Assembly: GCA_048882385.1 (NCBI GenBank)
Contig: JBHLRQ010000001.1
Coordinates: forward strand, 1 to 64,000
Direction: 5' to 3'
Length of the DNA stretch: 64,000 nucleotides
DNA from: Candidatus Thorarchaeota archaeon
GTDB lineage: Archaea > Asgardarchaeota > Thorarchaeia > Thorarchaeales > Thorarchaeaceae
Shown here: positions 1 through 64,000 of the stretch, piece by piece
Position numbering within the stretch: position 1 is the stretch's first letter
Layout of the letters: each line of letters begins with the position of its first letter
Translations under genes and position numbers: made by a program
Notes under the pieces: model-generated
Seen by the model: the letters and a program-made list of their open reading frames with translations, nothing else
Databases searched by the model: none
Told to the model about the DNA's origin: nothing

Positions 1-158
1 TCAGACTCGTTCGAGACCAGCTCGATGTGTTTGACGATAATTGAGCTCCCTGATACATTCCCAAAAATCAACGCTGCCGCTTCATTGGGGAGATTTGTTT
101 CCGCATGCTCATGAAGATTATACAAGTTGTCAAAAGATAGATGCAGAGTGTACTGCAT
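1..158 (-). CDS. JAB/MPN (M67 family) metallopeptidase, N-terminal part, truncated by the window edge
   Basis: Not in the ORF track. Manual translation from ATG 158 gives MQYTLHLSFDNLYNLHEHAETNLPNEAAALIFG..., matching the 'H.....P.E....L.G' JAMM start. GGAGG SD upstream. Confidence 0.75.
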   Translation of the reverse strand, partial: MQYTLHLSFDNLYNLHEHAETNLPNEAAALIFGNVSGSSIIVKHIELVSNES

Positions 159-171
159 CAATAACCCTCCG

Positions 172-615
172 CTAGTCCAAGGCAGATTTGATTTCCTCTA
201 GTACAATACAAGTTTCAGCATCCCCAACTCCAGTTATGCCACCAAGACGAGTTTCGAGGAATGTTTTCAATTCTGTGAGATCATCCACTGTAACCATCAA
301 CATTAGCCCACAAGCACCATCTAAATAGTATGCTTCATTGACCTCTTCAAAGCTCCTGAGCTTCTTGGAGATTTCTTTGGCTTCTTTCATAGCTGTCTTA
401 ACACGGATGACTGCACGTATCTTCTTTCCAATTTTAAGAGGATCCAATACTACAGTGAAACGCTTGATGTATCCCTCATCCTGCAATCTCTTCACGCGTC
501 GTCGAATAGTGACTTCAGTCCTGCCAACAGTATCTGCAATCTCACTAAAAGACCGTCTACCGTCTTTTTGAAGCATTGTGACGATTTGAGCATCAATTGG
601 ATCCAAATTCTTCAT
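172..615 (-). CDS. Lrp/AsnC family transcriptional regulator
   Basis: LDPIDAQIVTMLQKDGRRSFSEIA...RRVKRL...G.I HTH followed by a RAM domain; 147 aa. Confidence 0.95.
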   Translation of the reverse strand: MKNLDPIDAQIVTMLQKDGRRSFSEIADTVGRTEVTIRRRVKRLQDEGYIKRFTVVLDPLKIGKKIRAVIRVKTAMKEAKEISKKLRSFEEVNEAYYLDGACGLMLMVTVDDLTELKTFLETRLGGITGVGDAETCIVLEEIKSALD

Positions 616-727
616 GATAATTCACCAATCTCTCCGAGATGCTGCAGGTGTTCGATATCGTTCATATATATTAACTGTTATGTACGAACTCGTTAGGATT
701 GATTTCACTCATCTAAGCATTTGCTAA

Positions 728-1582
728 TTAGAGCACTTTAAGCTCTTCTTCAATGATTTTGTCCTCATTAGGAGACATAACTGCATAGAGCTCTATATGA
801 TCAATCAATGCTTTGGCATTACGAATCTTCTCTTCAAGCAGTTCCTGTATCTGAAAGATCCCGGATGCGTTATTCATAATTACCTCTATTCTTACAGTCT
901 TGGAGTCACCCTTTCGGATATTCACACGCTCTATGGCCATTGCTGAGGCTGAGTGAATATTGACACTTCCTGCTTCAAATGGAATCCTAGCTCGCCCTTT
1001 GGTCATATCCAGTGCATCAGCAATACCAACCACTCCTGCTTCGATAGTCAAGGGAACAGCCACTTTGTCATGACAGTAGATAGAATGCATCACATGACCT
1101 CTGATGTGTACTTGTTTCCGTCTGTCTTTAGGATAGACCTTGGCTAAGATTCTGTCCAATATGGGCATAGCTATCACTACTGAAAATTCATCGTGGTTAG
1201 CGCGACCTACAGCCATTCCGATGTCATGAAGATAGCAACCTAACAACACAACTAGTTCAGAATCTTTGATTGTACCGGTTTCTTCCTGAACAATTGTGGT
1301 CTGTATGCCTTTACTCAGCTCTCTCAAAAGCCGGATTCCACTAAGTGTTACAATTAACGAGTGTGTATGACCATGATCTGAGTAGCCCATTCGATCTATT
1401 GCCATACGATTGCTGTCTTCTAATACAGTCTGTACCTCGGCATCACTCTCTAATGCATCAAATGCAATTTGACAGAGCTCATTATTCTTGAATGCTCTTC
1501 GGACTCTGTCTTTCAATGTACTTCTTTGTTTTGGGCTTTTTGTCATTTTCTTAATGCCCCTAATTTCTTCTTTCTTATTCAA
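728..1582 (-). CDS. HD-domain phosphohydrolase (COG3294-like)
   Basis: DHGHTH, YLHDIG, H and ADALD motifs; GRARIPF. Confidence 0.9.
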   Translation of the reverse strand: MNKKEEIRGIKKMTKSPKQRSTLKDRVRRAFKNNELCQIAFDALESDAEVQTVLEDSNRMAIDRMGYSDHGHTHSLIVTLSGIRLLRELSKGIQTTIVQEETGTIKDSELVVLLGCYLHDIGMAVGRANHDEFSVVIAMPILDRILAKVYPKDRRKQVHIRGHVMHSIYCHDKVAVPLTIEAGVVGIADALDMTKGRARIPFEAGSVNIHSASAMAIERVNIRKGDSKTVRIEVIMNNASGIFQIQELLEEKIRNAKALIDHIELYAVMSPNEDKIIEEELKVL

Positions 1583-1772
1583 CTCTGATTAATGCGAATT
1601 CAGTAATAAATGAGATACTGGTTGTAACTCTATTCTAGTAGGTAATTATTCAGGTTCCCCTCAACCTACTAAACTGACAAGCTATTCAGATTCAATCTTT
1701 TTGTTATTGATATCAACACAAATTCTCATATGAACTGATTGTAACCGGCATGTTTGGCAACTGAGGAAAAGG

Positions 1773-1812
1773 CTATTGTCATTGGGTGGAAATAGAATAC
1801 CTATGACAATAG
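1773..1812 (-). terminator. Stem-loop downstream of the second mvhD copy
   Basis: Perfect 10-bp inverted repeat CTATTGTCAT (1773-1782) / ATGACAATAG (1803-1812), followed on the minus strand by CCTTTTCC, just after the stop at 1831. Confidence 0.5.
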
Positions 1813-1830
1813 ATTAAGATCATAGGGAGT

Positions 1831-2244
1831 TTATAGTCTGATTGGATTAGGACCAATCTTCCTTATCTCGTCAGCGAACTTGTTGATCTCAGCCGCGAAC
1901 TTGTCACCTTCAGCAGCACTCACGAACACCATTTTCACACGGTCCTCATTGAGTCCTAACTGTCCGATCAACCTCTTGGCAAATCGAACCCTTCTCTCAG
2001 CCCCCAAATTTCCAGTCTTGTAGGCAATATCTCCAGGATGACATCCTACAACCAACACTCCGTCAGCCCCTTCCTGCAATGCTTTCAGAAGAAAGTTGAT
2101 GTCAAGTCTAGCTGTACACGGCATCCTGATTATCCTGCTCGTGATGTCGTACTGCAACTTCATCGTTCCTGCAAGGTCTGACGCTGCGTACATGTACTGC
2201 ATATGAGCTCTCAATAGGATGAAAGGAATTCTAATCGAATTCAC
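1831..2244 (-). CDS. mvhD: MvhD/VhuD paralog with degenerate Cys motifs (possibly Fe-S-free or a pseudogene)
   Basis: Near-identical to 3517..3927 over about 123 aa, but CMQC reads HMQY and GDC reads GDI; the N-terminus differs. Confidence 0.75.
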   Translation of the reverse strand: MNSIRIPFILLRAHMQYMYAASDLAGTMKLQYDITSRIIRMPCTARLDINFLLKALQEGADGVLVVGCHPGDIAYKTGNLGAERRVRFAKRLIGQLGLNEDRVKMVFVSAAEGDKFAAEINKFADEIRKIGPNPIRL

Positions 2245-2386
2245 ATCCTTCTAAAATATGTCCTGAATTCTCCTCGGCTCATTATATGAAGAACTTGGTG
2301 GATCCACCTTCAGGGCAATATATTTGGTGCTGATTCTCAAAGTGAGGTATTGAGGACACATACTCAGCTATTATTCTTCCTCTAAT

Positions 2387-3358
2387 TCATTTTTCTTCTG
2401 AATTCTGCTTTCCGACTGACGAATTAGTCACTGTTTCTGAATCCTCTGGTTCTTGGAGTCGTGCTGATATTAATGTTGGGAGTTCCTTTCTTGTCAAATT
2501 CTTTCCATATCTGATGAATGCTATGAAGACAACAAGGTAAGCTATTGCACAAAGTATAATCAGACAGATCGCTGCATTTTCCAAAGAGGTGGAGGTTGCC
2601 ATTGCAAAAGTCCCGATGGTATTGAAAGTTGCATGGAAAAGGGCTGGGAGGAGAACACTGTCCGTATTATTGAATATCCAAGTGTAGATGAACGCGACGG
2701 CGATATAAAAGGCTAAGAAGAACCAAATATCAGTGTCGAATACGCCACTCCAGGTAAAGACAAGATATAATGGAAGATGCCAAATCCAACCCATTAGAGC
2801 CTTCGTCAGAGTTGCAGGAATAACAGGAAGTTGTTGCTGCAATCTGAGTTGAGCAAAACCAGTCCACCCTACTTCTTCTTGACCTCCCGTTGGAACAAGT
2901 TCTCCAAAAAATGTCACCAAGATTGCCAGAACTGATGCTCTCTCAAAATCTGAAACAAATGTACCTCCAAGAAACCAGACATTCAGATAGAAGGTGCCGT
3001 ACTTGATGAGAATTGGCACGCCGAAAGCAATAGCGTACCATGGAATTGCTACTCGCCAGTTGAAGACCTTCTTCAACAATCCTCTTGTACCAGCTTTTCC
3101 ATAATTAACTCGATAAACAATGAACGCAGAGAGGAGAGGTCCCCATACTGACCCGATAGCAATAAAGGGATAGAATATCATGTAGTAATGTCCCTCAAAG
3201 ATTAGTTCGACAAAATTTTTTTCCGGCCCAAAGGGAGTAAGTATGATATCCATTACCAGCCACCCGCTCCAAGTAATCGAGAAGGCGATAATGTAGAATA
3301 TCAGGATGTCATACTTCTTCAATAGTATCCTTATCTTTGATGGCTCTTCAAAGGTCAT
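2387..3358 (-). CDS. CPBP (Abi/CAAX) intramembrane glutamic endopeptidase
   Basis: Multiple transmembrane helices; GGQEEVGW, WHLP and FHATFN motifs. Confidence 0.9.
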   Translation of the reverse strand: MTFEEPSKIRILLKKYDILIFYIIAFSITWSGWLVMDIILTPFGPEKNFVELIFEGHYYMIFYPFIAIGSVWGPLLSAFIVYRVNYGKAGTRGLLKKVFNWRVAIPWYAIAFGVPILIKYGTFYLNVWFLGGTFVSDFERASVLAILVTFFGELVPTGGQEEVGWTGFAQLRLQQQLPVIPATLTKALMGWIWHLPLYLVFTWSGVFDTDIWFFLAFYIAVAFIYTWIFNNTDSVLLPALFHATFNTIGTFAMATSTSLENAAICLIILCAIAYLVVFIAFIRYGKNLTRKELPTLISARLQEPEDSETVTNSSVGKQNSEEK

Positions 3359-3516
3359 TTGCTACAGCACATCTTCGCCAATTCAATTATTTGTAATAAA
3401 TCATTTAATCAACGCAATAATTAATCTTAATCGAGTTCGTAATTCTGGCTGGACATCTCATACTTAATTACACATTTAATTATAGAAAGTTATTACTCAT
3501 TTCAACAGAGCTTCTT

Positions 3517-3927
3517 CTATAGTCGAATTGGGTTGGGTCCAATCTTCCTGATTTCGTCAGCGAACTTGTTGACCTCAGCCGCAAATTTGTCACCCTCAGC
3601 AGCTGACACAAACACCATCTTGACTCTATCTTCGTTCAGTCCAAGTTGACCAACTAACTTCCTAGCGAATCGTACTCGCCTCTCTGCTCCTAGGTTCCCA
3701 GTCTTGTAGGCACAATCTCCAGGATGACAGCCAATGACTAGCACCCCGTCCGCTCCTTCCTGCAACGCTTTCAGAAGAAAGTTGATGTCCAGTCGAGCCG
3801 TGCATGGCATTCTGATGATCCTGCTCGTGATGTCATACTGATACTTCATGGTCCCTGCAAGGTCGGACGCAGCGTACATGCACTGCATACATCCATAGAC
3901 GATGATATTCATATCCTTGGGAGGCAT
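3517..3927 (-). CDS. mvhD: Hydrogenase/Hdr-associated [2Fe-2S] subunit MvhD/VhuD (FlpD)
   Basis: CMQC..AASDLAG, PCTAR and GCHPGDC motifs. Start moved to ATG 3927 (MPPKD) after a GGAGTGA SD. Confidence 0.93.
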   Translation of the reverse strand: MPPKDMNIIVYGCMQCMYAASDLAGTMKYQYDITSRIIRMPCTARLDINFLLKALQEGADGVLVIGCHPGDCAYKTGNLGAERRVRFARKLVGQLGLNEDRVKMVFVSAAEGDKFAAEVNKFADEIRKIGPNPIRL

Positions 3928-4453
3928 CTTTTGATCAATCACTCCAAGTGGGGTATATAGGCGGACTCGATAAGCCATATATTTCTTCAGTTGCAATATA
4001 TCTATGGTAACATGACTGGCTTTATTCATTCCAGTCTTTAACTAGACCAGAAGAAATTATGGAAAAGTATCTAGGATGTGCATCCACCTCAGGTTTTATT
4101 AGCATTCAATACATAACAATTGTTAAGCCACTCAAGAGGCGCCAGATGACAACGTCTGGGAATTCTGTGTTGAGCGAGATCATGAACTCAACCAATATTG
4201 ATCCTGCGACAGACACAGCACAGAAACAGGTTGACAAACGAAAGGGCTGAGTGTCGGACTATCTGTTCGATTATATAAGACACGACAAAGACAGTCCCTT
4301 TGGATGAGAGGAATCGGACCACTGTCATATCTGAGACTTGGGTGGCTTTCCTGCGTTTTGGATATCTATGCGTCTTGAGTGAAACTATTGCATCAATACT
4401 CTGGCGGTTTCCTGAGATGGCCCAAGATGATGCGTAGAGTTTCTAATCTATGT

Positions 4454-5065
4454 TCAATCTAGGTGATTTGAGAATATTGTATAAATGGTTTCAACAAGAT
4501 CATCCAAAGCAGATACTGGTTCTAAAACAGTGCAACTCTCCAAACCCCGGTTAGGAGTACCAGTGCCATTATTGAACATAATGTATCCATCACCTACTTG
4601 GAATGTTATGACATATACCCATGAACCATCGGAATAGATGATTTCAATTTCAAAACCCATGTTGAAACTGGACTCTAGTAGTAGAGATGACGACATCTCG
4701 GAAGGATGTGTTTGGTTCATTCCTTCATTAAGACTCAGACTGATATTCTCAATCTCTCCTGGAGTAACTGTGAATTCCCTCTCGTAGAGTAATGGGTTTT
4801 CAATACTTTCAGAGTCGTCCACAAAACTTGCCATAATCAGCAGTCCAGTTTCTTGGAATACGAAAGAAGCATCCATGAGTTCGGGGTATAGAATATCCGT
4901 GCTATTTCCACATATCTTCAATGATGCAATATCAAGTGAGTGTGTTGTGTTTGAACTATCAGTGAGAGAGAAGTACAGGAAAGCAGTGGCTGCTACTGCT
5001 ACAACGATAATGGTTGCAACGGTAATTGCTTTGAAGCTTTCTTCAGCGATTGAAATTCCCTCCAA
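4454..5065 (-). CDS. Hypothetical membrane-anchored/secreted acidic protein
   Basis: One N-terminal hydrophobic helix followed by an acidic Ser/Thr-rich domain. Confidence 0.65.
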   Translation of the reverse strand: MEGISIAEESFKAITVATIIVVAVAATAFLYFSLTDSSNTTHSLDIASLKICGNSTDILYPELMDASFVFQETGLLIMASFVDDSESIENPLLYEREFTVTPGEIENISLSLNEGMNQTHPSEMSSSLLLESSFNMGFEIEIIYSDGSWVYVITFQVGDGYIMFNNGTGTPNRGLESCTVLEPVSALDDLVETIYTIFSNHLD

Positions 5066-5129
5066 TCATTATTGTAGAGGGGTAGGTCATGAATCTTCTT
5101 GTGTACATACTCTGTGTTTGGATTTATTC

Positions 5130-5498
5130 CTAAACCAGTTCCTCAGAATCAGGTTGCCACTCGGGATACACTATACAGAGAAACTCTAGATCGCTATCGC
5201 CAATGTTCTCTATCTTTTGTACACCTTGTGGAGGTATGTAGACAGTGTCACCTGGGACAACGTGCTCCGTTTCATCATCGATATGCATTATTCCCTCTCC
5301 CTTGAGAATATAGTACACCTCTGAGGCAGTCTTGAAACGATGAGGCAACGAAGTCTTCTTGGGAGGAAGGGTTGCATGTGCTAGACTGTATCCAAGATGA
5401 AGTGGTGTTGATTCGTGTTTTGGATTCAACATCTCTCGAATGATTGTATCATCAAGAGCAACTATCTCTTTGAGGTCCTTCAGTTTCTTCACAATCAT
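5130..5498 (-). CDS. Cupin domain protein
   Basis: PH.F...SEVYYILKGEG and GDTVYIPP cupin motifs. Confidence 0.9.
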   Translation of the reverse strand: MIVKKLKDLKEIVALDDTIIREMLNPKHESTPLHLGYSLAHATLPPKKTSLPHRFKTASEVYYILKGEGIMHIDDETEHVVPGDTVYIPPQGVQKIENIGDSDLEFLCIVYPEWQPDSEELV

Positions 5499-5509
5499 CC
5501 TAACGTCTC

Positions 5510-6709
5510 CTACAGCTCAGGAGGTTTCTTGTTGTACCATTTGGGTATCTTCTCCATGGCTGGTTCATATCCGCTGAGGACATGTCGACCGAGAATCAAT
5601 CTTTGCACCTCGCTAGTACCCTCGTAAATCTGGTAGAGCTTTGCGTCCCTGAAGAGTTTCTCAAGGGGGTACTGATCAATGTAACCATAACCTCCATGAA
5701 TCTGAAGTGCTTCACTTACAACCTCCATTGCAGCATCGGTGGCGTATGCTTTTGCTGCACTCGCAGGAACAGTTGCATCACCAACATTGTCAGTAGTCCA
5801 TGCAGCCTTCAGGTACATCATTCTTGAAGCTTCAATCTTCATGAACATCTCGGCTAGTTTGAATTGAATCACTTCAAACTCACGTAGTTTCTCACCGAAC
5901 ACCTCTCTCTTATTGACGTAGTCCCGTGCGTATTCCATGGCTGCACGTGCGAGACCTGTTGCAAAGGCTGCTATTGATGGTCTGGTCATTGCAAACGTCT
6001 TCATTGCAATCCCGAATCCTTTCCCTTCAGATCCCAAGATGTTCTCTTCTGGAATCTTAGCATCACGGAATATGACGGATGATGTGGTAGATGCCCTATG
6101 ACCCATTTTCTCTACTGGACGACCAGTTTTGACACCAGGCGTATCGGCATCGACAATAAATGCACAGAGTGCCTTGTGACGCTTACTTGGATCAAGACTT
6201 GCAAAGACAGTGAAATAGTCTGCATGTGGAGCATTTGTAATCCAGAACTTGGAGCCGTTTAGGATATAGTTACTTCCTTCTTTCTTCACACGTGTTTGGA
6301 TACCAGCAACATCCGAACCCATTCCAGGTTCCGAGCAAGCAAAACTGACAAACTTTAGCTCTTCGGTGAGCGGTCGAAGGTATTTCTCCTTTTGGTCATC
6401 AGTACCTGCTATAAGGATTGGTTCTGCACCTAGTGTATTGACATAGATACTCGTGGTCATTCCAGCACAGCCAGCAGCCATCTCTTCAACAGTGATGCAC
6501 TGTTCAATTGACCCTAGACCTGGACCTCCAAACTCTTTTGGAATGGAGAGGTTCATCAATCCTTCTTCCCAGCACTTCTGGATTATGGAACGTGGGAATT
6601 CTCCACTCTTGTCGTAATAATGAGCATAGGGAATCATGTACTCCTGAGCAAAAATCCTCGCTCTTTTTTGAAGCGCTAACTGTTCATCTGTCAATCTGAA
6701 GTCAATCAT
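5510..6709 (-). CDS. Acyl-CoA dehydrogenase
   Basis: SEPGMGSD, LNGSKFWITN, QIHGGYGY and QIYEGTSEVQR motifs. Confidence 0.96.
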   Translation of the reverse strand: MIDFRLTDEQLALQKRARIFAQEYMIPYAHYYDKSGEFPRSIIQKCWEEGLMNLSIPKEFGGPGLGSIEQCITVEEMAAGCAGMTTSIYVNTLGAEPILIAGTDDQKEKYLRPLTEELKFVSFACSEPGMGSDVAGIQTRVKKEGSNYILNGSKFWITNAPHADYFTVFASLDPSKRHKALCAFIVDADTPGVKTGRPVEKMGHRASTTSSVIFRDAKIPEENILGSEGKGFGIAMKTFAMTRPSIAAFATGLARAAMEYARDYVNKREVFGEKLREFEVIQFKLAEMFMKIEASRMMYLKAAWTTDNVGDATVPASAAKAYATDAAMEVVSEALQIHGGYGYIDQYPLEKLFRDAKLYQIYEGTSEVQRLILGRHVLSGYEPAMEKIPKWYNKKPPEL

Positions 6710-6790
6710 TGCGGTTCCTCATTATGGGTTTGTGCAGATCCAGAAATTCCACTATGTCGTATAAGTCAGTTGCGAAGTGACTGTTCTATT

Positions 6791-9052
6791 CTAGGGGGAT
6801 GACGTGATATGTTTCACAACCTCAGGCAGGTTCCATTTCAATTCCAACTCTAAAGCTCCACCTTCAGGACCAGGACATCGCCTAACACAGGTACGACATG
6901 CAACACATAGCCAGAGATCCACCTCTACTGTGCCAAAACCAGGTGATTCTTTCTCAAGTTTAATGTCCTTGGATGGCTTCACTGTAGCTAGATTTTGAAT
7001 TGTTTTGTAGAATAGTGAACGATTTGTTGGTAGCTCAGAAAGTGCCTCATCAGAGATTTCAAAGAACTTAGGAATCTCAATTCGATGTCTGAGTTCTATA
7101 GCATCTTCTGGACAAGCGAGTTCGCAGGATTTGCAACCAAGACATTTTGAGTGGTCCCAGTTCACGGTTCCAAATCCTAGAAGAGGTGCATAGCCCATCT
7201 GACTTCTGTACTCATCAAGAACTGATGGTACATCTACATCAACAAGGTCCTCAAGTGTCACTTTAGGTCTTGTACTTGGTATCTTAGCACGGGTACGATA
7301 TGCTAATAGTACTGCAGATCGTATCTTGTCCTCGACTTCTACAAGTGTGGACTCATCAACAACGACCCCACCCACTCTTATTGTGATTAGTTTGTCACGG
7401 GCTTTATCGAATGTTTCTAGCGAGGTTGCAAGTTTTCCAATGTCCTGTGCTTTGAAATCACCAAGAATCCTAACGAGTTCAACTTTGGCTTCAGAGAGTT
7501 GAAGGGCGAGGCTGCATGCAGTTTGTATTGTGATCTCTGCTTCAGAAGGAGTTCTAGGAACATCGTATAGTATGTAGCCATGACTCTCTCCAGCAATTGT
7601 CAAAAGCTCATCTCGCTTCATTCGAAGAAGATGTCTGAGAATTCTATCCTGGGGTATTTTTGTTCTTTCAGCAAGATCTTTCGCCGTAAGTGATCCGAGT
7701 TCTCTGATTAAAATCAAAATTGTACCCCTTTCTAGTTCGTTATCGAGATAAGTATCCATCATAGTCTGATAGAATTCAGGGTCCAATTTTTCTCCATAGA
7801 CATTTGTGCCAGATACAAGATTAGGACCCTTCTCTAGGGTGATCTTCAATCTGAATCTGGCAAATGCCTCAAGGCCAGCAGACACAAGAAGTCTAAGAGT
7901 TTCCGAGTCATCTGATGTCTGTGAAGTAAGAAGAGCCTCTGTGGCACTATCAACAGCCCCTCTTAACTTGGTCAGACTTTCAGAGAGAGCTGTTTCATCA
8001 TATGTCCCAAGTATCTGCAACCTTTCAAGAAGTGACTGTAATGATTCCAAGGAAGTACTTGCATTGTTGGCTTCTTTACCGTCTAGGGTTTTGATCATTC
8101 CACGAACCTGTTGGACCATTCTCTTCATTACTAGCGTCGAGTTGGGAGTTTCTGTGAGTACTTTTGAGAAGACTGGCGAATCTCCCTCAAGGCTGATCAT
8201 CTCCACCTCTCCTCGTTGAATCATGGTAATAATTGCTGTCTGCACATTTCTTGGTGGAACTTTCATGAGTTCTCCAATTTGGATGACGGTCTTTGAACCC
8301 ATTTTACCCAGAATGAACATGATTATTCCACGATGTGCTTCGGTGAGTATATTCTCTGCAACCAATCTGGCGAAACGATCATCATCTATTCGTTCCTCTC
8401 GCTTCCCTCTCTTCACCTGTGCGGTGGATCTGAGGCCTGGTCCATATCGAGTCTTTGTCCCAATCTTCTGAAGTTCATCCAGTGCAACGTCAGGGTCAGT
8501 TGTTGTTTTTGAATTAGCCAGCTCAAGGGTTTCAATCAGGGAAATTAATTCAGACCTTGCAGATTCAGCCTCTGCCTTGGCATTTTCTTCAAATTGATTA
8601 ATAATCGACTCAATCTCTGTTGTTAATTCTGATACAGTGACGAGGATCTTACTCATATCAACTTCAACACTGGTCTGAGTTTCTTCAACTACTGTCATCT
8701 TTGAGAGAGTTTCTGAAAGCAGCTTGAGTAGTCTTTTCAGAGGTTCTGACTCTGCTACTGATTGTGATTTTTCGAGATTGTTAATGGCTTCCTGAAGAAT
8801 TCCCTTGTCCTTTATCTCCGACGTGAGATTGGCCTTTTCGATGGCTGAAAAGAACTTGGAAAAGTATGAGTCTGGCAAAGCAAGAATTGATTCAGTAAGT
8901 GGTGTCAATTCTGTTTTCAGAGTTTCTAGTTCTTCCTTGACCTTACTGAGAGGTATTACTGACTCCTCTTTTAGACCTCCTAGTGCTAGGACCATATCAA
9001 GCATACGCTGTCTCTTGGGAGCAATAGTCTTCTTTTCCTGGGAATGACTCAC
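6791..9052 (-). CDS. Large helical protein with two internal winged-helix-like repeats and a C-terminal 2x[4Fe-4S] domain; last gene of the hdr operon
   Basis: CLGCKSCELACP and CVACRTCVRRCP; repeated 'E..RG.I..I....GS.T........K.P' unit. GTG start at 9052 overlaps the hdrA stop (GTGA), with a GGAGGTGA SD. Confidence 0.8.
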   Translation of the reverse strand: MSHSQEKKTIAPKRQRMLDMVLALGGLKEESVIPLSKVKEELETLKTELTPLTESILALPDSYFSKFFSAIEKANLTSEIKDKGILQEAINNLEKSQSVAESEPLKRLLKLLSETLSKMTVVEETQTSVEVDMSKILVTVSELTTEIESIINQFEENAKAEAESARSELISLIETLELANSKTTTDPDVALDELQKIGTKTRYGPGLRSTAQVKRGKREERIDDDRFARLVAENILTEAHRGIIMFILGKMGSKTVIQIGELMKVPPRNVQTAIITMIQRGEVEMISLEGDSPVFSKVLTETPNSTLVMKRMVQQVRGMIKTLDGKEANNASTSLESLQSLLERLQILGTYDETALSESLTKLRGAVDSATEALLTSQTSDDSETLRLLVSAGLEAFARFRLKITLEKGPNLVSGTNVYGEKLDPEFYQTMMDTYLDNELERGTILILIRELGSLTAKDLAERTKIPQDRILRHLLRMKRDELLTIAGESHGYILYDVPRTPSEAEITIQTACSLALQLSEAKVELVRILGDFKAQDIGKLATSLETFDKARDKLITIRVGGVVVDESTLVEVEDKIRSAVLLAYRTRAKIPSTRPKVTLEDLVDVDVPSVLDEYRSQMGYAPLLGFGTVNWDHSKCLGCKSCELACPEDAIELRHRIEIPKFFEISDEALSELPTNRSLFYKTIQNLATVKPSKDIKLEKESPGFGTVEVDLWLCVACRTCVRRCPGPEGGALELELKWNLPEVVKHITSSP

Positions 9053-11214
9053 TTGCTCACCTCCATCCACTTACCTGCAGTTCCTTGGTGAACTGGTGTT
9101 GGTCCTAATTTCTTCGCGCGTTTTACCATCTCATTGATTGCATTAGTGAATCGTTCAGGTTCAGCACTGAACATCCTGAACATATCGACTCGTTCACCCT
9201 TCCAGCCAATGGCATTCAGAATGTCACGAGCCACGTCAACTTGTACCTGTGCAATCTCGTTTCCAGTCCCTCCAATGTGACAACGATCCTTCTCACAAGC
9301 TGCAATCATGACTGTGCTTGCTCCGTGTTCAAAACCTTTTAGAATGTCTATTATACTGACTCGGCCTGCACAAGGAACTGGAATAAATCGGGTGCTTGCA
9401 GGATACTGCATTCTTCGAGTGCCAACAATATCGATTGTTGAAACAGAACATTCCTCACAGTAGAAACAGAGTGTGATTGGATACTCTGATCCTGCATCTT
9501 TGAGTAGATATTCAATCTCAGACCAGAGTTGATCATTTGAGAGAAAATTGAGCTGGGTGGCTCCAGATGGACACAGGCTTTGACAGACTCCGCAGGAATG
9601 ACAGTTGAGTGTGTCAATAGCTGCTTTGAATAGAATCTTCTGTTCTTCATCAGCTTCCTCGGCTTCGGACTGCTCAATCATTATAGGGACTCCACGAGGG
9701 CACTGTTGAGCGCATAGACTACATCCTACACAGTCATCAACATCTAGAATTGCCCCACGCGCTAGTTTCTCGATGCTGCCTCCTTGGAGTTCATTGTGTA
9801 TCATGAGTGCTGCCGCTTGTGCGTCTGTGACTGCCTCAAAGACGAACTGAGGTCTTGTGACACCGCCAACCGCAACTACTCCTCGACGTCGAGTTTCGTT
9901 TCTTCGCAGCTTCCCATACAGCTCTTTCACATGACCATCTTCTTCAATATCATATCCCAAGGTTTCAGAAAGCTCAGAGACCCCATCAGGTGGGAGAATA
10001 GCTGAGGAAAGAACTAGTAGATCTGCAGGTACCTCTAGATACTTGTTCAATAGAGAATCATAGATTCTGACGAAAGTCTGACCCTCGTGCTCCCAAGTCA
10101 TACTCACACGACCCCGTATATAGTCAACACCTTTCTCTCGGGACTCCTTGTAGATCATCTCGTTCTCGAATGGTACGCGAATGTCCATGTACACTATTCG
10201 TACATTAGCATCTGGGACCTTCTCAAGTATCTCAAGTGAATTATCAATGGCAAACGTGCAGCAGAGTTTGCTACAGTCCTTTTTGTAATCCTCTGAACGA
10301 CTTCCAACACACTGAACCATAACAACTTCTTTCACAGATTCACCGTTAGATGGCCGGACCAGACTTCCTTCAGACAACATACATGAGAGCTCAAACTGTG
10401 TGAGGACATCAGGGTTCTTACCGTATCGGTATTCCTCCATTCCTATGGGTTTGAATTCTTTGAATCCTGTTGCCAAGACAACTCCTGATGTTGGCAGTGT
10501 ATGTTCGTTCCCGTCATCTGAGATGTAGTGAATGGAAAAACTGCCCATTTCTCCAGTGACGTATTTGACTTTGCTCTTTGATATGATTGTGATCTTCTCA
10601 TCCTTTTGAATCGCTTCTAATCGACCACTGAGAATTTCTAATCCAGATATTCCTGTGGGAGCCACTTTTGGAAGGTCTTTCACATGACCTCCGAGCTCTT
10701 CTTCAATCTCGAACAATGTAATCTTGTATCCAAGATTTGAGAGGCTGAGTGCGGACTCTATACCGGCAATCCCACCTCCGATTACAGTGACATGAGCGGG
10801 TATCTCTTTCTTCTCTAAAACATAGGGCGTTGATTTTGCGGACCGTGCCAGCGCTCCACGTATCATATCAATTGATTTCTGAGTCGCCTCTTCAGTTTCT
10901 TTGTGAACCCATGCAGAATGCTCACGAATATTTACATACTGGATCTGAGATGTATCAATTCCCTTCGAATCAAGATACTGATTGATTCGGGGTTGTATCT
11001 TCTGGCTCGTACAGGCTGCAATTACTAGATGTCCGTTGTTTGCTTTGAGAAGATCTGCTATCTTTGATAATCCGTCATCTTGACAGACAAGATCGTGGAC
11101 ATAAACAGAAGATGTGAGATCCATCTTACCAACCTTGGTTTCCAAGATGTCATATTTAAGCTGGAGCTGTTTCCCACAGGTGCAGATGAGTACTGATGAT
11201 TTACTGTCATTCAT
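9049..11214 (-). CDS. hdrA: HdrA-like flavoprotein fused to 2x[4Fe-4S] and a C-terminal MvhD domain (QmoB-like)
   Basis: CTCG, NIREH, GGGIAG, QCVGSR...CSKLCC, two CxxCxxCxxxCP motifs, then CEEC...PCAGR...C....C (MvhD). Confidence 0.92.
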   Translation of the reverse strand: MNDSKSSVLICTCGKQLQLKYDILETKVGKMDLTSSVYVHDLVCQDDGLSKIADLLKANNGHLVIAACTSQKIQPRINQYLDSKGIDTSQIQYVNIREHSAWVHKETEEATQKSIDMIRGALARSAKSTPYVLEKKEIPAHVTVIGGGIAGIESALSLSNLGYKITLFEIEEELGGHVKDLPKVAPTGISGLEILSGRLEAIQKDEKITIISKSKVKYVTGEMGSFSIHYISDDGNEHTLPTSGVVLATGFKEFKPIGMEEYRYGKNPDVLTQFELSCMLSEGSLVRPSNGESVKEVVMVQCVGSRSEDYKKDCSKLCCTFAIDNSLEILEKVPDANVRIVYMDIRVPFENEMIYKESREKGVDYIRGRVSMTWEHEGQTFVRIYDSLLNKYLEVPADLLVLSSAILPPDGVSELSETLGYDIEEDGHVKELYGKLRRNETRRRGVVAVGGVTRPQFVFEAVTDAQAAALMIHNELQGGSIEKLARGAILDVDDCVGCSLCAQQCPRGVPIMIEQSEAEEADEEQKILFKAAIDTLNCHSCGVCQSLCPSGATQLNFLSNDQLWSEIEYLLKDAGSEYPITLCFYCEECSVSTIDIVGTRRMQYPASTRFIPVPCAGRVSIIDILKGFEHGASTVMIAACEKDRCHIGGTGNEIAQVQVDVARDILNAIGWKGERVDMFRMFSAEPERFTNAINEMVKRAKKLGPTPVHQGTAGKWMEVSK

Positions 11215-11221
11215 GTCAGTT

Positions 11222-12484
11222 TCACTTCCTGCCTTGTAGTATCTTGGAAACTACAGCACGTGCTTGAGTAACACTCTCAGGAACCTCTGCAGGTCCCAAA
11301 GCTGTTCCACACGCATAGACGTGGTCACCAACTACAACTTCATTCTCTGCAACAGGGTCTGCAGCACCAACAAAGCCACTTGCAGACTTCAGTCCCAGGG
11401 TTTCGATAATCTTGTTTCCATCAGCTGGAGGTTCTAGGGCTGACGACAATACAAAGAGATCTACCGAGAATTGGAGGTACTTGTTTAGTAATGAGTCATA
11501 AACCACGATATCAAGCGTGTCATCATCGCGTGGGGTAATCAGAGAAACCCTTCCTCTTACAAATTCAACACCTGATTCACGAGCTTCGCGATAGTACCTC
11601 TCGTACCTATCATACGTCCGAATGTCCATATATACGACGCTAACTTGGGTGGCATCTCTTTCCTGTGTCATAATGTTTGCATGCTTGAGTGCAAAGATAC
11701 AGCAGATCTTTGAGCAATAGGGGTAGTAGTTCTCATCTCGACTTCCAACACACTGAACCATCATCACACGTTTTGCAGGCTTTCCATCAGACGGTTTTAC
11801 AAGCGCCCCACCAGACTCTCCCAGGGGATCAAGTATCTTTGCCAGTTCAAGCTGCGTCACAATGTTGGGATGTTTGCCATAGTTGTATTCTTCAATGTTT
11901 GATGGTCGTAGTTCATGGTAGCCTGTCGCAATGACAATATCTGAAACTTTGACTGTTTCCTCAGTGGGTTGAGCACTCAAATCAATTGCCTTTGTTGGAC
12001 ATTCTTCTTCAGCCAGTTTGGACTTGTCATCTTCTTTTGTAGGATCATAGACCACGGCTTGGGGCTGACATTGTGGCGATAAAAATTGAAAGGCATCAGA
12101 CTTCTCTAGACAGAGACCGCACATTGTGCACTTTCTTGGGTCTACATATTGTGAACCAACTTTGATCTTTACTGAGAAGTGGCCAGGGGTACCCGATATT
12201 TCTTCTACCTCACTGTTCATCTTCAGATCGATGTTTGGTTGTTCAATCAATGCGCTTCTGTAGAAGCACTTGCGTATCCCTGGGCGCCAGCGATTTCCCT
12301 CGAAACAATAAAAGCAGTCGTCAGTTGGAAATGCTTTGTAAAGATCGAGTGCGTTGCCACCAACTGTGGACAGACGCTCTACTAGTATTGTTTTGATTCC
12401 AGAGTCTGCTAGCTCTACGGCAGCAGTCATCCCTGCAACGCCGGCTCCGATTATGAGGACCGGATCAGACACTCCTTTTTTCAC
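11222..12484 (-). CDS. hdrA: Short HdrA-like flavoprotein (QmoA-like)
   Basis: GAGVAG, FPTDDC, CTMCGLC and QCVGSR...CSKICC; no N-terminal domain and no C-terminal ferredoxin. Confidence 0.9.
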   Translation of the reverse strand: MKKGVSDPVLIIGAGVAGMTAAVELADSGIKTILVERLSTVGGNALDLYKAFPTDDCFYCFEGNRWRPGIRKCFYRSALIEQPNIDLKMNSEVEEISGTPGHFSVKIKVGSQYVDPRKCTMCGLCLEKSDAFQFLSPQCQPQAVVYDPTKEDDKSKLAEEECPTKAIDLSAQPTEETVKVSDIVIATGYHELRPSNIEEYNYGKHPNIVTQLELAKILDPLGESGGALVKPSDGKPAKRVMMVQCVGSRDENYYPYCSKICCIFALKHANIMTQERDATQVSVVYMDIRTYDRYERYYREARESGVEFVRGRVSLITPRDDDTLDIVVYDSLLNKYLQFSVDLFVLSSALEPPADGNKIIETLGLKSASGFVGAADPVAENEVVVGDHVYACGTALGPAEVPESVTQARAVVSKILQGRK

Positions 12485-12485
12485 C

Positions 12486-13361
12486 TCAACCAGTCAGATG
12501 ATCAAGAATTGGGTCTGCGGGAACCCTGTTCATACTAAGCCCAACTTCTTCCTCATTCAATCCCATAGATAGTCCAAGAATTTGAGGATATAGAACAACA
12601 GGCAGATTGTATTCTTCACCGTAGGAATCTTTCAATCCAAGCTGCTGGAGATCAAGTTGATTTCCACAAGCTGGACAAACTACTGTGATGAACACTGCAC
12701 CAAATTCTTTCATTGATTTCAATTTGTCACGTGCTAGACGTATTGCTAGAGATTCATCCACTGGGAGAACTGTTGCCCCACAACATTGTTTCCACAGAGG
12801 GTATTCTACTACTGCTGCTCCAGTAGCTTCTACTAACTCATTCAAATATTCGGGCTTGAATTCTGTAACATCAGCAGGACGGAGAAGATGGCATCCGTAA
12901 TGGATTGCTATTCCTACACCATCCAATGGTTTTACAACCTTCTTTCGTATTTCTTCAACACCGATATCTGTGTACAGGGCTTCGACAAAATGTCGAGGAG
13001 TTATAGTACCCTTAAACTCAAGACCTTCCTTCTTTAGGACAGCGTTGACCTTCTTTCTATAATCATCATTATGTTTGAGAAAATGATGTACATCCTTGAG
13101 TGATGCAAAGCAACCATTACAAGGTGTAACAATATCATAGCCGTTTTTCTCTGCAATAGCCAAAGTTCTTGCATTTACTGTTAACCAGCCCGTATAATCG
13201 ATAGCGCGAAGATTTGGACTGCCACAACATGCTACACCTTCCATGTATTCTAGTTGTATATCAAATGCTTCTGCAACCTTAATCGTGGCTGCTTCATAGT
13301 TGGGATAGTTTGCAGGTACACTGCAACCCACGTAGAAGTTGTATACTGGCACCTTATTCAC
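12486..13361 (-). CDS. hdrB: Heterodisulfide reductase subunit B
   Basis: Two CCG domains (GC...CCG...PCNGC and HYGCH...CCG...CPAC). Confidence 0.95.
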   Translation of the reverse strand: MNKVPVYNFYVGCSVPANYPNYEAATIKVAEAFDIQLEYMEGVACCGSPNLRAIDYTGWLTVNARTLAIAEKNGYDIVTPCNGCFASLKDVHHFLKHNDDYRKKVNAVLKKEGLEFKGTITPRHFVEALYTDIGVEEIRKKVVKPLDGVGIAIHYGCHLLRPADVTEFKPEYLNELVEATGAAVVEYPLWKQCCGATVLPVDESLAIRLARDKLKSMKEFGAVFITVVCPACGNQLDLQQLGLKDSYGEEYNLPVVLYPQILGLSMGLNEEEVGLSMNRVPADPILDHLTG

Positions 13362-13896
13362 CGCCCTCCACGAGTTTCTTAGTTCGAGTTTCTGCTAGAA
13401 TCTCCTTCACTGGATCAACAGAAAGACCAGGTACGTCTGGTTCAAGGCCCATATCTTCACGTTCCCAATCAGCAGTGACTGTGTAGAGCTGTCCTTTCTC
13501 AAGTAGTTCCTTGGCAAGAGCGACAATGTTAGGCGGCACTTTGCCTTCTTCGGCAGCCAAGTTCTTACAGTCAAAGAAGATGTCAGTGACTCGTACTTTT
13601 TGCGGACAGCGTTCTTGGCACTGAAAACATGTCAGACAGAGCCAAATTTCATTGGAAGACAAGACCTCATCACGCATTCCTAATAGTATCATTCGAATAA
13701 GCTGATGGGGTTTGTATTCCCAGATATTTGCAATAGGACATGCAGCTGTGCAAGTCGAGCAGGCAAAGCAGGCAGAAAGTTCTTCACCCTCTGGCATGCT
13801 TTGAATTTCCTCTCGGAATTTTTTATCAAGTTTCGACACATCAATTGGATCAATCAATGTGATTGGGGGTCCAGCCGGTTCATCAGTTTCAGCCAT
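13354..13896 (-). CDS. hdrC: Heterodisulfide reductase subunit C
   Basis: CFACSTCTAACP and WLCLTCFQCQERCP; likely start ATG 13896. Confidence 0.95.
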   Translation of the reverse strand: MAETDEPAGPPITLIDPIDVSKLDKKFREEIQSMPEGEELSACFACSTCTAACPIANIWEYKPHQLIRMILLGMRDEVLSSNEIWLCLTCFQCQERCPQKVRVTDIFFDCKNLAAEEGKVPPNIVALAKELLEKGQLYTVTADWEREDMGLEPDVPGLSVDPVKEILAETRTKKLVEGGE

Positions 13897-14006
13897 GGTA
13901 AACACCACAAGCATTCTTTGTTTTTGGCAGAGATGGCAGGGCAATTTGTCAGCCCATATTAAAAGTTTGCAGACGCGGCGTGTTTTTCTATTTTAGACCT
14001 AGATGA

Positions 14007-14195
14007 CTAGTCTGGTAATCCTTTTTGATATATCAAACGGAGAATACCGGCTAGTCCAAACGTGATAAAACCCAAATAGAGCGCGATTTCAAGCAACCCC
14101 CAAGAGCTCGGGAGGTTCATCAATAATCCAGAGACAGCTAGTGCAATACAGAAAAAGCCGACAATGAAGAAAAACCATGATCGGGGAATTGACAT
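14007..14195 (-). CDS. Small two-TM membrane protein
   Basis: 62 aa with two hydrophobic helices; GGAGGT SD. Confidence 0.7.
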   Translation of the reverse strand: MSIPRSWFFFIVGFFCIALAVSGLLMNLPSSWGLLEIALYLGFITFGLAGILRLIYQKGLPD

Positions 14196-14234
14196 GACTC
14201 AACAACCTCCAATGAGCACTTAGGACTTTCTGTC

Positions 14235-14522
14235 CTAGGAGGGTTGGATTAAGTCTAATACTTTTTCCATTCTTCCTTTCAATAGTCTATAAGGTTGAAG
14301 TGCGATATCCCGAATCTCTGTGGTTGCTTTTACAAGGTATCCTTTGAGATCATCAGCATCACCTTTCATTTTGACAAGAGTGGGACTAGCATCAGTCAGA
14401 AGGCGCAATGTGTTTGTGAGAGCTACTTGGTACTTGTCATATTCCATACCTATTTTGCTGCTAGACTCTTCGATAAACTCAATTAACGATATGAGTTCAG
14501 AAATAATGGCTTCCTTTGTCAT
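14235..14522 (-). CDS. Hypothetical helical protein
   Basis: ATGA overlap with GINS15; operonic position. Confidence 0.7.
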   Translation of the reverse strand: MTKEAIISELISLIEFIEESSSKIGMEYDKYQVALTNTLRLLTDASPTLVKMKGDADDLKGYLVKATTEIRDIALQPYRLLKGRMEKVLDLIQPS

Positions 14523-15157
14523 CCCTTATCCTCCTCTGGGATGAATCGAACTACAGTGCCATCTCGAAGCCAAAGACTTGCATTGGCTGAAGGAATCATT
14601 ACAATATCTTCCTTCTTGAAAGGACCGTATGTCTTCTCATCAAGTCCCATGAATGGCTCTTTAATTGCACGTAGAAACCTGACTGTAATGTAGTCAATTG
14701 CCTCAGAATCAGATGGCATTTCAGGGACGTCTTTTTTCGTTTCCTTTTTCTTCTTCTTTTTCTTCTTAACCGGTGAAGGTATTCCAGCTAGAGAATCCTT
14801 GATGAACTCTGTATGTCCATCGAGAGCCCTCTGGAATCTGTTATAGAATTCTTCCTCGGCAAGGGTCATGTCCCCTCTAGGTCTATGGCCGGATATTGCC
14901 GATTTCAGAATCTTCTGTCTTCTGAGCTCAAGAAGATCCTCTATCATGAATTCAATATTAAGAGCCTCCTGTGTCAAAATGTCTGCTTGAATGCGTTCTT
15001 CTGCATCAATGGAGGCTAATGAAAGCCGCAAGCCAGATAGATATGATACCATTTTGCTGAGCCGGAGATCACCCATATTTTGAAGACCTTCGTTTTCTAA
15101 TTCGTTTTTCCATGCAGATACTATGTCAGAATATTCTAAATCACTCAATGGTAGCAA
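14519..15157 (-). CDS. gins15: GINS complex subunit Gins15 (Gins51)
   Basis: Helical A domain (LLELRRQKI, MT..EEEFY) followed by a B domain (VRFL...F.GLD..TYGPFKKEDIV.IP); directly downstream of priS. Confidence 0.9.
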   Translation of the reverse strand: MLPLSDLEYSDIVSAWKNELENEGLQNMGDLRLSKMVSYLSGLRLSLASIDAEERIQADILTQEALNIEFMIEDLLELRRQKILKSAISGHRPRGDMTLAEEEFYNRFQRALDGHTEFIKDSLAGIPSPVKKKKKKKKETKKDVPEMPSDSEAIDYITVRFLRAIKEPFMGLDEKTYGPFKKEDIVMIPSANASLWLRDGTVVRFIPEEDKG

Positions 15158-16529
15158 CTCCTTTACAAAGAACGAATGCTGCGGCTGCTAATGGTAGCTC
15201 AACAGATTCACCATGGAATGGCCCATAGTGTTCGTCATTAATCTTGAAACGTGGAACTCCTGGACTCTTTTGTAGAAATTTAACCTTCATATGTCCATCA
15301 TTGAATGCGATGGCATCTCTAAATGGGTCAAAATCATCAAGCTGATCTCGCGTCAGTTCAGTAACAGAAAAGCCAGTCTTACCATTTAGACTTCCAATTA
15401 ATCGGATGACTCTATGGATGTCATGGGTCACTGGACGGTCTATCTCTCCTCCATAGAACTCGGCAGCTTTTTCCGCGATTTCTTGCCATGACTTTATTCC
15501 AATAGATTTTGCTTCTTTACTCAGAATCGGAGGTTTTCTAAGAAGACCATCCAGAGCTGCAACCTTTCCTTCTCTGAGAGGTTTCACCCAGCGTTCATTT
15601 CCTGAGTAGTTGTCAATGTTTCTAACAAATTCGACAATTGCATCTGCCATCTTTCCAGACCAACCAGGAAAAGACCTGTCTGTGATTCTGTTCACGCTGC
15701 CTTGTGGGAAGATTACTTTCTCTGTGTTAAGACCAAGACCCATGATATAATGCACTATCTGAATTCTACTATTCGAATCAAGTAAGTAGACGCGGGGGTC
15801 ATGAACCCTTACATGATATCCTCGATGACCACTATAATTGAGTTGGATTGTATTGGGATCAAATCCAAAGTCATTGAGAAGAAAATCATCGTATAGTTTC
15901 ACTGTGTGCTTCTTGGCTTCATCAAGACATTTTTCACAGACCCATTTTCTTGTACTGAAACTTTTTCCATCACAGTCCGGGCAGCTTTCTGGTGTAGGTC
16001 CTGAACCAGTTTTGTGACAACTATCGTTGTTGCATCTCCAAACATCATGGTCTTTGGCACATGGAATATCAAGATGATCAGCATCTATATCAAATACAAG
16101 TTCTGCACCAATCCATTCCTTTTCATCCATATGACGGGCCACAGGTATCTTGTAGAATGCTGCGGAGTGATAGATACTATGAGGTGCTACAGCTGCTAAA
16201 TCTTTCAAAAGTTCATCGCGATTAAGATAGCCAATATGTCGTCTCCACATCGTTGTCTGAATCTCAGAGGACCCACAATTGGGACATTTCTTGACAGGGT
16301 CAAAAGATTTTCCTGATTGACCGCAACCGGACCATGTATTTTGGCCAGATTCATCACGAATTGGTCTTTTGGGGCAGAACCAGTTATGCTCCCAGCTTTG
16401 AATGCCAAATTCTTTAGTGTGAATTCTTTCAGGAGTGTCGACAGAGTCTGGATTAGATTTGTAGTATTCATGAAACATGAATCGCAGTTTCAGAACTGTA
16501 CTTGTGAAACCCTGATTCTGTTTCGACAT
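15141..16529 (-). CDS. priS: DNA primase small subunit with zinc-finger insertions
   Basis: ELVFDIDAD, YSGHRGYH, ID.PVT.DIHR.IRL.GSLNGKTG motifs. Confidence 0.95.
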   Translation of the reverse strand: MSKQNQGFTSTVLKLRFMFHEYYKSNPDSVDTPERIHTKEFGIQSWEHNWFCPKRPIRDESGQNTWSGCGQSGKSFDPVKKCPNCGSSEIQTTMWRRHIGYLNRDELLKDLAAVAPHSIYHSAAFYKIPVARHMDEKEWIGAELVFDIDADHLDIPCAKDHDVWRCNNDSCHKTGSGPTPESCPDCDGKSFSTRKWVCEKCLDEAKKHTVKLYDDFLLNDFGFDPNTIQLNYSGHRGYHVRVHDPRVYLLDSNSRIQIVHYIMGLGLNTEKVIFPQGSVNRITDRSFPGWSGKMADAIVEFVRNIDNYSGNERWVKPLREGKVAALDGLLRKPPILSKEAKSIGIKSWQEIAEKAAEFYGGEIDRPVTHDIHRVIRLIGSLNGKTGFSVTELTRDQLDDFDPFRDAIAFNDGHMKVKFLQKSPGVPRFKINDEHYGPFHGESVELPLAAAAFVLCKGVATIE

Positions 16530-16534
16530 GGTTT

Positions 16535-17302
16535 CTACCCACGTTCTACCCTACGTTCTACACGAGGTGCTAGAACAAAGCTTATGCTTCCTGCTTCTGC
16601 AATTGAGTATTCTAACAGCATTGGTTTGTTCGACGTGAACTGAAGCATCAGGCTATCGCTAGCTATCGCCTTTGAAATCTCAGAAAGATAATTCAGTGCA
16701 TACATTGCTACTGATTTTCCTGAAACTTCTAATTGGAAGAGGGCTGGTGCATCACCTTTTGTTGTCAGTGAAACACTTGCTTCACCTGTATCACCTTCAC
16801 CAGCAAATGCGAGTTTTTCAGATTCTGCAGTAATTTTTACATGGCTGGAGACTACTGCAATATCTTTGATTGTCTGTTTGAAGGTATCAGAAAGCATCTC
16901 AGCTTTTACATCGAATTGGATTCCAGGTTTCTTCGTTTGTTCTTCAGGAGGTCTCAAGAGCTGTAATTTAAACACCCTGTCTGCTTGGCCAATCATCTTA
17001 ATCTCAAAGCGTTTCTCTGATTCATCTAAATTGAATTCTAGATGCTCATCACCAGCCATACGCTTGCTGATTTTGGTTAGTTCATCAATCCCCAAGCAGA
17101 TATCATGCTCACCCTTACATGAATACTCTTGGAAGATATCTGATGGCAGAGCTAGGTCGACCATAGCAGCTTTTGATGAATCTAGTTGACGTAGTGATAT
17201 TCCTGATTCTGACACACGAAAATGTGCCTCTGTTAGGAGGGTTGCTAAGGAATCTATAATTTGCTTCCATGTCTTGGTGCTATCGAGTGTCGCATGAAAC
17301 AT
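16535..17302 (-). CDS. pcn: PCNA sliding clamp
   Basis: QLDSSKAAMVDL, Y.L.YL and FVLAPR signatures. Confidence 0.96.
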   Translation of the reverse strand: MFHATLDSTKTWKQIIDSLATLLTEAHFRVSESGISLRQLDSSKAAMVDLALPSDIFQEYSCKGEHDICLGIDELTKISKRMAGDEHLEFNLDESEKRFEIKMIGQADRVFKLQLLRPPEEQTKKPGIQFDVKAEMLSDTFKQTIKDIAVVSSHVKITAESEKLAFAGEGDTGEASVSLTTKGDAPALFQLEVSGKSVAMYALNYLSEISKAIASDSLMLQFTSNKPMLLEYSIAEAGSISFVLAPRVERRVERG

Positions 17303-17397
17303 TCCATTATCTCCAGCTTTGAACTAGATTCTCAAAAGGAATTCTGCATTTAAAATGTACTTCTCGGAAAATTGGTTCAATGTTTTATTACTAGTTT

Positions 17398-17769
17398 CTA
17401 ATCGCTCAATGCACGTGTAACCTGTTCATCCATTTCAAGTACTTCTTTATAGAGTGCTAAATCTAATGTATCAATATTGTGAGCAATTATGACGTTCAGT
17501 CGTAGTTCTTTTCCATCATCACCCGTTTTTTCGGTTACTTCTCCAATTAGCATGTATTTGTGTTTAATCTCAAGAGACCCATCTATGCTAACCTGAATCT
17601 TCTCAGCTTTCTTTACATCGTCGAAAATATCTTGGATAACTGCAAACCCTGGACCGGAATCAACAACAATTCCCATGATCCTTACTGGGTCTGTAGTCTT
17701 TGAAGACAAGTCCCGTATTCTCATGAGTTTTGACGGTTTGCGACGCGGATAGCTTTTCTCTTCAGCCAA
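17398..17769 (-). CDS. Single OB-fold protein, RPA14/RPA3-like small subunit
   Basis: RRKPS....I.DL, VRIMGIVVD and a C-terminal LD..LY helix, as in archaeal RPA small subunits; adjacent to PCNA. Confidence 0.7.
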   Translation of the reverse strand: MAEEKSYPRRKPSKLMRIRDLSSKTTDPVRIMGIVVDSGPGFAVIQDIFDDVKKAEKIQVSIDGSLEIKHKYMLIGEVTEKTGDDGKELRLNVIIAHNIDTLDLALYKEVLEMDEQVTRALSD

Positions 17770-17871
17770 GATTTTGCACCAGTTGTATTAGTAGGATTTA
17801 TTGGACTTGAGCCACACAGGGAGCTTTGATTTGAGGGCTATAAATCTGTCAGTTGGAGAGTAGACCCAATA

Positions 17872-18201
17872 CTAACCACCATAGTTCCGCCAAGTGTGTT
17901 TGCACTCTGTGCATCTGTAGAACTCTGTAGCGCCTTCGTCTCCTCGTCTTGTTTGGACAGTCCAATAGTAAGCATCGGTATTACCACATTTTGGACATGA
18001 GGCTTTTGTGACGGGCATGGGAATAGATTCGTCCTCAACAACGATTATTTTGTCACGGGGTGTCTTCTCAAGGTTCTGAGAAACTGTCAATCTGCCTTTG
18101 ATTTCCTTTGTATAATCACAACTACGGCATTTCAAAACTCTAGAACCATCATCTGTAGTTGTTGGAACCATCATTGCTCCGCATTTTTCACAGAATTCCA
18201 T
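17872..18201 (-). CDS. tfs: Transcription elongation factor TFS
   Basis: MEFCEKCG...CRSC and CPKCG...QTRRGDE...CTEC. Confidence 0.95.
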   Translation of the reverse strand: MEFCEKCGAMMVPTTTDDGSRVLKCRSCDYTKEIKGRLTVSQNLEKTPRDKIIVVEDESIPMPVTKASCPKCGNTDAYYWTVQTRRGDEGATEFYRCTECKHTWRNYGG

Positions 18202-18269
18202 AGCGTATCAACTTCTCCGTCGGTTCTTGCAGTTTTCAATTAAGCGTTATGACAACACCAAGTTCTCGA

Positions 18270-18680
18270 CTAAGGCAATGAGTCAATGTATTGCTCGAGT
18301 AGATATTGGAAAGATTTTGCAGCTATCTCTCCTTCTTTCTTTCTGCTGGTTCTGGAATCAATATGAAGTGTTTCCCTAAGAGTTTCAACTGCTTGATCTA
18401 CAGTTACTTTTCCGGACATCCATAGATAAGCCATAATGGCCTCATAAGCGTCAGCTGCTCTTCCAGCATCGGTTCTTCGAGAGATTCGAGTATAGATAGT
18501 AGTGGCTCGAATAGCTCTTGCAAGAACGCTGTCTCTTACTTTCTCGCCTGTTGTTTGCCCGAGAACTAGTGATTTAGTCAGAGAGTATACGAAATTCACT
18601 AGATTGTCTCCAACTTTTGCGAGACCTTTGTCATTTATGATTGCCTCTAATGATTCATGATGCACGAAGGTTTCCCACAA
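18270..18680 (-). CDS. Archaeal ribonuclease III-like family protein
   Basis: DKGLAKVGDNLVNF...ADAYEA motifs; conserved position between rpoL and tfs. Confidence 0.8.
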   Translation of the reverse strand: MWETFVHHESLEAIINDKGLAKVGDNLVNFVYSLTKSLVLGQTTGEKVRDSVLARAIRATTIYTRISRRTDAGRAADAYEAIMAYLWMSGKVTVDQAVETLRETLHIDSRTSRKKEGEIAAKSFQYLLEQYIDSLP

Positions 18681-18712
18681 CAGAAGGGACCTCCTTGTAA
18701 CTATTTTCGGGA

Positions 18713-19003
18713 CTAATCGACACTGTGGTCTGACACTGCCTGTTTGAACTTTTTACGGAATTCCTCAGTTCTGGCAAGCATCTTCTCCAGTGATTCCCTA
18801 AGAACAACATTCGCTTGGCGCCTTTTCGTCTTAAGAGTCAGAATTGGGCTGGCAAGTAATGGATGTTCGATATTGTAACCAGCAAATTCAACTGATGACT
18901 CTTCTAAGAGTGTCTTACGAAGTAAATTAGGGAATGAATGTCCCTCTCCACCAATCTCAAACTTTAGTTCATATTTTGTATGTTCAATTGTTCTTGGCTT
19001 CAC
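18713..19003 (-). CDS. rpoL: RNA polymerase subunit Rpo11 (RpoL)
   Basis: GEGHSFPNLLR...FAGYNIEHPL. Confidence 0.95.
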   Translation of the reverse strand: MKPRTIEHTKYELKFEIGGEGHSFPNLLRKTLLEESSVEFAGYNIEHPLLASPILTLKTKRRQANVVLRESLEKMLARTEEFRKKFKQAVSDHSVD

Positions 19004-19005
19004 AT

Positions 19006-19749
19006 CTAGCGCCTCCTATTATCTCTGCGTCGATTGTCACCTTCTCTGTCGCTGCGACTTCTTCCTCGTGGACCATCAAAGCGCCTTCCGCCACGGCCTC
19101 CTCTGTCATCACGATCATAACGTCTGCCCTCGTATGATCTTCTACGAGGGGCTAAATCGGGTCTTGCTTCTAATCCAAAGATTTGTCCATAATCATTAGC
19201 GACCTCTCGTGTTTCTCGATTCTCACATCTAAGGCAGAACATGTTATTGTGAGTTGTAAGTGTCAGTGGGTTACCACATCTTGAGCAGTTAGCGAAAACA
19301 ACACCAAATTCTTGACCAACCAAAGAAAGTTTTACAGGTATCTCATGTGTGTTAGTTGCTACTGCACGAATGATATCGCCATGTTTTAGAACATCTAACA
19401 TGCTCTTAACATATCTCCGGGTCACATTGCTAATGTGTAATTCGCCCAAAATTCCACTGTGGATATCCTTGTCGTTTCTTCTTACTATCAAGACTTCAGC
19501 ACGCTGATCGAATGCAAGCACAACCTTGCCCATTAGAACATCACCTGCAATTGGGAGTGCCAGCTTCATCGTGCCGTCGGGACTTACAACACTGATACTG
19601 CGGTCTTTAAGATCCATGGAAACTGTTCCGGGTGCAGCAGCATAGACAATGCCTTCCTTCTCGTATGTACCATAACTAGGCATCAATTCCTCGATGACGC
19701 ATAGCTGGTCACCAGGCACTACAATATCTCCACTCTTTACATCTGCCAT
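19006..19749 (-). CDS. csl4: Exosome subunit Csl4 with an Arg/Gly/Asp-rich tail
   Basis: VVPGD, S1 domain, GDIIRA and CSRC...CLRC...E.R; start ATG 19749. Confidence 0.93.
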   Translation of the reverse strand: MADVKSGDIVVPGDQLCVIEELMPSYGTYEKEGIVYAAAPGTVSMDLKDRSISVVSPDGTMKLALPIAGDVLMGKVVLAFDQRAEVLIVRRNDKDIHSGILGELHISNVTRRYVKSMLDVLKHGDIIRAVATNTHEIPVKLSLVGQEFGVVFANCSRCGNPLTLTTHNNMFCLRCENRETREVANDYGQIFGLEARPDLAPRRRSYEGRRYDRDDRGGRGGRRFDGPRGRSRSDREGDNRRRDNRRR

Positions 19750-19750
19750 T

Positions 19751-20380
19751 CTATTCACACTCGTTGGTGCATATGCGATACAAATCCACATTCACCATGT
19801 GTTTCTGTTTCTTGTGATGCTCGAACAGTCGACCAATTGGAAACTGAAACGTTTCAAGCTGTGCTACTCTTGCACCAAGCTTCTCAATCTCATTCTTCAG
19901 GAAGACCCTATTCTTGTCACCCGCGAGATGCATGCTGTATGTCACACCAGCAAATGAGATCGCCATTTTCAGGAATCCTAGATCTGCACCTCTCTTTTTC
20001 ACTCCGAACGGCGGATTACTCACCACGGTATCGACAGGACAACGTAACTGCATGGAGGTTACATCCCCCAAGACCCAGTCAACAGTGTTTTCCGTTCCGA
20101 GTGAACGTGAGTTCATTTGAGACGCCTTTAAGGCTTTGCTTTGCACATCAATTCCAATAACACGATTTGCCCCTAGTAAAGCAGCCCCAATAGCAAAAAT
20201 TCCATCACCGCATCCAAGATCACAAACAATCTTGTTTGTAATGTCATTGTGTTCCATTTGAGCTGCATAGAGTACAGAGGCGGCAATTGAGGCAGGAGTC
20301 GGATATTGTTCTAATGAAACATCATATGTGTCAAGACGTTTCATTGACTCGAGTGCCATCTCTAGATCTCTAAGGCGCAA
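19751..20380 (-). CDS. METTL5-family SAM-dependent methyltransferase
   Basis: LEQYPTP, DLGCG.G and NPPFG motifs. Confidence 0.92.
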   Translation of the reverse strand: MRLRDLEMALESMKRLDTYDVSLEQYPTPASIAASVLYAAQMEHNDITNKIVCDLGCGDGIFAIGAALLGANRVIGIDVQSKALKASQMNSRSLGTENTVDWVLGDVTSMQLRCPVDTVVSNPPFGVKKRGADLGFLKMAISFAGVTYSMHLAGDKNRVFLKNEIEKLGARVAQLETFQFPIGRLFEHHKKQKHMVNVDLYRICTNECE

Positions 20381-20514
20381 TCAGTTCACCATCTATTTGT
20401 CTGAGTTAGTAAGGTTGGAGTTAACAATACAGATGAATAATGTGATTTGTACCTCATTTCGCTAATACAGCCCTCGATAATACCTATCCTTATCTGTTCC
20501 ATGTGCTCCATAGG

Positions 20515-20559
20515 CTCCAGTCGAAGTCCACTGGAACTTGCCTCAAGTTCGAATGGAAG
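20515..20559. promoter_or_regulatory. Mini-ORB-like Orc1/Cdc6 binding motifs upstream of cdc6
   Basis: GTCCACTGGAAC (20526-20537; reverse complement GTTCCAGTGGAC), CTCCAGTCGAAG (20515-20526) and GTTCGAATGGAAG (20547-20559) resemble the TCCAGTGGAA ORB core. Confidence 0.55.
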
Positions 20560-20617
20560 TGTTTAAGTTCAAGGTAGCTGCCATAAATAATATTCTCTGC
20601 TGGGAGTAGATGATAAG

Positions 20618-21868
20618 TTGGAGAAACCTCTCGACAAACTGTTTGACAAATTTCTGCAGGGTCAGGCTATCTTCAGAGATAGAACTGCTCTGAGGCCTAC
20701 ATATGTTCCAGAAAATCTTCCATATAGAGATGATCAGATGAACAGAATTGGCGCAATATTGGGTCCAGCTCTTAGAGGTGCACCTCCTTCCAACATTCTC
20801 TGTTATGGAAAGACTGGAACTGGAAAGACTGTTGTGGCACGCTATGTATTGGATATGCTTGTAAACAAAGCAGAAGAAAGTGGTGTGAATCCGCCTCTAA
20901 CAGCATTTGTAAATTGCAGAATAGTTGGAACCAATTATAGGGTTTTGAAACGACTTTGTGATCAGATTGATGCTACAATGGGCGATGGTTCAGAAGTCCC
21001 TTTCACGGGACTTCCTACTGATGAAATTCGAGAGGTGTTAAAGAATAAACTAGACTCTGAAGCGAACATTTTGACTGTTGTACTTGATGAAGTCGACAGC
21101 TTGTTGAAACGTGATGCTGGTCAGGGCAACGACATTCTCTATGGATTGACGCGAATGAATGGAGAGTTGGAGAACAGTAGAATATCGATTATTGGAATAA
21201 GCAACGACCTCAAGTTCAAGGAGATGCTCGATCCACGGGTCTTGTCAACTCTTGGGGAGGAAGAGGTGATTTTCTCACCTTACAATGCTGTGGAATTGAG
21301 AGGTATCTTGAAGCAGAGGGTTGCACTTGCTTTCAATAGTAATGCAATAGGTGATGAAGGTGTTATCAACCTCGTAGGAGCTTTGGCAGCGCAAGAACAT
21401 GGTGATGCTCGTAGAGCACTGGATTTGCTTCGAACTGCAGGAGAACTTGCTGAGCGGCGGGGTGATGAAAAGGTCACACAGGAACATGTTCGAGAAGCAC
21501 AGAAAGTAATTGAGCGTGATACAATTACTGAAACTGTGAAAACACTCCCAATGCAATCGAAAGCTGTTCTATTTGCTGTCTACATCCTGGCTAACAAGGG
21601 TCAGCAAGACATATTCACTGGTGAGTGCTATAATGTCTATTCGGACATAGCAAAATCACTTTCATTAGATACTCTAACGCAGCGGAGAGTATCGGATCTC
21701 ATTTCTGAGCTTGACATGTTGGGATTGATCAATACAACTGTAATTTCAAAAGGTCGATATGGCAGAACTAAGAAAATCAAGCTAGCAGTGAGTAAGAAAC
21801 AGATTGGTGTCATACTTGACGATGATGTACGACTCAGTAAGATGGCGCATGACATCGAATCAAGTTGA
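20618..21868 (+). CDS. cdc6: Orc1/Cdc6 replication initiator
   Basis: YGKTGTGKT, VLDEVD, HGDARRALDLLR and a winged helix ending in SKGRYGRT. Confidence 0.97.
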   Translation: MEKPLDKLFDKFLQGQAIFRDRTALRPTYVPENLPYRDDQMNRIGAILGPALRGAPPSNILCYGKTGTGKTVVARYVLDMLVNKAEESGVNPPLTAFVNCRIVGTNYRVLKRLCDQIDATMGDGSEVPFTGLPTDEIREVLKNKLDSEANILTVVLDEVDSLLKRDAGQGNDILYGLTRMNGELENSRISIIGISNDLKFKEMLDPRVLSTLGEEEVIFSPYNAVELRGILKQRVALAFNSNAIGDEGVINLVGALAAQEHGDARRALDLLRTAGELAERRGDEKVTQEHVREAQKVIERDTITETVKTLPMQSKAVLFAVYILANKGQQDIFTGECYNVYSDIAKSLSLDTLTQRRVSDLISELDMLGLINTTVISKGRYGRTKKIKLAVSKKQIGVILDDDVRLSKMAHDIESS

Positions 21869-23413
21869 CAGGTCATGGAAGAACTTGATTTCAGGTGCGC
21901 CTGTTTGAAGATTAAGAAATGTGACAATACCAGGAGTGGGTACAATACCTTGTTTTCGCATGAAATCTGTTTGTGATTGGAAAGTTCCAGAGTTGATTAT
22001 CTGAACGCCTCGATAGTTGTCGACTGCATTATGATGTGCGTGACCAAAATGTACAACATCAGGTGGTGTATCAATGACCATCCAATCTCTATGGAGTGGA
22101 GCAAGTTCAGTCTTACCACCATATAAAGGTACCAAATGACGTTTTCTGAGTAATTCTTTCATTGGTGACGCAGGTTCAGTATATGATGCTCCTGGAACGT
22201 TAGTCACCAAATCATCCATACTATCACCATGTGTCATTAAGACATTCACACCTTCAACAATTACTTGGCTTGGGTCCCCAAGCATGGTGATACGATTGCC
22301 AAGTTTATAGAGCGGGTCTGCAAATTCCGCGGAGATTGGAGGTTTGGGAAGTGCTTGTCTAGACGCATCGTGATTTCCAGGAATGCAGAATATTTTGACA
22401 CGCTTTGGCAATTTCTTGATTTTGCTTGCGAAAAGAGCGTATTGGTCAAAGATACTAGTAATTTCCAAGTCGAATCTTTGAGTTGGGTATACACTGATCC
22501 CATCTACCATATCCCCAGCAATGAAAAGGTATCTGATGTTTTGTACAAGGTGTTTGTCAGATTCCTCCACATCTCGACCGTTCATCCAGTCAATGAACCT
22601 GTCAAAGTCATCTTCTAGGAATTCTTTACTTCCACAATGAATGTCTGAGATAAATGCAGCATATACCTCACGCTTGGCTCTTCCAACAGGTCGAGCAGTT
22701 GGTATATCAGGAAAAATCACATCATCAGCAATCATCCTAGCCTCTTCATCAACAAAACCAGATAGACAGACAACCTCATCCAAAAGAAGAGAGTTTGCTT
22801 TCTCAGCAAGTTGTTGGCCTTTCAATCCTTCCCGTGTTGCAGGAATGACACAGATTATAGTAGAGTAACGATCTTCAATCTGGTCATTAATCTCTACTTT
22901 CTCCACGTGCTCTAACTCAACTATTACATTCTTGGACCGGGAGAGGCTTTTGCTACTAACAACACCGAGTACTACTTGAGATGCACGAGCCGTGGTACGC
23001 ATTCCCTCCCTGTTCATTGCTTTCCTTGTTTTGGCTGATTCTTTTCTCAGTTTTGCAATATAAGGTGATACTGCATTCTGAGTATCAATACGACCCATGT
23101 AGATACGTTTAATGCGGTTGAAGCGGTCTGTGAACAGACTCAGAAAATCTTCAACGGTCCCCTCAGAACCTACCAAATCCTGCTCAGGATTTTTCTCCAC
23201 ACGATAATCCCAAGTAATTCCTTCAATAAGAGATTCAACATATGATTTTGATAATACTTGAGGAAGTTCTCCATCTGTGTCGACTAGCAAAACAGTTTCG
23301 ACTGCATTCATTGGCGATTCTTGATTTAGTATATACTCTAATGCATCAGGCGTTATTTGGAATCCAGACTCTATTAACAGTCTGAGTACGTCACGTCGAA
23401 CACTGGATGTCAA
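21860..23413 (-). CDS. polB: DNA polymerase D small subunit DP1
   Basis: ISDIHCGS, AGD.VDG, PGNHD, HG.S and GH.H calcineurin-like motifs; TTG start at 23413 after GGTGA. Confidence 0.95.
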   Translation of the reverse strand: MTSSVRRDVLRLLIESGFQITPDALEYILNQESPMNAVETVLLVDTDGELPQVLSKSYVESLIEGITWDYRVEKNPEQDLVGSEGTVEDFLSLFTDRFNRIKRIYMGRIDTQNAVSPYIAKLRKESAKTRKAMNREGMRTTARASQVVLGVVSSKSLSRSKNVIVELEHVEKVEINDQIEDRYSTIICVIPATREGLKGQQLAEKANSLLLDEVVCLSGFVDEEARMIADDVIFPDIPTARPVGRAKREVYAAFISDIHCGSKEFLEDDFDRFIDWMNGRDVEESDKHLVQNIRYLFIAGDMVDGISVYPTQRFDLEITSIFDQYALFASKIKKLPKRVKIFCIPGNHDASRQALPKPPISAEFADPLYKLGNRITMLGDPSQVIVEGVNVLMTHGDSMDDLVTNVPGASYTEPASPMKELLRKRHLVPLYGGKTELAPLHRDWMVIDTPPDVVHFGHAHHNAVDNYRGVQIINSGTFQSQTDFMRKQGIVPTPGIVTFLNLQTGAPEIKFFHDLST

Positions 23414-23553
23414 TGGGTCACCGAATGAAGAGAAGCATACTTCTCGTTTTAAACATCTGCCATCTTGCACACTTGGAAAAATGGATACGCGGGAAATGTA
23501 ATAAGCATCCATCTGAACCCAATTGTCGACTTCCTTCTCCAGGTGAAGAGATT

Positions 23554-24534
23554 ATGGTTATCACAAGGACATTACAGCAAACCGGTGGAAAAACGGGAAG
23601 TTCATTTCTGATAATATTACCAAAGGACTGGGTAATCAAACAGAAATTGAGTAAAGGAGATCCTGTGTTTATTGCTGAACGTGAAGATGGGTGTTTGATT
23701 ATAGATCCCCGTTTTGCAAAAACTGGAGAACCAAGAATTACTACAGCAAAGATTGAACAAAATCTTCGCTGGGAGATTACAAGTAGATACTTGCTTGGTT
23801 TTGATGAGATTCGTATTGTGAGTAAGGATGCAATCACAAATAATCAGCGAGATGAACTGAAACGCATAATCAAGCGGTTTGTCGCTTTGGAAATTACTGA
23901 AGATGATGATGACCAAATTGTGTTACGGTGTCTTGTTGACCCATCAACACTTCCTGTAAATACTGCAATGCGAAGAATGCATCAAATTACTTCCAGGATG
24001 ATTGATGATTCATTGAAAGCATATTTTGCTGGAAATAGCGAAGCTGCAGAAGAAGTAGTTCAGCGTGATGAAGAGGTAGATCGACTATTCTTTTTGATTG
24101 TCAGAGAACTAAGGTCTGCAATACAGTATCCCAGAATGAGTGAAGCCATGAAACTTACTCCTGTAAAGGCTCTTGACTTTCGTTTGGCAGTCCAATACAT
24201 TGAACGAATTGCTGATTTGGCTGTAGATATTGCACGACGAGTTGATGAACCAATAGACAATGCTCTAATCAAGAAAATTGAGCCAATAGTCACCAACGTT
24301 CTTGAAATGCTCTCAGATGCTGTGAAGAACCTGTTCAAATTTGACCCGAAAAAAGTGAGCTCTGTAATCAGTGCCGAGGAACGTCTAATATCCAAGACCA
24401 CAAAGCTTAGACAACATATCGTTGCCTCTCCAAACGGACAGCCACAAACCCAAGTCTTAGTAGTAGATAGTCTACTGAGAATGGGTGAGGCTGCAAAAGA
24501 TATAGTGGACTTGGCTTTACCGCTTCATGATTAG
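23554..24534 (+). CDS. Phosphate uptake regulator (AbrB-type N-terminus plus PhoU domains)
   Basis: R.LQ.TGG..S..I.LPK.W, RDEEVDRLFFL and ERIAD motifs. Confidence 0.9.
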   Translation: MVITRTLQQTGGKTGSSFLIILPKDWVIKQKLSKGDPVFIAEREDGCLIIDPRFAKTGEPRITTAKIEQNLRWEITSRYLLGFDEIRIVSKDAITNNQRDELKRIIKRFVALEITEDDDDQIVLRCLVDPSTLPVNTAMRRMHQITSRMIDDSLKAYFAGNSEAAEEVVQRDEEVDRLFFLIVRELRSAIQYPRMSEAMKLTPVKALDFRLAVQYIERIADLAVDIARRVDEPIDNALIKKIEPIVTNVLEMLSDAVKNLFKFDPKKVSSVISAEERLISKTTKLRQHIVASPNGQPQTQVLVVDSLLRMGEAAKDIVDLALPLHD

Positions 24535-25927
24535 AGGAATGAAAATGACACAGAAACTTTTTGGCACATCCGGTATTCGTGGTTCTATCGTTGATAAGTC
24601 AACTCCAGATCTTGCCCTTGGACTTGGTAGGGCACTTGGCTCTTTTCTAAAAGGAAAAGGAGTTGTGGCTGTAGGTACAGATGCTCGAACTTCTCGAGAG
24701 ATGTTAAGAGATGCTCTCATAGGAGGAGTGCTTTCAACTGGTGTTCATGTAGTGGATTTTGGGATAGCACCAATGCCTACGGTGGCATATTGTAGTACAA
24801 TTGATGGAATTTCGTCTTCCGTAATTATCACAGCTAGCCACAACCCACCGACAGACAATGGCTTCAAGTTCTTTATTTCTGGGCGGGAGTTCATCAGATC
24901 TGAGGAGGAATTCTTAGAGAATTCAATATACAATAAAGACTACAAGATTGCATCTTGGGACAAAATTGGTCAAATCTCTAAGACTGACGTAAAGGCTGAG
25001 TACTTATCAAAAGTGAAAAACTTTCTATTGAATCGGGGTGGGTCAAGTAAAGGTACGAGAGTTTTGTTGGATTTGGCAAATGGCGCAGCAACAAACTATA
25101 CTCCTGAATTACTTGAAGATCTTGGATTTTCTGTAACTACTATGAATTCTCATCAGGATGGGCATTTTCCCGGAAGACCTCCTGAACCATCACCGCGGAA
25201 TTTGGGTGACGCAATGAAAATGGCAGCCGAGTCTGACTTTGCTGTGACAATGTGTCATGATGGCGATGGTGACAGATTAGCAGTAATTGATGAAGAGGGC
25301 GAGTTTATCGACCAGAACCGTGTGATTGCTGTGTTTGCTAGGGATGAGGTTGAGAGAAAAGGAGGCGGAATAGTCCTAACATCAATTGATACATCTAGTG
25401 TGATTGATGAGATTGTCAACGTTTCAGGAGGTTCTGTGGTCAGGATGCCATTAGGGTCTCTCCAAGAGTATTTGGCAACTGAGAAAGGAAAGGATGTGAT
25501 TCTTGCTTCTGAGCCTTGGAAACCAATATTCACGGAGTTAGGTTTGTGGATGGATGGTATAACAGGAGCAGGTCGCTTTGCACAGTTAGTGGATGAGATA
25601 GGTGATGGTAGTTGTTTGAAGCTGATGAAGACAATTCCAAAGTATCCAATTCTAAGGGATTTTGTTCCATGCCCTGATAAAATCAAACAGCAATTTCTAC
25701 CACGAGTAAAGGAGTTACTTGTTCCTGAGATTAGTGGTGTGGAACAAGTTCTTGAAGTTGATGGAATTCGGATAGAGAACAAAGATGGTTCCTACGTGTT
25801 GGTCAGAGTTTCGGGGACTGAACCTAAAGCCAGAGTGTATGTTGGTGCAAAAACTCAGCAGACTGTGGATAAGCTTGCTGAAACTGCAAAGAAAATAATG
25901 GGGCAGGTTTTGGACGAGCTTCAATAA
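24527..25927 (+). CDS. Phosphohexomutase (phosphoglucosamine mutase or PMM-PGM)
   Basis: LFGTSGIRG, TASHNP, DGDGDR and R.SGTEP motifs. Confidence 0.93.
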   Translation: MIRGMKMTQKLFGTSGIRGSIVDKSTPDLALGLGRALGSFLKGKGVVAVGTDARTSREMLRDALIGGVLSTGVHVVDFGIAPMPTVAYCSTIDGISSSVIITASHNPPTDNGFKFFISGREFIRSEEEFLENSIYNKDYKIASWDKIGQISKTDVKAEYLSKVKNFLLNRGGSSKGTRVLLDLANGAATNYTPELLEDLGFSVTTMNSHQDGHFPGRPPEPSPRNLGDAMKMAAESDFAVTMCHDGDGDRLAVIDEEGEFIDQNRVIAVFARDEVERKGGGIVLTSIDTSSVIDEIVNVSGGSVVRMPLGSLQEYLATEKGKDVILASEPWKPIFTELGLWMDGITGAGRFAQLVDEIGDGSCLKLMKTIPKYPILRDFVPCPDKIKQQFLPRVKELLVPEISGVEQVLEVDGIRIENKDGSYVLVRVSGTEPKARVYVGAKTQQTVDKLAETAKKIMGQVLDELQ

Positions 25928-25933
25928 ATGAAA

Positions 25934-26035
25934 TGGCGCCGGGGATGAGACTCGAACTCATGCGTGCGAACACAGCGGTTTCCTCGTAAAGTGGATATTT
26001 CGAGACCGCCTCCATAGCCACTAGGAGACCCCGGC
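25934..26035 (-). tRNA. tRNA-Ser(CGA) with an 18-nt intron at 37/38 (25981-25998) and encoded CCA
   Basis: GCCGGGG.../CCCCGGCGCCA acceptor stem, GCGGT-CT-CGA-A anticodon arm, long variable arm, GTTCGAGTC T-loop, BHB helix CTCG/CGAG. Confidence 0.95.
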
Positions 26036-26084
26036 TTAGTCTGATTTCACTGATGTTAAGATATAACGTTAATTGTCTTTGTTA

Positions 26085-26426
26085 TCAGAATGTAATAATG
26101 GTGTAGCCAGCTTCAGCAAACTTCAGTAGATCACTATGTCCATTGAGCTCGCCTTTTAGTGGCACTCCTATTTTTTGCGCTGCTTCGGTTGCCGAGAACG
26201 CAGATGTACAGGCCTTACAGGCATGATCGATGATGCCTATCTCCATGGCCTTGTCAAAGAGTGGGAGTTTGATAGTGCCATCTACTATTCCAATCAACAG
26301 CTTTGGAGAAGCACACTCGAGCACAGTTTTAATTTCATGCCCATTCTCATTGAAGTTGATTGCGTTTAGTAGTAAGTGATACAGCTGCATCTTATTATCA
26401 TCAGTAGCTAAGAATAGGTATTTCAT
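26085..26426 (-). CDS. DsrE-like protein
   Basis: ACKAC motif and GY.IITF C-terminus; about 113 aa from ATG 26426. Confidence 0.75.
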   Translation of the reverse strand: MKYLFLATDDNKMQLYHLLLNAINFNENGHEIKTVLECASPKLLIGIVDGTIKLPLFDKAMEIGIIDHACKACTSAFSATEAAQKIGVPLKGELNGHSDLLKFAEAGYTIITF

Positions 26427-26556
26427 TTCTATCTCAAAGTGCACAGAAATCAACAGGATATGAGGATTACTGACAAATTGACAACAAGAATTTAATCAAA
26501 CGGGGTCCATACTATTGTTGGTTTTGTAATTCGATATAGGCTAGGATAAAAGAGAA

Positions 26557-27129
26557 TTGACTGAAATAAGAGATCAAATCAAAGCCAAAGTAAAAACAAG
26601 ATACTTCATTAGAGAATCCCTTAGCAAGAGAGCGTTGCTTTATCGTTCACCAATCGTTTTGATTTTGATCTATTATGTCTGGATTCTAATTTCAGCTTGG
26701 AATATGTTTGACCTTTGGGGATGGAGTCTTGAAGAGGGCTTGATATGGTCAAGTGGAGGTCCAGGAAGTTTCATTCCTATACCAAGTGAACCGGGACAGA
26801 TGACTGTAGTTACTCCGGGAAGTATGATTGACCACATATTCTATTTGATTTTCATACATTATGGACTCTGGATTCTCTGGATTTCACTCGGCATCATCTA
26901 CCTGTTTTCGCCTTACCGTCTTGAAAGGATTGTATCATGCACTCTATTGAAATGGTTGATTATAACTGAAGTTGGTTTCTTTCTTACAGGAAGATTAGTG
27001 GTAACAAATATGCATCCATGGGGATTACAAGTGTCTGTATCAGCAATTGGTTTGATGCTAGTTGCAACTCTGATTATTCGACTTTTTGTCTGTAGAAGAA
27101 GAAGCTTTGAACACAGAGCAACATCCTGA
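26557..27129 (+). CDS. Hypothetical membrane protein (about 4 TM)
   Basis: Four hydrophobic stretches. Confidence 0.6.
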   Translation: MTEIRDQIKAKVKTRYFIRESLSKRALLYRSPIVLILIYYVWILISAWNMFDLWGWSLEEGLIWSSGGPGSFIPIPSEPGQMTVVTPGSMIDHIFYLIFIHYGLWILWISLGIIYLFSPYRLERIVSCTLLKWLIITEVGFFLTGRLVVTNMHPWGLQVSVSAIGLMLVATLIIRLFVCRRRSFEHRATS

Positions 27130-27189
27130 AAATAGGGAAAAGGACGAATTTAAGCTCATGAACTTCATGTTGTGCACTAGAAACTAGTA

Positions 27190-28038
27190 TTAGGTGACTT
27201 GGCTCGACTGCTTCGTTTCAAGTGATGAAATTGCGCGCCTAGTACTGATTAGCATATTATACGTTCTCTTGAGCGCTTTTTCAGCGTCAAAGAACCACAG
27301 TGTTCTTGCAATAAGCCATTTAATCTTGATTTCTTTAAAGCTCCGTGACAATATCGAGTAGTTCTTTTTCAATTGTCCTACCACTGCATTGGAACTGTTC
27401 AATTGTTCACGAAGCTTGTGGATTTTAACCTGCATTGAATCTAGGTCCCTATTGAAAGTCTGTTCAACTGCATCACTAATGTGTTTGGTACCATCAAAAT
27501 TATCGATTTTGAGACGAGACCAGCGAAATGTATTACTCCCAATTGAACGAACAATCTTGGAGAACTCACTCGAGTCGATCAACACCTTTTCATCTTCATT
27601 CCCTATAATTCGTCTTCGTTCCTTGGATCTGAGAAGTGGAAAAAGAATCACACCAGGTCTTAATCGAATTCCAGTTGTCTTTCTCACGAGTCTTTCAACA
27701 CGTTTCTTCTGTTGCGCTGTCGGGTTCTTGAAACTGAATGAAACTAATGAATAAACACTATTGGAATAAGAACCCTTCATCTTCTCTCTGACTGTGGGTA
27801 TCTCCTTTGTTTTACTAAATGAAACAAATGATTGCTGCTGAAGGGTTGCATCGTGACTTTCTGAATATTCTTGAACGATAAACAAACCTCTCTTAATTCT
27901 TAATACACCTTGGAGACTGGAGAGCTTTTTTGATACCACCTTCAAGCCCTCAGGGGTACCAAGTAGAATTACTAGTTTTGAATCACTCTTTAGTTCGGAT
28001 TGCGCTGCGAGGATTCCATCTACACTGGCTTCGGTCAT
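27190..28038 (-). CDS. Hypothetical basic protein with a ChrB-N/PaaX-like (Cas2-type ferredoxin fold) segment and a coiled coil
   Basis: YSLVSFSF...QKKRV.R......GIRLRPGVILFP pattern; the family call is tentative. Confidence 0.55.
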   Translation of the reverse strand: MTEASVDGILAAQSELKSDSKLVILLGTPEGLKVVSKKLSSLQGVLRIKRGLFIVQEYSESHDATLQQQSFVSFSKTKEIPTVREKMKGSYSNSVYSLVSFSFKNPTAQQKKRVERLVRKTTGIRLRPGVILFPLLRSKERRRIIGNEDEKVLIDSSEFSKIVRSIGSNTFRWSRLKIDNFDGTKHISDAVEQTFNRDLDSMQVKIHKLREQLNSSNAVVGQLKKNYSILSRSFKEIKIKWLIARTLWFFDAEKALKRTYNMLISTRRAISSLETKQSSQVT

Positions 28039-28153
28039 TTTTCAACAATCAATGATTTCTCAGGCATGAACAACATGTGTTCAAGATTCCTTGGTGACAC
28101 AAGTGGGCGACTACAATAACTGTTAATATCTTTGTCTGATATGTCTAAAAACT

Positions 28154-28172
28154 CGTATTTTATCAAAATACG
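28154..28172. promoter_or_regulatory. Perfect palindrome, candidate operator
   Basis: CGTATTTT-atc-AAAATACG next to TGATATAT in a divergent intergenic region. Confidence 0.45.
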
Positions 28173-28304
28173 TTGATATATCCCTAATCTGTTAATTGGG
28201 GTCATTGAGGTCTTTTTTCAGTGTTTGAACTGATATGATGTTTGAAAAATAATCTAGACATACTTTACTCATGATGTGAAGAACTTAGTCGTGAGGTGAC
28301 ATCT

Positions 28305-28385
28305 ATGCACTTCGATGATGAAGATGTGTGGGCTGATGACGACGATGATGACTGGGACGACGACGATGACGACGAAGATTGGTAA
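28305..28385 (+). CDS. 26-aa Asp/Trp-rich acidic microprotein MHFDDEDVWADDDDDDWDDDDDDEDW
   Basis: Strong GAGGTGA SD before the ATG; mixed GAT/GAC codons argue for coding rather than a slippage repeat; below the ORF-track cutoff. Confidence 0.7.
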   Translation: MHFDDEDVWADDDDDDWDDDDDDEDW

Positions 28386-28452
28386 GATCTTGTCATCTAG
28401 TATCTCCCAATAGCAATTCGTCCGACTCTTCCCAGACATGGATGTGATTGCT

Positions 28453-28518
28453 ATGGCGAAAAAGAAACCAGCAAAGAAAACCAAAACTGAAACACCTTCT
28501 AAGAAAAAGAAGAAGTAG
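28453..28518 (+). CDS. 21-aa Lys-rich basic microprotein MAKKKPAKKTKTETPSKKKKK
   Basis: GGATGTGA SD-like site; mixed AAA/AAG codons; followed by a terminator hairpin. Alternative in-frame ATG at 28438. Confidence 0.65.
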   Translation: MAKKKPAKKTKTETPSKKKKK

Positions 28519-28524
28519 TATAAC

Positions 28525-28570
28525 GAAGTCAGGGGAAGTTAATCATACTTCCCCGATTTCCTTCTTTTTA
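28525..28570 (+). terminator. Hairpin plus T-rich tract after the microprotein pair
   Basis: GGGGAAGT (28532-39) / ACTTCCCC (28547-54), extended by GAAGTC/GATTTC, then CTTCTTTTT. Confidence 0.7.
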
Positions 28571-28668
28571 CTCAATCTATTTTTTATGTAGCCAAACAAG
28601 ATGAGAAGCTTCATTAGAAACTTGAGTTGTTTTCGAATTTCACTGGTTATTTGGAGCTAATATGAAAT

Positions 28669-30225
28669 TTGACAGAAGAAAAAAGTCGTGAGTTGACAGC
28701 TGATGAAACGGAAACAGCTCTCAGCAAAATGGTCAAACAGGGAGTCACTGTCCAAGTTAAGAATACGCTTACTGAGAGCGTCTTTCTTGTAGGCTTTGCT
28801 CTTCTTCTCCAAGCTCCAAACACTGTAATCGGAATTTTGGCTGCAATCCCTTCTGTCACTCAACTCTTACAAATTCCAGCAGTATTTTTGGTTGAGAAGC
28901 TTCGAAATAGACGACGACTGAATTTTTTTACTCAGCTAGGGAACAGACTTGGAATTCTTTTCATGGCATTAATCCCATTTATTGCGGTTGGTGAAATTGG
29001 GTTAATTCTACTAATTGGCGCCATGATTATCCAAAGCACCTTTACAGCGATTGGCGCACCCAGCTGGAATTCGTGGTTGACGGATCTAGTACCTCCAGAT
29101 CGACTAGGTCAATTCTTCTCGAGAAGGATGGCTCTCACGGGAATAATGGCAATCATCGTATCACTTCTTGGAGGGTTCTTCATTAGCAGCTGGTTGGCAA
29201 CCGCAAGTCCCGCAGACATAATATCTCAGTCATATGGGTATTCAATCATCTTCTTTGTAGCATTTCTATTTGGACTGAGTGCAATCTACTATACAATGAC
29301 TGCTCCTGAACCTCCAATGATAACTCGCCAAGAAGAAATCAGCTTTTCCCAATTGTTAGCAGAACCGTTCCAAGATGAAAATTATAGCAACTTGTTGAAA
29401 TTCTCAGCAGTATGGGCGTTAAGCACATCATTCTCAGCTCCTTTCTTCACCGTTTATTTATTGGATGCAAACATCCTTGGATTTGAGGTTGCGTTTGTTG
29501 CAGGATTAGTTGCCCTTACGCAGCTTACAAGTGTCATTTTCTACAGGTTATGGGGTCGACTCACGGATAAATTCAGCAATAAATCGATTTTACAGGTAAC
29601 CATTCCATTGTTTGTTATTGGTACATTTCTTTGGACATTCAGCTCTATTGCAATAGAATATGGTTTTCTCATTCCTCTGATAATCATAATTCACATCGTC
29701 AATGGATTTTCTGCGGCTGGTGTAAATCTAAGTACTAACAATATTGGAATGAGATTAGCCCCACGTGGACAAGCTGCATCGTATCTTGCGGCTAGAGGAT
29801 CAGTTATAGCAATTATGGGAACGATTGCGCCAATCACTGCAGGAATTCTAGCAGATCTTTTTGCCCCACATACAATCGATTTGTCGATATCTTGGCTTAT
29901 CGGTGGAGAACTCTTCACAATGATACCAGCATATCGATTGTCCGGAATTGATTTCCTATTTGTAATTTCGACTGTCATTGGAATATATGCCCTGCATCGA
30001 ATTGCACTTGTAAAAGAGCCTGGAGAGGTCAAAGAAAGAATTGTTCTTGATGCTCTAATAGCTGAAACAAGAAGAAATGTAAGAACTGTTTCAACTGTCG
30101 ATGGATTACGCCATACCTTTCAAGTACCAATCAAGGCAACGAAGAAAGGTCTGAAAAGAAAAAAAAACGAGGGGCAGCCAATACGTAAGGTATCTGACCA
30201 TGATGGAGCTCAAGGTAAAGATTGA
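28669..30225 (+). CDS. MFS transporter
   Basis: About 12 TM helices; W.SWLTDLVP..RLG.FFSRR and WGRLTDKFSNK loops. Confidence 0.9.
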   Translation: MTEEKSRELTADETETALSKMVKQGVTVQVKNTLTESVFLVGFALLLQAPNTVIGILAAIPSVTQLLQIPAVFLVEKLRNRRRLNFFTQLGNRLGILFMALIPFIAVGEIGLILLIGAMIIQSTFTAIGAPSWNSWLTDLVPPDRLGQFFSRRMALTGIMAIIVSLLGGFFISSWLATASPADIISQSYGYSIIFFVAFLFGLSAIYYTMTAPEPPMITRQEEISFSQLLAEPFQDENYSNLLKFSAVWALSTSFSAPFFTVYLLDANILGFEVAFVAGLVALTQLTSVIFYRLWGRLTDKFSNKSILQVTIPLFVIGTFLWTFSSIAIEYGFLIPLIIIIHIVNGFSAAGVNLSTNNIGMRLAPRGQAASYLAARGSVIAIMGTIAPITAGILADLFAPHTIDLSISWLIGGELFTMIPAYRLSGIDFLFVISTVIGIYALHRIALVKEPGEVKERIVLDALIAETRRNVRTVSTVDGLRHTFQVPIKATKKGLKRKKNEGQPIRKVSDHDGAQGKD

Positions 30226-30270
30226 GAGATCTGAACTTTTTGGCAAAGTGAAGTCTAATGGAATAATGGT

Positions 30271-30358
30271 TGGTGCGGAGGGCGAGATTCGAACTCGCGA
30301 ACTCCTACAAGACTGGGACCTAAACCCAGCGCCTTTGACCTGGCTTGGCAACCTCCGC
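30271..30358 (-). tRNA. tRNA-Leu(TAG), intronless, encoded CCA
   Basis: GCGGAGG.../CCTCCGCACCA, CTGGG-TT-TAG-GT-CCCAG, variable arm, GTTCGAATC. Confidence 0.96.
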
Positions 30359-30460
30359 ACGAGTAAAATGTGAGAAACTGTGAGTGGATATAATGGTTTT
30401 GCCAATTACGACCTAAAGAACCCATGTTTCTGTAAAACATGAAAGATATCTTTCTGAGGT

Positions 30461-31114
30461 CTAGCTGGAATTTCTATACAGATTCATCAAAAAAGGACGT
30501 CCATGACCAGGATAGACCATCCTTACATTTAAGCTCTGGATTTTTGCGATGCTTTCATTGAATTCGTTCAAATCGTCTACCAATGAATTTGGTTCTGGCT
30601 TTTTTGTACTGGTGAATAAATCGCCACAAAAGAGGTCACCACGGGCTGTCAATATGCCTATCGAACCTTTTGAGTGTCCTGGGAGATAGATGACCTGTGC
30701 ATCAAGTCCGTATTTTGATAGGTCTGATTCTTCATCAATCAAGATATCCGGTCTGAACCTAGTTATGTTGAAAAAAATGTTAATCATCTTCTTGAGAATC
30801 CAGTTGCCTGATTTCTTATTCCAAAACATATCACCAAATTCAACCATTCCTGAATCATAATGATGCATGGCTATCTCAGCGTCGTATTTTTCTCGAAGAT
30901 ACACACAATTTCCTGTATGATCAAAGTCACCATGGGTCAAGAGTATTAGATTGAAATTTTCAGGGTCACATCCTGCAATTGTAAGCTCTTGTTCAAGTTT
31001 GCTTCTTACAGATTTCCTTCCTGTGTCAATTAAGACAAAACCGCTGTCTGTTTCAAGAAGGTAGCAATTTCCAGTAAATCCTCCAAAAATGATTGTTTTG
31101 ATATCTTTAATCAT
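30461..31114 (-). CDS. MBL-fold metallo-hydrolase
   Basis: THGDFDHTG, PGHSKGS, GD and YPGHG motifs. Confidence 0.92.
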   Translation of the reverse strand: MIKDIKTIIFGGFTGNCYLLETDSGFVLIDTGRKSVRSKLEQELTIAGCDPENFNLILLTHGDFDHTGNCVYLREKYDAEIAMHHYDSGMVEFGDMFWNKKSGNWILKKMINIFFNITRFRPDILIDEESDLSKYGLDAQVIYLPGHSKGSIGILTARGDLFCGDLFTSTKKPEPNSLVDDLNEFNESIAKIQSLNVRMVYPGHGRPFLMNLYRNSS

Positions 31115-31260
31115 ATAGATTCATGTTTCTCAATTATTTTGACAAATGAACATTGTGATTTCCACTATTTCCAAATACAAAATAATGTTCAAAATAAATT
31201 CCATGGAAACGAAAACGAGTAGGAAACGAATTCAGAGTCATGTTAGCTGTTTTGTGTCAG

Positions 31261-31398
31261 TTAGTCTTCTACAGTTTCCCAAGCGTTGCTACAGCGTGGA
31301 CAACGCCACTTCTTCCTATACTTGCCGCTCCCAAACATTTCCTTCCTAACAAGAGCGACCTCTTTGAATCCACAGCGAGTACAAACCACTTCAGCCAT
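31261..31398 (-). CDS. 45-aa zinc-ribbon microprotein MAEVVCTRCG...WRCPRCSNAWETVED
   Basis: Manual translation; two CxxC motifs; divergent from rps3ae; missed by the ORF track. Confidence 0.8.
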   Translation of the reverse strand: MAEVVCTRCGFKEVALVRKEMFGSGKYRKKWRCPRCSNAWETVED

Positions 31399-31572
31399 TG
31401 TGACGCATCTCAGCCTTTCTGGAACATGATTGTCATATCTAGTTTTGCTTGTTGTATCAGACTATGTCACAATGTTTTTATTAGACTCGTTAGTTGTCGG
31501 CGCGTTTCTGTGGCCAATGGCTATAGAGCAATTCATGATTCTCTGGACTTCCAGTGTGAGTGTGATACTCAA

Positions 31573-32226
31573 ATGTCATCAAAAAGCAGACAAGCAGCAG
31601 CAAGGACCAAGGACAAATGGAGAGATAAAGTCTGGTATCAAATCCTTGCTCCGGATTATTTCGATAACAAGGAAATAGGCACTACTCCAGCGGGTAGTCC
31701 TGATCTGCTGATTGGTAGAACTGTTCAACCAACTCTTTATGACCTGACTGGAGATTTTGACAAGATTCATGTCAAGCTTAAGTTCAAGATACTGGAAGTA
31801 ACAGGAACACAGGCAAAGACTGTGTTCTATGGACATGAATGGAGCTCGGACTATCTTAGAGGTCTAGTCAGGAGAGGAACATCCAGAATAGATTGGATTG
31901 GACCGATTCTAACAAAAGACGATTATTTGATGAGAATTTCAGTCATAGTGTTCACTAATACACGCTCAAAGACGAGTCAAGAACATGCTGTTAGAAAAGG
32001 CATTGAGAAGATTATTAGAAAACATGCCAAAAAACACACTTTCGACGAGCTGGTTACAAAGGTCATTCTTGGCGATTTGGCGGGAGATGTCCACGAAGAG
32101 GTAAGGCAGATTATGCCTATCCGTGAGTGTGAGATTCGTAAGAGTAAGGTGCTCAAAGGTCCAGAAGAAGTGAAGATTCGAAGGGCTCGACTCAGAAGAG
32201 GATCAGCTACTGAGAAAGAAGCATAG
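31573..32226 (+). CDS. rps3ae: 30S ribosomal protein eS1 (S3Ae)
   Basis: KDKW..K.WY.ILAP, DYLR.LVRRGTSRID and EIRKSKVL; true start 31573 rather than 31240. Confidence 0.96.
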   Translation: MSSKSRQAAARTKDKWRDKVWYQILAPDYFDNKEIGTTPAGSPDLLIGRTVQPTLYDLTGDFDKIHVKLKFKILEVTGTQAKTVFYGHEWSSDYLRGLVRRGTSRIDWIGPILTKDDYLMRISVIVFTNTRSKTSQEHAVRKGIEKIIRKHAKKHTFDELVTKVILGDLAGDVHEEVRQIMPIRECEIRKSKVLKGPEEVKIRRARLRRGSATEKEA

Positions 32227-32227
32227 T

Positions 32228-32581
32228 CTACTTACTCATACTTTCTAGCTTATGTAGAGCTTGCAATAAAAGGACCATGAGATTAGCAAGCTTAGTAAGA
32301 GCTTCAGTATCAGTTTCTGCGTCTATGACCTCAGTGAGAGATTTGAGTTTGGTAATCAGTGTTTCTCGAAGCTCAGGAATCAATGTCTTCACGGCATGAG
32401 ATTCCACTTCTTCGTCAGATTTTGCATAGACTATTCGTCTATCGCATTTTGCACAATATACATCATCCTTCACCTTGAAAAGAGGTGAACCGCATTGTGG
32501 GCAGGCATCAGCAAGCATTGTGGCTCCTTGGCGGAGAAGTTCAGCCATCTTTCTGACAGAGGAGTCGTTCTTATCACTCAT
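32228..32581 (-). CDS. UPF0148 / SSSCA1-family zinc-ribbon protein
   Basis: MAELLRQGATMLADACPQCGSPLF...YCAKC. Confidence 0.9.
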   Translation of the reverse strand: MSDKNDSSVRKMAELLRQGATMLADACPQCGSPLFKVKDDVYCAKCDRRIVYAKSDEEVESHAVKTLIPELRETLITKLKSLTEVIDAETDTEALTKLANLMVLLLQALHKLESMSK

Positions 32582-32770
32582 TATCTACACACATTGATTG
32601 ACTGTATGTTGTGATATAAGAGGAGCTGCATTACTCTCGATGGTACTGGGGGAGGATAAATACTCGTCAGCTCATTAGGTCTGATGAAAACGTTGATATG
32701 GTTAATTCGATGAAAGTCAAATGTTGTTCGCACTCCGTTTGTGCGTCAAGACCATTCAGAGGTGAGTCCT

Positions 32771-33034
32771 TTGGACCCCGAAACACAGAAGAGCATAGAC
32801 CAGTCTAAACACCTCCTAAAACAGATTTCGGAGGATTCCTCAGTTCCTAGGAACATAAGGCGTGCTGCTAACGAGGCAATTGCAGTTCTTGAAAATGAAA
32901 CAGATTCTCCAGCAGTGAGAGCTCAGAACGCAATTTCAATGTTGGATGAACCAAGTCAAGACCCAAATTGTCCGAACCATGCTCGGACCAAGATATGGCA
33001 CGTGTCCAGCTTGCTGGAACCAATACGTGACTAG
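32771..33034 (+). CDS. UPF0147 family protein
   Basis: D.SVPRNIRRAA...DPN.P..ART.IW; TTG start after GAGGTGA. Confidence 0.92.
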   Translation: MDPETQKSIDQSKHLLKQISEDSSVPRNIRRAANEAIAVLENETDSPAVRAQNAISMLDEPSQDPNCPNHARTKIWHVSSLLEPIRD

Positions 33035-33125
33035 CTCTGTTTGGTGCATAACTAAGAACCGTGACGCCAGTTAGCACTCTATAGAGTGATTGATTGGCAT
33101 TTATGGCCCGGGCCAGTGTTCGCTC

Positions 33126-34577
33126 ATGATGAAGGCAAGGATAAGAGGAATCTATTCGCAGTCGTTGACGCAGATCATGCTGCAGAACCATTTCGAAATG
33201 GTTCAACCTACTCCAGAAGTGGCAAGAAGATTTGGTCTGCCCTATCGAAGTGAGATTCCTGATGTTGATATTTGGGATCGTAGTGACCTTCAAGGAATAG
33301 TGGCAATAGCATATGAATCAGTATTGACGCGTCTCAGTGATGTTTTACGCAGGCGATTAGGAGGTGTTATTACAAGAACTCCAAGGGTAGCCAAGAGTTC
33401 TGTATATCGAGGCGTAGTTCTTGGAAAGGATGAAAGAACAGGTCAAACCAAGGTGGATTTGGGTACTATCTCTGGGCTTCTTCCTGATAGGGGCTTTCAG
33501 AGAGGACAACAAATAATGGTACAGATCAGAGCTCATGATTATGGAAGAAAGGCTCCAGTCCTCTCATCAAGCATAACTATTCCAGGACGAGCGGCAGTTC
33601 TTCTACCAGAACCAGTTGTCCGCTTAAGTACTAAAATCAAGAGTCAAGACTCAAGGAATAATCTTCTAGCTCTTGGGCGAAAGATTCGCGAACATACTGA
33701 GAATTGGGGCATACTCTGGAGAACTGCTGCTGAGAGACTCACAGAGGATGAACTGCGTAATGAAGTCGATGATCTTCTTGATACTGCACAGAAGGTCTAC
33801 AACAAGTATAATGATCTTGACACTGCAGGTCTTCTTTTTGAAGGAACAAGTAATGCCGACATCGAATTTCCCCTAGGTGTCAAAGATGCCCTCGATAAAG
33901 AACGTGCCAAGATTAAACCCACAATTTCACGACACCATTTCTACAAGAGTGCGGGGTATGCTCCGCTTGTAGATCTTGCTGAGATGATAATTGAAGAGCG
34001 TCCAGAAGAACGTAGCTATATCACATCAAAGCTCGACAAGATTGTATCTCGTGACTTACCACGTGTTGACGAATCAATTAACATAGAACACGTTAAACTT
34101 GATGGTAGAAACATTGTGCTTGCAAGGGGTAGAATCACTGAAGTAAATTCCAAAGGATTCGTAATCAGAAGACAGTTCAGACATACAAACAGAAAACTCA
34201 AACTATCTCAAGACACTGCAGATGATGTTGATGTAATCAGTGATGAAGGGGATTTTGCATTGACTCAGGTTGTTCCTGGGGCTCTGACTTTAGTGACAAA
34301 TTATTATTCACGTGACGGACAACTAAAAGGCACATACGTGAATGTAAATACAGGAGTTGAGGTCTATCCAAGTAATGGAAACAGCCCAGGAAGAATTCGC
34401 TATGTTGATTTAGAAATTGACGTGGTCAAAGCGCCAATTACTGAGAAACCTCGAATAATTGACCAACACCTTTTGAAACGTGCTGTTCAGAGAGGTTTCA
34501 TAACAAAAGAAATGGCTGATCAAGCTGGTTCTAGAGCCCAAACAATATGTGAAGAACTTGCTATGGTAGCGGACTAG
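33126..34577 (+). CDS. fau-1: FAU-1 ribonuclease (RNase E/G-like plus DUF402)
   Basis: KARIRGIYS..LT, WGILWRTAA, HVKLDG and RYVDLEIDVV motifs. Confidence 0.9.
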   Translation: MMKARIRGIYSQSLTQIMLQNHFEMVQPTPEVARRFGLPYRSEIPDVDIWDRSDLQGIVAIAYESVLTRLSDVLRRRLGGVITRTPRVAKSSVYRGVVLGKDERTGQTKVDLGTISGLLPDRGFQRGQQIMVQIRAHDYGRKAPVLSSSITIPGRAAVLLPEPVVRLSTKIKSQDSRNNLLALGRKIREHTENWGILWRTAAERLTEDELRNEVDDLLDTAQKVYNKYNDLDTAGLLFEGTSNADIEFPLGVKDALDKERAKIKPTISRHHFYKSAGYAPLVDLAEMIIEERPEERSYITSKLDKIVSRDLPRVDESINIEHVKLDGRNIVLARGRITEVNSKGFVIRRQFRHTNRKLKLSQDTADDVDVISDEGDFALTQVVPGALTLVTNYYSRDGQLKGTYVNVNTGVEVYPSNGNSPGRIRYVDLEIDVVKAPITEKPRIIDQHLLKRAVQRGFITKEMADQAGSRAQTICEELAMVAD

Positions 34578-34834
34578 TTCTCTTGTGCGTCTACAGATTT
34601 GGAAGTCCTCATTGAGAGGTCAATTGCACTCATCAAATCTTCCAATGTGGCACCGAGGCTATCTACACCGCGATCCGACTGAACTATAATTGTCAACAAC
34701 TGATTGTGAACCGAGCACTTTATCTCTAAACCAGATGGCAAAGGGTAGTTGTCAGGAGATATGGCAGAAAGCGTTCTTCTTGCTACTTCTTCAGAATCGA
34801 ACTCTAATTGAATATGTGCAATCATTATCCTCAC
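34574..34834 (-). CDS. pcc1: KEOPS subunit Pcc1
   Basis: LEF.S...A......ISPDN...SL.ATLEDL pattern; conserved gene context. Confidence 0.88.
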   Translation of the reverse strand: MRIMIAHIQLEFDSEEVARRTLSAISPDNYPLPSGLEIKCSVHNQLLTIIVQSDRGVDSLGATLEDLMSAIDLSMRTSKSVDAQEN

Positions 34835-36183
34835 TTCTTCCTCTCACTCAAATCCTTAATCAATTTGAGGACCTTCATTCTTTCTTCTGAACTCATTCCC
34901 TCAAATTTAACCGATTGTGTGGAGGTTGCTGTTGAGGTCAGTTTAAGATTCTCTACACTTTGCAGTATATGATTTGCATTGACATTTCTATAGGTCCAGA
35001 TGATTACACTCGATTTCTCGTTACTAATCGCCAATGGACGTTCAGGGTTTACAATCTCGTTCTGAAGAATAATCCGACCCACATCTGTTAGAAGCATATC
35101 TTGGGTACCTGACAGATCTACTATTGTACTGTCTTCACTTGAAGTTGCTTTCATTTTCGTTTCTAGTCTCTGTATTACTGAAATGACATCCTTACTGTGA
35201 CTGAGGTAGGTGTCTATTGCTGTACGTAAAGCCCTGCCTCGATCCCCAATCCAAATACTCATTGCGGCACCCAATTCTTGACGAGCCCAAGCTGTGTCTG
35301 CGATTGCTTCAAGTCCTGAAAGATGTCTTAACGGACGATTCTCATTCTCCCGGGTCAAAATGTAATCAGTTCCAAAGGTATAGGGAATTATGCCAGGTCC
35401 TACTTTCTCTAGTAGATGTGATGTTAGATGTTGTGTGAAGTGTTGGATTTCTGAATTGCTCAAAGAACTCATTGGAGACCGAAGTTTTGTGATAGGTATG
35501 TCGGCTTCGTTTAGAAATGCATCGCAGGCTTTCTGATTTCCACCAATACCTTGGATATATGGTCGAATGCTAAAGAGTAGTACTTCATCAATCGGTAGAA
35601 AACTGAAACCAAAGAGTCTGATTCCTCCTCGTTTTTCTAGAAGATTCTTGTCAATAGCTTGTTTGACAATTGCTTTGTGTGCTGTACTTGGTTTCTTTGG
35701 GGATGCATGGGATTTATTATAAATGAGTGTGGCTGATGCTGCTATTTGTAGGTCATAGTCACTCACAGTCAAGTGTTCCTGTGCAAGAATATAGGCAGAT
35801 ATGGGTACAGTATGTTCATCTCCGAGTGTTATTGAGTTCACTTGTTCTGATTCCGAGGGTCCTCCTACAAAAACTGGATATCCCTTCCCTTTTCGAAGTT
35901 TCTTTGTTCCCACAGTTTCGATACCTACGAAAATAATTGATGATGTAGCATGTTCGTTCCTAATTGCGTTGATTGAATCTATGCTCATGATTGGTTGTTC
36001 AAACGAAACATGGAATGTTCCACTAGATTTCATGATTGCTCTGCAGAGTAGTGCTGTTGCTAGCGTGGATTGAGGATTTGGAGCAGAAGCCAGAAGAACA
36101 TGTTCACCACTCTGTAAAGAGATATTGTCACATTGACCTTTTAGTGTCCGAAGAGATGGAGAGCTACTTGTCTTCTTACTCAT
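34831..36183 (-). CDS. RecJ/DHH-family protein with degenerate catalytic motifs
   Basis: Conserved position between rps15 and pcc1; G..LFG....P....L...I.PYI.G and IGDR..AL patterns; no DADG or DHH motif. Confidence 0.7.
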   Translation of the reverse strand: MSKKTSSSPSLRTLKGQCDNISLQSGEHVLLASAPNPQSTLATALLCRAIMKSSGTFHVSFEQPIMSIDSINAIRNEHATSSIIFVGIETVGTKKLRKGKGYPVFVGGPSESEQVNSITLGDEHTVPISAYILAQEHLTVSDYDLQIAASATLIYNKSHASPKKPSTAHKAIVKQAIDKNLLEKRGGIRLFGFSFLPIDEVLLFSIRPYIQGIGGNQKACDAFLNEADIPITKLRSPMSSLSNSEIQHFTQHLTSHLLEKVGPGIIPYTFGTDYILTRENENRPLRHLSGLEAIADTAWARQELGAAMSIWIGDRGRALRTAIDTYLSHSKDVISVIQRLETKMKATSSEDSTIVDLSGTQDMLLTDVGRIILQNEIVNPERPLAISNEKSSVIIWTYRNVNANHILQSVENLKLTSTATSTQSVKFEGMSSEERMKVLKLIKDLSERKK

Positions 36184-36216
36184 TTCATGAGAATGGTCAA
36201 CTGGCCCATGATAAAA

Positions 36217-36678
36217 CTATCTCAAAAGAACCGCTGCTTGGTCAGGACTATACTTCCAATCAGCTGGGAGAACCTTCTTTTTGCGGTAATATTTAGAGAG
36301 TCTATGAATCTTGCTCTCTACAAGTTGTAGTCCACGTTTGGAAACGAAATCCTTCTTGTTTTCTTCAAGATGTTTCCGAATTGTGACAGCCTTGGCGATC
36401 ATATTTCGAAGATCTTCTGGTACTCTTCTTTCCAAGTCGTTTTCACGAAGAATGTCCATTATGCGTTTATTGGTAATCATTCTGACGAGAGGAACACCAT
36501 ACTGATCTCTGAGAATCTTACCAATCATAGAGGGCGTATTTCCAGCTTTGGCAAGTTCAATTACCTTATCTTCTACCCACTGCGCATTCTTTTCCTTTTC
36601 TATCCAATCAGGAATTCGTAGTGTGGAAGGTCGCTTACTTCCTGATTGGCCTTTGCGCCTTGTGTGCATTCTTGCCAT
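36217..36678 (-). CDS. rps15: 30S ribosomal protein uS15
   Basis: MARMHTRRKGQSGSKRP, LRDQYGVP and ESKIHRL..YY. Confidence 0.97.
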   Translation of the reverse strand: MARMHTRRKGQSGSKRPSTLRIPDWIEKEKNAQWVEDKVIELAKAGNTPSMIGKILRDQYGVPLVRMITNKRIMDILRENDLERRVPEDLRNMIAKAVTIRKHLEENKKDFVSKRGLQLVESKIHRLSKYYRKKKVLPADWKYSPDQAAVLLR

Positions 36679-36783
36679 TGGGAATACCTCTAGGTCAATT
36701 CATACCCTCAGAAACCGGGTCTGCCCCATGGCCCTAGGCTGTGGATATAAAGATTGCCTTGTGGCGAGTCGTATCCATAGTAA

Positions 36784-37425
36784 CTAATGGTATCTTCCAC
36801 GATCGCGAATTTCCTTCATTCGTGACAATATTGGTTCTGCTGAGTCGCCTTGGATATCTATGTATCCCTCAAGAACCGCTTCCAACATAGTTTCTTGAAT
36901 ATCCCAGTGCGTCGTTTCTAAGGCCCTCTTAATGAGATGGAGGTCAACACCTTTAGTTTCGAGTGTGGCATTCATCTCAGAGAGACCAAAATCAACGAGC
37001 CATAACTTATCATTTTCATCTACAATGACATTGCTTGTTGTTGGGTCTCCATGAGCAATATTCCCACCATGAAGTAAAGCGATAAGTTGACCAAAGTCGT
37101 GACAGAGAGCTACAAGCTTTGATTTGGATAGGTTTCCTGCAAGTTGTTTGAATTGGATTCCATCAATGAAATCCATCATAATTGTGTAATTACACAAGTC
37201 TATTGCATGAACTGCGGGAGTACGTACTCCAAGGGTCCTTGAAATTGTCAGCATCTTGCATTCTCTATTGATACGAGCTCTCCTAAGTTGAGAGTCTATT
37301 TCAAACAAGAGATAGGGTTTACTTTGACGCCACTTTAGAACATATGGTCTTCCCCATCGCTCTATCTTGTAAATGATAGACTCTGCACCTCTGGCAATCA
37401 TCTGTTTCACTGAGATTGCCTCCAT
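36784..37425 (-). CDS. bud32: KEOPS kinase Bud32
   Basis: RGAES, HGDPTTSN, DFGL and RGRY motifs. Confidence 0.95.
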   Translation of the reverse strand: MEAISVKQMIARGAESIIYKIERWGRPYVLKWRQSKPYLLFEIDSQLRRARINRECKMLTISRTLGVRTPAVHAIDLCNYTIMMDFIDGIQFKQLAGNLSKSKLVALCHDFGQLIALLHGGNIAHGDPTTSNVIVDENDKLWLVDFGLSEMNATLETKGVDLHLIKRALETTHWDIQETMLEAVLEGYIDIQGDSAEPILSRMKEIRDRGRYH

Positions 37426-38402
37426 AGGATATCTTGGTCATCAGTTCTCCATTTTGGTAGAACATGAGAGTCTTGAATACTAACTTGGTGACCAGTGTTG
37501 TACTGGAGAATTCCATTCCATGCAATCATAGCCCCTTGATCACCAGCCAGAGATGGTGAAACGCGGTGAAATTGAGTCTCATGTCGATCGGATACACCAG
37601 TAAGAATCTCGGCCAGACGATCATTACGAGCGACTCCACCCGTCAAGAGAATCTCGTTCTTCTTTGTGTGTGCAAGAGCTCTTTCTGCAATCTCTGCAAT
37701 CATACCAAAAGCTGTTTCTTGAACACTAAAACAAATGTCCGGAATAGATACGTTTTCAGAATGAAGCCGCTTGGCTGCAGTCAGCATCCCAGAATAGCTA
37801 AGGTCCATTCCTTTTACTGAGTAGGGTAGACTATGGAAGTTCTCACCTTCCTTGGCCAAGGTTTCAATAATCGGTCCAGCTGGAAATCCCATTCCAAGTT
37901 CACGACCAAGGACATCTAGCATGTTGCCAATTGCTATGTCAAGGGTTTCACCAAATGTTCTGAATCGTCCACCAGCGAACGCAATCACTTGTGTATTCCC
38001 GCCGGATACATATACGGTTACCGGGTCCTCGAATCCGGACTCCAAGCATCCAATCTCTATGTGGGCTACACAGTGATTCACATCTACTAAAGGAATCTTG
38101 AGTTTTAGAGCCAATGTTCGCGCAATTGTCGCGGTGGTTCTCAAACTTGGACCCAATCCAGGACCCCTTGAAAAAGCAATGATATCAATGTCTTGAAATC
38201 CAATACCAGCATTATGGATCGCTTTGTTGATTATTGTGGGTCCTAGTTCTGAATGATGTCTACTTGCTTCACGGGGATGAATACCACCCTGTTCAGGCTG
38301 GAGCATATCCCATTCGTTTGAAAGGACCTTACCCTCACTGGTAACTATACCAGCACCAAACGAATGTGCAGTTCCTTCTATTCCTAAACAGATTATTGTC
38401 AT
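37407..38402 (-). CDS. kae1: KEOPS t6A synthase Kae1
   Basis: GIEGTAH, HCVAHIEIG, VSGGNTQ and GETLDIAIGN motifs. Confidence 0.97.
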   Translation of the reverse strand: MTIICLGIEGTAHSFGAGIVTSEGKVLSNEWDMLQPEQGGIHPREASRHHSELGPTIINKAIHNAGIGFQDIDIIAFSRGPGLGPSLRTTATIARTLALKLKIPLVDVNHCVAHIEIGCLESGFEDPVTVYVSGGNTQVIAFAGGRFRTFGETLDIAIGNMLDVLGRELGMGFPAGPIIETLAKEGENFHSLPYSVKGMDLSYSGMLTAAKRLHSENVSIPDICFSVQETAFGMIAEIAERALAHTKKNEILLTGGVARNDRLAEILTGVSDRHETQFHRVSPSLAGDQGAMIAWNGILQYNTGHQVSIQDSHVLPKWRTDDQDILWRQSQ

Positions 38403-38543
38403 CTTTTGATAACCTGAACCGTTTGTCTTGATTGGTAGTGAAATACAAAGACCAGTTGACTCTTACGCTTTGTCTTGTAGCATAATCATGTAGCAAAGGC
38501 TTTATAATGCACTCAGACGGCCCCTTTTGAGAGGTGTCCCATT

Positions 38544-38771
38544 GTGACAGAGAAGATGCCAATAAAAGCTCTTGAGCTGCAACTTAATGATATTGTTTCA
38601 GTGAAATTGAAGGATCAGAGAATTTTCAGAGGACGCCTAACTCGATGTGACATGTACATGAATCTCACTATAGCTGACGCTGAAGAGCTTGAGGAAGACA
38701 CTACCAGAGCAAAGTATGGACAAGTCCTGATTCGCGGAAACAACATCCTTTGGATTCAAATTCCTAAATAA
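38544..38771 (+). CDS. Sm-like archaeal protein (SmAP/Lsm)
   Basis: V.LK....FRG.L...D.YMNL and G.VLIRGNNI (Sm1 and Sm2 motifs). Confidence 0.93.
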   Translation: MTEKMPIKALELQLNDIVSVKLKDQRIFRGRLTRCDMYMNLTIADAEELEEDTTRAKYGQVLIRGNNILWIQIPK

Positions 38772-38782
38772 TGAGTTGTCAA

Positions 38783-40819
38783 CTAACGCTCAATCTCATG
38801 GCGATAGCGTTCAATCAACTCAATTAGTTGCTCTTCACCTTTCCGCCGTGCTTGTTCACGAACATTCTTGATGAATATCTGAAGCTGCTGTTCGAATTTT
38901 CCCCTGCTTATGAATGCAAATTCATCCACACGTTGGAGTTCTACTTGGTTTGCATCAATCACTGGAATTAATGCCTTGACAAGTTCATCTCTTGGAAGAT
39001 GTGATAATGCAGTATCGACAACAACAGCCCGAACTTCGTGATCAATCAGGATTCCTGCTGTCTGTGGACCTCCTCCTGATGCATCTTCAAAGAGAACAAT
39101 ATCATTACTCTTCAGACCCACCTTTTTGATATACTCTTCAATACTCTCGCGAGTAAATTGAGGAATTACCTTTACTGCAAGCATATCGCCTCGCATTTCA
39201 AGACGCTTTACTCCCTTAAGACGTTCAAGATGCTTGCTCAGATTTTCGACCTGTTTTCTGAGTGAGGCTACTTCCTGTTGAGACTTAGTTAGCGCAGATT
39301 GGGTCTTTGCAACTTCACGGTCGCGTTTGACCTTCCAGTAGTTCTCATTGTTGATTAGCTCAAGGCTGTCGGAGAGCTCGCTCTCTCGGAATTTCAGATA
39401 CTCTACATATCGTTTGAGATCATCAATCTCATCGTGAAGTATCCGGTTTTCATTGTACATGTGTTCAGCCTTTGCCTGAAGTGAGTCATACTTTTCTTGT
39501 GTTAGCGGTTCTTCTTGTTCAGGGAGCTGTTCAGGCACACTCTCGACGACCTCTGCAGATTCTCGTTCAATTTGGGCTAGTGCTTCATTGATTGATGTTC
39601 CTTTGATTACTAGAGCTTTGAGATAGTTACGGTCTAATGGGATCTGCTGTTCACGTACAATTTTGTCAATCTGTTGGAGTTTGGGAAGAATAGACCTGTA
39701 GGCATAGACTGCAGCAGTCAGAGCATCGCGCTCGTGAGCATTACGAGTCCTTTTATCGGATGTATACTCTCTAGCTAATTCTTGTTTGTCAGCCACAGCA
39801 ATAGGTTTCTTGGGTGTATAGATAGGAGCGTTTACTGTACTGGCAATCTTTTCTATGAAGTGAGGTGCTTGGGGAACATCTGAAGCTACAAGAGCAGGAA
39901 TCCCATTTTCGTATACTTCTCTGATTAGGTCTGCTCGCGTCAGTCCCTTCCTACTTCTCAATACTCGTACTCTGCCATCTAAGGTCAATAAGCAATATGC
40001 TGCAGTTGTTCCTGGGTCAATACCTAAGATGAAATATTTGGGTTTGATTTGTGTAACACGGCGAGGTTCAAGAGGGATGAACTCTACGCGTTTCCTGACT
40101 GGCGATATGAGGATATTAAAATCTCCTCCTCGTTTTGCTTGTATCAAACTTTTGATGACTGGAAGAGGAGCATAGGTAATTAGTCGTGCACTAGCATAAC
40201 CAAAATCAGACGAACGGACATCAATATCATAATCGATTCCGGCATCTTTAACCTCTGATTCAATGAAGCGAGTCATTTGCTGAATCTGAGAATGAACTCT
40301 GCGTCTGTATCTATTAGCGCTCTGTCCACCACGTCCAGGTTTGCGACCTCTAGTCACTTTAATTTCAGTCTGTTCACTGAAACATTCCAAAGAGTGTCCA
40401 ACACCCCTTGCAGTCAGTAGTGCAGAAATTCGGGCAGACTCTAGGGGATTAGGTTTGCCTCGTACTAGGAAACCATGCCGTTTGGCCAATATCTTGAGGG
40501 GTGTTTGGTGAGGAGGGACTCCTGTGACCTGCACAATCCGAGTTTCTGGAGGAATTCTGTTCGCGAGATGAAAGAGCGATTTCGTATCAGGTACTATCTC
40601 AAAGATGTTATCTGTTGCGAGCCATTTGGGTTTGATTTCACGAACCAGTTTCAGAAGTGCACCTCGCGAAATCTCGAGATACTCGTTCAGAACAATCTCG
40701 TCCCTTGTTACGACGCATGAGAACTTTGGAGCTCTCTTAGAACTGGCACTATGTGAAGGAAGAATGTCAAATCCTACAATGAAAACGCATTCGTCCTCTT
40801 CACCCATAAGTCTCAGCAC
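38783..40819 (-). CDS. DUF460 protein (RNase H-like fold plus coiled coil)
   Basis: LATDN, GRGGQSANRYRR, GIDPGTT and HERDAL motifs. Confidence 0.9.
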   Translation of the reverse strand: MLRLMGEEDECVFIVGFDILPSHSASSKRAPKFSCVVTRDEIVLNEYLEISRGALLKLVREIKPKWLATDNIFEIVPDTKSLFHLANRIPPETRIVQVTGVPPHQTPLKILAKRHGFLVRGKPNPLESARISALLTARGVGHSLECFSEQTEIKVTRGRKPGRGGQSANRYRRRVHSQIQQMTRFIESEVKDAGIDYDIDVRSSDFGYASARLITYAPLPVIKSLIQAKRGGDFNILISPVRKRVEFIPLEPRRVTQIKPKYFILGIDPGTTAAYCLLTLDGRVRVLRSRKGLTRADLIREVYENGIPALVASDVPQAPHFIEKIASTVNAPIYTPKKPIAVADKQELAREYTSDKRTRNAHERDALTAAVYAYRSILPKLQQIDKIVREQQIPLDRNYLKALVIKGTSINEALAQIERESAEVVESVPEQLPEQEEPLTQEKYDSLQAKAEHMYNENRILHDEIDDLKRYVEYLKFRESELSDSLELINNENYWKVKRDREVAKTQSALTKSQQEVASLRKQVENLSKHLERLKGVKRLEMRGDMLAVKVIPQFTRESIEEYIKKVGLKSNDIVLFEDASGGGPQTAGILIDHEVRAVVVDTALSHLPRDELVKALIPVIDANQVELQRVDEFAFISRGKFEQQLQIFIKNVREQARRKGEEQLIELIERYRHEIER

Positions 40820-40924
40820 TCATTCATAATGACACGAGAGGACCTATGAACCTATTTGTAGATTCAATTTCGTACAAATCATGAATTCCAGATTCCCCAA
40901 ACAACAAGTATAATAAAGCCATGC

Positions 40925-41242
40925 TTGAGCAATCAGATAATACACATTCGAGGTGTAACATTGTCCGAAACACTAGAGATTAACAATGACGACGCCGTAC
41001 TACGTATTGGACGCGCTCTTTCATCAGGAACTCGACTAAAAATACTCAAACTTCTGCTTCAAGGAGAGAAGGATGTAACACGAGTGGCACGACACCTCGG
41101 CGGAACTGAAGCCAACGCCAGCGCCCAGATTAAGATTCTTTTTGATTCAGGCTTGCTTGAATGTAGATACGAACCAGGTCAGCATGGTCTCAAAAAAATC
41201 TCAAAAACTAAAGTAAAGCGAATCATTATTGATTTGGAATAG
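40925..41242 (+). CDS. ArsR-family HTH regulator
   Basis: ALSSGTRLKILKLL...A.......S..I..L...GL...Y.PG..G.KK; the start may be TTG 40961. Confidence 0.85.
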   Translation: MSNQIIHIRGVTLSETLEINNDDAVLRIGRALSSGTRLKILKLLLQGEKDVTRVARHLGGTEANASAQIKILFDSGLLECRYEPGQHGLKKISKTKVKRIIIDLE

Positions 41243-41247
41243 ACAAA

Positions 41248-41856
41248 TCAGTCGACTGGAGAGCTAGATTGGACAGCAAGATGTGCTTTCCAGCGACGGA
41301 TTCTTTTTAGAATATTATCTCGTTCATCTGGACGGATTGCCTTTTTTCCTCTTGCCTTGAGAAAGTTTAAGACTATGTCTATGTCTCTAGCGACTTTTCC
41401 AGTTTCAGAGGATTCATCAATCAGATATTCCCTTGCAGACTGTAGGTATTCGTAGATTATCTCAGCTGGAGCTTCGCCAGTACGAAGTTCATGAGAGATA
41501 GGATCGAGAACACGATTCACCTTTGCACTAGTTGCTGTATGTATTACATCTGATTCTTCGACAACATTTGGTGGTTCATCACTTATCGAAGACTGTGTTG
41601 GTTCGTCTTCTTCTTGGGAGGATTCAACAATTATAGGTGAGATATCGATATCATCTGGTTCTGCGGTTTCTGAAGAAGTAGTCTTTACTTCAGAGAAGAG
41701 AGGTAGAACTGCGGGGATTGCTGATGTTTCTGATGCGTTTTCAGAAACCAGATTCAGACGGGTTCTCAACTCACGAAGTTGATCAAAAAGCTCAACGAGT
41801 CCTGATTGCATAGAATCTATGAGTTGTTTGATTTCATTCAATTCATCGTCTGACAT
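41248..41856 (-). CDS. Hypothetical protein (coiled coil, acidic linker, C-terminal helical domain)
   Basis: Amino-acid composition; co-oriented downstream of herA. Confidence 0.7.
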   Translation of the reverse strand: MSDDELNEIKQLIDSMQSGLVELFDQLRELRTRLNLVSENASETSAIPAVLPLFSEVKTTSSETAEPDDIDISPIIVESSQEEDEPTQSSISDEPPNVVEESDVIHTATSAKVNRVLDPISHELRTGEAPAEIIYEYLQSAREYLIDESSETGKVARDIDIVLNFLKARGKKAIRPDERDNILKRIRRWKAHLAVQSSSPVD

Positions 41857-41938
41857 CTATAGAAACCCCTGTTTCTTTGACGTTTCTTCTCGAGGTGAAA
41901 CATCATCTTTCGTCTTATCAGGATTGCTGGGAGCAATA

Positions 41939-43453
41939 TCACTTGTCTGCCTTTTTTATAGCATCCGTCAAGTTCTTTGTAATTGATTTTGGTTCATACT
42001 TTCTTTGACGAATCTTGACAAATGTTGGCACGGAAACTGTTTCACCAACGAAAAGTGCTTCGCCAATTTCAAGCGTTGTGATTGCATCAAGAGATGGCCG
42101 GTCAATTCCTTCACTTGACCGCCCAATATGGTCCAAATCGTATGGATTTGTACATCTAAGAATAGCTTGATTGCTACACTGACTCAATACGGTTGTAGAG
42201 AGCTTGACTGGTCTCTGCGATACAAGACAGAGAAGTGCATAGAATTTACGACCTTCTCGTGCGATTGTTTCTATGCGGCTCTTGGGTAATGCCAGCTCAT
42301 GACGACTCTCTGGACAGAATTGATGTGCTTCTTCAAGAATAAGTAAGAAAGGTGGAATTTCTTCTCTTCTCCGTAGATGAAGAAGTTCACTGGTTAAGAA
42401 TGAAACAACAATCTGCTTCTTCTTGAGACTAATGAAATCGCTTAGGTCGATTAGTGTGATTTTCCCAGGTCGGACAATATTCTTGACACTTGGAACAGCT
42501 TCTTTGCCAAACAAACGTGTTTCGTCAAGATTGATCAACCATCCTGTCAAAGCCTCACGAGTATTTTTACTGATGGATTGGTCTTCACGAATATATTCCA
42601 CTAGGTCAGCCAATGTGTATCCTTTTTTCATAGATGTCTTTATTTCAGAAACAACACGTCTCAAATCTCGGACTTGGATTGAGCTCATATCAGCTACAAG
42701 AGATCCTATCGTTTCAGCGGAAAGCATCTGAACAGGAATCTGAAAATGTGATCCTCGGATATGCTCAATTTCAAAGTGTCCTGTAGGTAGTCCGAATTCT
42801 TCTGGAGTCAAATCTTTCAGGTAAGTGTACTCACCATGAACATCTACAACGACAACTGAAAGGCGTCCTTTTTCCTTAGATCGCTGTAGAAGTTCTTCTA
42901 GTAGTACAGACACAAAGTATGATTTACCGGCTCCACTCATTGCCAGTATTGCAAGATGTTTCGATAACAGACGGTCTGCAGATGGTGCAAATTCAAGATC
43001 TTGGTAGGCTAACCGACCCAGATGGAGTCCATCTTTCAGATCCATCTTCAGGAATGCTGCAAGAGTTTCTACATCTGCACGGCGTACTATAGCCCCTGGC
43101 GACACTGTAAAATATGGACGAACTGTTCTTCCATTTGACCAAAGACCAAGGACTCGTGTCATAGCAATAGTGTACTGCCATCTATCGGTAGGAAATATTG
43201 ATCGTAGTTGTTCTCCTCTTGATTGATATTCTCGTACCGCTTCTGCATGTTGGTAGTAACGATTTGTGCGTATAAGGTCTTGAACTCTAGCAATCACTGT
43301 TCCAGCATCAGTTACGACTGATACGAACTCGCCACGCCGAGCGATAATTTCTCGAGGTCCGCCTTCAAGTACAAATGAGAATTCCATGACATTGGGACCT
43401 GAGTCAGTTGAAACAACGGTACCAAGGCGAGTACCAGCAGGAAATTCTGTCAT
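41939..43453 (-). CDS. herA: HerA helicase/ATPase
   Basis: HAS barrel, HLAILAMSGAGKS, DVHGEY, EEAH, AREGRK and SQRP motifs. Confidence 0.95.
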   Translation of the reverse strand: MTEFPAGTRLGTVVSTDSGPNVMEFSFVLEGGPREIIARRGEFVSVVTDAGTVIARVQDLIRTNRYYQHAEAVREYQSRGEQLRSIFPTDRWQYTIAMTRVLGLWSNGRTVRPYFTVSPGAIVRRADVETLAAFLKMDLKDGLHLGRLAYQDLEFAPSADRLLSKHLAILAMSGAGKSYFVSVLLEELLQRSKEKGRLSVVVVDVHGEYTYLKDLTPEEFGLPTGHFEIEHIRGSHFQIPVQMLSAETIGSLVADMSSIQVRDLRRVVSEIKTSMKKGYTLADLVEYIREDQSISKNTREALTGWLINLDETRLFGKEAVPSVKNIVRPGKITLIDLSDFISLKKKQIVVSFLTSELLHLRRREEIPPFLLILEEAHQFCPESRHELALPKSRIETIAREGRKFYALLCLVSQRPVKLSTTVLSQCSNQAILRCTNPYDLDHIGRSSEGIDRPSLDAITTLEIGEALFVGETVSVPTFVKIRQRKYEPKSITKNLTDAIKKADK

Positions 43454-43456
43454 TAT

Positions 43457-44620
43457 TTATCCTCCAAAAGGGTTCCGTGATCGTCTTTTCTCAAGGGATA
43501 TGTAGGTGAGTCCAGATAGTGCCATGAGTCTGTCTATAATTAGCCGCGTTTCATTAGCTGTTATCTTTGCTCTTGCATCTGCTTCAAGAATGGGAGTAGG
43601 AATACCATATTCGGGATGTTGTGAGGAGAGAGGTAATATTGCTGATAATGCTGCATCGATTTTGGATGTGTCAATAGCATCCTCATCCTCTGAGAGATAT
43701 TCAATCCTAAGAGGCAAGTCGTCACGTGCTGTTTTGAGGTATGTAACCCAAATTGAAGGTGCCCAGCTAGACAAGTCTTCAGACAAATTGTTTGTATTGA
43801 ATTGCAATTCTGAAGAATATCGAAATACAAACGATCTTTCACCTTCTTCTAGAAATGTGTCGAGAAGATCACAGTCTCTTGAAATTTTAATTAGCCATCT
43901 ATAATCAACGCCTTGCATCATTTCAAAGATTTCAGGATTACGAATGATGTGTGGAAGTATTTCTCCCATCGTTGTAGCTACTCGGGTTGAACGACTGTCC
44001 TTGACAATGCCTATCAAAATTGTTTGTTTCTTTCGAGCTTTATTGTAAAGCTGTTTGTATAGTGCAAGGACCTCTTGAAATTTTTCAAAAACCATGGACC
44101 CACTTTGTGGTCGGTCTCTTGGATGATAGAAAAGTGATCCGTCAAGTAGAATAAGATAAGGCCGAAATTCCTCTATGACCGATAGGGTCACTCGAAGTTC
44201 TGCTGCAATTCGTTCAAGTGATGCAAGCTGGTCTAGTTCCGCACTTGAAAGGGTCAGCATCAGGGGCATTATTTTGGGTTCTGGAAAAGCATCTGGGTAA
44301 AAATCAACAACAGGTCCTTCTTCTGGGCCGAAGTGGAAAATAACTGCAACACCTCTTGTCAGAACCAAATCCATGGATCTGAAGCGTTTTCGTACAAGAC
44401 CCCCGTCAACACCAACGATTTTGAGTCCAGGTAGGGTTGTCGACTTAATCTTAGTTATTAGTGGTGTATCGATTATATTTGATGCAACAGCTGGAAATTT
44501 ACTCAAGTCAATTTTTTTCTTGACGTTTCGAAGCACGTTTCCGAACTGTTTTCTTGTAACTTCGATATGTTCGATTTCCTCAACTAGTTTTGACAACATC
44601 TTGTCGAGATTGCGTTCCAC
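43457..44620 (-). CDS. nurA: NurA nuclease
   Basis: GVDGG, LLDGSL, KDSRS and YG.P.P..EAD..A motifs. Confidence 0.93.
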   Translation of the reverse strand: MERNLDKMLSKLVEEIEHIEVTRKQFGNVLRNVKKKIDLSKFPAVASNIIDTPLITKIKSTTLPGLKIVGVDGGLVRKRFRSMDLVLTRGVAVIFHFGPEEGPVVDFYPDAFPEPKIMPLMLTLSSAELDQLASLERIAAELRVTLSVIEEFRPYLILLDGSLFYHPRDRPQSGSMVFEKFQEVLALYKQLYNKARKKQTILIGIVKDSRSTRVATTMGEILPHIIRNPEIFEMMQGVDYRWLIKISRDCDLLDTFLEEGERSFVFRYSSELQFNTNNLSEDLSSWAPSIWVTYLKTARDDLPLRIEYLSEDEDAIDTSKIDAALSAILPLSSQHPEYGIPTPILEADARAKITANETRLIIDRLMALSGLTYISLEKRRSRNPFGG

Positions 44621-46299
44621 TAGTTTTTCCCTCTCACCTTCTTATATTCCAGTGCGGCCCTTATTAGGCCCAAGTAAAGAGGATGTGGCTTATCTGGTCT
44701 TGATTTGAACTCTGGATGATATTGAACTCCGATCCAGAAAGGATGATCAGCATGTTCTATTGCATTGATTATGCGTCCGGTTGTGTCATGAGCGGATACT
44801 TTCAAACCCTTTTCATCCATCTTATTCAAGTATCTGTCAATTAAGTGAAATCTATGACGAAATCGTTCACGTACCAAGTCAGTTTTGTAGATTTCATGTA
44901 GTCGTGTACCTTTAACGATGACTACTTCGTGACCTCCAAGACGCATGGTCCCACCCTTATCATCTATGATTTTTTGTTCATCCATTAAATCAACAACTGG
45001 ATAAAGACTGTCAATATCGACCTCAGTAGTATGAGCACCTTTCCAACCCATTACTTTTCGAGCAAAAGCAACAGTGGATAATTGAGCACCATAGCAAATT
45101 CCGAGTAGCGGAATCTTGGAATCTAACGTGACGTTTGCTGCACATATCATCCCTTCTACACCACGTTCTCCAAAACCAGGTGTTAGAAGAACTCCATCTA
45201 CATCTGATAGATCTTCAAGAAGACATTCTTCAGTACATCTCTCTTCTGTTTCAATCCATTTTATTTCGACCTGTGCTCCACAAGCTGCTGCAGCGTGTGA
45301 TAATGCTTGATTGATACTCTTGTATGAGTCACCAAGTGTCGTATATTTACCCGGCATAGCAATGACTACTGTTTCAGATACATTTTCAAAAGACTTGACA
45401 ATCTTTGTCCAGTTTTCGGTATTGGGCTCTCTCTGTTCTAACCCGAAATGATCTACAATAATGGTGCCTAACTCCTCCTCTTCAAAAGATAATGGAAGTT
45501 GGTAAATTACAGGAATGTCTGGGTTGGAAATGACTCTCTCCTTTGGAACATTGCAAAATAGAGCAATTTTTTCCTTGGCAGAATCCGGAAGACGCTTCTC
45601 AGCTCTGCATATCATAATGTCAGGTTGAAGACCTAGGCTTTGGAGTGTTCTAACACTATGTTGCGTTGGTTTGGTTTTGAACTCTCCAACCGATTTTATG
45701 TATGGTACAAGTGTGACATGAACTACAGCTGTATTGTCGTGGCCTAGTTCGCTGACAAATTGTCGTACTGCTTCAAGAAAAGGACTGGCTTCGATATCAC
45801 CAACAGTGCCTCCAATTTCTACCAATAAAACATCTGGGACTGGTTCTTTCTTAACTACTTCCCAGATTCTTTGTTTGATTCTTTCAGTGACATGTGGGAT
45901 AATCTGCACAGTACGGCCGAGAAAACTCCCCTTTCTCTCTTCAAGAATGACGGATATATAGATTTGACCAGATGTGATATTCTGTGATGGGTGAACTTCC
46001 ATTCCTGTGAATCGTTCGTAAGTGCCAAAGTCTAAGTCTATTTCTGAGATTTGGAATTCGAAGTCATCAACTGGTTTGAACATCCAAGTCTGATCTGTTA
46101 CAAAAACCTCACCGTGTTCAATTGGATTGAGTGTACCGGGATCAATGTTAAGATATGGATCAATTTTGATTATCCGAATACTATAGCCTCGAAACTGGAA
46201 TAGTTTTGCAATCGAAGCTGTAGTAACTCCTTTACCTATTCCTGAGAGCACGCCGCCTGTTATGAAGACAAAATTCGTTTTCTTTTGAATTGAACTCAA
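44620..46299 (-). CDS. pyrG: CTP synthase
   Basis: TGGVLSGIGKG, KIDPYLN, KTKPTQHSV, GICYG and QYHPE motifs. Confidence 0.97.
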   Translation of the reverse strand: MSSIQKKTNFVFITGGVLSGIGKGVTTASIAKLFQFRGYSIRIIKIDPYLNIDPGTLNPIEHGEVFVTDQTWMFKPVDDFEFQISEIDLDFGTYERFTGMEVHPSQNITSGQIYISVILEERKGSFLGRTVQIIPHVTERIKQRIWEVVKKEPVPDVLLVEIGGTVGDIEASPFLEAVRQFVSELGHDNTAVVHVTLVPYIKSVGEFKTKPTQHSVRTLQSLGLQPDIMICRAEKRLPDSAKEKIALFCNVPKERVISNPDIPVIYQLPLSFEEEELGTIIVDHFGLEQREPNTENWTKIVKSFENVSETVVIAMPGKYTTLGDSYKSINQALSHAAAACGAQVEIKWIETEERCTEECLLEDLSDVDGVLLTPGFGERGVEGMICAANVTLDSKIPLLGICYGAQLSTVAFARKVMGWKGAHTTEVDIDSLYPVVDLMDEQKIIDDKGGTMRLGGHEVVIVKGTRLHEIYKTDLVRERFRHRFHLIDRYLNKMDEKGLKVSAHDTTGRIINAIEHADHPFWIGVQYHPEFKSRPDKPHPLYLGLIRAALEYKKVRGKN

Positions 46300-46420
46300 G
46301 ACATGTAGCCTCGATAATGTTAATCAATTGATTGTTGTCCAGTCCTGAACTGCGGCTGCAGTCACGCTTGGGCGTATAAATTGTTTGTTCAGTAATTAGC
46401 TGGTATGATGGATTTCGCGC

Positions 46421-47002
46421 TTATGAGATGGGTTGCGCAAGAACACTAGCACGCATCGCATTTTGAAAGAGGTACTGAAAGGCTTCTACAATATTGTGAC
46501 CTTCTCGTGCGATACTCATAAACACTGGTACTGAAGGGGGTATCTTTAGATGTACTCTTAGTTGGTTCTCGTGTATTGCACTTGGTAAGTCTTGCTTATT
46601 CAGACATACAATCAATGGGAGAGGTCGTTCTTCCTCCTCAATCATAGACATAAGCTCATTCCAACTTGCTAGGTTCTCATCCTGTAGGTGTTCTTGGGAG
46701 TCAGCAACAAAAATCACGCCATCAGCTCCAACCAGCACAACTTCTCTTGTAGATCTATAGAAATCCTGTCCTGTAGCAGACCAAATATGAGCATTTATCG
46801 TCCAACTATTACTCAGAGAGAAGGGGATTGTACCAAAGTCACAGAACATTGTTCGACCAACAGTATTCTCTATAGATGTCAGCTTTTCAGCATAATCTAG
46901 AGTAGAAAACAACCACCTTATTGAAGTCGTTTTTCCACTCATCGCAGGTCCAAAGAATACAATTTTCAAACCAACTGTACGATTTCCATAGTCAATGATC
47001 AT
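46421..47002 (-). CDS. MglA-type small GTPase
   Basis: KIVFFGPAMSGKTT, RTMFCDF, SATGQ (MglA-like G3), GADGVIFVADS and NKQD motifs. Confidence 0.92.
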   Translation of the reverse strand: MIIDYGNRTVGLKIVFFGPAMSGKTTSIRWLFSTLDYAEKLTSIENTVGRTMFCDFGTIPFSLSNSWTINAHIWSATGQDFYRSTREVVLVGADGVIFVADSQEHLQDENLASWNELMSMIEEEERPLPLIVCLNKQDLPSAIHENQLRVHLKIPPSVPVFMSIAREGHNIVEAFQYLFQNAMRASVLAQPIS

Positions 47003-47018
47003 GTTAGGTCCTCCATTC

Positions 47019-47939
47019 TTATGTTCCCCACATACTATCTACCCAAGCTCCTAGACCAGACAAAGTACCACTCTTAACACAGTCAGAGAAATCCTCATGC
47101 CATTCTGCTCTAATGAAATGGATCAAGGCTGGTAGTTCACCACCATCCCAACCAATAGCTTCGTAAAGATTCCTTTCCGTGAGTGTTGTGGATGCACCAA
47201 GTTCTCTTGCTAATCGAATTCTTGACAATAACGTAACTGCTCTACGAGCAGCATGAACGTAGTTGTTAATCTCTTCCTCGAAAACATCTTGTGTGAGTTT
47301 ATCGGATTCATCATCTAGTTTTAGAACTGCATTAAGGATATGGTCAGATACATTGAGCCCGCGAAGAGATTTTGTCAAAAGCCGTCTTATCCTCTCCAAT
47401 GATTGTTTCTTGCGGATTAGTATCTTGTTCACAATTTTCTTTTCAACCTCAAGACTATTGTTCGAAGACCTAACAAGTGAGAATGTTAGTGATGATGGAG
47501 AACTAACCCTTAAGATTCCGCAGTTCCCTGAGTTTTTGAGTATGTGTGCTGTAACATCTTGAAGCGTGCTTTCAGTCACTTGGACTCCTAAGACTGTGAA
47601 CCCGATTGGTACAGCCAATATCCATCCAGCAAAGTGTGTAATTCTATCCATAGCAAGTCTAAGATTTCCTGATAATCCACAAGCAACTGTTCTACTCACT
47701 TCGTAGTTATGTTTCTCTTCTTCCCAGACTGATAGTATCTCAGACTCAGAAGTGAAATCTCGCCAAAATACCAATTTATGACGATGTGGACTTAGTGTAG
47801 TAAGACTTTCAGTAATGTCATCTACAAGCTCAATATCCTCACCAGCCACGATTACGGGCATCCGTTCTAAGATAGTATTCAACAAAATTGGGAACTGATC
47901 ACCCATTAGCTCGATCATTCGCATAATTGAATATGTCAT
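47019..47939 (-). CDS. Folliculin/DENN-core-like protein (cDENN plus helical region)
   Basis: SIMRMIELMGDQFPILLNTILERMPVIVAGEDIELVDDITESLTTLSP resembles the start of the cDENN fold; comparison made from memory, not searched. Confidence 0.6.
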   Translation of the reverse strand: MTYSIMRMIELMGDQFPILLNTILERMPVIVAGEDIELVDDITESLTTLSPHRHKLVFWRDFTSESEILSVWEEEKHNYEVSRTVACGLSGNLRLAMDRITHFAGWILAVPIGFTVLGVQVTESTLQDVTAHILKNSGNCGILRVSSPSSLTFSLVRSSNNSLEVEKKIVNKILIRKKQSLERIRRLLTKSLRGLNVSDHILNAVLKLDDESDKLTQDVFEEEINNYVHAARRAVTLLSRIRLARELGASTTLTERNLYEAIGWDGGELPALIHFIRAEWHEDFSDCVKSGTLSGLGAWVDSMWGT

Positions 47940-48883
47940 GGTTCTCTCCTCGTCAACATTAAACCACTATCGGAACCCCCGGACAATAACAGCTCTTTCA
48001 GGTCTTCTGGGACAGCGGGCTTTACCGCGGCTGCTGACGCTAGAACTCGTCTAATCTCCTCGATATAGTGTTTCAGAAGCAGTCTCATGAGACCAAGTTT
48101 CTGACTATCCTTGTCAACCCACAAACTGAATACACCATTAGGAACTGCGTAGATGAAATGGCGAGTGTCGTCTGTTTCACATAGGACTGTCTGGAGAGAG
48201 CTATTCCTCAAAGTTCTGACCACTCTCTCTGAGGCATCATGGAGTGCAAATGACATAGCAGCTAATCGGTCGTTAGTGAATCCTTCCAATGAAACTCGGA
48301 CGCCTCCACTTAATGACAGAAATACAGATCCGATATTTGGGATACAATCATGAACTTGGCGTAATAATGCTCTGAGACTTAGTGCTTGAGAACGGTCGAG
48401 AGACATCATTGACCGAGAGATGCCATATGTTGTATCACGTCCTTCAGCGACTGCAAAGCCTTGGAGAACTTGTTTGGTTTCATCAAGACTATAGGATCGA
48501 AGAGGTGGAAGCCTACCATCTACATGTTGCCTCAGAAGAAAAGACAAACGAGATAGACTATCTTTCATTTCAATGAATAACGCAGCAAGATTCACTCTAG
48601 GGGCTGTAGTCACAGTAAGGAAATAATCCGGATCGTTTGGTAGAGATGCGAGAAAAACCTTCGAAGTATCGGACTCCATTAGCAGATAGTTGAAATCCCC
48701 ATGGATTAATTTGGCAACACCGAATATAGCACAAGTTGAAGAGGCCACTGCGAAAACTTCGTCTTTACTAAACCATACTCCTGCGCTTGCAACAGGGAGC
48801 CCATCCTTTTGAATTAGAACTACGTTTTCTACACCGGTTATGGCCTTAATGTTCTGTAGGGTTTCAGTTAGTTCATCGCTCAA
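47936..48883 (-). CDS. Tandem roadblock/LC7 (MglB/LAMTOR-like) domain protein
   Basis: L..I....GVE..VLI.KDGLPVAS and a second unit, IPNIGSVFLSLSGGV...LAAMS....ASER; each unit ends in NLAAL/KLGLM. Confidence 0.88.
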   Translation of the reverse strand: MSDELTETLQNIKAITGVENVVLIQKDGLPVASAGVWFSKDEVFAVASSTCAIFGVAKLIHGDFNYLLMESDTSKVFLASLPNDPDYFLTVTTAPRVNLAALFIEMKDSLSRLSFLLRQHVDGRLPPLRSYSLDETKQVLQGFAVAEGRDTTYGISRSMMSLDRSQALSLRALLRQVHDCIPNIGSVFLSLSGGVRVSLEGFTNDRLAAMSFALHDASERVVRTLRNSSLQTVLCETDDTRHFIYAVPNGVFSLWVDKDSQKLGLMRLLLKHYIEEIRRVLASAAAVKPAVPEDLKELLLSGGSDSGLMLTRREP

Positions 48884-48970
48884 ATCCTCAGCCCCGGACG
48901 GATTGTTGGGTTCAATTTAGAATCCATCTCGTGACTATATAATCACCACACAGAATTTGAGGAGGTGTTC

Positions 48971-50269
48971 TTACATGTGAATTAGGGCTGCATCGGGTAC
49001 TTCTTGAAACACTGTACGTGCAGCCTTGCCAACTTTAACACGGTTCTTGTCAAATGTATATACTCTGATTACATCTAGGTATACTTTCATCATTTCCGCG
49101 ATATTAGAATAATCTGAAAGATTGTGTGGAACTCTCTTACCATCAATGATTTCAAAGATATTGATCTCCATAGGATCAAGTTGGTGGGGATTGTAAGGAA
49201 CAGATGGTAGGGTGGGTACGTCAACTATGACTTCGTCTTTCCCAACTCCAGCCAAAGAAGCAATCTCTTCTTGAATGCTTTCACGGACTTTGCTTTTTGT
49301 CAGAATTTTGGAAACAAATCTATCTTGTGTATGAAGTACCTTTTCAAAAGCGGATTTGTATAAGACACGTGAATCTAGAAGATTGACCATCTTTATGGCT
49401 TCTTTTGCATCTTCCGACTCAGAAGGGTCAATGCGCCGTATTCTGGATATCAAGGCCATGTCATCTAGCTCGAGAAATTCTTCAGGTGATGAAAAGCTAG
49501 TCAGTTCTAGGGTATTGTCTGCTGCATTGATGAGCTTAACCAACATTACTTCGACACTTCGTACAGTCTTGTGATAGTAAACATTTAGGAACATCTCATA
49601 TCTGGCTACAAGAAAGGATTCCAAAGCTCCTCGTGCAGCTATGTCAAAATGCATCTGATAGTCTTTCGAGATTTCAATGCTATCAATTAGGCGATGTATA
49701 TCAACTAATCCATAGTTGACTCCGCAATAGAAAGAATCTCGGATTAAGTAGTCCATTTTATCTGAATCTATCTGACCTGCGACTATTCCTGCAATGATTG
49801 AGTCCTTCTTAGTCTTTTGACGGCCTCGAACAAGGTCGCCAATACGTTTCTTGGAAATACCATCAGCTTCTAGCAGGTCTCCAAGTTCACTTTTGAGAAT
49901 TATCCATTCAGTTACGTCCTCGTGGTTCATTCCACGTTTCTCTAGCAGTACTTCTTCAAAGACATGACTGAATGGACCGTGTCCAATATCATGAAGTAAT
50001 CCTGCAATTCGTACTTCCTGTAGTTTTTGTTCTCCTAACCCCATTCGATCTAGAAGTCTTCTGCCACTCAATCCTGCAAGATACATCACACCAATACAGT
50101 GTGCAAATCGAGTATGTTCAGCTGTAGGATATACAAAGTGCCCACCTGAAAGCTGTTTTATTCTTCTTAACCTCTGATAAGGTTGTGAGTTGATTATCTT
50201 GGCTTCAATATCTGTTAGACCAATGAATCCATGAATAGGGTCATTGATTTCCATAGAGAATTTCATCAA
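48971..50269 (-). CDS. HD-domain dNTP triphosphohydrolase (SAMHD1-like, COG1078)
   Basis: DPIHG, QRLRRIKQL, HTRF.H, LLHDIGHGPFSH, D.DKMDY..RD and VYYH motifs. Confidence 0.93.
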   Translation of the reverse strand: MMKFSMEINDPIHGFIGLTDIEAKIINSQPYQRLRRIKQLSGGHFVYPTAEHTRFAHCIGVMYLAGLSGRRLLDRMGLGEQKLQEVRIAGLLHDIGHGPFSHVFEEVLLEKRGMNHEDVTEWIILKSELGDLLEADGISKKRIGDLVRGRQKTKKDSIIAGIVAGQIDSDKMDYLIRDSFYCGVNYGLVDIHRLIDSIEISKDYQMHFDIAARGALESFLVARYEMFLNVYYHKTVRSVEVMLVKLINAADNTLELTSFSSPEEFLELDDMALISRIRRIDPSESEDAKEAIKMVNLLDSRVLYKSAFEKVLHTQDRFVSKILTKSKVRESIQEEIASLAGVGKDEVIVDVPTLPSVPYNPHQLDPMEINIFEIIDGKRVPHNLSDYSNIAEMMKVYLDVIRVYTFDKNRVKVGKAARTVFQEVPDAALIHM

Positions 50270-50291
50270 GCTTCACCATTTTGCATACGTG

Positions 50292-51035
50292 TTACATCTG
50301 AGGGTCGAATAATCGGACTTCACGAATCAGCTCCTCAGCAGTCTTAATCTCTGAAACACACAAGGGAATGTGGATACTTTTCGCGATTTGTACAGCAACA
50401 GAATCTATCTCTTTGACTCCTTGTAATATGACTACAGCAGGTTTTATTGCAATGGAAGTACCTATCTGGCTGGCTTTTATAGCAGCCATTGGAGACCTTC
50501 CTGTAGTTACATTAGTAAGAATAGCACCACGTTGCGTCGTTCCACCATATAGGCGAAGAAGTTGTTGAGGCGTAAGACTCACTATTGCCTTTATACTATC
50601 AAGTGCTGTATATCCATAGATGTCTCTATCAAGTAAGTTGTGATGTGTCAGTACTTTGCAGTTAAGATGTTCAACAAGTAGACGAGCCGGGATGGGAACT
50701 CCAAACTCTCGGCTATCAAGAATGGCATCAGAAGCAATCTCTGGAGTAATTAGCTTTTCAAGTGCTTTTGCGATTCTTCCTCCATCGACAGCGTCCATCT
50801 CAATTAATCCTTCTACAAAGCGCTTGATAGTTTCTACACGTGGTGATTTTCTTCTACCACTTTCATAGTCACTTATGACTGATGGTGATACGTTTAGATG
50901 CTTTGCTAGGTCTTTTTGGGAGATATGAAATCGTTCACGCCAACGACGCATTATCGATCCAGGGTCATTTTCAGCAAGGCATATCTCACCAGCCATTGCC
51001 TCTGCAAGCCTCTGGAGTGCCTCACTATTGTCCAT
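50292..51035 (-). CDS. XRE-family HTH regulator (COG1709-like)
   Basis: AGEI...DPG..MRRWRE.F, SPSVISDYESGRRKSP and TNVTTGRSPM motifs. Confidence 0.9.
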   Translation of the reverse strand: MDNSEALQRLAEAMAGEICLAENDPGSIMRRWRERFHISQKDLAKHLNVSPSVISDYESGRRKSPRVETIKRFVEGLIEMDAVDGGRIAKALEKLITPEIASDAILDSREFGVPIPARLLVEHLNCKVLTHHNLLDRDIYGYTALDSIKAIVSLTPQQLLRLYGGTTQRGAILTNVTTGRSPMAAIKASQIGTSIAIKPAVVILQGVKEIDSVAVQIAKSIHIPLCVSEIKTAEELIREVRLFDPQM

Positions 51036-51171
51036 ATTTGGTCTGCCCTCGTGATTCGTAGATAAGAGTTACGTATATACTGATTTGCGATTCGTTAGTG
51101 ACTGAAGGATGCTTGATTGAGAAATTTGGATAATACCGAAGAACTCAAAGAGGTTGTTTTGACATTGTGCG

Positions 51172-51948
51172 TTGGGGCTTCAAATGTTCTTCACATTTAT
51201 TGTCGGTACTGCAGGTTCAGGTAAATCCTTGCTAACATCTTCATTGGAGAAGTGGCTAGTTGGGTCGGATCTAAGTGTAACTGTAGTCAATCTAGATCCA
51301 GGTGTGGATTCACCTCCGTATACAAGTGATGTCGATATTAGGGAGTATGTGGACTATGGTGAAGTGGTTCGCTCATTTGGTTTAGGTCCTAACGGTGCTC
51401 TTGTTGCATCGTTGGATATGGGAATTAGTCACGTAAACGATTTGCGAGATGAGATTATCGACACTGAGAGAGACTACGTTCTTGTTGACTGTCCAGGACA
51501 AATGGAGCTTTTTGCATTCCGTAATTCCGGACCATTGATGGTTTCTAGTCTTAGAGGAGATGATCCAGCACTTTCTTTGTATCTTCTTGATTCAAATATT
51601 GCACGTACACCGACCGGGTATCTCTCATCAACTCTTCTTGGGATTTCAATCAGTATTCGGTTTGGACTTCCACAATTGAACATCCTGAGTAAACCAGATA
51701 TTTTGAATGAAACTGAATTAGAGGAGTTAGTTGGCTGGGGGAATGAGCTCTATTTGCTAGAGGATGCACTTGAAATGTCTGATGAAGGATTACGTCGAGA
51801 ATATTCTAGAGCGATTCTTGAGATGCTAGAAACACTTGACACAGCTACAGGTAGTGTGCCAGTTTCTGCAAAAGAAATGACAGGGATTGATGTGTTATAC
51901 GGAGAGATGCAACGCGTCTTCTCAGGCGGTGACAATCTATACGAGTAG
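51172..51948 (+). CDS. GPN-loop GTPase
   Basis: GTAGSGKS, NLDP, LGPNG and DCPGQME motifs; likely start ATG 51184. Confidence 0.95.
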   Translation: MGLQMFFTFIVGTAGSGKSLLTSSLEKWLVGSDLSVTVVNLDPGVDSPPYTSDVDIREYVDYGEVVRSFGLGPNGALVASLDMGISHVNDLRDEIIDTERDYVLVDCPGQMELFAFRNSGPLMVSSLRGDDPALSLYLLDSNIARTPTGYLSSTLLGISISIRFGLPQLNILSKPDILNETELEELVGWGNELYLLEDALEMSDEGLRREYSRAILEMLETLDTATGSVPVSAKEMTGIDVLYGEMQRVFSGGDNLYE

Positions 51949-51958
51949 TGATGGATTT

Positions 51959-52981
51959 TTGACAAAGTATTTTGTTTATACTTCTGGTGAGTATATTGAT
52001 GTAGCCCAAGCTGAAGTCAATGCATTATCGCGACCATTAGCATTGGACGAAATATCATGGGAAGAACGAGTTGGATTAATTGATAGTTCAACCAATCCTG
52101 TTTCCTTTCTACTCGAAAGAGCTGCACTAGTCAAAGAAGCTGGAATTATTCTTGGCGAAATAGAGGAGTTAGATGCCATAGAAACAAATCTTTCTGATGA
52201 TGTTTTGAAGAGCTCAATTAGTGCCGAGGAAACATTCTCTGTAAGGGTAATTTCATTGACAGATAGGAAGAAAGACAGGGAAAGAAAAGAAATTGAAACA
52301 AAATTAGGTGAACACATCAGAAAAATCACTAATGCCAGCGTTTCTCTTAATAGTCCTGAATCACGCATTCTTGTTTTCAAGTTTAGAAACACCATTTTGG
52401 TTTGTAAATCATCAGCTTCTCAGTTGCGTCATGATCTCAGAAATCGTGAACCAGGAAAAAAACCATTTTTCCACCCTAGTATGATGAACGCTCCTCTTGC
52501 TAGAGTAATGTGTAATCTCGCTGGGGTTATGCCCGGAGAAATTGTGCTAGACCCATTTTGTGGAGGTGGAGGAATTCTGTGCGAAGCTTCATTTATAGGA
52601 GCTAAAACTGTTGGTATCGATCTTAATTGGCGATTATTGATGGGAGCGATGAAAAACTTGGCTGCAATTGGAAACCATCATACTTTCATTCAAGGAGATA
52701 TTCGAACTTTACCAATCCGTGAATGTGACTGCATTGTAACTGATCCTCCTTATGGAAGATCTAGTTCAACAAGAGGAGCATATGCTATTCATCTTGTTGA
52801 GAGTCTTTTAGGAAATATTGATTCAGTCCTTCGCAGACGCGGTGAAAGTCTGTGTATTTGTGGAAGTAGTGAGATGAACATCCAAAAAATCGCAAATAAC
52901 TATGGTCTTAAAGTGAGCCAAATGCTTCAAATCAAAGTACATAGCGGACTTGTTAGAAATATACTGACTATCAAATTCTAG
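51959..52981 (+). CDS. trmG10: tRNA (guanine-10, N2)-methyltransferase, THUMP domain
   Basis: THUMP region, KPFFHP, DPFCG.GG and TDPPYGR; start estimated at TTG 51959. Confidence 0.88.
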   Translation: MTKYFVYTSGEYIDVAQAEVNALSRPLALDEISWEERVGLIDSSTNPVSFLLERAALVKEAGIILGEIEELDAIETNLSDDVLKSSISAEETFSVRVISLTDRKKDRERKEIETKLGEHIRKITNASVSLNSPESRILVFKFRNTILVCKSSASQLRHDLRNREPGKKPFFHPSMMNAPLARVMCNLAGVMPGEIVLDPFCGGGGILCEASFIGAKTVGIDLNWRLLMGAMKNLAAIGNHHTFIQGDIRTLPIRECDCIVTDPPYGRSSSTRGAYAIHLVESLLGNIDSVLRRRGESLCICGSSEMNIQKIANNYGLKVSQMLQIKVHSGLVRNILTIKF

Positions 52982-53400
52982 TTCAAAATTCGTCCATTCT
53001 TTGTTGGAGGCGTGAACCACAGAAGAAATTCATCAAATTGCGTTTTGTCTTTGAAAACAACACTAACCTCAATGGCGCTTAGAGGTGGTAATTCGGTACT
53101 ATCATCAATGATTCTTAGTTTTCCAATGAACGCAGCTTGTTTGTCAAAATAGATTTGTGTTGACGTGCCATTCCAGTTTGATCGTAATCGTTTACGAGCA
53201 GTATCAATGATTCTCAAGTCATGGATTGTATGCCGCACAATATTCAGCGTTTCTCGTTTAGAACTAGTGAAAACGAGTTCTGAAATCTCATCATTTTTCT
53301 CTGTGGTGATATTCTGTGGACCTATGATAGTTTCAAGAGCCCTTTTTACTCTGAGAATATCTTCTGTGGGATATACTGGACAACTTATGAGAACATCCAT
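52978..53400 (-). CDS. UPF0201/DUF54 RNA-binding protein
   Basis: VYPTED..RV..A, I.DTAR and KQAAF.G motifs. Confidence 0.9.
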   Translation of the reverse strand: MDVLISCPVYPTEDILRVKRALETIIGPQNITTEKNDEISELVFTSSKRETLNIVRHTIHDLRIIDTARKRLRSNWNGTSTQIYFDKQAAFIGKLRIIDDSTELPPLSAIEVSVVFKDKTQFDEFLLWFTPPTKNGRILN

Positions 53401-53401
53401 A

Positions 53402-53941
53402 TCAAGTCAGCCTCTTGACGAGCTCCAATGATTGTTTCTGAAATTCATGCAATGTTCCATCATTGACTATCATGATATCACTGAGGGCAATCACGCCACC
53501 CAGACCAACAGATATCTCTCTGATATCACGTTCTTTGAACACTTCCCAACTTGGAGGTGCATCATCGCGATTGCGCTCTCTTAGACGATTGTATCTTTCT
53601 CTTGGAGAAGAATGAACACAGACAATTACGACCTCATCAGCACAATCATCAAAGACATCTATTTCTGCGATACTCCTGCACCCCTCAATAACAACTGTGT
53701 TTGTTTCTAGATTCTTTAGTTCGTCAACACAGAAAGATGCTACAGCGCCTGGACCACCCTTTTGCCGCAATTCCAACATGATTTTTTTTGTGTTCTCAGG
53801 ATTAGGTTCAAGTCCTCTTTTTCTTGTTTCTTCTCGAATCACATCACCCATTACAATTACTGGAATCCCAGCATTATGAAAAGCTTCAGCAATCCCACTT
53901 TTTCCTGCACCAGGCATTCCAGTAATAATTATCAGCTTCAT
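53402..53941 (-). CDS. UPF0200 P-loop kinase (dephospho-CoA kinase-like)
   Basis: ITGMPGAGKS, MGDVIREE and RD.RE...G.G motifs; start ATG 53941. Confidence 0.9.
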   Translation of the reverse strand: MKLIIITGMPGAGKSGIAEAFHNAGIPVIVMGDVIREETRKRGLEPNPENTKKIMLELRQKGGPGAVASFCVDELKNLETNTVVIEGCRSIAEIDVFDDCADEVVIVCVHSSPRERYNRLRERNRDDAPPSWEVFKERDIREISVGLGGVIALSDIMIVNDGTLHEFQKQSLELVKRLT

Positions 53942-54147
53942 TCGTTTCAACCTCTGATTAGATTGTATTAGAGGGATTTGTCCCTGATCTTGTCGATTGT
54001 ATGATAAGATACGTGTACTAGTATCTTTACACTTTCTCAACTTGTTGAGTTTAGCCAATACTTCGTTCTTTGACTATCCTTTAAGAATTCCCTTAAACTC
54101 ATCAATCGTCACGATAATATTGACGTGTTGATAACAGAGATAGTGGG

Positions 54148-54717
54148 GTGTTAAGTGTGAACAACCTCGTTCGAGCTTTTCTAAGTATAGATATCGATGA
54201 TGATGCATTATTATCGCGTGTTTCACAAATCCAACAGAGATTGGATCAACAAGCTGCCAAAATGAAAATTGTTGAGATTCATAACATCCATTTCACCTTG
54301 CGTTTCTTTGGTGATACTTCAATTGCGAAAATTGATCAAATTAGGGAACAGCTCAATAGGATTGAGATTAAACCTTTTGAAATAACAGTTGGCGGAGTTG
54401 GTGCGTTTCCTAACAAAAAAAGACCAAGAGTTGTTTGGATTGGTGTGACACAACAGGAGCAGCAGGTTCGCGAGTTGAAGCTAGAAATTGATTCTTTACT
54501 GCAGAGTGTTGGGTACAAACCAGAGAGAAGAAAATATACTCCGCATGCAACTATAGCGAGAATAAGACATGTCAAAGATACTGGTGTGATTGCTAGAAAT
54601 CTCGATGAGCTTGCCGATGAGTCGATAGGAACTATGACCATATCTAGTTTCAATATGATGAAAAGTACTTTGACACCTTCAGGTCCAATCTATGATAAAT
54701 TGTGGAATGTTCCATAA
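54148..54717 (+). CDS. thpR: RNA 2',3'-cyclic phosphodiesterase (2H family)
   Basis: HFTL and HATI motifs, PRVVW and S.LTP.GP.Y. Confidence 0.94.
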   Translation: MLSVNNLVRAFLSIDIDDDALLSRVSQIQQRLDQQAAKMKIVEIHNIHFTLRFFGDTSIAKIDQIREQLNRIEIKPFEITVGGVGAFPNKKRPRVVWIGVTQQEQQVRELKLEIDSLLQSVGYKPERRKYTPHATIARIRHVKDTGVIARNLDELADESIGTMTISSFNMMKSTLTPSGPIYDKLWNVP

Positions 54718-54721
54718 GTAA

Positions 54722-54830
54722 TGGTGGGCCGGGGGCGACTTGAACGCCCGATCTCTTGCATTTTGAGGCTTGAGACTTGACTTTCTCAGCCGCCCCAAGC
54801 AAGAATCATACCAAGCTAGACTACCGACCC
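54722..54830 (-). tRNA. tRNA-Pro(GGG) with a 32-nt intron at 37/38 (54761-54792) and encoded CCA
   Basis: GGGTCGG.../CCGGCCCACCA, CTTGC-TT-GGG-G|intron|T-GCAAG, BHB helix TTGG/TCAA. Confidence 0.93.
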
Positions 54831-54933
54831 GTGATTAATTGCCGATACTCGAAGTAAAGATAAACATTACCACTCCTGAAAATGATTGATATCTTTAGAA
54901 CACATGTTCTAACAACAACTGAATAACGATTGA

Positions 54934-56040
54934 ATGAGACTTCAGACTTATCAGTATCTTCTGATTCCTCGCAATGGATTGTCTATGACCGATTTGGTGT
55001 ATCATGAAACATTTGTCAAGCATGAGATATTACCGGGACATCCCGAAAGTCCGGATCGATTGAGGAGCGCAATGAGTTCGTTCACAGCCGCAGGCCTCCT
55101 AGATGATCCAAATGTGATTCTTCTCAAACCACAGAAAGCCTCGCTGAATAAGATACATCCGATTCATGATGAACTATACATAGAAGGAATCAGGGAGAAA
55201 TCTGAGAGGGGAGGGGGTTTCTACACAAATGACACAGCAGTCAATGCACACACATATGATGCTGCACTCTTAGCTGCTGGTGGTGGAATTGAAACAGTAG
55301 AAAGAATAATGCAAGGAGATTCAAATAATGCATTCGTGTTGTGTAGACCTCCAGGACATCATGCTGAATACAGACGAGCTTTTGGTTTTTGCTTTATCAA
55401 CAACATAGCAGTTGCTGCAGAGCATCTGTTGAAGAATAGTGATGTGCAAAGAATATTGATAGTCGATTATGATGCTCATCATGGAAATGGAACACAGCGG
55501 ACATTCTATTCATCTAACAATGTTCTATATGTTGGATTACATCAAGATGGAAGAACACTCTTTCCAGGTTCTGGATTTCCCGATGAGATAGGTGAAGGGG
55601 ATGGAAAGGGGTATACGGTTAATCTTGCTATGTATCCGGGAACAGGGGATGCATCCTATGACTTGATATGCGACCGTGTTCTGGGTCCTCTCTTCGAATC
55701 ATATGAACCCGAATTTCTACTTGTTTCAGTTGGATATGATGGACATTTCAGAGACCCCTTGACTTCACTCGGACTGACGACCTCTGGTTTTGCTATGCTT
55801 AACTCACGATTGAACGAATTGGCTAAATCATATACGGATGGTAAGATAGCATGTTTCTTAGAGGGTGGATACAATCTCGATGTGATGGGCATGTGTTCTC
55901 TGAACCTCCTTCAAGAATTATTAGGATTAAAGGTTTCAAGGTTTGATGACAGCTACACAGAAAGTGAAACATGCTCTCGATACACAGAAGATTTGATTGA
56001 TAGAGTGATCCAGGAATCTCCTTTACTTTCAAGTCACTAG
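54934..56040 (+). CDS. Histone deacetylase (HDAC/AcuC) family
   Basis: HPE...R, RPPGHHA, GFC..NN, D.D.HHGNGTQ and LEGGY motifs; likely start ATG 54985. Confidence 0.95.
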   Translation: MRLQTYQYLLIPRNGLSMTDLVYHETFVKHEILPGHPESPDRLRSAMSSFTAAGLLDDPNVILLKPQKASLNKIHPIHDELYIEGIREKSERGGGFYTNDTAVNAHTYDAALLAAGGGIETVERIMQGDSNNAFVLCRPPGHHAEYRRAFGFCFINNIAVAAEHLLKNSDVQRILIVDYDAHHGNGTQRTFYSSNNVLYVGLHQDGRTLFPGSGFPDEIGEGDGKGYTVNLAMYPGTGDASYDLICDRVLGPLFESYEPEFLLVSVGYDGHFRDPLTSLGLTTSGFAMLNSRLNELAKSYTDGKIACFLEGGYNLDVMGMCSLNLLQELLGLKVSRFDDSYTESETCSRYTEDLIDRVIQESPLLSSH

Positions 56041-58286
56041 TTGCTAAAGTCTTCTAATAGTGTTTGAATAGAATCAACATCATCATTCATTTCTTGCATT
56101 TCCTCAACATGAGTGGTTCCTGTTTTAACATCAATACCTAATTGTTGCTTTATCGAATCTGCAATCGAAGAACCTATTGTTGGTATGCTTGCCAGTTCTG
56201 TTAGTGGAATTCTATAGAGATCAGCAAGATTTGTGAGCCCATGATTATGAAGCATCCTTCCTCTAATACGACCGACTCCTCTAAGACTCACAAGTTCTAG
56301 AATGTCTGTTTGAACTCCATAACGAAGTCGAGATTTTAGATTATGCAGAGCAGGAATATGATTGGGTGCATCAACTATTCGTGCAATCTCTGAAGCAGCG
56401 TATGTTAGCCACTCTGCAGATTGCACGTATCGGTGTACATCACCCATTCCCACGTTGTATTGTTCTGTTATGTTTTTGTCAGTCTTTTCAGAAATCCAGT
56501 CGTGAAGGAGGTTCGCTGTTTTAATTTGTGCTAGAAAGTCGGAGTATGAACGAGGTCCTTCTTCTTCCATTGGTGGTTCAACCATGAGCTTGTCGATTTG
56601 ATCATCAAGCAAGATGACATATTCCTCGACCTCTGACTGTGTTACATATGTAAGTGGTTGATCAGGAGTATAGCAAATGAGATGCAAGAGGCCTATTGTA
56701 CTACGTTTGTTAGTTTCCGTAAGGACATCCCGAAGCAGAATAGCAGTATATGGATCAATATAGAGACGGGATGCTCTCTTGCCAAGAGGTGTTGCTGAGA
56801 ACATTGTAGATGATGCTGCTTCAATGAGACCACCATTCTCGAGGAATCCTAAGGCGTCTGAAATATGATGGTCAATTTCCAGTGGTCCATTTTGGTATGA
56901 GAAAAATGTACCAGCAATCAATGAATCTATCTCTTCTCGAGTCTGGGTCATTTCTGCAGCAATTGAAGCCAATAAATGAAATCTAACAGCCCGTGGTGAT
57001 GCAAGCTTGGAAGTGATTTCTTCAGGTTCAGACAATGTATAGTTGTCAATTAAGAAATCGTGTTCAGGTTCAGTTCGTGCAAACAAAACTGCTTCTCCAT
57101 AGTCATCGTATTTGGGTCGCCCTGCACGACCAGCCATCTGTTTGTATTCTAATACAGGTATAGGATAATTTCCTTGATCTTGGTCAAACCTACGGTAATC
57201 ACGAATGATGACTCGTCTGGCAGGTAGGTTAACACCTGCAGCAAGTGTTGGTGTAGCAATAATGACCTTCAGTAGATTGTTCTTGAAATAATCCTCAACA
57301 AGCACACGTTCATTGTTATCAAGACCTGCATGATGAAATGCAACACCATTGGATATCAAACGACTCAATGTCTTGGAAGTTTCAGGCGCTGAAGGAGATG
57401 ATGCTATTTTCTTAGATCCTTTTGCTAGTAGATACATTTCATCTTTTGAGATATAACGACGCAATGATGATGCAAGTTTTTTTGCCACAGCTACAGTTGA
57501 ACGACGACTAGACACAAAAACGAGAACTTGACCATTTTCATCAAGAGTGTCACAGACGATATCAGCCAATACTTCTTTTCGTTCTCTTTTGATTACTTTG
57601 GATTTACTTCTGCCATTTATGTAGAAACTTATTTTTCCATCCAAATAGACCCCTTCATTCAGGGGAACCGGTCTCCAAGTACTCTTGACCAGCTCAGCAT
57701 TGAGCCAGCTCGCAATTTGGTCTGCATTGGAAATGGTGGCACTCAAAGCAACTATTTGGATATCTTTAATGATTTGGATTAGTTTAGCTAGAACCATTTC
57801 AAGAGTTGGACCACGTTTGGCATCATTGATTAGATGGATTTCATCAGCAACCACTATCCCTACGTCATCAATCCACCCAGTTTTATTGCGAATAAGTGAA
57901 TCTGCCCGTTCAGTAGTCACTACGACTATATCAGCATCGTTTAGCTTTCTTCCAGGTGAGTCGAAATCACCCACGGACATCGCTGTGGTTATTCCTAGAT
58001 CTTCATATTTCTTGAAGTCTACATACTTTTCACGTGCAAGTGATTTCAGAGGGACAAGGTAAAGTGCCTTTCCGCGACCATCAAGAATGTTTTTGAGCAT
58101 GCAGATTTCAGCGACTAGTGTTTTTCCTGAGCTTGTAGGTATTGCTAATACAAGGTTCTTTCCATTCAAGACACCTGTTTTGAACGCACTCTCTTGTGGT
58201 TCGAAGAGTTCTGAGATTCCATGTGTCTGAAGATGCGAGATTATTTTCTTGTTGATTTCCAACTCTTCCAATTGAATTGTATTCAT
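56037..58286 (-). CDS. hel308: Hel308/Hjm Ski2-like helicase
   Basis: PTSSGKT, DEIH, SAT, TPTLAAGVNLPA, QMAGRAGR and C-terminal HhH; start ATG 58286. Confidence 0.95.
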   Translation of the reverse strand: MNTIQLEELEINKKIISHLQTHGISELFEPQESAFKTGVLNGKNLVLAIPTSSGKTLVAEICMLKNILDGRGKALYLVPLKSLAREKYVDFKKYEDLGITTAMSVGDFDSPGRKLNDADIVVVTTERADSLIRNKTGWIDDVGIVVADEIHLINDAKRGPTLEMVLAKLIQIIKDIQIVALSATISNADQIASWLNAELVKSTWRPVPLNEGVYLDGKISFYINGRSKSKVIKRERKEVLADIVCDTLDENGQVLVFVSSRRSTVAVAKKLASSLRRYISKDEMYLLAKGSKKIASSPSAPETSKTLSRLISNGVAFHHAGLDNNERVLVEDYFKNNLLKVIIATPTLAAGVNLPARRVIIRDYRRFDQDQGNYPIPVLEYKQMAGRAGRPKYDDYGEAVLFARTEPEHDFLIDNYTLSEPEEITSKLASPRAVRFHLLASIAAEMTQTREEIDSLIAGTFFSYQNGPLEIDHHISDALGFLENGGLIEAASSTMFSATPLGKRASRLYIDPYTAILLRDVLTETNKRSTIGLLHLICYTPDQPLTYVTQSEVEEYVILLDDQIDKLMVEPPMEEEGPRSYSDFLAQIKTANLLHDWISEKTDKNITEQYNVGMGDVHRYVQSAEWLTYAASEIARIVDAPNHIPALHNLKSRLRYGVQTDILELVSLRGVGRIRGRMLHNHGLTNLADLYRIPLTELASIPTIGSSIADSIKQQLGIDVKTGTTHVEEMQEMNDDVDSIQTLLEDFSN

Positions 58287-58314
58287 CTCCACTGGGATTA
58301 TTGCAGATGTTATT

Positions 58315-60381
58315 TTAGCTCTGGGAGTGTCTGATTTTACCCTCTCGTGGACTATATAGTATCCCGTCGTTGAGTAGTTTCTCAATGACCTTCTCAGCTC
58401 GTTCGCGTGAGAGTCCCATTGAAACGGTTCTCTGTATCAACGCATCTATATTCACTGTTGAAGTTCCTTCAGATTCCATGTCTCGAAGTGCTTTGATGAT
58501 GATATCAGAAGAGCTTCTTTGTTCAGCGCTCATCTTTGATACTTGACGATCAATGTCAATTCGGCCAGTTATTCTGTCCATTGCGACCATCCTTAGTGAT
58601 TCTTCCATTAGACGAATTGCGGCTCGAGCATCTTCTTTGTTGACTTCAGACCGTAGAGCCATTCTAGCTCTGGCTTCTGCTAATCGAACAAGTGATTCAA
58701 GTTGTCGAGCCGTAATGGGAATTGCTCCTCCTCCTTCGGCACTTTTCCTAAGTTCAACATAGAAATCTTCAATGACCTCTGCAGCATCTGCAGTGAGTTG
58801 GGGAAATACGTTAAGATTTGCATATCCAATATATTTTTTCAGAAATTCAGGAGATATTGGAGGTAGTACACCTTGGTCTTGGATTTTCTTCATCTGATGC
58901 ATATCTAGAATGAACTTTGCAAGTTCACGGTCTTGATCAACATTGACAGTATCTACCATTATCCAGATTAGGTCAAATCTTGATAAGATTGTGAATGGCA
59001 GTCTTATGTTTTCTTGAAGAGTGAGTGAATCTTCGTATCGGCCTAATGTAGGATTTGCAGCCGCAAGAATTGAGGTTCGTGCATTGAGTGTAGCCACAAT
59101 GCCTGCTTTGGCGATACTTACAGTGTGTTGTTCCATGGCTTCATGTATTGCTGTTCGATCATTGGGGTCCATCTTATCGAACTCGTCAATACAGGCAATT
59201 CCTTGATCTGCTAGAACCAATGCTCCGGCTTCAAGGGTCATAGCGCTCGAATCAGTATCATGAACAACTGCAGCAGTGAGTCCAGCAGCAGTTGTGCCTT
59301 TTCCAGACGTGTAGAGTCCTCGAGCTGCAAGTCCGGAAACAAACTTGAGAATCTGGCTTTTTCCAGTTCCAGGATCTCCAATCATCAAAATGTTTGATTT
59401 TCCCCTTAAACGCGTTCCGTCAGATAGAAGCTTTGGAACTCCACCAAAAAGAAGAAGACCAATAGATTCCTTGATATTATCATGTCCTTGAATTGATGGT
59501 GCGATGCTTGCTTGAATTCTTTCGTGGACTTGCGGATGTTGAGATAACTCTTCGATACGTTTTACATCTTCTTCCGATATCTGAAGCTGCTCGTACTCCT
59601 TCTCAGAAATTTCAACACCGTTTGCTTCGATGAATATATTGAATGTTGCTAATTTTCCTCCTCGTCTTGAGAAATCAGGAGTTGTTTGTAGTATTCCAGT
59701 GACTTTAACCAAATCTCCTGGTCTTGAGATATCAACAATATCACCCTCTAATATTACATCAACTGACCGGGGCATTTGACCTGGAGGGAGTTCTTCTGGA
59801 GATTCTTGTATTCGAACCTTCTGCCAGTCTTTGAATTGCGATTTTTGAGGAATTAGCCGCATTGGTGTCTTTTTTGTACAAACAGGACATAGTGCTGGTT
59901 CGGTGTACTTTCCCTCATCTTGATCTTGAGGGATTTCTGATTGACAAATTCGGCAAAGAAAAACTGCTTTTACAAGCAGGGGCTTGACTTCACTTGCACG
60001 CATCATGATTCCACTGATATGAATCAATTTTCCAATATGCCGCGAGCGAATTGTACGAAGTGGTACATGCTCAGGATATCCAATAAAACGAGTTTTTATG
60101 ATGCTTGAATCAGTTAGACTATTGACATAATCTGGATCTTCGATTCTTAATACAGAAACTAATGCGTTGTTGACCATCTCTAGGAATCTTTTGGGGTCTT
60201 CAGCTGCAAGTGCTATGAATACATTGTCGAAGCTAGTGAGATCTTGAAAATTCACAGTAAGAGAGATTTCGTCATTGATAGACATCTGTTGAACTCGAGT
60301 CCAATAGATAGAGTTTCCTTGTTCATCCTTGTAGGTTCTCAGAAACTCTTCAAACCTTTCTTGTTCATCATAGCTAGACAT
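58315..60381 (-). CDS. mcm: MCM replicative helicase
   Basis: GDPGTGKSQ, IDEFDKM, SRFD, zinc finger and ITARQLE; no intein; start ATG 60381. Confidence 0.97.
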   Translation of the reverse strand: MSSYDEQERFEEFLRTYKDEQGNSIYWTRVQQMSINDEISLTVNFQDLTSFDNVFIALAAEDPKRFLEMVNNALVSVLRIEDPDYVNSLTDSSIIKTRFIGYPEHVPLRTIRSRHIGKLIHISGIMMRASEVKPLLVKAVFLCRICQSEIPQDQDEGKYTEPALCPVCTKKTPMRLIPQKSQFKDWQKVRIQESPEELPPGQMPRSVDVILEGDIVDISRPGDLVKVTGILQTTPDFSRRGGKLATFNIFIEANGVEISEKEYEQLQISEEDVKRIEELSQHPQVHERIQASIAPSIQGHDNIKESIGLLLFGGVPKLLSDGTRLRGKSNILMIGDPGTGKSQILKFVSGLAARGLYTSGKGTTAAGLTAAVVHDTDSSAMTLEAGALVLADQGIACIDEFDKMDPNDRTAIHEAMEQHTVSIAKAGIVATLNARTSILAAANPTLGRYEDSLTLQENIRLPFTILSRFDLIWIMVDTVNVDQDRELAKFILDMHQMKKIQDQGVLPPISPEFLKKYIGYANLNVFPQLTADAAEVIEDFYVELRKSAEGGGAIPITARQLESLVRLAEARARMALRSEVNKEDARAAIRLMEESLRMVAMDRITGRIDIDRQVSKMSAEQRSSSDIIIKALRDMESEGTSTVNIDALIQRTVSMGLSRERAEKVIEKLLNDGILYSPREGKIRHSQS

Positions 60382-60464
60382 CTTATTTGGCCTCGACAAC
60401 ATTGCTTCTGCAATCGTTTCTTTGTTCTTCAGGATTTGTATTTAAGGACACTAATACTCACAAC

Positions 60465-61034
60465 CTATTCCAAAATGTTTTGGCGCCATCCAGAAAATAA
60501 GTCAATCAGCGTTTCACAAAGCCAGCGCTCTTCATAAGCCATCTGTTTCCGCTTTTCTTGATACGCACCTGATTTTGCAACACGTAGTATTTTTGATAGT
60601 CTTGTTTCGACTAGAAAGGGAACCATACGCTGTAGTTTCTCAATCTCTTCATACTTTCGTGGATCCATGGATGTCCTGTCACTTTGGAGACGAAGCAGCT
60701 TCCTCCCAAGTGCTGTATAAAGGAATGGTTGAAATGTCTGTAGTTTGTGCGGTTGTTTCTCCTCTTCGCGATATAGATTCTGAAGACGTCTTAGAGAGTC
60801 ATAAGCGTCTTCCGGAGATATATCAGCAATTTCATGATTCATAAGACGCTCAATAACCCAGTTTGGTAGATTTGCTTTATCGCCTTTCTTGAAAGGACCT
60901 AGTTTCTTTCCACTCACCTCAATCTCATTCATTGGCTTTTGAAAAATGCATTCCCTGACTTCATTGAGAAATAGCATATCAAATCGTTTCATAACGTCCT
61001 TTGTTTCATCGAACAGCTTCATGACTTCCCACAT
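60465..61034 (-). CDS. gins23: GINS subunit Gins23
   Basis: B domain first (GPFKKGD...LP.W), then A domain (RL.KIL..A, M..EE); upstream of mcm. Confidence 0.85.
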   Translation of the reverse strand: MWEVMKLFDETKDVMKRFDMLFLNEVRECIFQKPMNEIEVSGKKLGPFKKGDKANLPNWVIERLMNHEIADISPEDAYDSLRRLQNLYREEEKQPHKLQTFQPFLYTALGRKLLRLQSDRTSMDPRKYEEIEKLQRMVPFLVETRLSKILRVAKSGAYQEKRKQMAYEERWLCETLIDLFSGWRQNILE

Positions 61035-61198
61035 CTGATTCTGGGTAATCAGTGATAAAGCCCTTGCTCTTTGTTATTGAGTTATAGTGATTAAATCTAA
61101 GTATGACTAGGATTAAACAAGAATTGTCAGAGAATCTTTTAAGGGGTCATGAAAGATTCGTAGCAGATTCTGGCTTACAAGTTATGGAAGGAAAAACG

Positions 61199-62158
61199 AT
61201 GGATTTGGACTTATGGACTGAAAAATACCGACCACCAACCTTGAGTGAAATAATAGGCCAAGAATCTGTGATTGATAGCTTGAAGAAATTTGTTGAGAAC
61301 AAGGCTGTACCACATTGCCTTTTTGCGGGTCCTCCGGGAACTAGTAAGACTACTGCTGCAATGGCTATGGCAAGAGACCTTTTTGGTGATTCTTTTGAAC
61401 GAAATTTCATGGAACTTAACGCAAGTGATGAAAGAGGAATAGATGTTGTGAGAAATCAGATCAAGACCTTTGCTAGAACCATGCCTTCAGGAGATGCTCC
61501 TTTCAAGATACTGGTCCTTGATGAAGCCGATCATCTTACGGCAGATGCTCAACACGCTCTTCGAAGAACTATGGAATCATTTGCCTCCTCATGTAGGATT
61601 GTATTGATTTGTAACTATTCTAGTAGGATTATTCCTCCAATTCAATCAAGATGTGCGATTTTTCGTTTTTCGAAACTTGGTGAAGAAGACATCTCGGGGA
61701 GACTCAAGTTTGTAGCTAAAAATGAGAATGTTAGTTTATCAGCAGCAGGTATCAAGGCTATTTTGTATCTTGCAGAAGGTGATATGAGAGCAGCATTAAA
61801 TCTTCTTCAAGCTGCTTCATCGACTGGAGAAAAAGTAACGGATGATATTGTATATTCAATCTCAGGAAGAGCAAATCCAGAGATAATACAAAAAATGTTG
61901 GTTGATGCATATGAGGGAAAATACGTCGATTCTCTTGATAGTCTCAGAGACCTCATCTATAACCAAGGTGTTTCACCTGTCGATCTTGTGAAACAAATGC
62001 ATCGTGAAGTAGAAAGTCTAAATCTTAATCCTCACAAGAGAATGGACATCCTAGAACACACGGCAGAAATCGAATTTCGTGTGGGTGAAGGCGCAAATGG
62101 AGAGATTCAGCTAGCCTCGCTCTTGGCACGCATTGGAACTGGTAGTGATTCTGAATGA
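61199..62158 (+). CDS. rfcS: Replication factor C small subunit
   Basis: WTEKYRP, ELNASDERGID, LDEAD and IQSRC; start estimated at ATG 61199. Confidence 0.96.
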   Translation: MDLDLWTEKYRPPTLSEIIGQESVIDSLKKFVENKAVPHCLFAGPPGTSKTTAAMAMARDLFGDSFERNFMELNASDERGIDVVRNQIKTFARTMPSGDAPFKILVLDEADHLTADAQHALRRTMESFASSCRIVLICNYSSRIIPPIQSRCAIFRFSKLGEEDISGRLKFVAKNENVSLSAAGIKAILYLAEGDMRAALNLLQAASSTGEKVTDDIVYSISGRANPEIIQKMLVDAYEGKYVDSLDSLRDLIYNQGVSPVDLVKQMHREVESLNLNPHKRMDILEHTAEIEFRVGEGANGEIQLASLLARIGTGSDSE

Positions 62159-63369
62159 ATGATAATCTGCCTTGGCCTGAGAAACACCGTCCTATGAGTC
62201 TCAATGAGCTTGTAGGAAACCGTGAAACAGTGAAAGCGCTAAAGGATTGGGTTGAATCTTGGATATTTGGGACACCAAGCAAAAGGGCGGCTCTTTTGAT
62301 TGGTCCTCCTGGAACAGGAAAAACTGCATCAGTGGGAGCAATCTCAAATGATTTGAACATGGAGCTAGTCGAGTTTAATTCTAGTGATAAAAGGAATAAG
62401 GATAGTATCGAAACTCTTGTTTGGCGTGCAGCGTCGCAGATGACTCTTGATGGTCGAAATAGACTCATACTTCTGGATGAAGTTGATGGTCTTTCAGGTA
62501 CTAGTGACAGGGGTGGGGTTGGTGCGATTCTAAAAGTAATCAAGGATGCTGTACATCCAATAGTAATGACAGCAAATGATCCCAATAGTCCACGACTTAA
62601 GGAGTTATTGAAAGTTTGCCAAGTTTTCAATTTTGGATTTATTGAAAGTGAAGATATGACAACTGTGTTGAAACATATCTTGGTTGAAAACAAAAAGAGT
62701 GTGTCTGAAGAAATTCTTGAAAAGATAATTGAGAACGCTGAAGGTGACCTTAGAGCAGCAGTTTCGGATCTGGAATCGCAGGTAAGAAGTGGTTTGAAAC
62801 CTCAGACAACTGCAACATCTAGAGATATCCGCCGAGGTTCAGATGAAACTCTGCGAAATCTCTTTGCCACAAATGATTCTAAGATAGCTAGGAAGATATT
62901 ATCAGAATCAGAGCTTGACCACGACTCGTTAATTTTGTGGCTTGAAGAGAATCTTCACCTTCATCTTCTAACACCCAAAGAATTGAATGAAGGGCTTGAG
63001 GGTCTATCTCTTGCAGATCTATCACTTGGTAGAATTATGAGGGATCAGAATTGGAAACTTCTTGCTTATGTGTATGATTTCTTTGTCACAGGGGTGGCAA
63101 TGAGTAGAACTCAGACTCCTTTTCGAAGAGTTGAATACTCACAACCAACTTGGCCACTTCTTGTATGGCAAGGTAACAAGAAACGGGATAAAGAAGATGC
63201 AGTCAGATCTTCTCTTGCCTCGAAAACAGGTGTATCAAAGAGGCGTGTTCGACAGACCCATTTAGATACCATTCAACAAATAATCAAGAACAATCCTAAG
63301 GCTTTGAATGACTTCTCTGTTTGGTTGAGGGTTGAAAAGTCATCGTTGGTCCAGAAAAGAAATCGATAA
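62155..63369 (+). CDS. rfcL: Replication factor C large subunit
   Basis: W.EKHRP, GPPGTGKT, E.NSSD.R, LDEVDG and GDLRAA motifs. Confidence 0.94.
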   Translation: MNDNLPWPEKHRPMSLNELVGNRETVKALKDWVESWIFGTPSKRAALLIGPPGTGKTASVGAISNDLNMELVEFNSSDKRNKDSIETLVWRAASQMTLDGRNRLILLDEVDGLSGTSDRGGVGAILKVIKDAVHPIVMTANDPNSPRLKELLKVCQVFNFGFIESEDMTTVLKHILVENKKSVSEEILEKIIENAEGDLRAAVSDLESQVRSGLKPQTTATSRDIRRGSDETLRNLFATNDSKIARKILSESELDHDSLILWLEENLHLHLLTPKELNEGLEGLSLADLSLGRIMRDQNWKLLAYVYDFFVTGVAMSRTQTPFRRVEYSQPTWPLLVWQGNKKRDKEDAVRSSLASKTGVSKRRVRQTHLDTIQQIIKNNPKALNDFSVWLRVEKSSLVQKRNR

Positions 63370-64000
63370 CGTTACTCAGGGTTTTTGTGGATCGTCTGTG
63401 ATAATCGAATCTTTCTTTCAAATGACGTGTAATCCTTCGAATAGCATATGGACTTGTCTTGAGGTTCAGTGGAACTACAGTTTCAACTAAGATCAGGTTC
63501 TCTGGTGGAGCAGGTCTGATTCCACTTGGTAATTTGATGAGTCCAGAGATTATGTTGTTAATTTCATTGACTGGAATTTCTCTAACTCCAACAGCTGTGA
63601 GTAGGGTCACAATTTTCCGAACTAATTTCCACAAAAAGCGAGTTCCATAGATATCCATGAAGATTGCATCATTGGACTTGTGGAGAGAGATGTTAAGAAT
63701 CGTAGTGGTAGTGCTACGTCCTGCATCAGGTTTTGATAGTTGGTTGAAATCATTGGAACCAATTAATATGTTGATAGCTTCCTTTACTAGCCTAGAGTCA
63801 ACAGCTTCCCATGATTCAGTTAGATAGTATCTGTAGTGTCGCATTAACACACTATATCGGGGTTTGAAGTCAATAGGAGCTTTTGCCGAAGCCCATAGTT
63901 GGATGTCGTCTGGAAGATGTTTGTTGATTTTGTCAACATCAATTTGCTTGTTTGTAGTCACCATTACTAGTTGACCAATGCTATGTACACCACGATCTGT
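63296..64000 (-). CDS. truA: tRNA pseudouridine synthase TruA, 5' end beyond the window
   Basis: IN.HLP.DI, F.PRY....RHYRY, FLWKLVRKIV and APPENLIL motifs. Confidence 0.9.
   Translation of the reverse strand, partial: TDRGVHSIGQLVMVTTNKQIDVDKINKHLPDDIQLWASAKAPIDFKPRYSVLMRHYRYYLTESWEAVDSRLVKEAINILIGSNDFNQLSKPDAGRSTTTTILNISLHKSNDAIFMDIYGTRFLWKLVRKIVTLLTAVGVREIPVNEINNIISGLIKLPSGIRPAPPENLILVETVVPLNLKTSPYAIRRITRHLKERFDYHRRSTKTLSNVIDFFSGPTMTFQPSTKQRSHSKP

Follow-up and report, generated by a model that had tools for sequence, protein, structure and literature searches.

Organisation of the locus

The window analysed here is a 64,000-nt stretch of a Thorarchaeota MAG contig (positions 1-64,000, forward strand) in which two micro-ORFs lie divergently from a longer gene, p282 (Table 1). 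The predicted ORF1 peptide (MHFDDEDVWADDDDDDWDDDDDDEDW) consists of 26 amino acids, including 16 Asp and 2 Glu residues and Trp at positions 9, 17 and 26; it has a net charge of about -18 and its acidic run begins at codon 4. ORF2 follows on the same strand and would encode a peptide of 21 amino acids (MAKKKPAKKTKTETPSKKKKK) of which 11 are Lys, with a net charge of about +10. The two products would have masses of 3262 Da (ORF1) and 2415 Da (ORF2); trypsin has no site in the former and would fragment the latter. Both reading frames use a mixture of synonymous codons (GAT/GAC and AAA/AAG) and are therefore not simple repeats. The terminator-like hairpin that follows ORF2 is composed of an 8-bp stem and a 7-nt loop, with a folding energy of -19.8 kcal/mol (z -4.2 relative to shuffled sequences). 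A sequence-only reading of this DNA had described two oppositely charged micro-ORFs with SD-like sites and a closing hairpin and T-tract, all of which are found where it had placed them. The 3' end of the 16S rRNA, from which the anti-SD sequence could be read, is absent from the assembly.

Table 1. Features of the p282-ORF1-ORF2 locus (positions in the window)
Feature	Position	Strand or location	Remark
p282	27190..28038	-	282-aa ORF, divergent from ORF1
GTGACAC island	28094-28100	intergenic p282/ORF1, non-coding	kept across loci
CTGTTAATATCTTTGTCT island	28120-28137	intergenic p282/ORF1, non-coding	kept across loci
TTGATA island	28173..28179	+	~132 nt 5' of ORF1
TAGACAT.TTTTACTC island	28255..28270	+	35-50 nt 5' of ORF1
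ORF1 SD-like site GAGGTGA	28293-28299	+	5 nt 5' of ATG
ORF1	28305-28385	+	ATG 28305, stop TAA 28383-28385
Possible 6-bp stem	ATAGCA 28410-28415 with UGCUAU 28449-28454	+	would mask ORF2 start codon
ORF2 SD-like site GGATGTGAT	28440-28448	+	4 nt 5' of ATG
ORF2	28453-28518	+	ATG 28453, stop TAG 28516-28518
3' hairpin (28532-28554) and T-rich tract	28532..28573	+	likely transcript end

Conservation of ORF1 and ORF2

ORF1 is intact and has an identical start context in all 27 orthologous loci, which represent one locus per genome from three genera. Its start codon, SD, frame, stop and Trp codons are retained throughout and indels are multiples of three, across genera in which the neighbouring protein is merely 40% identical. 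The GAGGTG hexamer before ORF1 is likewise invariant in 27/27 loci; in the genome it precedes 55 of 1969 long ORFs. Pairwise differences between ORF1 orthologs fall mostly on third positions (0.082, 0.11 and 0.397 for the first, second and third codon position), Asp is favoured over Glu, and both the Trp positions and an aromatic C-terminus are conserved. In ORF1, 422 of 487 GAN codons (87%) end in T or C, compared to 176 of 353 (50%) in long ORFs. Because these third bases are biased towards pyrimidines, Asp itself is selected; an antisense poly-Ser frame would not need such a bias. Judged by its codons, ORF1 is under Asp-specific coding constraint. Within the core genus, the conservation of ORF1 (0.80) and ORF2 (0.82) exceeds that of the spacer and the 3' flank (0.67 and 0.62).

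ORF2 is found after ORF1 in 21 of the 27 loci when a filter of K >= 30% is applied, with two further lower-K variants, and has decayed in four loci that keep an intact ORF1. A GGAG- or GGTG-type element is located 8-12 nt 5' of its start in the other genera too, and hairpins of differing sequence follow ORF2 with z scores of -2.7 to -6.2 in 10 of the 12 loci that were folded. Three genera retain both ORFs together with the SD sites and a hairpin at the 3' end, and the substitutions in ORF1, by codon position as well as by GAN third bases, are of the coding type, both of which strengthen the earlier proposal of a hidden operon. None of four ORF2 variants matches a Pfam family at E <= 10, and a search of 27900-28800 against Rfam at E <= 1 returned four matches, all far under the gathering scores.

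The ORFs are unannotated and have been missed so far: an exact look-up of six micro-ORF sequences, both peptides included, gave no hit among ~15 billion predicted proteins. This absence would be expected of chance ORFs in low-complexity intergenic DNA, and the GAY repeat of ORF1 does leave most frames open, while low-complexity sequences can appear conserved through their composition. Against this stand the elements retained in 27/27 loci across genera and the Asp-specific third bases; the view that these are not genes is extremely improbable and, as far as conservation can show, already refuted. Both ORFs are probably real microproteins, and their absence from predicted-protein collections illustrates how the length cut-offs of gene callers conceal conserved genes. 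DNA contigs from four sequencing runs were uninformative, the acidic repeat having drawn unrelated contigs; one near-identical strain has four differences upstream and none in the ORFs.

The divergent neighbour p282

p282 is a highly basic protein (net charge +23, pI 10.2) whose central domain has a pI of 11.2. It adjoins ORF1 in all type-A loci with 40-64% identity (tblastn), and homologs with 30-36% identity also adjoin Trp-acidic micro-ORFs in three further genera. When p282 alone was used to retrieve 25 metagenome loci, a divergent Trp-acidic micro-ORF was present in all 21 that were testable (upstream flank of 400 nt or more), and ORF2 in 16 of the 20 that have enough downstream DNA. A retrieval which is blind to the micro-ORFs argues further against their being chance ORFs. 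By synteny, p282, which was absent from the sequence-only reading, is the invariant partner of ORF1, and p282, ORF1 and ORF2 together form, on comparative grounds, a real module of three genes that is passed on vertically in Thorarchaeota.

No Pfam family matches p282 itself significantly. Its AF2 model (pLDDT 86) includes a small alpha/beta unit (residues 20-76) and a C-terminal three-helix bundle, and the top Foldseek match, a weak one, is PaaX (8a39; E 1.6e-3, prob 0.85, TM 0.24). The matches from a wide structural search were all spectrin-like three-helix bundles, which cover residues 187-282 and say little about the N-terminal unit. At E <= 1e-3, the p282 family has 52 representatives in a set of 1.84 billion. 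Among 20 distant relatives, P0159 passes the Pfam PaaX_M threshold with 33.2 bits against a cut-off of 24, one has a weak match to PaaX_M, one a weak match to ChrB_N, and 17 have no PaaX-type match. The central domain of p282 would thus be distantly PaaX_M/Cas2-like, and the predicted fold together with the distant relatives point to PaaX_M/ChrB_N-type regulators. Like these, p282 appears to combine a Cas2-like domain in its centre with helices at its C-terminus, and its gene is oriented divergently to the putative target; unlike these, it reaches no Pfam threshold and no winged-helix N-terminal domain, or other DNA-binding domain, was recognised.

The intergenic region between p282 and ORF1 can be aligned free of gaps in 21 loci of the three genera. 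GTGACAC is located at -211/-209 relative to ORF1 in 26 of 27 loci, and the TAATAT core of the CTGTTAATATCTTTGTCT island at about -182. TTGATA occupies -132/-130 in 25 of the 27 loci, with invariant alignment columns, and the TTTAC columns of the island closest to ORF1 (-41/-39) are invariant in 21/21 aligned loci. The islands at 28094..28137 are candidate operator and TATA-like elements of divergent promoters, and the TTGATA island may be TATA-like as well. In the 215-nt upstream region there is no fully open frame, no three-base periodicity and no consensus pair by RNAalifold. The fragment 28090-28300 carries the GTGACAC and TAATATCTTTGTCT islands.

A family of Trp-acidic micro-ORFs

A profile built from the ORF1 alignment is too insensitive for this gene, as it found only nine instances in 400 genomes of the phylum and missed known orthologs; exact DNA patterns were used in its place. 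The exact 5' pattern of ORF1 has matches in 28 of the 400 genomes, all of which belong to one family, and the reversed pattern has none. One of the 28 matches (G390) is situated within a long ORF instead of a micro-ORF. A homolog search with a 47-amino acid member of the ORF1 family returned one candidate and none was scored. ORF1-like micro-ORFs without ORF2 also occur after genes for MarR and metallo-beta-lactamase (MBL)-fold proteins. These paralogs end the MarR and MBL-fold operons, have no co-oriented gene downstream and occur without any basic partner. On the evidence of the patterns, ORF1 is a member of a family of Trp-acidic micro-ORFs of 25-50 amino acids whose distribution is restricted to one lineage, a single archaeal family. 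Two papers found by a full-text search for Asgard archaea and microproteins have titles and abstract openings that contain no reference to these peptides.

An acidic run directly after a start codon can act on the ribosome that translates it. In bacteria, mgtL is an acidic-run leader that is used for Mg2+ sensing. ORF1 could in the same manner be a cis-acting leader with an N-terminal acidic run that destabilises or stalls ribosomes and sets the expression of ORF2 or a downstream gene according to Mg2+, polyamines or charged tRNA, the peptide itself being functionless. Runs of acidic residues close to the N-terminus cause translation to be aborted in bacterial, yeast and human systems (PMC9718836, PMC12673854), and ORF1 resembles the leaders that work by such intrinsic ribosome destabilisation in being a short ORF with its acidic run right after the start. 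The possible stem over the ORF2 start codon and the MFS transporter gene that lies 3' of the unit, both here and in a single genome from a different genus, would also suit a leader. ORF1 differs from such leaders in that its unit is closed by a strong hairpin and T-tract directly after ORF2 and no long gene downstream is conserved, since MFS occurs in two lineages only and a convergent gene is found at most loci. Its paralogs stand at the 3' ends of operons with no co-oriented gene following, and a pure acidic-run sensor would have no need for the Asp preference, the conserved Trp positions or the aromatic C-terminus. A convincing conserved RNA switch is missing too: the 5' region has no consensus pairs, and the stem in the spacer, kept in 9-12 of 12 sequences, has covariation at 2 of 20 predicted pairs (RNAalifold), which is weak. 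We regard a leader function as rather unlikely.

The opposite charges of the peptides, the presumed co-transcription of their genes and the position of the putative antidote in front are reminiscent of toxin-antidote or antimicrobial pairs, in which a cationic ORF2 would attack membranes or nucleic acid and be neutralised stoichiometrically by ORF1. The genome has no other ORF like ORF2, which is never seen without ORF1, and the four loci in which it has decayed would be cases where the toxin was lost and the antidote retained. Yet no segment of ORF2 is hydrophobic or amphipathic, ORF1 has paralogs that lack a basic partner, and throughout three genera the locus is a single copy that keeps its synteny and is inherited vertically, neither patchy nor mobile. 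Whereas type II toxin-antitoxin pairs are patchy, mobile and present in multiple copies, ORF1 and ORF2 occur once per genome, in synteny and beside the same neighbour. Both peptides are too short and of too low complexity for toxin/antitoxin profile libraries. A toxin-antidote function is on balance quite improbable.

A further possibility, which we consider quite unlikely, is that the poly-Asp peptide buffers or delivers divalent cations (Ca2+, Mg2+, Zn2+ or Fe) and that ORF2 is unrelated to this role. Asp makes up 16 of the 26 residues, the type-B paralogs follow an MBL-fold gene, another gene of this fold is present in the window at 30461-31114, and a Cys-rich protein of the genome has a similar acidic tail with a terminal Trp. 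Metal binding would explain neither why the Trp residues are conserved, nor the association with p282, nor the co-conserved poly-Lys partner. ORF1 has neither a signal peptide nor a membrane anchor, and its composition is the whole case for this function.

Comparison with eukaryotic acidic-aromatic proteins

DSS1/Sem1 proteins are small, acidic, disordered and contain Trp; they bind PCI-domain or OB-fold partners, can serve as DNA mimics and dock in grooves that are basic. They are about 70-90 amino acids long, with a pair of acidic-aromatic sites and a helix at the C-terminus. In the WASP family, an acidic Trp motif is located after the WH2 (V) and central (C) elements of the VCA region of a larger protein. 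The similar composition of ORF1, with acidic runs and spaced Trp residues, and its presence in an Asgard archaeon had led to the suggestion of a likeness to these motifs, which eukaryotes might then have inherited from Asgard archaea. Homology to either is scarcely credible. None of 12 ORF1-family peptides matches the Pfam family DSS1_SEM1 or another relevant family at E <= 10, and the whole genome has no match to PF05160 at the same threshold, at which HMMER composition filters may hide weak ones. ORF1 shares small size, acidity and Trp with DSS1/Sem1 and differs in being about a third as long, acidic to its last residue and devoid of a C-terminal helix. The resemblance to WASP-family activators fails on length: ORF1 starts three residues before the acidic run, with its own SD and start codon in 27/27 loci, and is too short to accommodate WH2 and C elements. 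The ORF1 family is moreover confined to one archaeal family and not spread across the Asgard lineages. The likeness of ORF2 to the tails of histone H1 is compositional only, as ORF2 has neither a Pfam match nor a globular H1 domain. A histone-tail origin of ORF2 was also considered and rejected, the sole histone found in the genome having no Lys-rich tail.

A possible function of the module

It was previously proposed that ORF2 could be a polycation and ORF1 its acidic chaperone or antidote. This idea needs to be amended because ORF1 outlives ORF2: in the four of 27 loci where ORF2 has decayed ORF1 persists, and an interaction between the two therefore cannot be the essential function. ORF1 would seem to work on its own, since its paralogs stand at the ends of MarR and MBL-fold operons. 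We tentatively propose, as a reading that is quite possible without being probable, that ORF1 acts as a decoy, disordered and polyanionic, which uses its Trp residues as anchors and binds p282 and the poly-Lys peptide ORF2. According to this proposal p282 is transcribed divergently from a bicistronic ORF1-ORF2 unit that ends at the hairpin and T-tract. ORF1 would act in trans as a nucleic acid-like decoy or ligand, anchored by its spaced Trp residues and aromatic C-terminus, that docks on basic surfaces and above all on that of p282, and it would thereby modulate whatever p282 binds, which is probably DNA in the conserved promoter region that the two divergent units share. As the polycationic counterpart encoded on the same transcript, ORF2 may titrate ORF1 by forming a disordered complex with it that is driven by charge, or it may instead compete with ORF1 for nucleic acid. 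The divergent synteny fits just as well with plain regulation of ORF1-ORF2 by p282 that involves no physical contact.

A precedent for the complex between ORF1 and ORF2 is provided by prothymosin-alpha and histone H1, an extremely acidic disordered protein and an extremely Lys-rich partner which bind each other with high affinity while both remain disordered (PMC7661507). By analogy, binding between ORF1 and ORF2 is expected to be charge-driven and to require no folding. The eukaryotic pair, of about 110 and 200 residues compared to 26 and 21, has no sequence homology to ORF1 and ORF2. Unlike prothymosin-alpha and H1, the two peptides are encoded in one archaeal operon, ORF1 has conserved Trp anchors, and ORF1 persists where ORF2 is lost. 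The fixed trio with a basic regulator-like protein offers a small and tractable system for the use of disordered polyanion and polycation peptides in a prokaryote. Eukaryotes make frequent use of acidic-aromatic docking motifs in transcription, trafficking and chromatin, and the module may bear on whether such motifs already had a role in Asgard archaea.

A more speculative proposal, which we think has little chance of being correct, is that the free-standing 'acidic-aromatic tail' micropeptides of Thorarchaeota are genetically encoded ligands of transcription proteins. ORF1 would then mimic an aromatic-anion ligand or the tail of TBP and so switch the neighbouring regulator or the basal transcription machinery, with poly-Lys ORF2 as its buffer. 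If true, acidic-aromatic activation-domain chemistry would have a forerunner in prokaryotes. Characterised relatives of PaaX/MarR-type regulators sense aromatic anions, and the Trp-acidic micro-ORFs always adjoin regulator-type genes, either the PaaX_M-like p282 or MarR. Bacterial SSB and phage T7 gp2.5 carry acidic tails at the C-terminus, with an aromatic residue in the last position. ORF1 has in common with these and with the tails of archaeal TBP an acidic run and a C-terminal aromatic residue, but the tails are appended to folded proteins whereas the 'tail' of ORF1 is a free-standing gene product. A literature search on acidic tails of archaeal TBP found no paper. In the genome studied here, the C-termini of TBP and of the Cys-rich protein share the motif type of ORF1, with acidic runs, spaced Trp and a terminal aromatic residue; its TBP ends in ...EGEDWGLEDYEEGEW, and the TBPs of two relatives end in ...EVDDDDW.

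A conserved pair of micro-ORFs

The Trp-acidic micro-ORF (ORF1) and the poly-Lys micro-ORF downstream of it (ORF2) are found in the DNA as the sequence-only reading had described them, as two small frames of opposite charge which each follow an SD-like site and are closed by a hairpin and T-tract. The codons of both are mixed, and therefore neither is a simple repeat, as had also been claimed. The hairpin folds with -19.8 kcal/mol (z -4.2). The window is part of a 3.7-Mb MAG of 256 contigs in which SD-led starts are in use: a 4-mer SD core lies upstream of 662 of the 1969 long ORFs and GAGGTG is found at most 20 nt upstream of 55 of them, while the 3' end of the 16S rRNA, sought for its anti-SD sequence, was not found in the assembly.

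Coordinates of the features discussed. Bare positions refer to the window, L numbers are fetched loci and C numbers are contigs of the same genome.
Feature	Location	Strand	Description
ORF1	ATG 28305, TAA 28383-28385	+	product MHFDDEDVWADDDDDDWDDDDDDEDW; 26 aa, 16 D + 2 E, Trp 9, 17, 26
SD-like site of ORF1	28293-28299	+	GAGGTGA, 5 nt ahead of ORF1 ATG
ORF2	ATG 28453, TAG 28516-28518	+	product MAKKKPAKKTKTETPSKKKKK; 21 aa, 11 K
SD-like site of ORF2	28440-28448	+	GGATGTGAT, 4 nt ahead of ORF2 ATG
3' hairpin	28532-28554	+	8-pair stem, 7-nt loop, then T-rich tract; downstream of ORF2
p282	27190-28038	-	282-aa ORF, divergent from ORF1
GTGACAC island	-211 from ORF1 ATG		fixed distance
TAATAT(C/T)TTTGT island	-182 from ORF1 ATG		fixed distance
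TTGATA island	-132 from ORF1 ATG		fixed distance
TTTAC island	-41 from ORF1 ATG		fixed distance
GAGGTG island	-12 from ORF1 ATG		fixed distance
ORF1 paralog	L093:2049-2150 = C40 15848-15949	-	no poly-Lys partner
TBP gene	C22, about 34949-35560		acidic tail, terminal Trp
Cys-rich protein	L092:2078-2383 = C86	+	101 aa; C-terminus ...DDDDDFGFDDDDW
Ribosomal protein S3Ae ORF	31240-32226	+	328 aa; Pfam domain covers residues 120-308 only

Among 40 relatives searched by blastn, same-genus genomes match the stretch 28104-28570 as a whole with 69-78% identity. The orthologous set (type-A) consists of one locus per genome (n=27: L001-L016, L018, L033, L038, L046, L052, L054-L058, L061) and leaves out paralogs (L017, L042, L060), one locus truncated by a contig end (L053), a false pattern match within a long ORF (L059) and re-fetched places (L019-L032, L034-L037, L039-L041, L043-L045, L047-L051). 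The synteny check in Asgard relatives which the sequence-only reading had proposed bears out both frames. ORF1 is intact in all 27 loci, its start context is always GAGGTG-N6-7-ATG and its indels are multiples of three. Its consensus is M-[HVIYCR]-F-D-D-[DE]-D-x-W, followed by an acidic run, W, a further acidic run and, at the C-terminus or close to it, an aromatic residue; in one genus the peptide end reads ...W-E-D-D-D-E. A Lys-rich ORF2 (K >= 30%) is located 52-98 nt downstream of ORF1 in 21/27 loci, and a variant with less Lys and the start MGSKKP in two more (L015, L016). ORF2 is constant at both ends, with MAKKKPAKK or MGSKKP at the N-terminus and a Lys run at the C-terminus, and variable in the middle. 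ORF2 is absent from the remaining four (L012, L013, L014, L046), three of which (L012, L014 and L046, in genomes G005, G010 and G366) retain only a 3' remnant that encodes ...TPSKKKK but lacks a start; in this subclade ORF1 and p282 are both intact.

Pairwise differences between orthologs at codon positions 1, 2 and 3 are 0.082, 0.11 and 0.397 for ORF1 and 0.259, 0.176 and 0.434 for ORF2. Open frames as such are uninformative for ORF1, since five of the six frames of any GAY repeat are open, and the wobble position is common to ORF1 and an antisense poly-Ser frame; it is the third base of GAN that tells the two apart. Of 487 such codons in ORF1, 422 end in T or C (T 213, C 209; the rest A 62, G 3), whereas in seven long ORFs from the window 176 of 353 do so. 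Asp itself is therefore selected, since a Ser (TCN) frame has no such need. That T and C are almost equally frequent argues against replication slippage. Within the core genus the two ORFs are more alike between genomes (mean pairwise identity: ORF1 0.80, ORF2 0.82) than the spacer (0.67) or the 3' flank (0.62). As conserved coding potential, the two frames are very probably real.

The divergent neighbour and the shared intergenic region

The neighbour p282 adjoins ORF1 in all type-A loci (40-64% identity, tblastn), its close relatives belonging to Candidatus Thorarchaeota, among them SMTZ1-45 and AB_25, which bears out the Asgard host supposed in the sequence-only reading. Homologs with 30-36% identity adjoin Trp-acidic micro-ORFs in three further genera, and a weak match lies beside such a micro-ORF in another family. 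When metagenome loci were retrieved by the p282 profile only, independently of the micro-ORFs (n=25), a divergent Trp-acidic micro-ORF was present in 21/21 loci whose flank upstream of p282 is 400 nt or longer, a sample which is not fully independent because a few records are contigs already seen (SMTZ1-45, a 243-kb contig); the other four loci were too short upstream. ORF2 was present in 16 of the 20 retrieved loci that have 260 nt of downstream sequence.

The p282 protein is strongly basic (51 K+R vs 28 D+E, pI 10.2, central third pI 11.2), matches nothing in Pfam or NCBIfam and belongs to a small family (52 representatives at E <= 1e-3 among 1.84 billion). In its confident AF2 model (pLDDT 86, pTM 0.81) a ferredoxin-like central domain lies between a small alpha/beta unit and a three-helix bundle. 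The top Foldseek match is PaaX (8a39; E 1.6e-3, prob 0.85) but with a TM of only 0.24, followed by the PaaX-like Rv0674 and a Cas2 chain. Of 20 distant relatives one passes the Pfam family PaaX_M ('central Cas2-like domain') with 33.2 bits vs a cut-off of 24, one has a weak PaaX_M and one a weak ChrB_N match, and 17 have no PaaX-type match; a protein atlas gives a low-scoring lead to ChrB_N (0.76). Because of the Foldseek, relatives' and atlas matches p282 is labelled PaaX_M/Cas2-like, regulator-type, with moderate confidence; profile and structure searches identified no DNA-binding domain in it.

The 215 nt upstream of ORF1 (28090-28304) align without gaps over 21 loci of three genera between which p282 is only ~40% identical, with five conserved sequence islands at fixed distances from the ORF1 start. 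Non-coding DNA seldom keeps its spacing so rigidly. The region has no frame open end to end, no three-base periodicity and no hidden ORF, and a consensus RNA structure search gave 0 pairs. It may represent a divergent promoter and operator architecture of strict spacing.

Distribution of Trp-acidic micro-ORFs and a possible role in trans

Of 400 genomes from the phylum, 28 contain the exact 5' pattern of ORF1 (reversed-pattern control 0); without the window's own genome, these are 27/85 of its GTDB family and 0/315 outside. One match (G390) is not a micro-ORF. A second pattern of four Asp codons, Trp and stop, with TGG also allowed at the stop position, occurs in 52/400 genomes, 46/85 within the family and 5/315 outside, two of these five having TGG instead of the stop; control matches occur in three genomes. 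Thirty of these loci were examined, of which two from outside the family have TGG in place of the stop and were set aside. In about 15 the match is an additional Trp-acidic micro-ORF (25-51 aa, with an SD-like site); at least five further genera are represented, as are two genomes from another family. No basic ORF follows any of these micro-ORFs within 260 nt. The others are five type-A ORF1, four genes of a Cys-rich protein (~100 aa), two TBP genes, an acidic open frame without a start codon and a non-acidic open frame (L071). Six micro-ORF sequences looked up exactly gave 0/6 matches among ~15 billion predicted proteins; the micro-ORFs are unannotated. Titles and abstract openings of the papers found by a full-text search on Asgard archaeal microproteins held nothing on these peptides.

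The window's own genome encodes an ORF1 paralog, MFQEDDDVWEDDEEDWDDDEWDDNDW, with a TTG start behind AAGGTGGA, which closes a co-oriented row of MarR, MBL-fold hydrolase and micro-ORF and faces a convergent gene. This order is kept in all six such (type-B) loci (L017, L042, L060, L081, L089, L093). Located at the 3' end of operons, type-B paralogs cannot be leaders, which is the main argument that the Trp-acidic family may act in trans. A serious rival is that ORF1 acts in cis, since N-terminal acidic runs cause intrinsic ribosome destabilisation according to excerpts of PMC9718836 and PMC12673854; against this speak not only the operon-end paralogs but also the terminator that ORF2 has of its own, the lack of conservation of the downstream gene and the conserved Trp residues and Asp preference of ORF1. 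A tentative explanation, somewhat short of an even chance, is that ORF1 would work in trans as a polyanionic decoy or ligand of its basic PaaX_M-like neighbour p282, with the co-transcribed polycation ORF2 as its buffer.

Related acidic and basic proteins

The closest functional analogy for ORF1 and ORF2 is the pair of prothymosin-alpha and H1, as presented in excerpts of PMC7661507. The suggested likeness of ORF2 to H1 tails holds for composition only, as four ORF2 variants have neither a Pfam match nor a globular domain. Excerpts of a preprint describe Lys-rich N-terminal tails of 16-32 aa and pI about 10.5 in Asgard tailed histones (bioRxiv 10.64898/2026.07.02.735847), which ORF2 resembles in composition, whereas the single histone found in the genome is untailed. 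For ORF1, membership of DSS1/Sem1 was rejected, as 0/12 ORF1-family peptides reach E <= 10 with its Pfam profile and the genome has no PF05160 match; a WASP VCA, the other proposed likeness, was dismissed since ORF1 is too short to hold the V and C elements.

Acidic tails are also found on larger proteins. The TBP of the same genome ends in ...EGEDWGLEDYEEGEW, an acidic tail that contains Trp and has Trp as its last residue, and the TBPs of two relatives (L087, L088) in ...EVDDDDW; these tails are of the same motif type as ORF1. In the 101-aa Cys-rich protein, which has no Pfam match, a Lys-rich linker joins an N-terminal module with eight Cys to a long acidic tail, and four relatives' orthologs keep the protein's LSDLPPER motif and terminal Trp. 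Its gene neighbours an EAP30/Vps36-like (ESCRT-II-type) gene and a class I aminoacyl-tRNA synthetase-like ORF. In the whole genome, a C-terminus of at least three D/E and then W/F is found only in ORF1 and this protein. An acidic run with a terminal Trp, as in ORF1, TBP and the Cys-rich protein, is therefore a recurrent motif of the lineage.

A 19-aa basic micro-ORF, MGKTDKQKKQQKPNQKPKK, starts at position 3533 (+) of contig C62 behind a strong SD context, GAGAGGTGACATTA, similar to that of ORF1. Elsewhere in the window, the limited extent of the Pfam domain in the S3Ae ORF suggests either an N-terminal extension of ~120 aa or a mis-set start.

Follow-up and report, generated by a model that had tools for sequence, protein, structure and literature searches.

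Introduction

In eukaryotes, the Rab, Rag and Arf GTPases of membrane traffic and nutrient signalling are regulated mainly by DENN proteins and longin/roadblock proteins, and how these regulators originated is an open question of eukaryogenesis. It is the longin domain that carries the catalytic arginine in the complexes of folliculin and of C9orf72-SMCR8 (PMC12290439). For the prokaryotic MglA GTPases, Wuichet and Sogaard-Andersen gave the rule that Group 1 members carry an arginine adjacent to the conserved G2 threonine (PMC4316618). In a 2020 preprint, Liu et al. predicted a conserved Asgard operon which combines a Roadblock protein, a small GTPase and a DENN protein (bioRxiv 10.1101/2020.10.19.343400). 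According to the accessible part of that preprint, the GTPase family is distinct from Rag GTPases, the module was proposed as an FLCN-like regulator of small GTPases, and the GTPase and the roadblock protein were labelled 'Rab-like' and 'LAMTOR1-like', respectively.

Here, we analyzed a three-gene locus in a stretch of 64,000 nucleotides (hereafter the window) of contig JBHLRQ010000001.1 from a Candidatus Thorarchaeota archaeon (assembly GCA_048882385.1). As far as the accessible part of the preprint allows the comparison, the module is very probably the operon predicted by Liu et al., where the identity is based on composition and not on accession. Both consist of the same three components, which lie next to each other and are conserved across many Asgard archaea. 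As such, the operon is already in print, and the copy presented here is not a new kind of system. The two descriptions differ in the GTPase, which is Rab-like in the preprint and MglA-type here, based on its solved relatives and catalytic motifs; the tandem roadblock and the missing longin domain are features read here, of which the accessible preprint text makes no mention. In a literature search that lay mostly outside subscription journals, we found no bench tests of the operon beyond the prediction by Liu et al.

Organization and conservation of the three-gene locus

The locus is probably a single instance of a small-GTPase module of three genes that is conserved in Asgard archaea. In the ORF list, its genes are co-oriented on the minus strand and encode a double-roadblock protein (gene 1), a predicted DENN-fold protein (gene 2) and a small GTPase (gene 3) (Table 1). 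Reading the reverse complement, we found that the ATG of gene 2 at 47939-47937 overlaps the TGA of gene 1 at 47938-47936, and that gene 2 is terminated by a TAA at 47021-47019 ahead of the GTPase ATG at 47002. The shared orientation, the ATGA overlap and the 16-nt gap before the GTPase, all described in the initial annotation of this DNA, were thus confirmed. By eye, a GGAG-type ribosome-binding motif (47949-47946) and a GGAGGA motif (47014-47009) are located 6 nt ahead of the starts of genes 2 and 3, respectively. No RNA sequencing runs carrying the locus were listed, and NCBIfam searches with the three proteins yielded no informative family. The database names of the three families are generic: 'hypothetical protein', 'roadblock/LC7 domain-containing protein', 'GTP-binding protein' and 'signal recognition particle receptor subunit beta'.

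Table 1. Features of the three-gene locus, given in positions of the window
Feature	Positions	Strand	Remarks
Gene 1, double-roadblock protein	47936..48883	-	315 aa, TTG start
N-terminal roadblock domain, residues 1-118	48530..48883	-	Secondary structure of the model; better conserved of the two
C-terminal roadblock domain, residues 164-282	48038..48394	-	Secondary structure of the model; more divergent
Short C-terminal helix, residues 293-300, EDLKELLL	47984..48007	-	Predicted in the model; follows a low-confidence linker
ATGA overlap, gene 1 stop / gene 2 start	47936..47939	-	Read from the reverse complement
Gene 2, predicted longin-less DENN/d-DENN (folliculin-C-like) protein	47019..47939	-	306 aa, ATG start
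Predicted alpha/beta core DENN lobe, residues 1-157	47469..47939	-	Strands and helices of the model
Predicted helical d-DENN lobe, residues 160-285	47085..47462	-	Helices H164-192, H209-246 and H269-280 in the model
Spacer of 16 nt, gene 2 / gene 3	47003..47018	-	Contains GGAGGA 6 nt before the GTPase start
Gene 3, MglA-type small GTPase	46421..47002	-	193 aa, ATG start
P-loop GPAMSGKT, residues 18-25	46928..46951	-	G[PC]AMSGK[TS] in 15/15 orthologues
R50-T51, arginine beside the G2 threonine	46850..46855	-	GRT in 15/15 orthologues
G3 SATGQ, residues 75-79	46766..46780	-	Aligned to MglA TVPGQ; no aspartate, catalytic glutamine retained

The three genes form a compact unit that is inherited as a whole and keeps its order. 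Synteny across Asgard genomes, which the initial annotation had named as a check of its reading, was kept throughout: the three-gene order on one strand was present at all 14 loci from other families of the phylum and at all 30 close loci, one of which is the window itself. With each ORF taken from its first start, 26 of 28 junctions at the distant loci span -20 to +23 nt. Of the 301 genomes of the phylum, 165 were found to contain the DENN protein and 169 the roadblock protein, with the same family-by-family presence, and the co-inheritance of the roadblock, DENN and GTPase genes is strict and single-copy. The pairwise distances of the three proteins correlate with r of 0.93-0.97 over 20 loci, a value in which shared ancestry is still contained. 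No operon was detected in 136 of the 301 genomes, which include whole families that were negative (f5, 0/28; f22, 0/21; f14, 0/11; f27, 0/11). None of the six neighbouring genes in the window was present at the 14 distant loci, and a fourth conserved operon gene was rejected because the flanks vary among lineages.

The GTPase is of the MglA type

The product of gene 3 is an MglA-type small GTPase, as the initial annotation had assigned it, and both the closest PDB sequences and the aligned G2 and G3 motifs agree with this assignment. Its best solved relatives among PDB sequences are four MglA (E 1.6e-27 to 1.4e-26), and the next-best solved family is Arf (E 1.4e-9). In Pfam, Arf, Roc and Ras all scored over their cut-offs, whereas Gtr1_RagA reached 21.1 bits against a cut-off of 22, far weaker than any of the three. 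A Rag-type identity was rejected, since the protein is a single G domain of 193 residues with MglA as its closest solved relatives.

When the G2 region was aligned, R50-T51 coincided with the Arg-Thr pair of Thermus and Myxococcus MglA, which is the position of the intrinsic arginine finger. The G3 motif takes the form [ST][AC]TGQ in all 15 gene 3 orthologues, and the exact TVPGQ of Group 1 MglA is absent from the gene 3 GTPase. Considering that its G3 is SATGQ instead, the GTPase is MglA-like in the residues relevant to the mechanism but is not a textbook Group 1 member. Elsewhere in the same genome, two GTPase paralogues carry TVAGQ.

Two roadblock domains are fused in one chain

The product of gene 1 consists of two roadblock domains fused in one chain. 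This had been proposed from the letters alone, and it is borne out by the Pfam profile Robl_LC7, which matched the protein in two stretches (E 5.1e-10, 39.4 bits against a cut-off of 23), and by the AlphaFold model (pLDDT 76.4, pTM 0.75), in which the helix-strand-strand-helix-strand-strand-strand-helix unit occurs twice in full, at residues 2-118 and 164-282. Residues 3-108 and, separately, residues 185-280 match solved roadblock chains by sequence, with 9jue_D and 7yh1_D among the matches of the C-terminal domain. Using Foldseek, we obtained roadblock chains of Thorarchaeota and MK-D1, LAMTOR2 and MglB at E of about 1e-6, with a target TM of about 0.8 per domain.

Among 20 aligned orthologues, which range from 308 to 361 residues in length, the N-terminal domain holds most of the 13 invariant columns (G17, V18, Q25, D27, G28, P30, G35, W37, E42, A52 and N98), and its D27-G28 pair is invariant in all 20 sequences. 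In the C-terminal domain, the sole invariant residue is G264, and G194, F243, I244, L265, R267 and L268 are near-invariant. The short helix at residues 293-300 sits within a tail (residues 287-315) modeled at pLDDT below 50, and a similar amphipathic acidic/hydrophobic end was recognized on visual inspection in the majority of the 20 orthologue tails.

The predicted fold of the middle protein

The predicted structure of the gene 2 protein (pLDDT 89.0, pTM 0.85) supports a core-DENN and d-DENN fold like that of the C-terminal half of folliculin, without a longin domain. In an unbiased fold search of 48,161 chains, DENN modules took ranks 1-5 (Z 13.1 to 10.8) and covered residues 1-285. The top match was DENND10 of the Commander complex (Z 13.1, rmsd 4.5, 186 residues aligned); the C-terminal domain of folliculin (3v42_B) matched at Z 12.8 with an rmsd of 3.6 over 187 of 199 residues, and two C9orf72-SMCR8 entries at Z 10.8. 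In a second fold comparison, DENN modules accounted for 10 of the 12 best entries, and among them were DENND1B and DENND1A with Rab35. In Foldseek, the top five rows were all folliculin at a probability of 0.96-0.99 and E of 6e-3 to 1e-2, and no row was at E of 0.001 or below. The initial annotation had read the protein as folliculin/DENN-like without a longin domain and had suggested a comparison with folliculin and DENN structures; in that comparison DENN modules rank at the top, and structure prediction and fold search are both in line with the reading.

In the superposition, folliculin 345-558 lies on model residues 1-282. The core DENN lobe carries the family-invariant residues R26, P28, R53 and E75 and the near-invariant residues R83 and W106. 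No longin domain was found in the gene 2 chain, whose first strand comprises residues 29-33, and the protein is considered to be without longin because model residue 1 aligns to folliculin 345, where the C-terminal domain starts.

By sequence, the likeness is faint. No Pfam family matched the gene 2 protein itself at E up to 1. Among the 38 family members, Folliculin_C matched three, co-linearly and at the N-terminus, with a best match of E 4.8e-4 and 20.2 bits, below the cut-off of 27, in which residues 5-62 lie on profile positions 4-62. The initial annotation had read a folliculin pattern in this N-terminus, and it is over the first ~60 Folliculin_C positions that the relatives match, below threshold. 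The Pfam DENN profile matched one of the 38 (E 0.093). The PDB sequence search gave no match to the protein at E up to 10 and, with the family profile, no DENN chain. The profile did match ferritin chains at E 0.0016-0.0067 over a helical stretch, which we took as chance. The language-model neighbours of the protein are clusters of the DENN clan (C9orf72-like, Folliculin_C/SMCR8_C, SPA, DENND10 and DENND11). In the window's own genome, neither Folliculin_C nor the N-terminal Folliculin profile of Pfam had a match at E of 1 or below.

A possible mechanism and its alternatives

Based on the analogy with MglB and MglA, the fused roadblock pair would act as an intramolecular pseudo-dimer that binds a single GTPase in the manner of the MglB dimer with MglA, and it would speed up hydrolysis by positioning Arg50 and Gln79 of the GTPase itself. 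We consider both the binding and the acceleration moderately likely. The DENN-fold protein may dock on the roadblock platform, such that the two proteins would form in trans the roadblock/longin, core DENN and d-DENN arrangement that eukaryotes have in one chain. Beyond serving as a scaffold or an effector, it could then control nucleotide exchange or gate the GAP activity, a role that seems possible, if slightly on the improbable side. The C-terminal helix of gene 1 may in addition act like the Ct-helix of MglB as described in the accessible part of PMC6785124, but this analogy is doubtful. Since the gene 2 protein has no longin, the GAP mechanism of folliculin is not simply transferable. Putting these parts together, we tentatively propose a 'split DENN module', in which the roadblock pair and a longin-less DENN protein work in trans on an MglA-type GTPase with its own arginine finger; as a whole, this reading is rather unlikely.

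Alternatively, the DENN-fold protein may be an effector or scaffold, which sits on the GTP form of the GTPase or on the roadblock platform and relays a signal without regulating the nucleotide cycle. The best single fold match, DENND10, is a structural subunit of the Commander complex, and the catalytic arginine of folliculin-type complexes lies in the longin and not in the DENN lobes (PMC12290439). Moreover, MglB alone can be both GAP and exchange factor for MglA, according to the accessible part of PMC6785124, and therefore a third regulator is not strictly needed. However, the core DENN lobe holds the charged residues R26, R53 and E75, which are invariant, together with the near-invariant R83, and the fold matches include the entries of DENND1A and DENND1B, the exchange factors of Rab35 (Z 9.8-9.9). 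The strict single-copy co-inheritance with the GTPase fits a regulator as well as an effector and therefore does not decide. Weighing these points, we regard an effector or scaffold as unlikely. Very improbable is a degenerate RecA/PilT-like ATPase with a helical tail, whose likeness to DENN would reflect a shared three-layer alpha/beta fold and no homology: GspE, VirB11, FlaI, CpaF and an archaeal RuvB-like helicase do match residues 1-157 or 1-268 at Z 9.4-10.2, with the PilT/VirB11/GspE-type domains just ~2.5-3 Z units below the best DENN rows, and the Foldseek E for folliculin is modest, but the five top-ranked DENN modules cover both lobes (residues 1-282), a Walker A motif is present in none of the 38 family members, the sole Pfam signals that recur in a consistent register are those of Folliculin_C (3/38) and DENN (1/38), and the feature search independently gave the DENN-type clusters named above.

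The operon bears on how the eukaryotic GTPase regulators arose. What the present copy adds to the published prediction is independent confirmation of the fold of the middle protein, as predicted, of the MglA-type catalytic residues and of the strict co-inheritance of the three genes. If the split arrangement of roadblock pair and DENN protein were true, the DENN fold would have served a prokaryotic switch of the MglA-MglB type first, and the one-chain DENND, folliculin/FNIP and C9orf72/SMCR8 proteins would have arisen by fusion of such an operon, with catalysis later passing to the longin arginine and the client changing to Rab, Rag or Arf. Across the 301 genomes, Folliculin_C gave just four matches, all below threshold, one each in four genomes of families without the operon. 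The matching proteins have 307-339 residues, with the Folliculin_C-like stretch starting from residue ~111-191, and in one of them a longin-like match, also below threshold, lies ahead of this stretch. These proteins are a weak hint toward the fusion of an operon; the gene 2 family aligned with one of the Folliculin_C-like proteins at an hhalign probability of 16%. For probing the ancestral function of DENN, a DENN fold together with a roadblock platform and a bacterial-type MglA GTPase would be a simple, expressible three-protein system.

Comparison with known systems

Rag GTPases are heterodimeric and combine a G domain with a C-terminal roadblock domain, whereas the gene 3 product is a lone G domain. 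We rejected an assignment of the GTPase and the roadblock protein to the Rag/Ragulator system, given that the former is a single G domain whose closest solved relatives are MglA. Compared with the Rab35 exchange factors DENND1A and DENND1B (PDB 3tw8, 6ekk), the core DENN and d-DENN lobes of the gene 2 model align over residues 1-282 (Z 9.8-9.9) with 7-8% sequence identity in the structural alignment. These are, according to the entry titles, the only DENN type among those listed that has exchange activity on the bound GTPase; eukaryotic DENND1 contains the longin (u-DENN) lobe in the same chain, which the gene 2 protein does not have.

The MglA-MglB polarity switch of Myxococcus xanthus and Thermus thermophilus (PDB 3t12, 6izw, 6h5b) shares with this locus the G2 arginine, the catalytic glutamine and the lack of an aspartate in G3. 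The adjacent roadblock gene encodes an Asp-Gly pair, as noted for MglB (PMC4316618), and in both cases a short C-terminal helix, here a predicted one, follows a flexible linker, as far as the accessible part of PMC6785124 describes it for MglB. In contrast, the roadblock partner is a fused tandem here and a single-domain homodimer in MglB, the G3 motif is [ST][AC]TGQ here and TVPGQ in MglA, and the third gene with its predicted DENN fold is absent from the bacterial systems compared.

For the folliculin-FNIP and C9orf72-SMCR8 complexes (PDB 3v42, 6nzd, 6ulg, 8dhb, 6lt0, 7o2w, 7mge), the predicted fold of the gene 2 protein is alike over both lobes, with Z 12.8 against folliculin 345-558 and Z 10.8-11.1 against C9orf72-SMCR8 chains. 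The gene 2 chain differs in having no longin and hence no longin arginine finger, and nothing at the locus points to a second DENN protein with which it could heterodimerise. Taken all together, a DENN fold occurs in combination with a roadblock/longin-type platform and a small GTPase both in the folliculin-type complexes and, through gene linkage, at this locus, where the predicted client is not Rag or Arf but an MglA-type GTPase with its own arginine.

Organization of the three-gene operon

The initial annotation had claimed three co-oriented genes with an ATGA overlap between the first two and a 16-nt spacer before the third, and this arrangement was confirmed by the ORF list and by reading the reverse complement. 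The ATG of gene 2 (47939-47937) lies on the TGA of gene 1 (47938-47936), and the spacer separates the TAA of gene 2 (47021-47019) from the GTPase ATG at 47002. Judged by eye, GGAG-type motifs are placed six bases upstream of the gene 2 and gene 3 starts, whereas GAGGA is just one base upstream of the TTG start of gene 1 (window 48881-48889), so the exact start of gene 1, or its mode of initiation, is less certain. Close database relatives of the gene 1 protein are likewise 315 aa, and the aligned ones start at the same residue. Based on the names of near-identical proteins in the source databases, the window is from Thorarchaeota, an Asgard lineage. Sequencing runs listed for the locus included none of RNA.

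Genes of the roadblock/DENN/GTPase operon in the window
Gene	Product	Position	Strand	ORF (aa)	Start codon
1	Double-roadblock protein	47936..48883	minus	315	TTG
2	DENN-fold middle protein	47019..47939	minus	306	ATG
3	MglA-type GTPase	46421..47002	minus	193	ATG

In the neighborhood, HerA (DUF87, 504 aa) and NurA (387 aa) are encoded head to tail at 41939-44620, directly downstream of CTP synthase (44620-46299), and the NurA and CTP synthase ORFs overlap by one base. Upstream of the operon (48971-51948) are genes for a 432-aa phosphohydrolase (HD plus HD_assoc_2), a 247-aa HTH_3 protein and then a divergent GPN-loop GTPase (ATP_bind_1, E 1.6e-56), none of which recurs beside the operon in the other lineages compared. 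Housekeeping genes occupy 36784-38402 and 56037-60402, where Kae1/TsaD adjoins a RIO/Bud32-like kinase and an MCM helicase adjoins a Hel308-like helicase.

The middle protein has a longin-less DENN fold

The middle protein matched nothing in Pfam (E up to 1) or among PDB sequences, and nothing of use in NCBIfam. Exhaustive searching of 1.84 billion representatives returned 63 relatives at E <= 0.001, mostly of about 300 aa, and the model based on 38 diverse family members (pLDDT 89.0, pTM 0.85) consists of an alpha/beta lobe (1-157) and a helical lobe (160-285). When this model was compared with 48,161 chains independently of Foldseek, ranks 1-5 were DENN modules: DENND10 in Commander (Z 13.1, rmsd 4.5, 186 aligned residues), the folliculin C-terminal domain 3v42_B (Z 12.8, rmsd 3.6, 187/199, folliculin 345-558 on model 1-282), folliculin in a lysosomal complex (Z 12.7, rmsd 3.6, 187 aligned residues) and two C9orf72-SMCR8 entries (both Z 10.8; rmsd 4.3 and 4.8; 195 and 211 aligned residues). 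In a second look, DENN modules made up 10 of the 12 top entries, including DENND1B and DENND1A complexes with Rab35. The top five Foldseek rows were all folliculin, but with E values of just 6e-3 to 1e-2, and a language-model search led to C9orf72-like, Folliculin_C/SMCR8_C, SPA, DENND10 and DENND11 clusters. In 3 of the 38 members, the N-terminal ~60 residues matched the opening ~60 positions of Pfam Folliculin_C (best E 4.8e-4, below the cut-off), which is the stretch where the initial annotation had seen its motif, and Pfam DENN touched one of the 38.

Two results run contrary to a DENN assignment: PilT/VirB11/GspE-type ATPase domains scored Z 9.4-10.2 in the fold searches, and the family profile matched ferritin, not DENN, in the PDB sequence search. 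Since none of the 38 members carries a Walker A motif, we attribute the resemblance to ATPases to a general similarity of fold. The model begins at the equivalent of folliculin residue 345, so the chain has no longin domain. The model and the fold searches support the proposed longin-less, folliculin/DENN-like middle protein.

Proteins of 307-339 aa with a sub-threshold Folliculin_C-like stretch from residue 111-191 were observed at four other loci (L048, 1171-2094; L051, 1093-2016; L049, 1000-1980; L050, 229-1248), from f21 and f5, two families of the Asgard sample where the operon was not found. One of them has a weak Fuz_longin_1 match at residues 4-96, and the four are possibly fused longin-DENN proteins. 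Next to them lie genes for PAC2, DUF123 and zinc-ribbon proteins rather than for GTPases.

Two roadblock units in the gene 1 protein

The claim of two roadblock domains in one chain holds in both the Pfam search and the AlphaFold model. Roadblock/LC7 was matched over threshold in two stretches, and solved roadblock chains matched residues 3-108 and, separately, 185-280. The model, based on 20 orthologues (pLDDT 76.4, pTM 0.75), contains two complete units (residues 2-118 and 164-282), with a low-confidence stretch in the linker (145-158) and a low-confidence tail with a short helix (293-300). Each unit matched Thorarchaeota and MK-D1 roadblock proteins, LAMTOR2 and MglB in Foldseek (target TM ~0.8). 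Nearly all invariant residues of the alignment are in the N-terminal unit, and the second unit is more divergent. The invariant residues include D27-G28, resembling the Asp-Gly pair noted as the sole conserved feature of MglB proteins (PMC4316618). The tails of orthologues, judged by eye, mostly finish in a short acidic/hydrophobic segment, which may recall the MglB Ct-helix described as binding MglA allosterically (PMC6785124).

The GTPase is of the MglA type

The four best solved relatives of the GTPase are all MglA (E 1.6e-27 to 1.4e-26), followed by the Arf family at 1.4e-9. In a residue-by-residue alignment, R50-T51 falls on the MglA Arg-Thr and SATGQ on TVPGQ, in agreement with the MglA-type assignment of the initial annotation. 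Group 1 MglA is defined by an arginine beside the G2 threonine, acting as an intrinsic arginine finger, and a G3 motif without aspartate (PMC4316618). Considering that G[PC]AMSGK[TS], GRT, [ST][AC]TGQ and NKxD are present in 15/15 orthologues from this operon, the GTPase has the MglA residues that matter for the mechanism, but its G3 is not exactly TVPGQ. It is a single 193-aa G domain, not a protein of the Rag type, and Gtr1_RagA stays under the Pfam cut-off.

Paralogues were observed at three loci of the same genome. The closest (L045, contig C10:34500-42500, 11-4219; 68% identity) likewise carries GRT and SATGQ. Its neighbors include neither roadblock nor DENN genes, and it is preceded by genes for a 646-aa HerA-like DUF87 protein and a 555-aa protein without a Pfam match. 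At L046 (C18:18000-26000, 3206-7440), a second roadblock/GTPase cluster on one strand encodes a 540-aa protein resembling Sec23/24 (Sec23_trunk E 1.6e-10), two roadblocks that are LAMTOR5-like (152 aa) and MAPKK1_Int/LAMTOR3-like (154 aa), the 190-aa MglA-type paralogue (G3 TVAGQ) and one more roadblock of 126 aa. The MglA-type paralogue at L047 (C7:11000-19000, 3716-4540; 274 aa) has an N-terminal extension of ~85 residues, many of them charged.

The three genes are inherited together

The DENN-family profile matched 165/301 genomes sampled from the phylum, including 66/90 high-quality ones, mostly once per genome, with presence in families f1 (74/76), f9 (57/68), f12 (15/19), f3 (4/4), f15 (4/4) and f24 (5/7) and no match in f5 (0/28), f22 (0/21), f14 (0/11) and f27 (0/11). 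The double-roadblock profile followed the same family pattern (169/301; f1 76/76, f9 56/68, f12 19/19; none in f5, f14, f22 or f27 among the 301 genomes). In six genomes (G099, G077, G296, G176, G128, G299), its match contains one in-frame stop (TAA or TGA).

Conservation of gene order, a check proposed with the initial annotation, was found throughout: roadblock, DENN and GTPase follow one another on one strand at 14/14 loci from nine other families and at the 30/30 best-scoring loci, a set drawn entirely from the family of the window that includes the window itself. At the distant loci, 26/28 junctions are -20 to +23 nt, and the exceptions (L042 and L044) hinge on start-codon calls. None of six flanking window genes recurs at these 14 loci; therefore, what is conserved as a unit is the three-gene cassette. 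Across 20 loci, the three proteins have pairwise distances that correlate at r 0.93-0.97 with shared phylogeny uncontrolled, which fits joint inheritance. Taken all together, the genes for the MglA-type GTPase, the fused roadblock pair and the longin-less DENN-fold protein are packed side by side and inherited jointly.

Proposed mechanism and relation to known systems

By analogy with MglA-MglB structures (PMC4316618, PMC6785124), the roadblock pair would probably form an intramolecular pseudo-dimer that binds one GTPase and, by bringing R50 and Q79 into position, serves as a GAP. More tentatively, on the model of eukaryotic DENN modules, the DENN protein might dock on this roadblock platform, rebuild the roadblock/longin, DENN and d-DENN arrangement in trans, and control exchange or gate the GAP. 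That it is a scaffold or effector instead seems improbable to us. If the docked regulator is correct, the original role of DENN could have been that of a separate subunit in a switch of the MglA-MglB type, with eukaryotic longin-DENN proteins arising by fusion of such an operon, an origin that we regard as less likely than not.

As a prediction, the system is already in print. Liu et al. predict a conserved Roadblock/small GTPase/DENN operon in most Asgard archaea, assign its GTPase to a family distinct from Rag, and propose an FLCN-like role (bioRxiv 10.1101/2020.10.19.343400); by composition, the present locus is very probably this operon, and the distribution also fits. MglA1 and MglA2-5 groups are described among Asgard GTPases by Vargova et al. 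(bioRxiv 10.1101/2024.02.28.582541), and Tran et al. report that MK-D1 has MglA-like GTPases and that its small GTPase genes are generally not operonic with roadblock genes (PMC10933270). Our literature searches turned up no bench work on the three-gene operon. The present copy adds the MglA-type catalytic residues of the GTPase, the fused-tandem roadblock partner and the strict three-gene co-occurrence. In the folliculin-type GAP, the arginine finger sits in the longin domain (PMC12290439), whereas the middle protein of the operon has no longin domain and the GTPase supplies its own arginine, so the folliculin-like GAP mechanism is not directly transferable.
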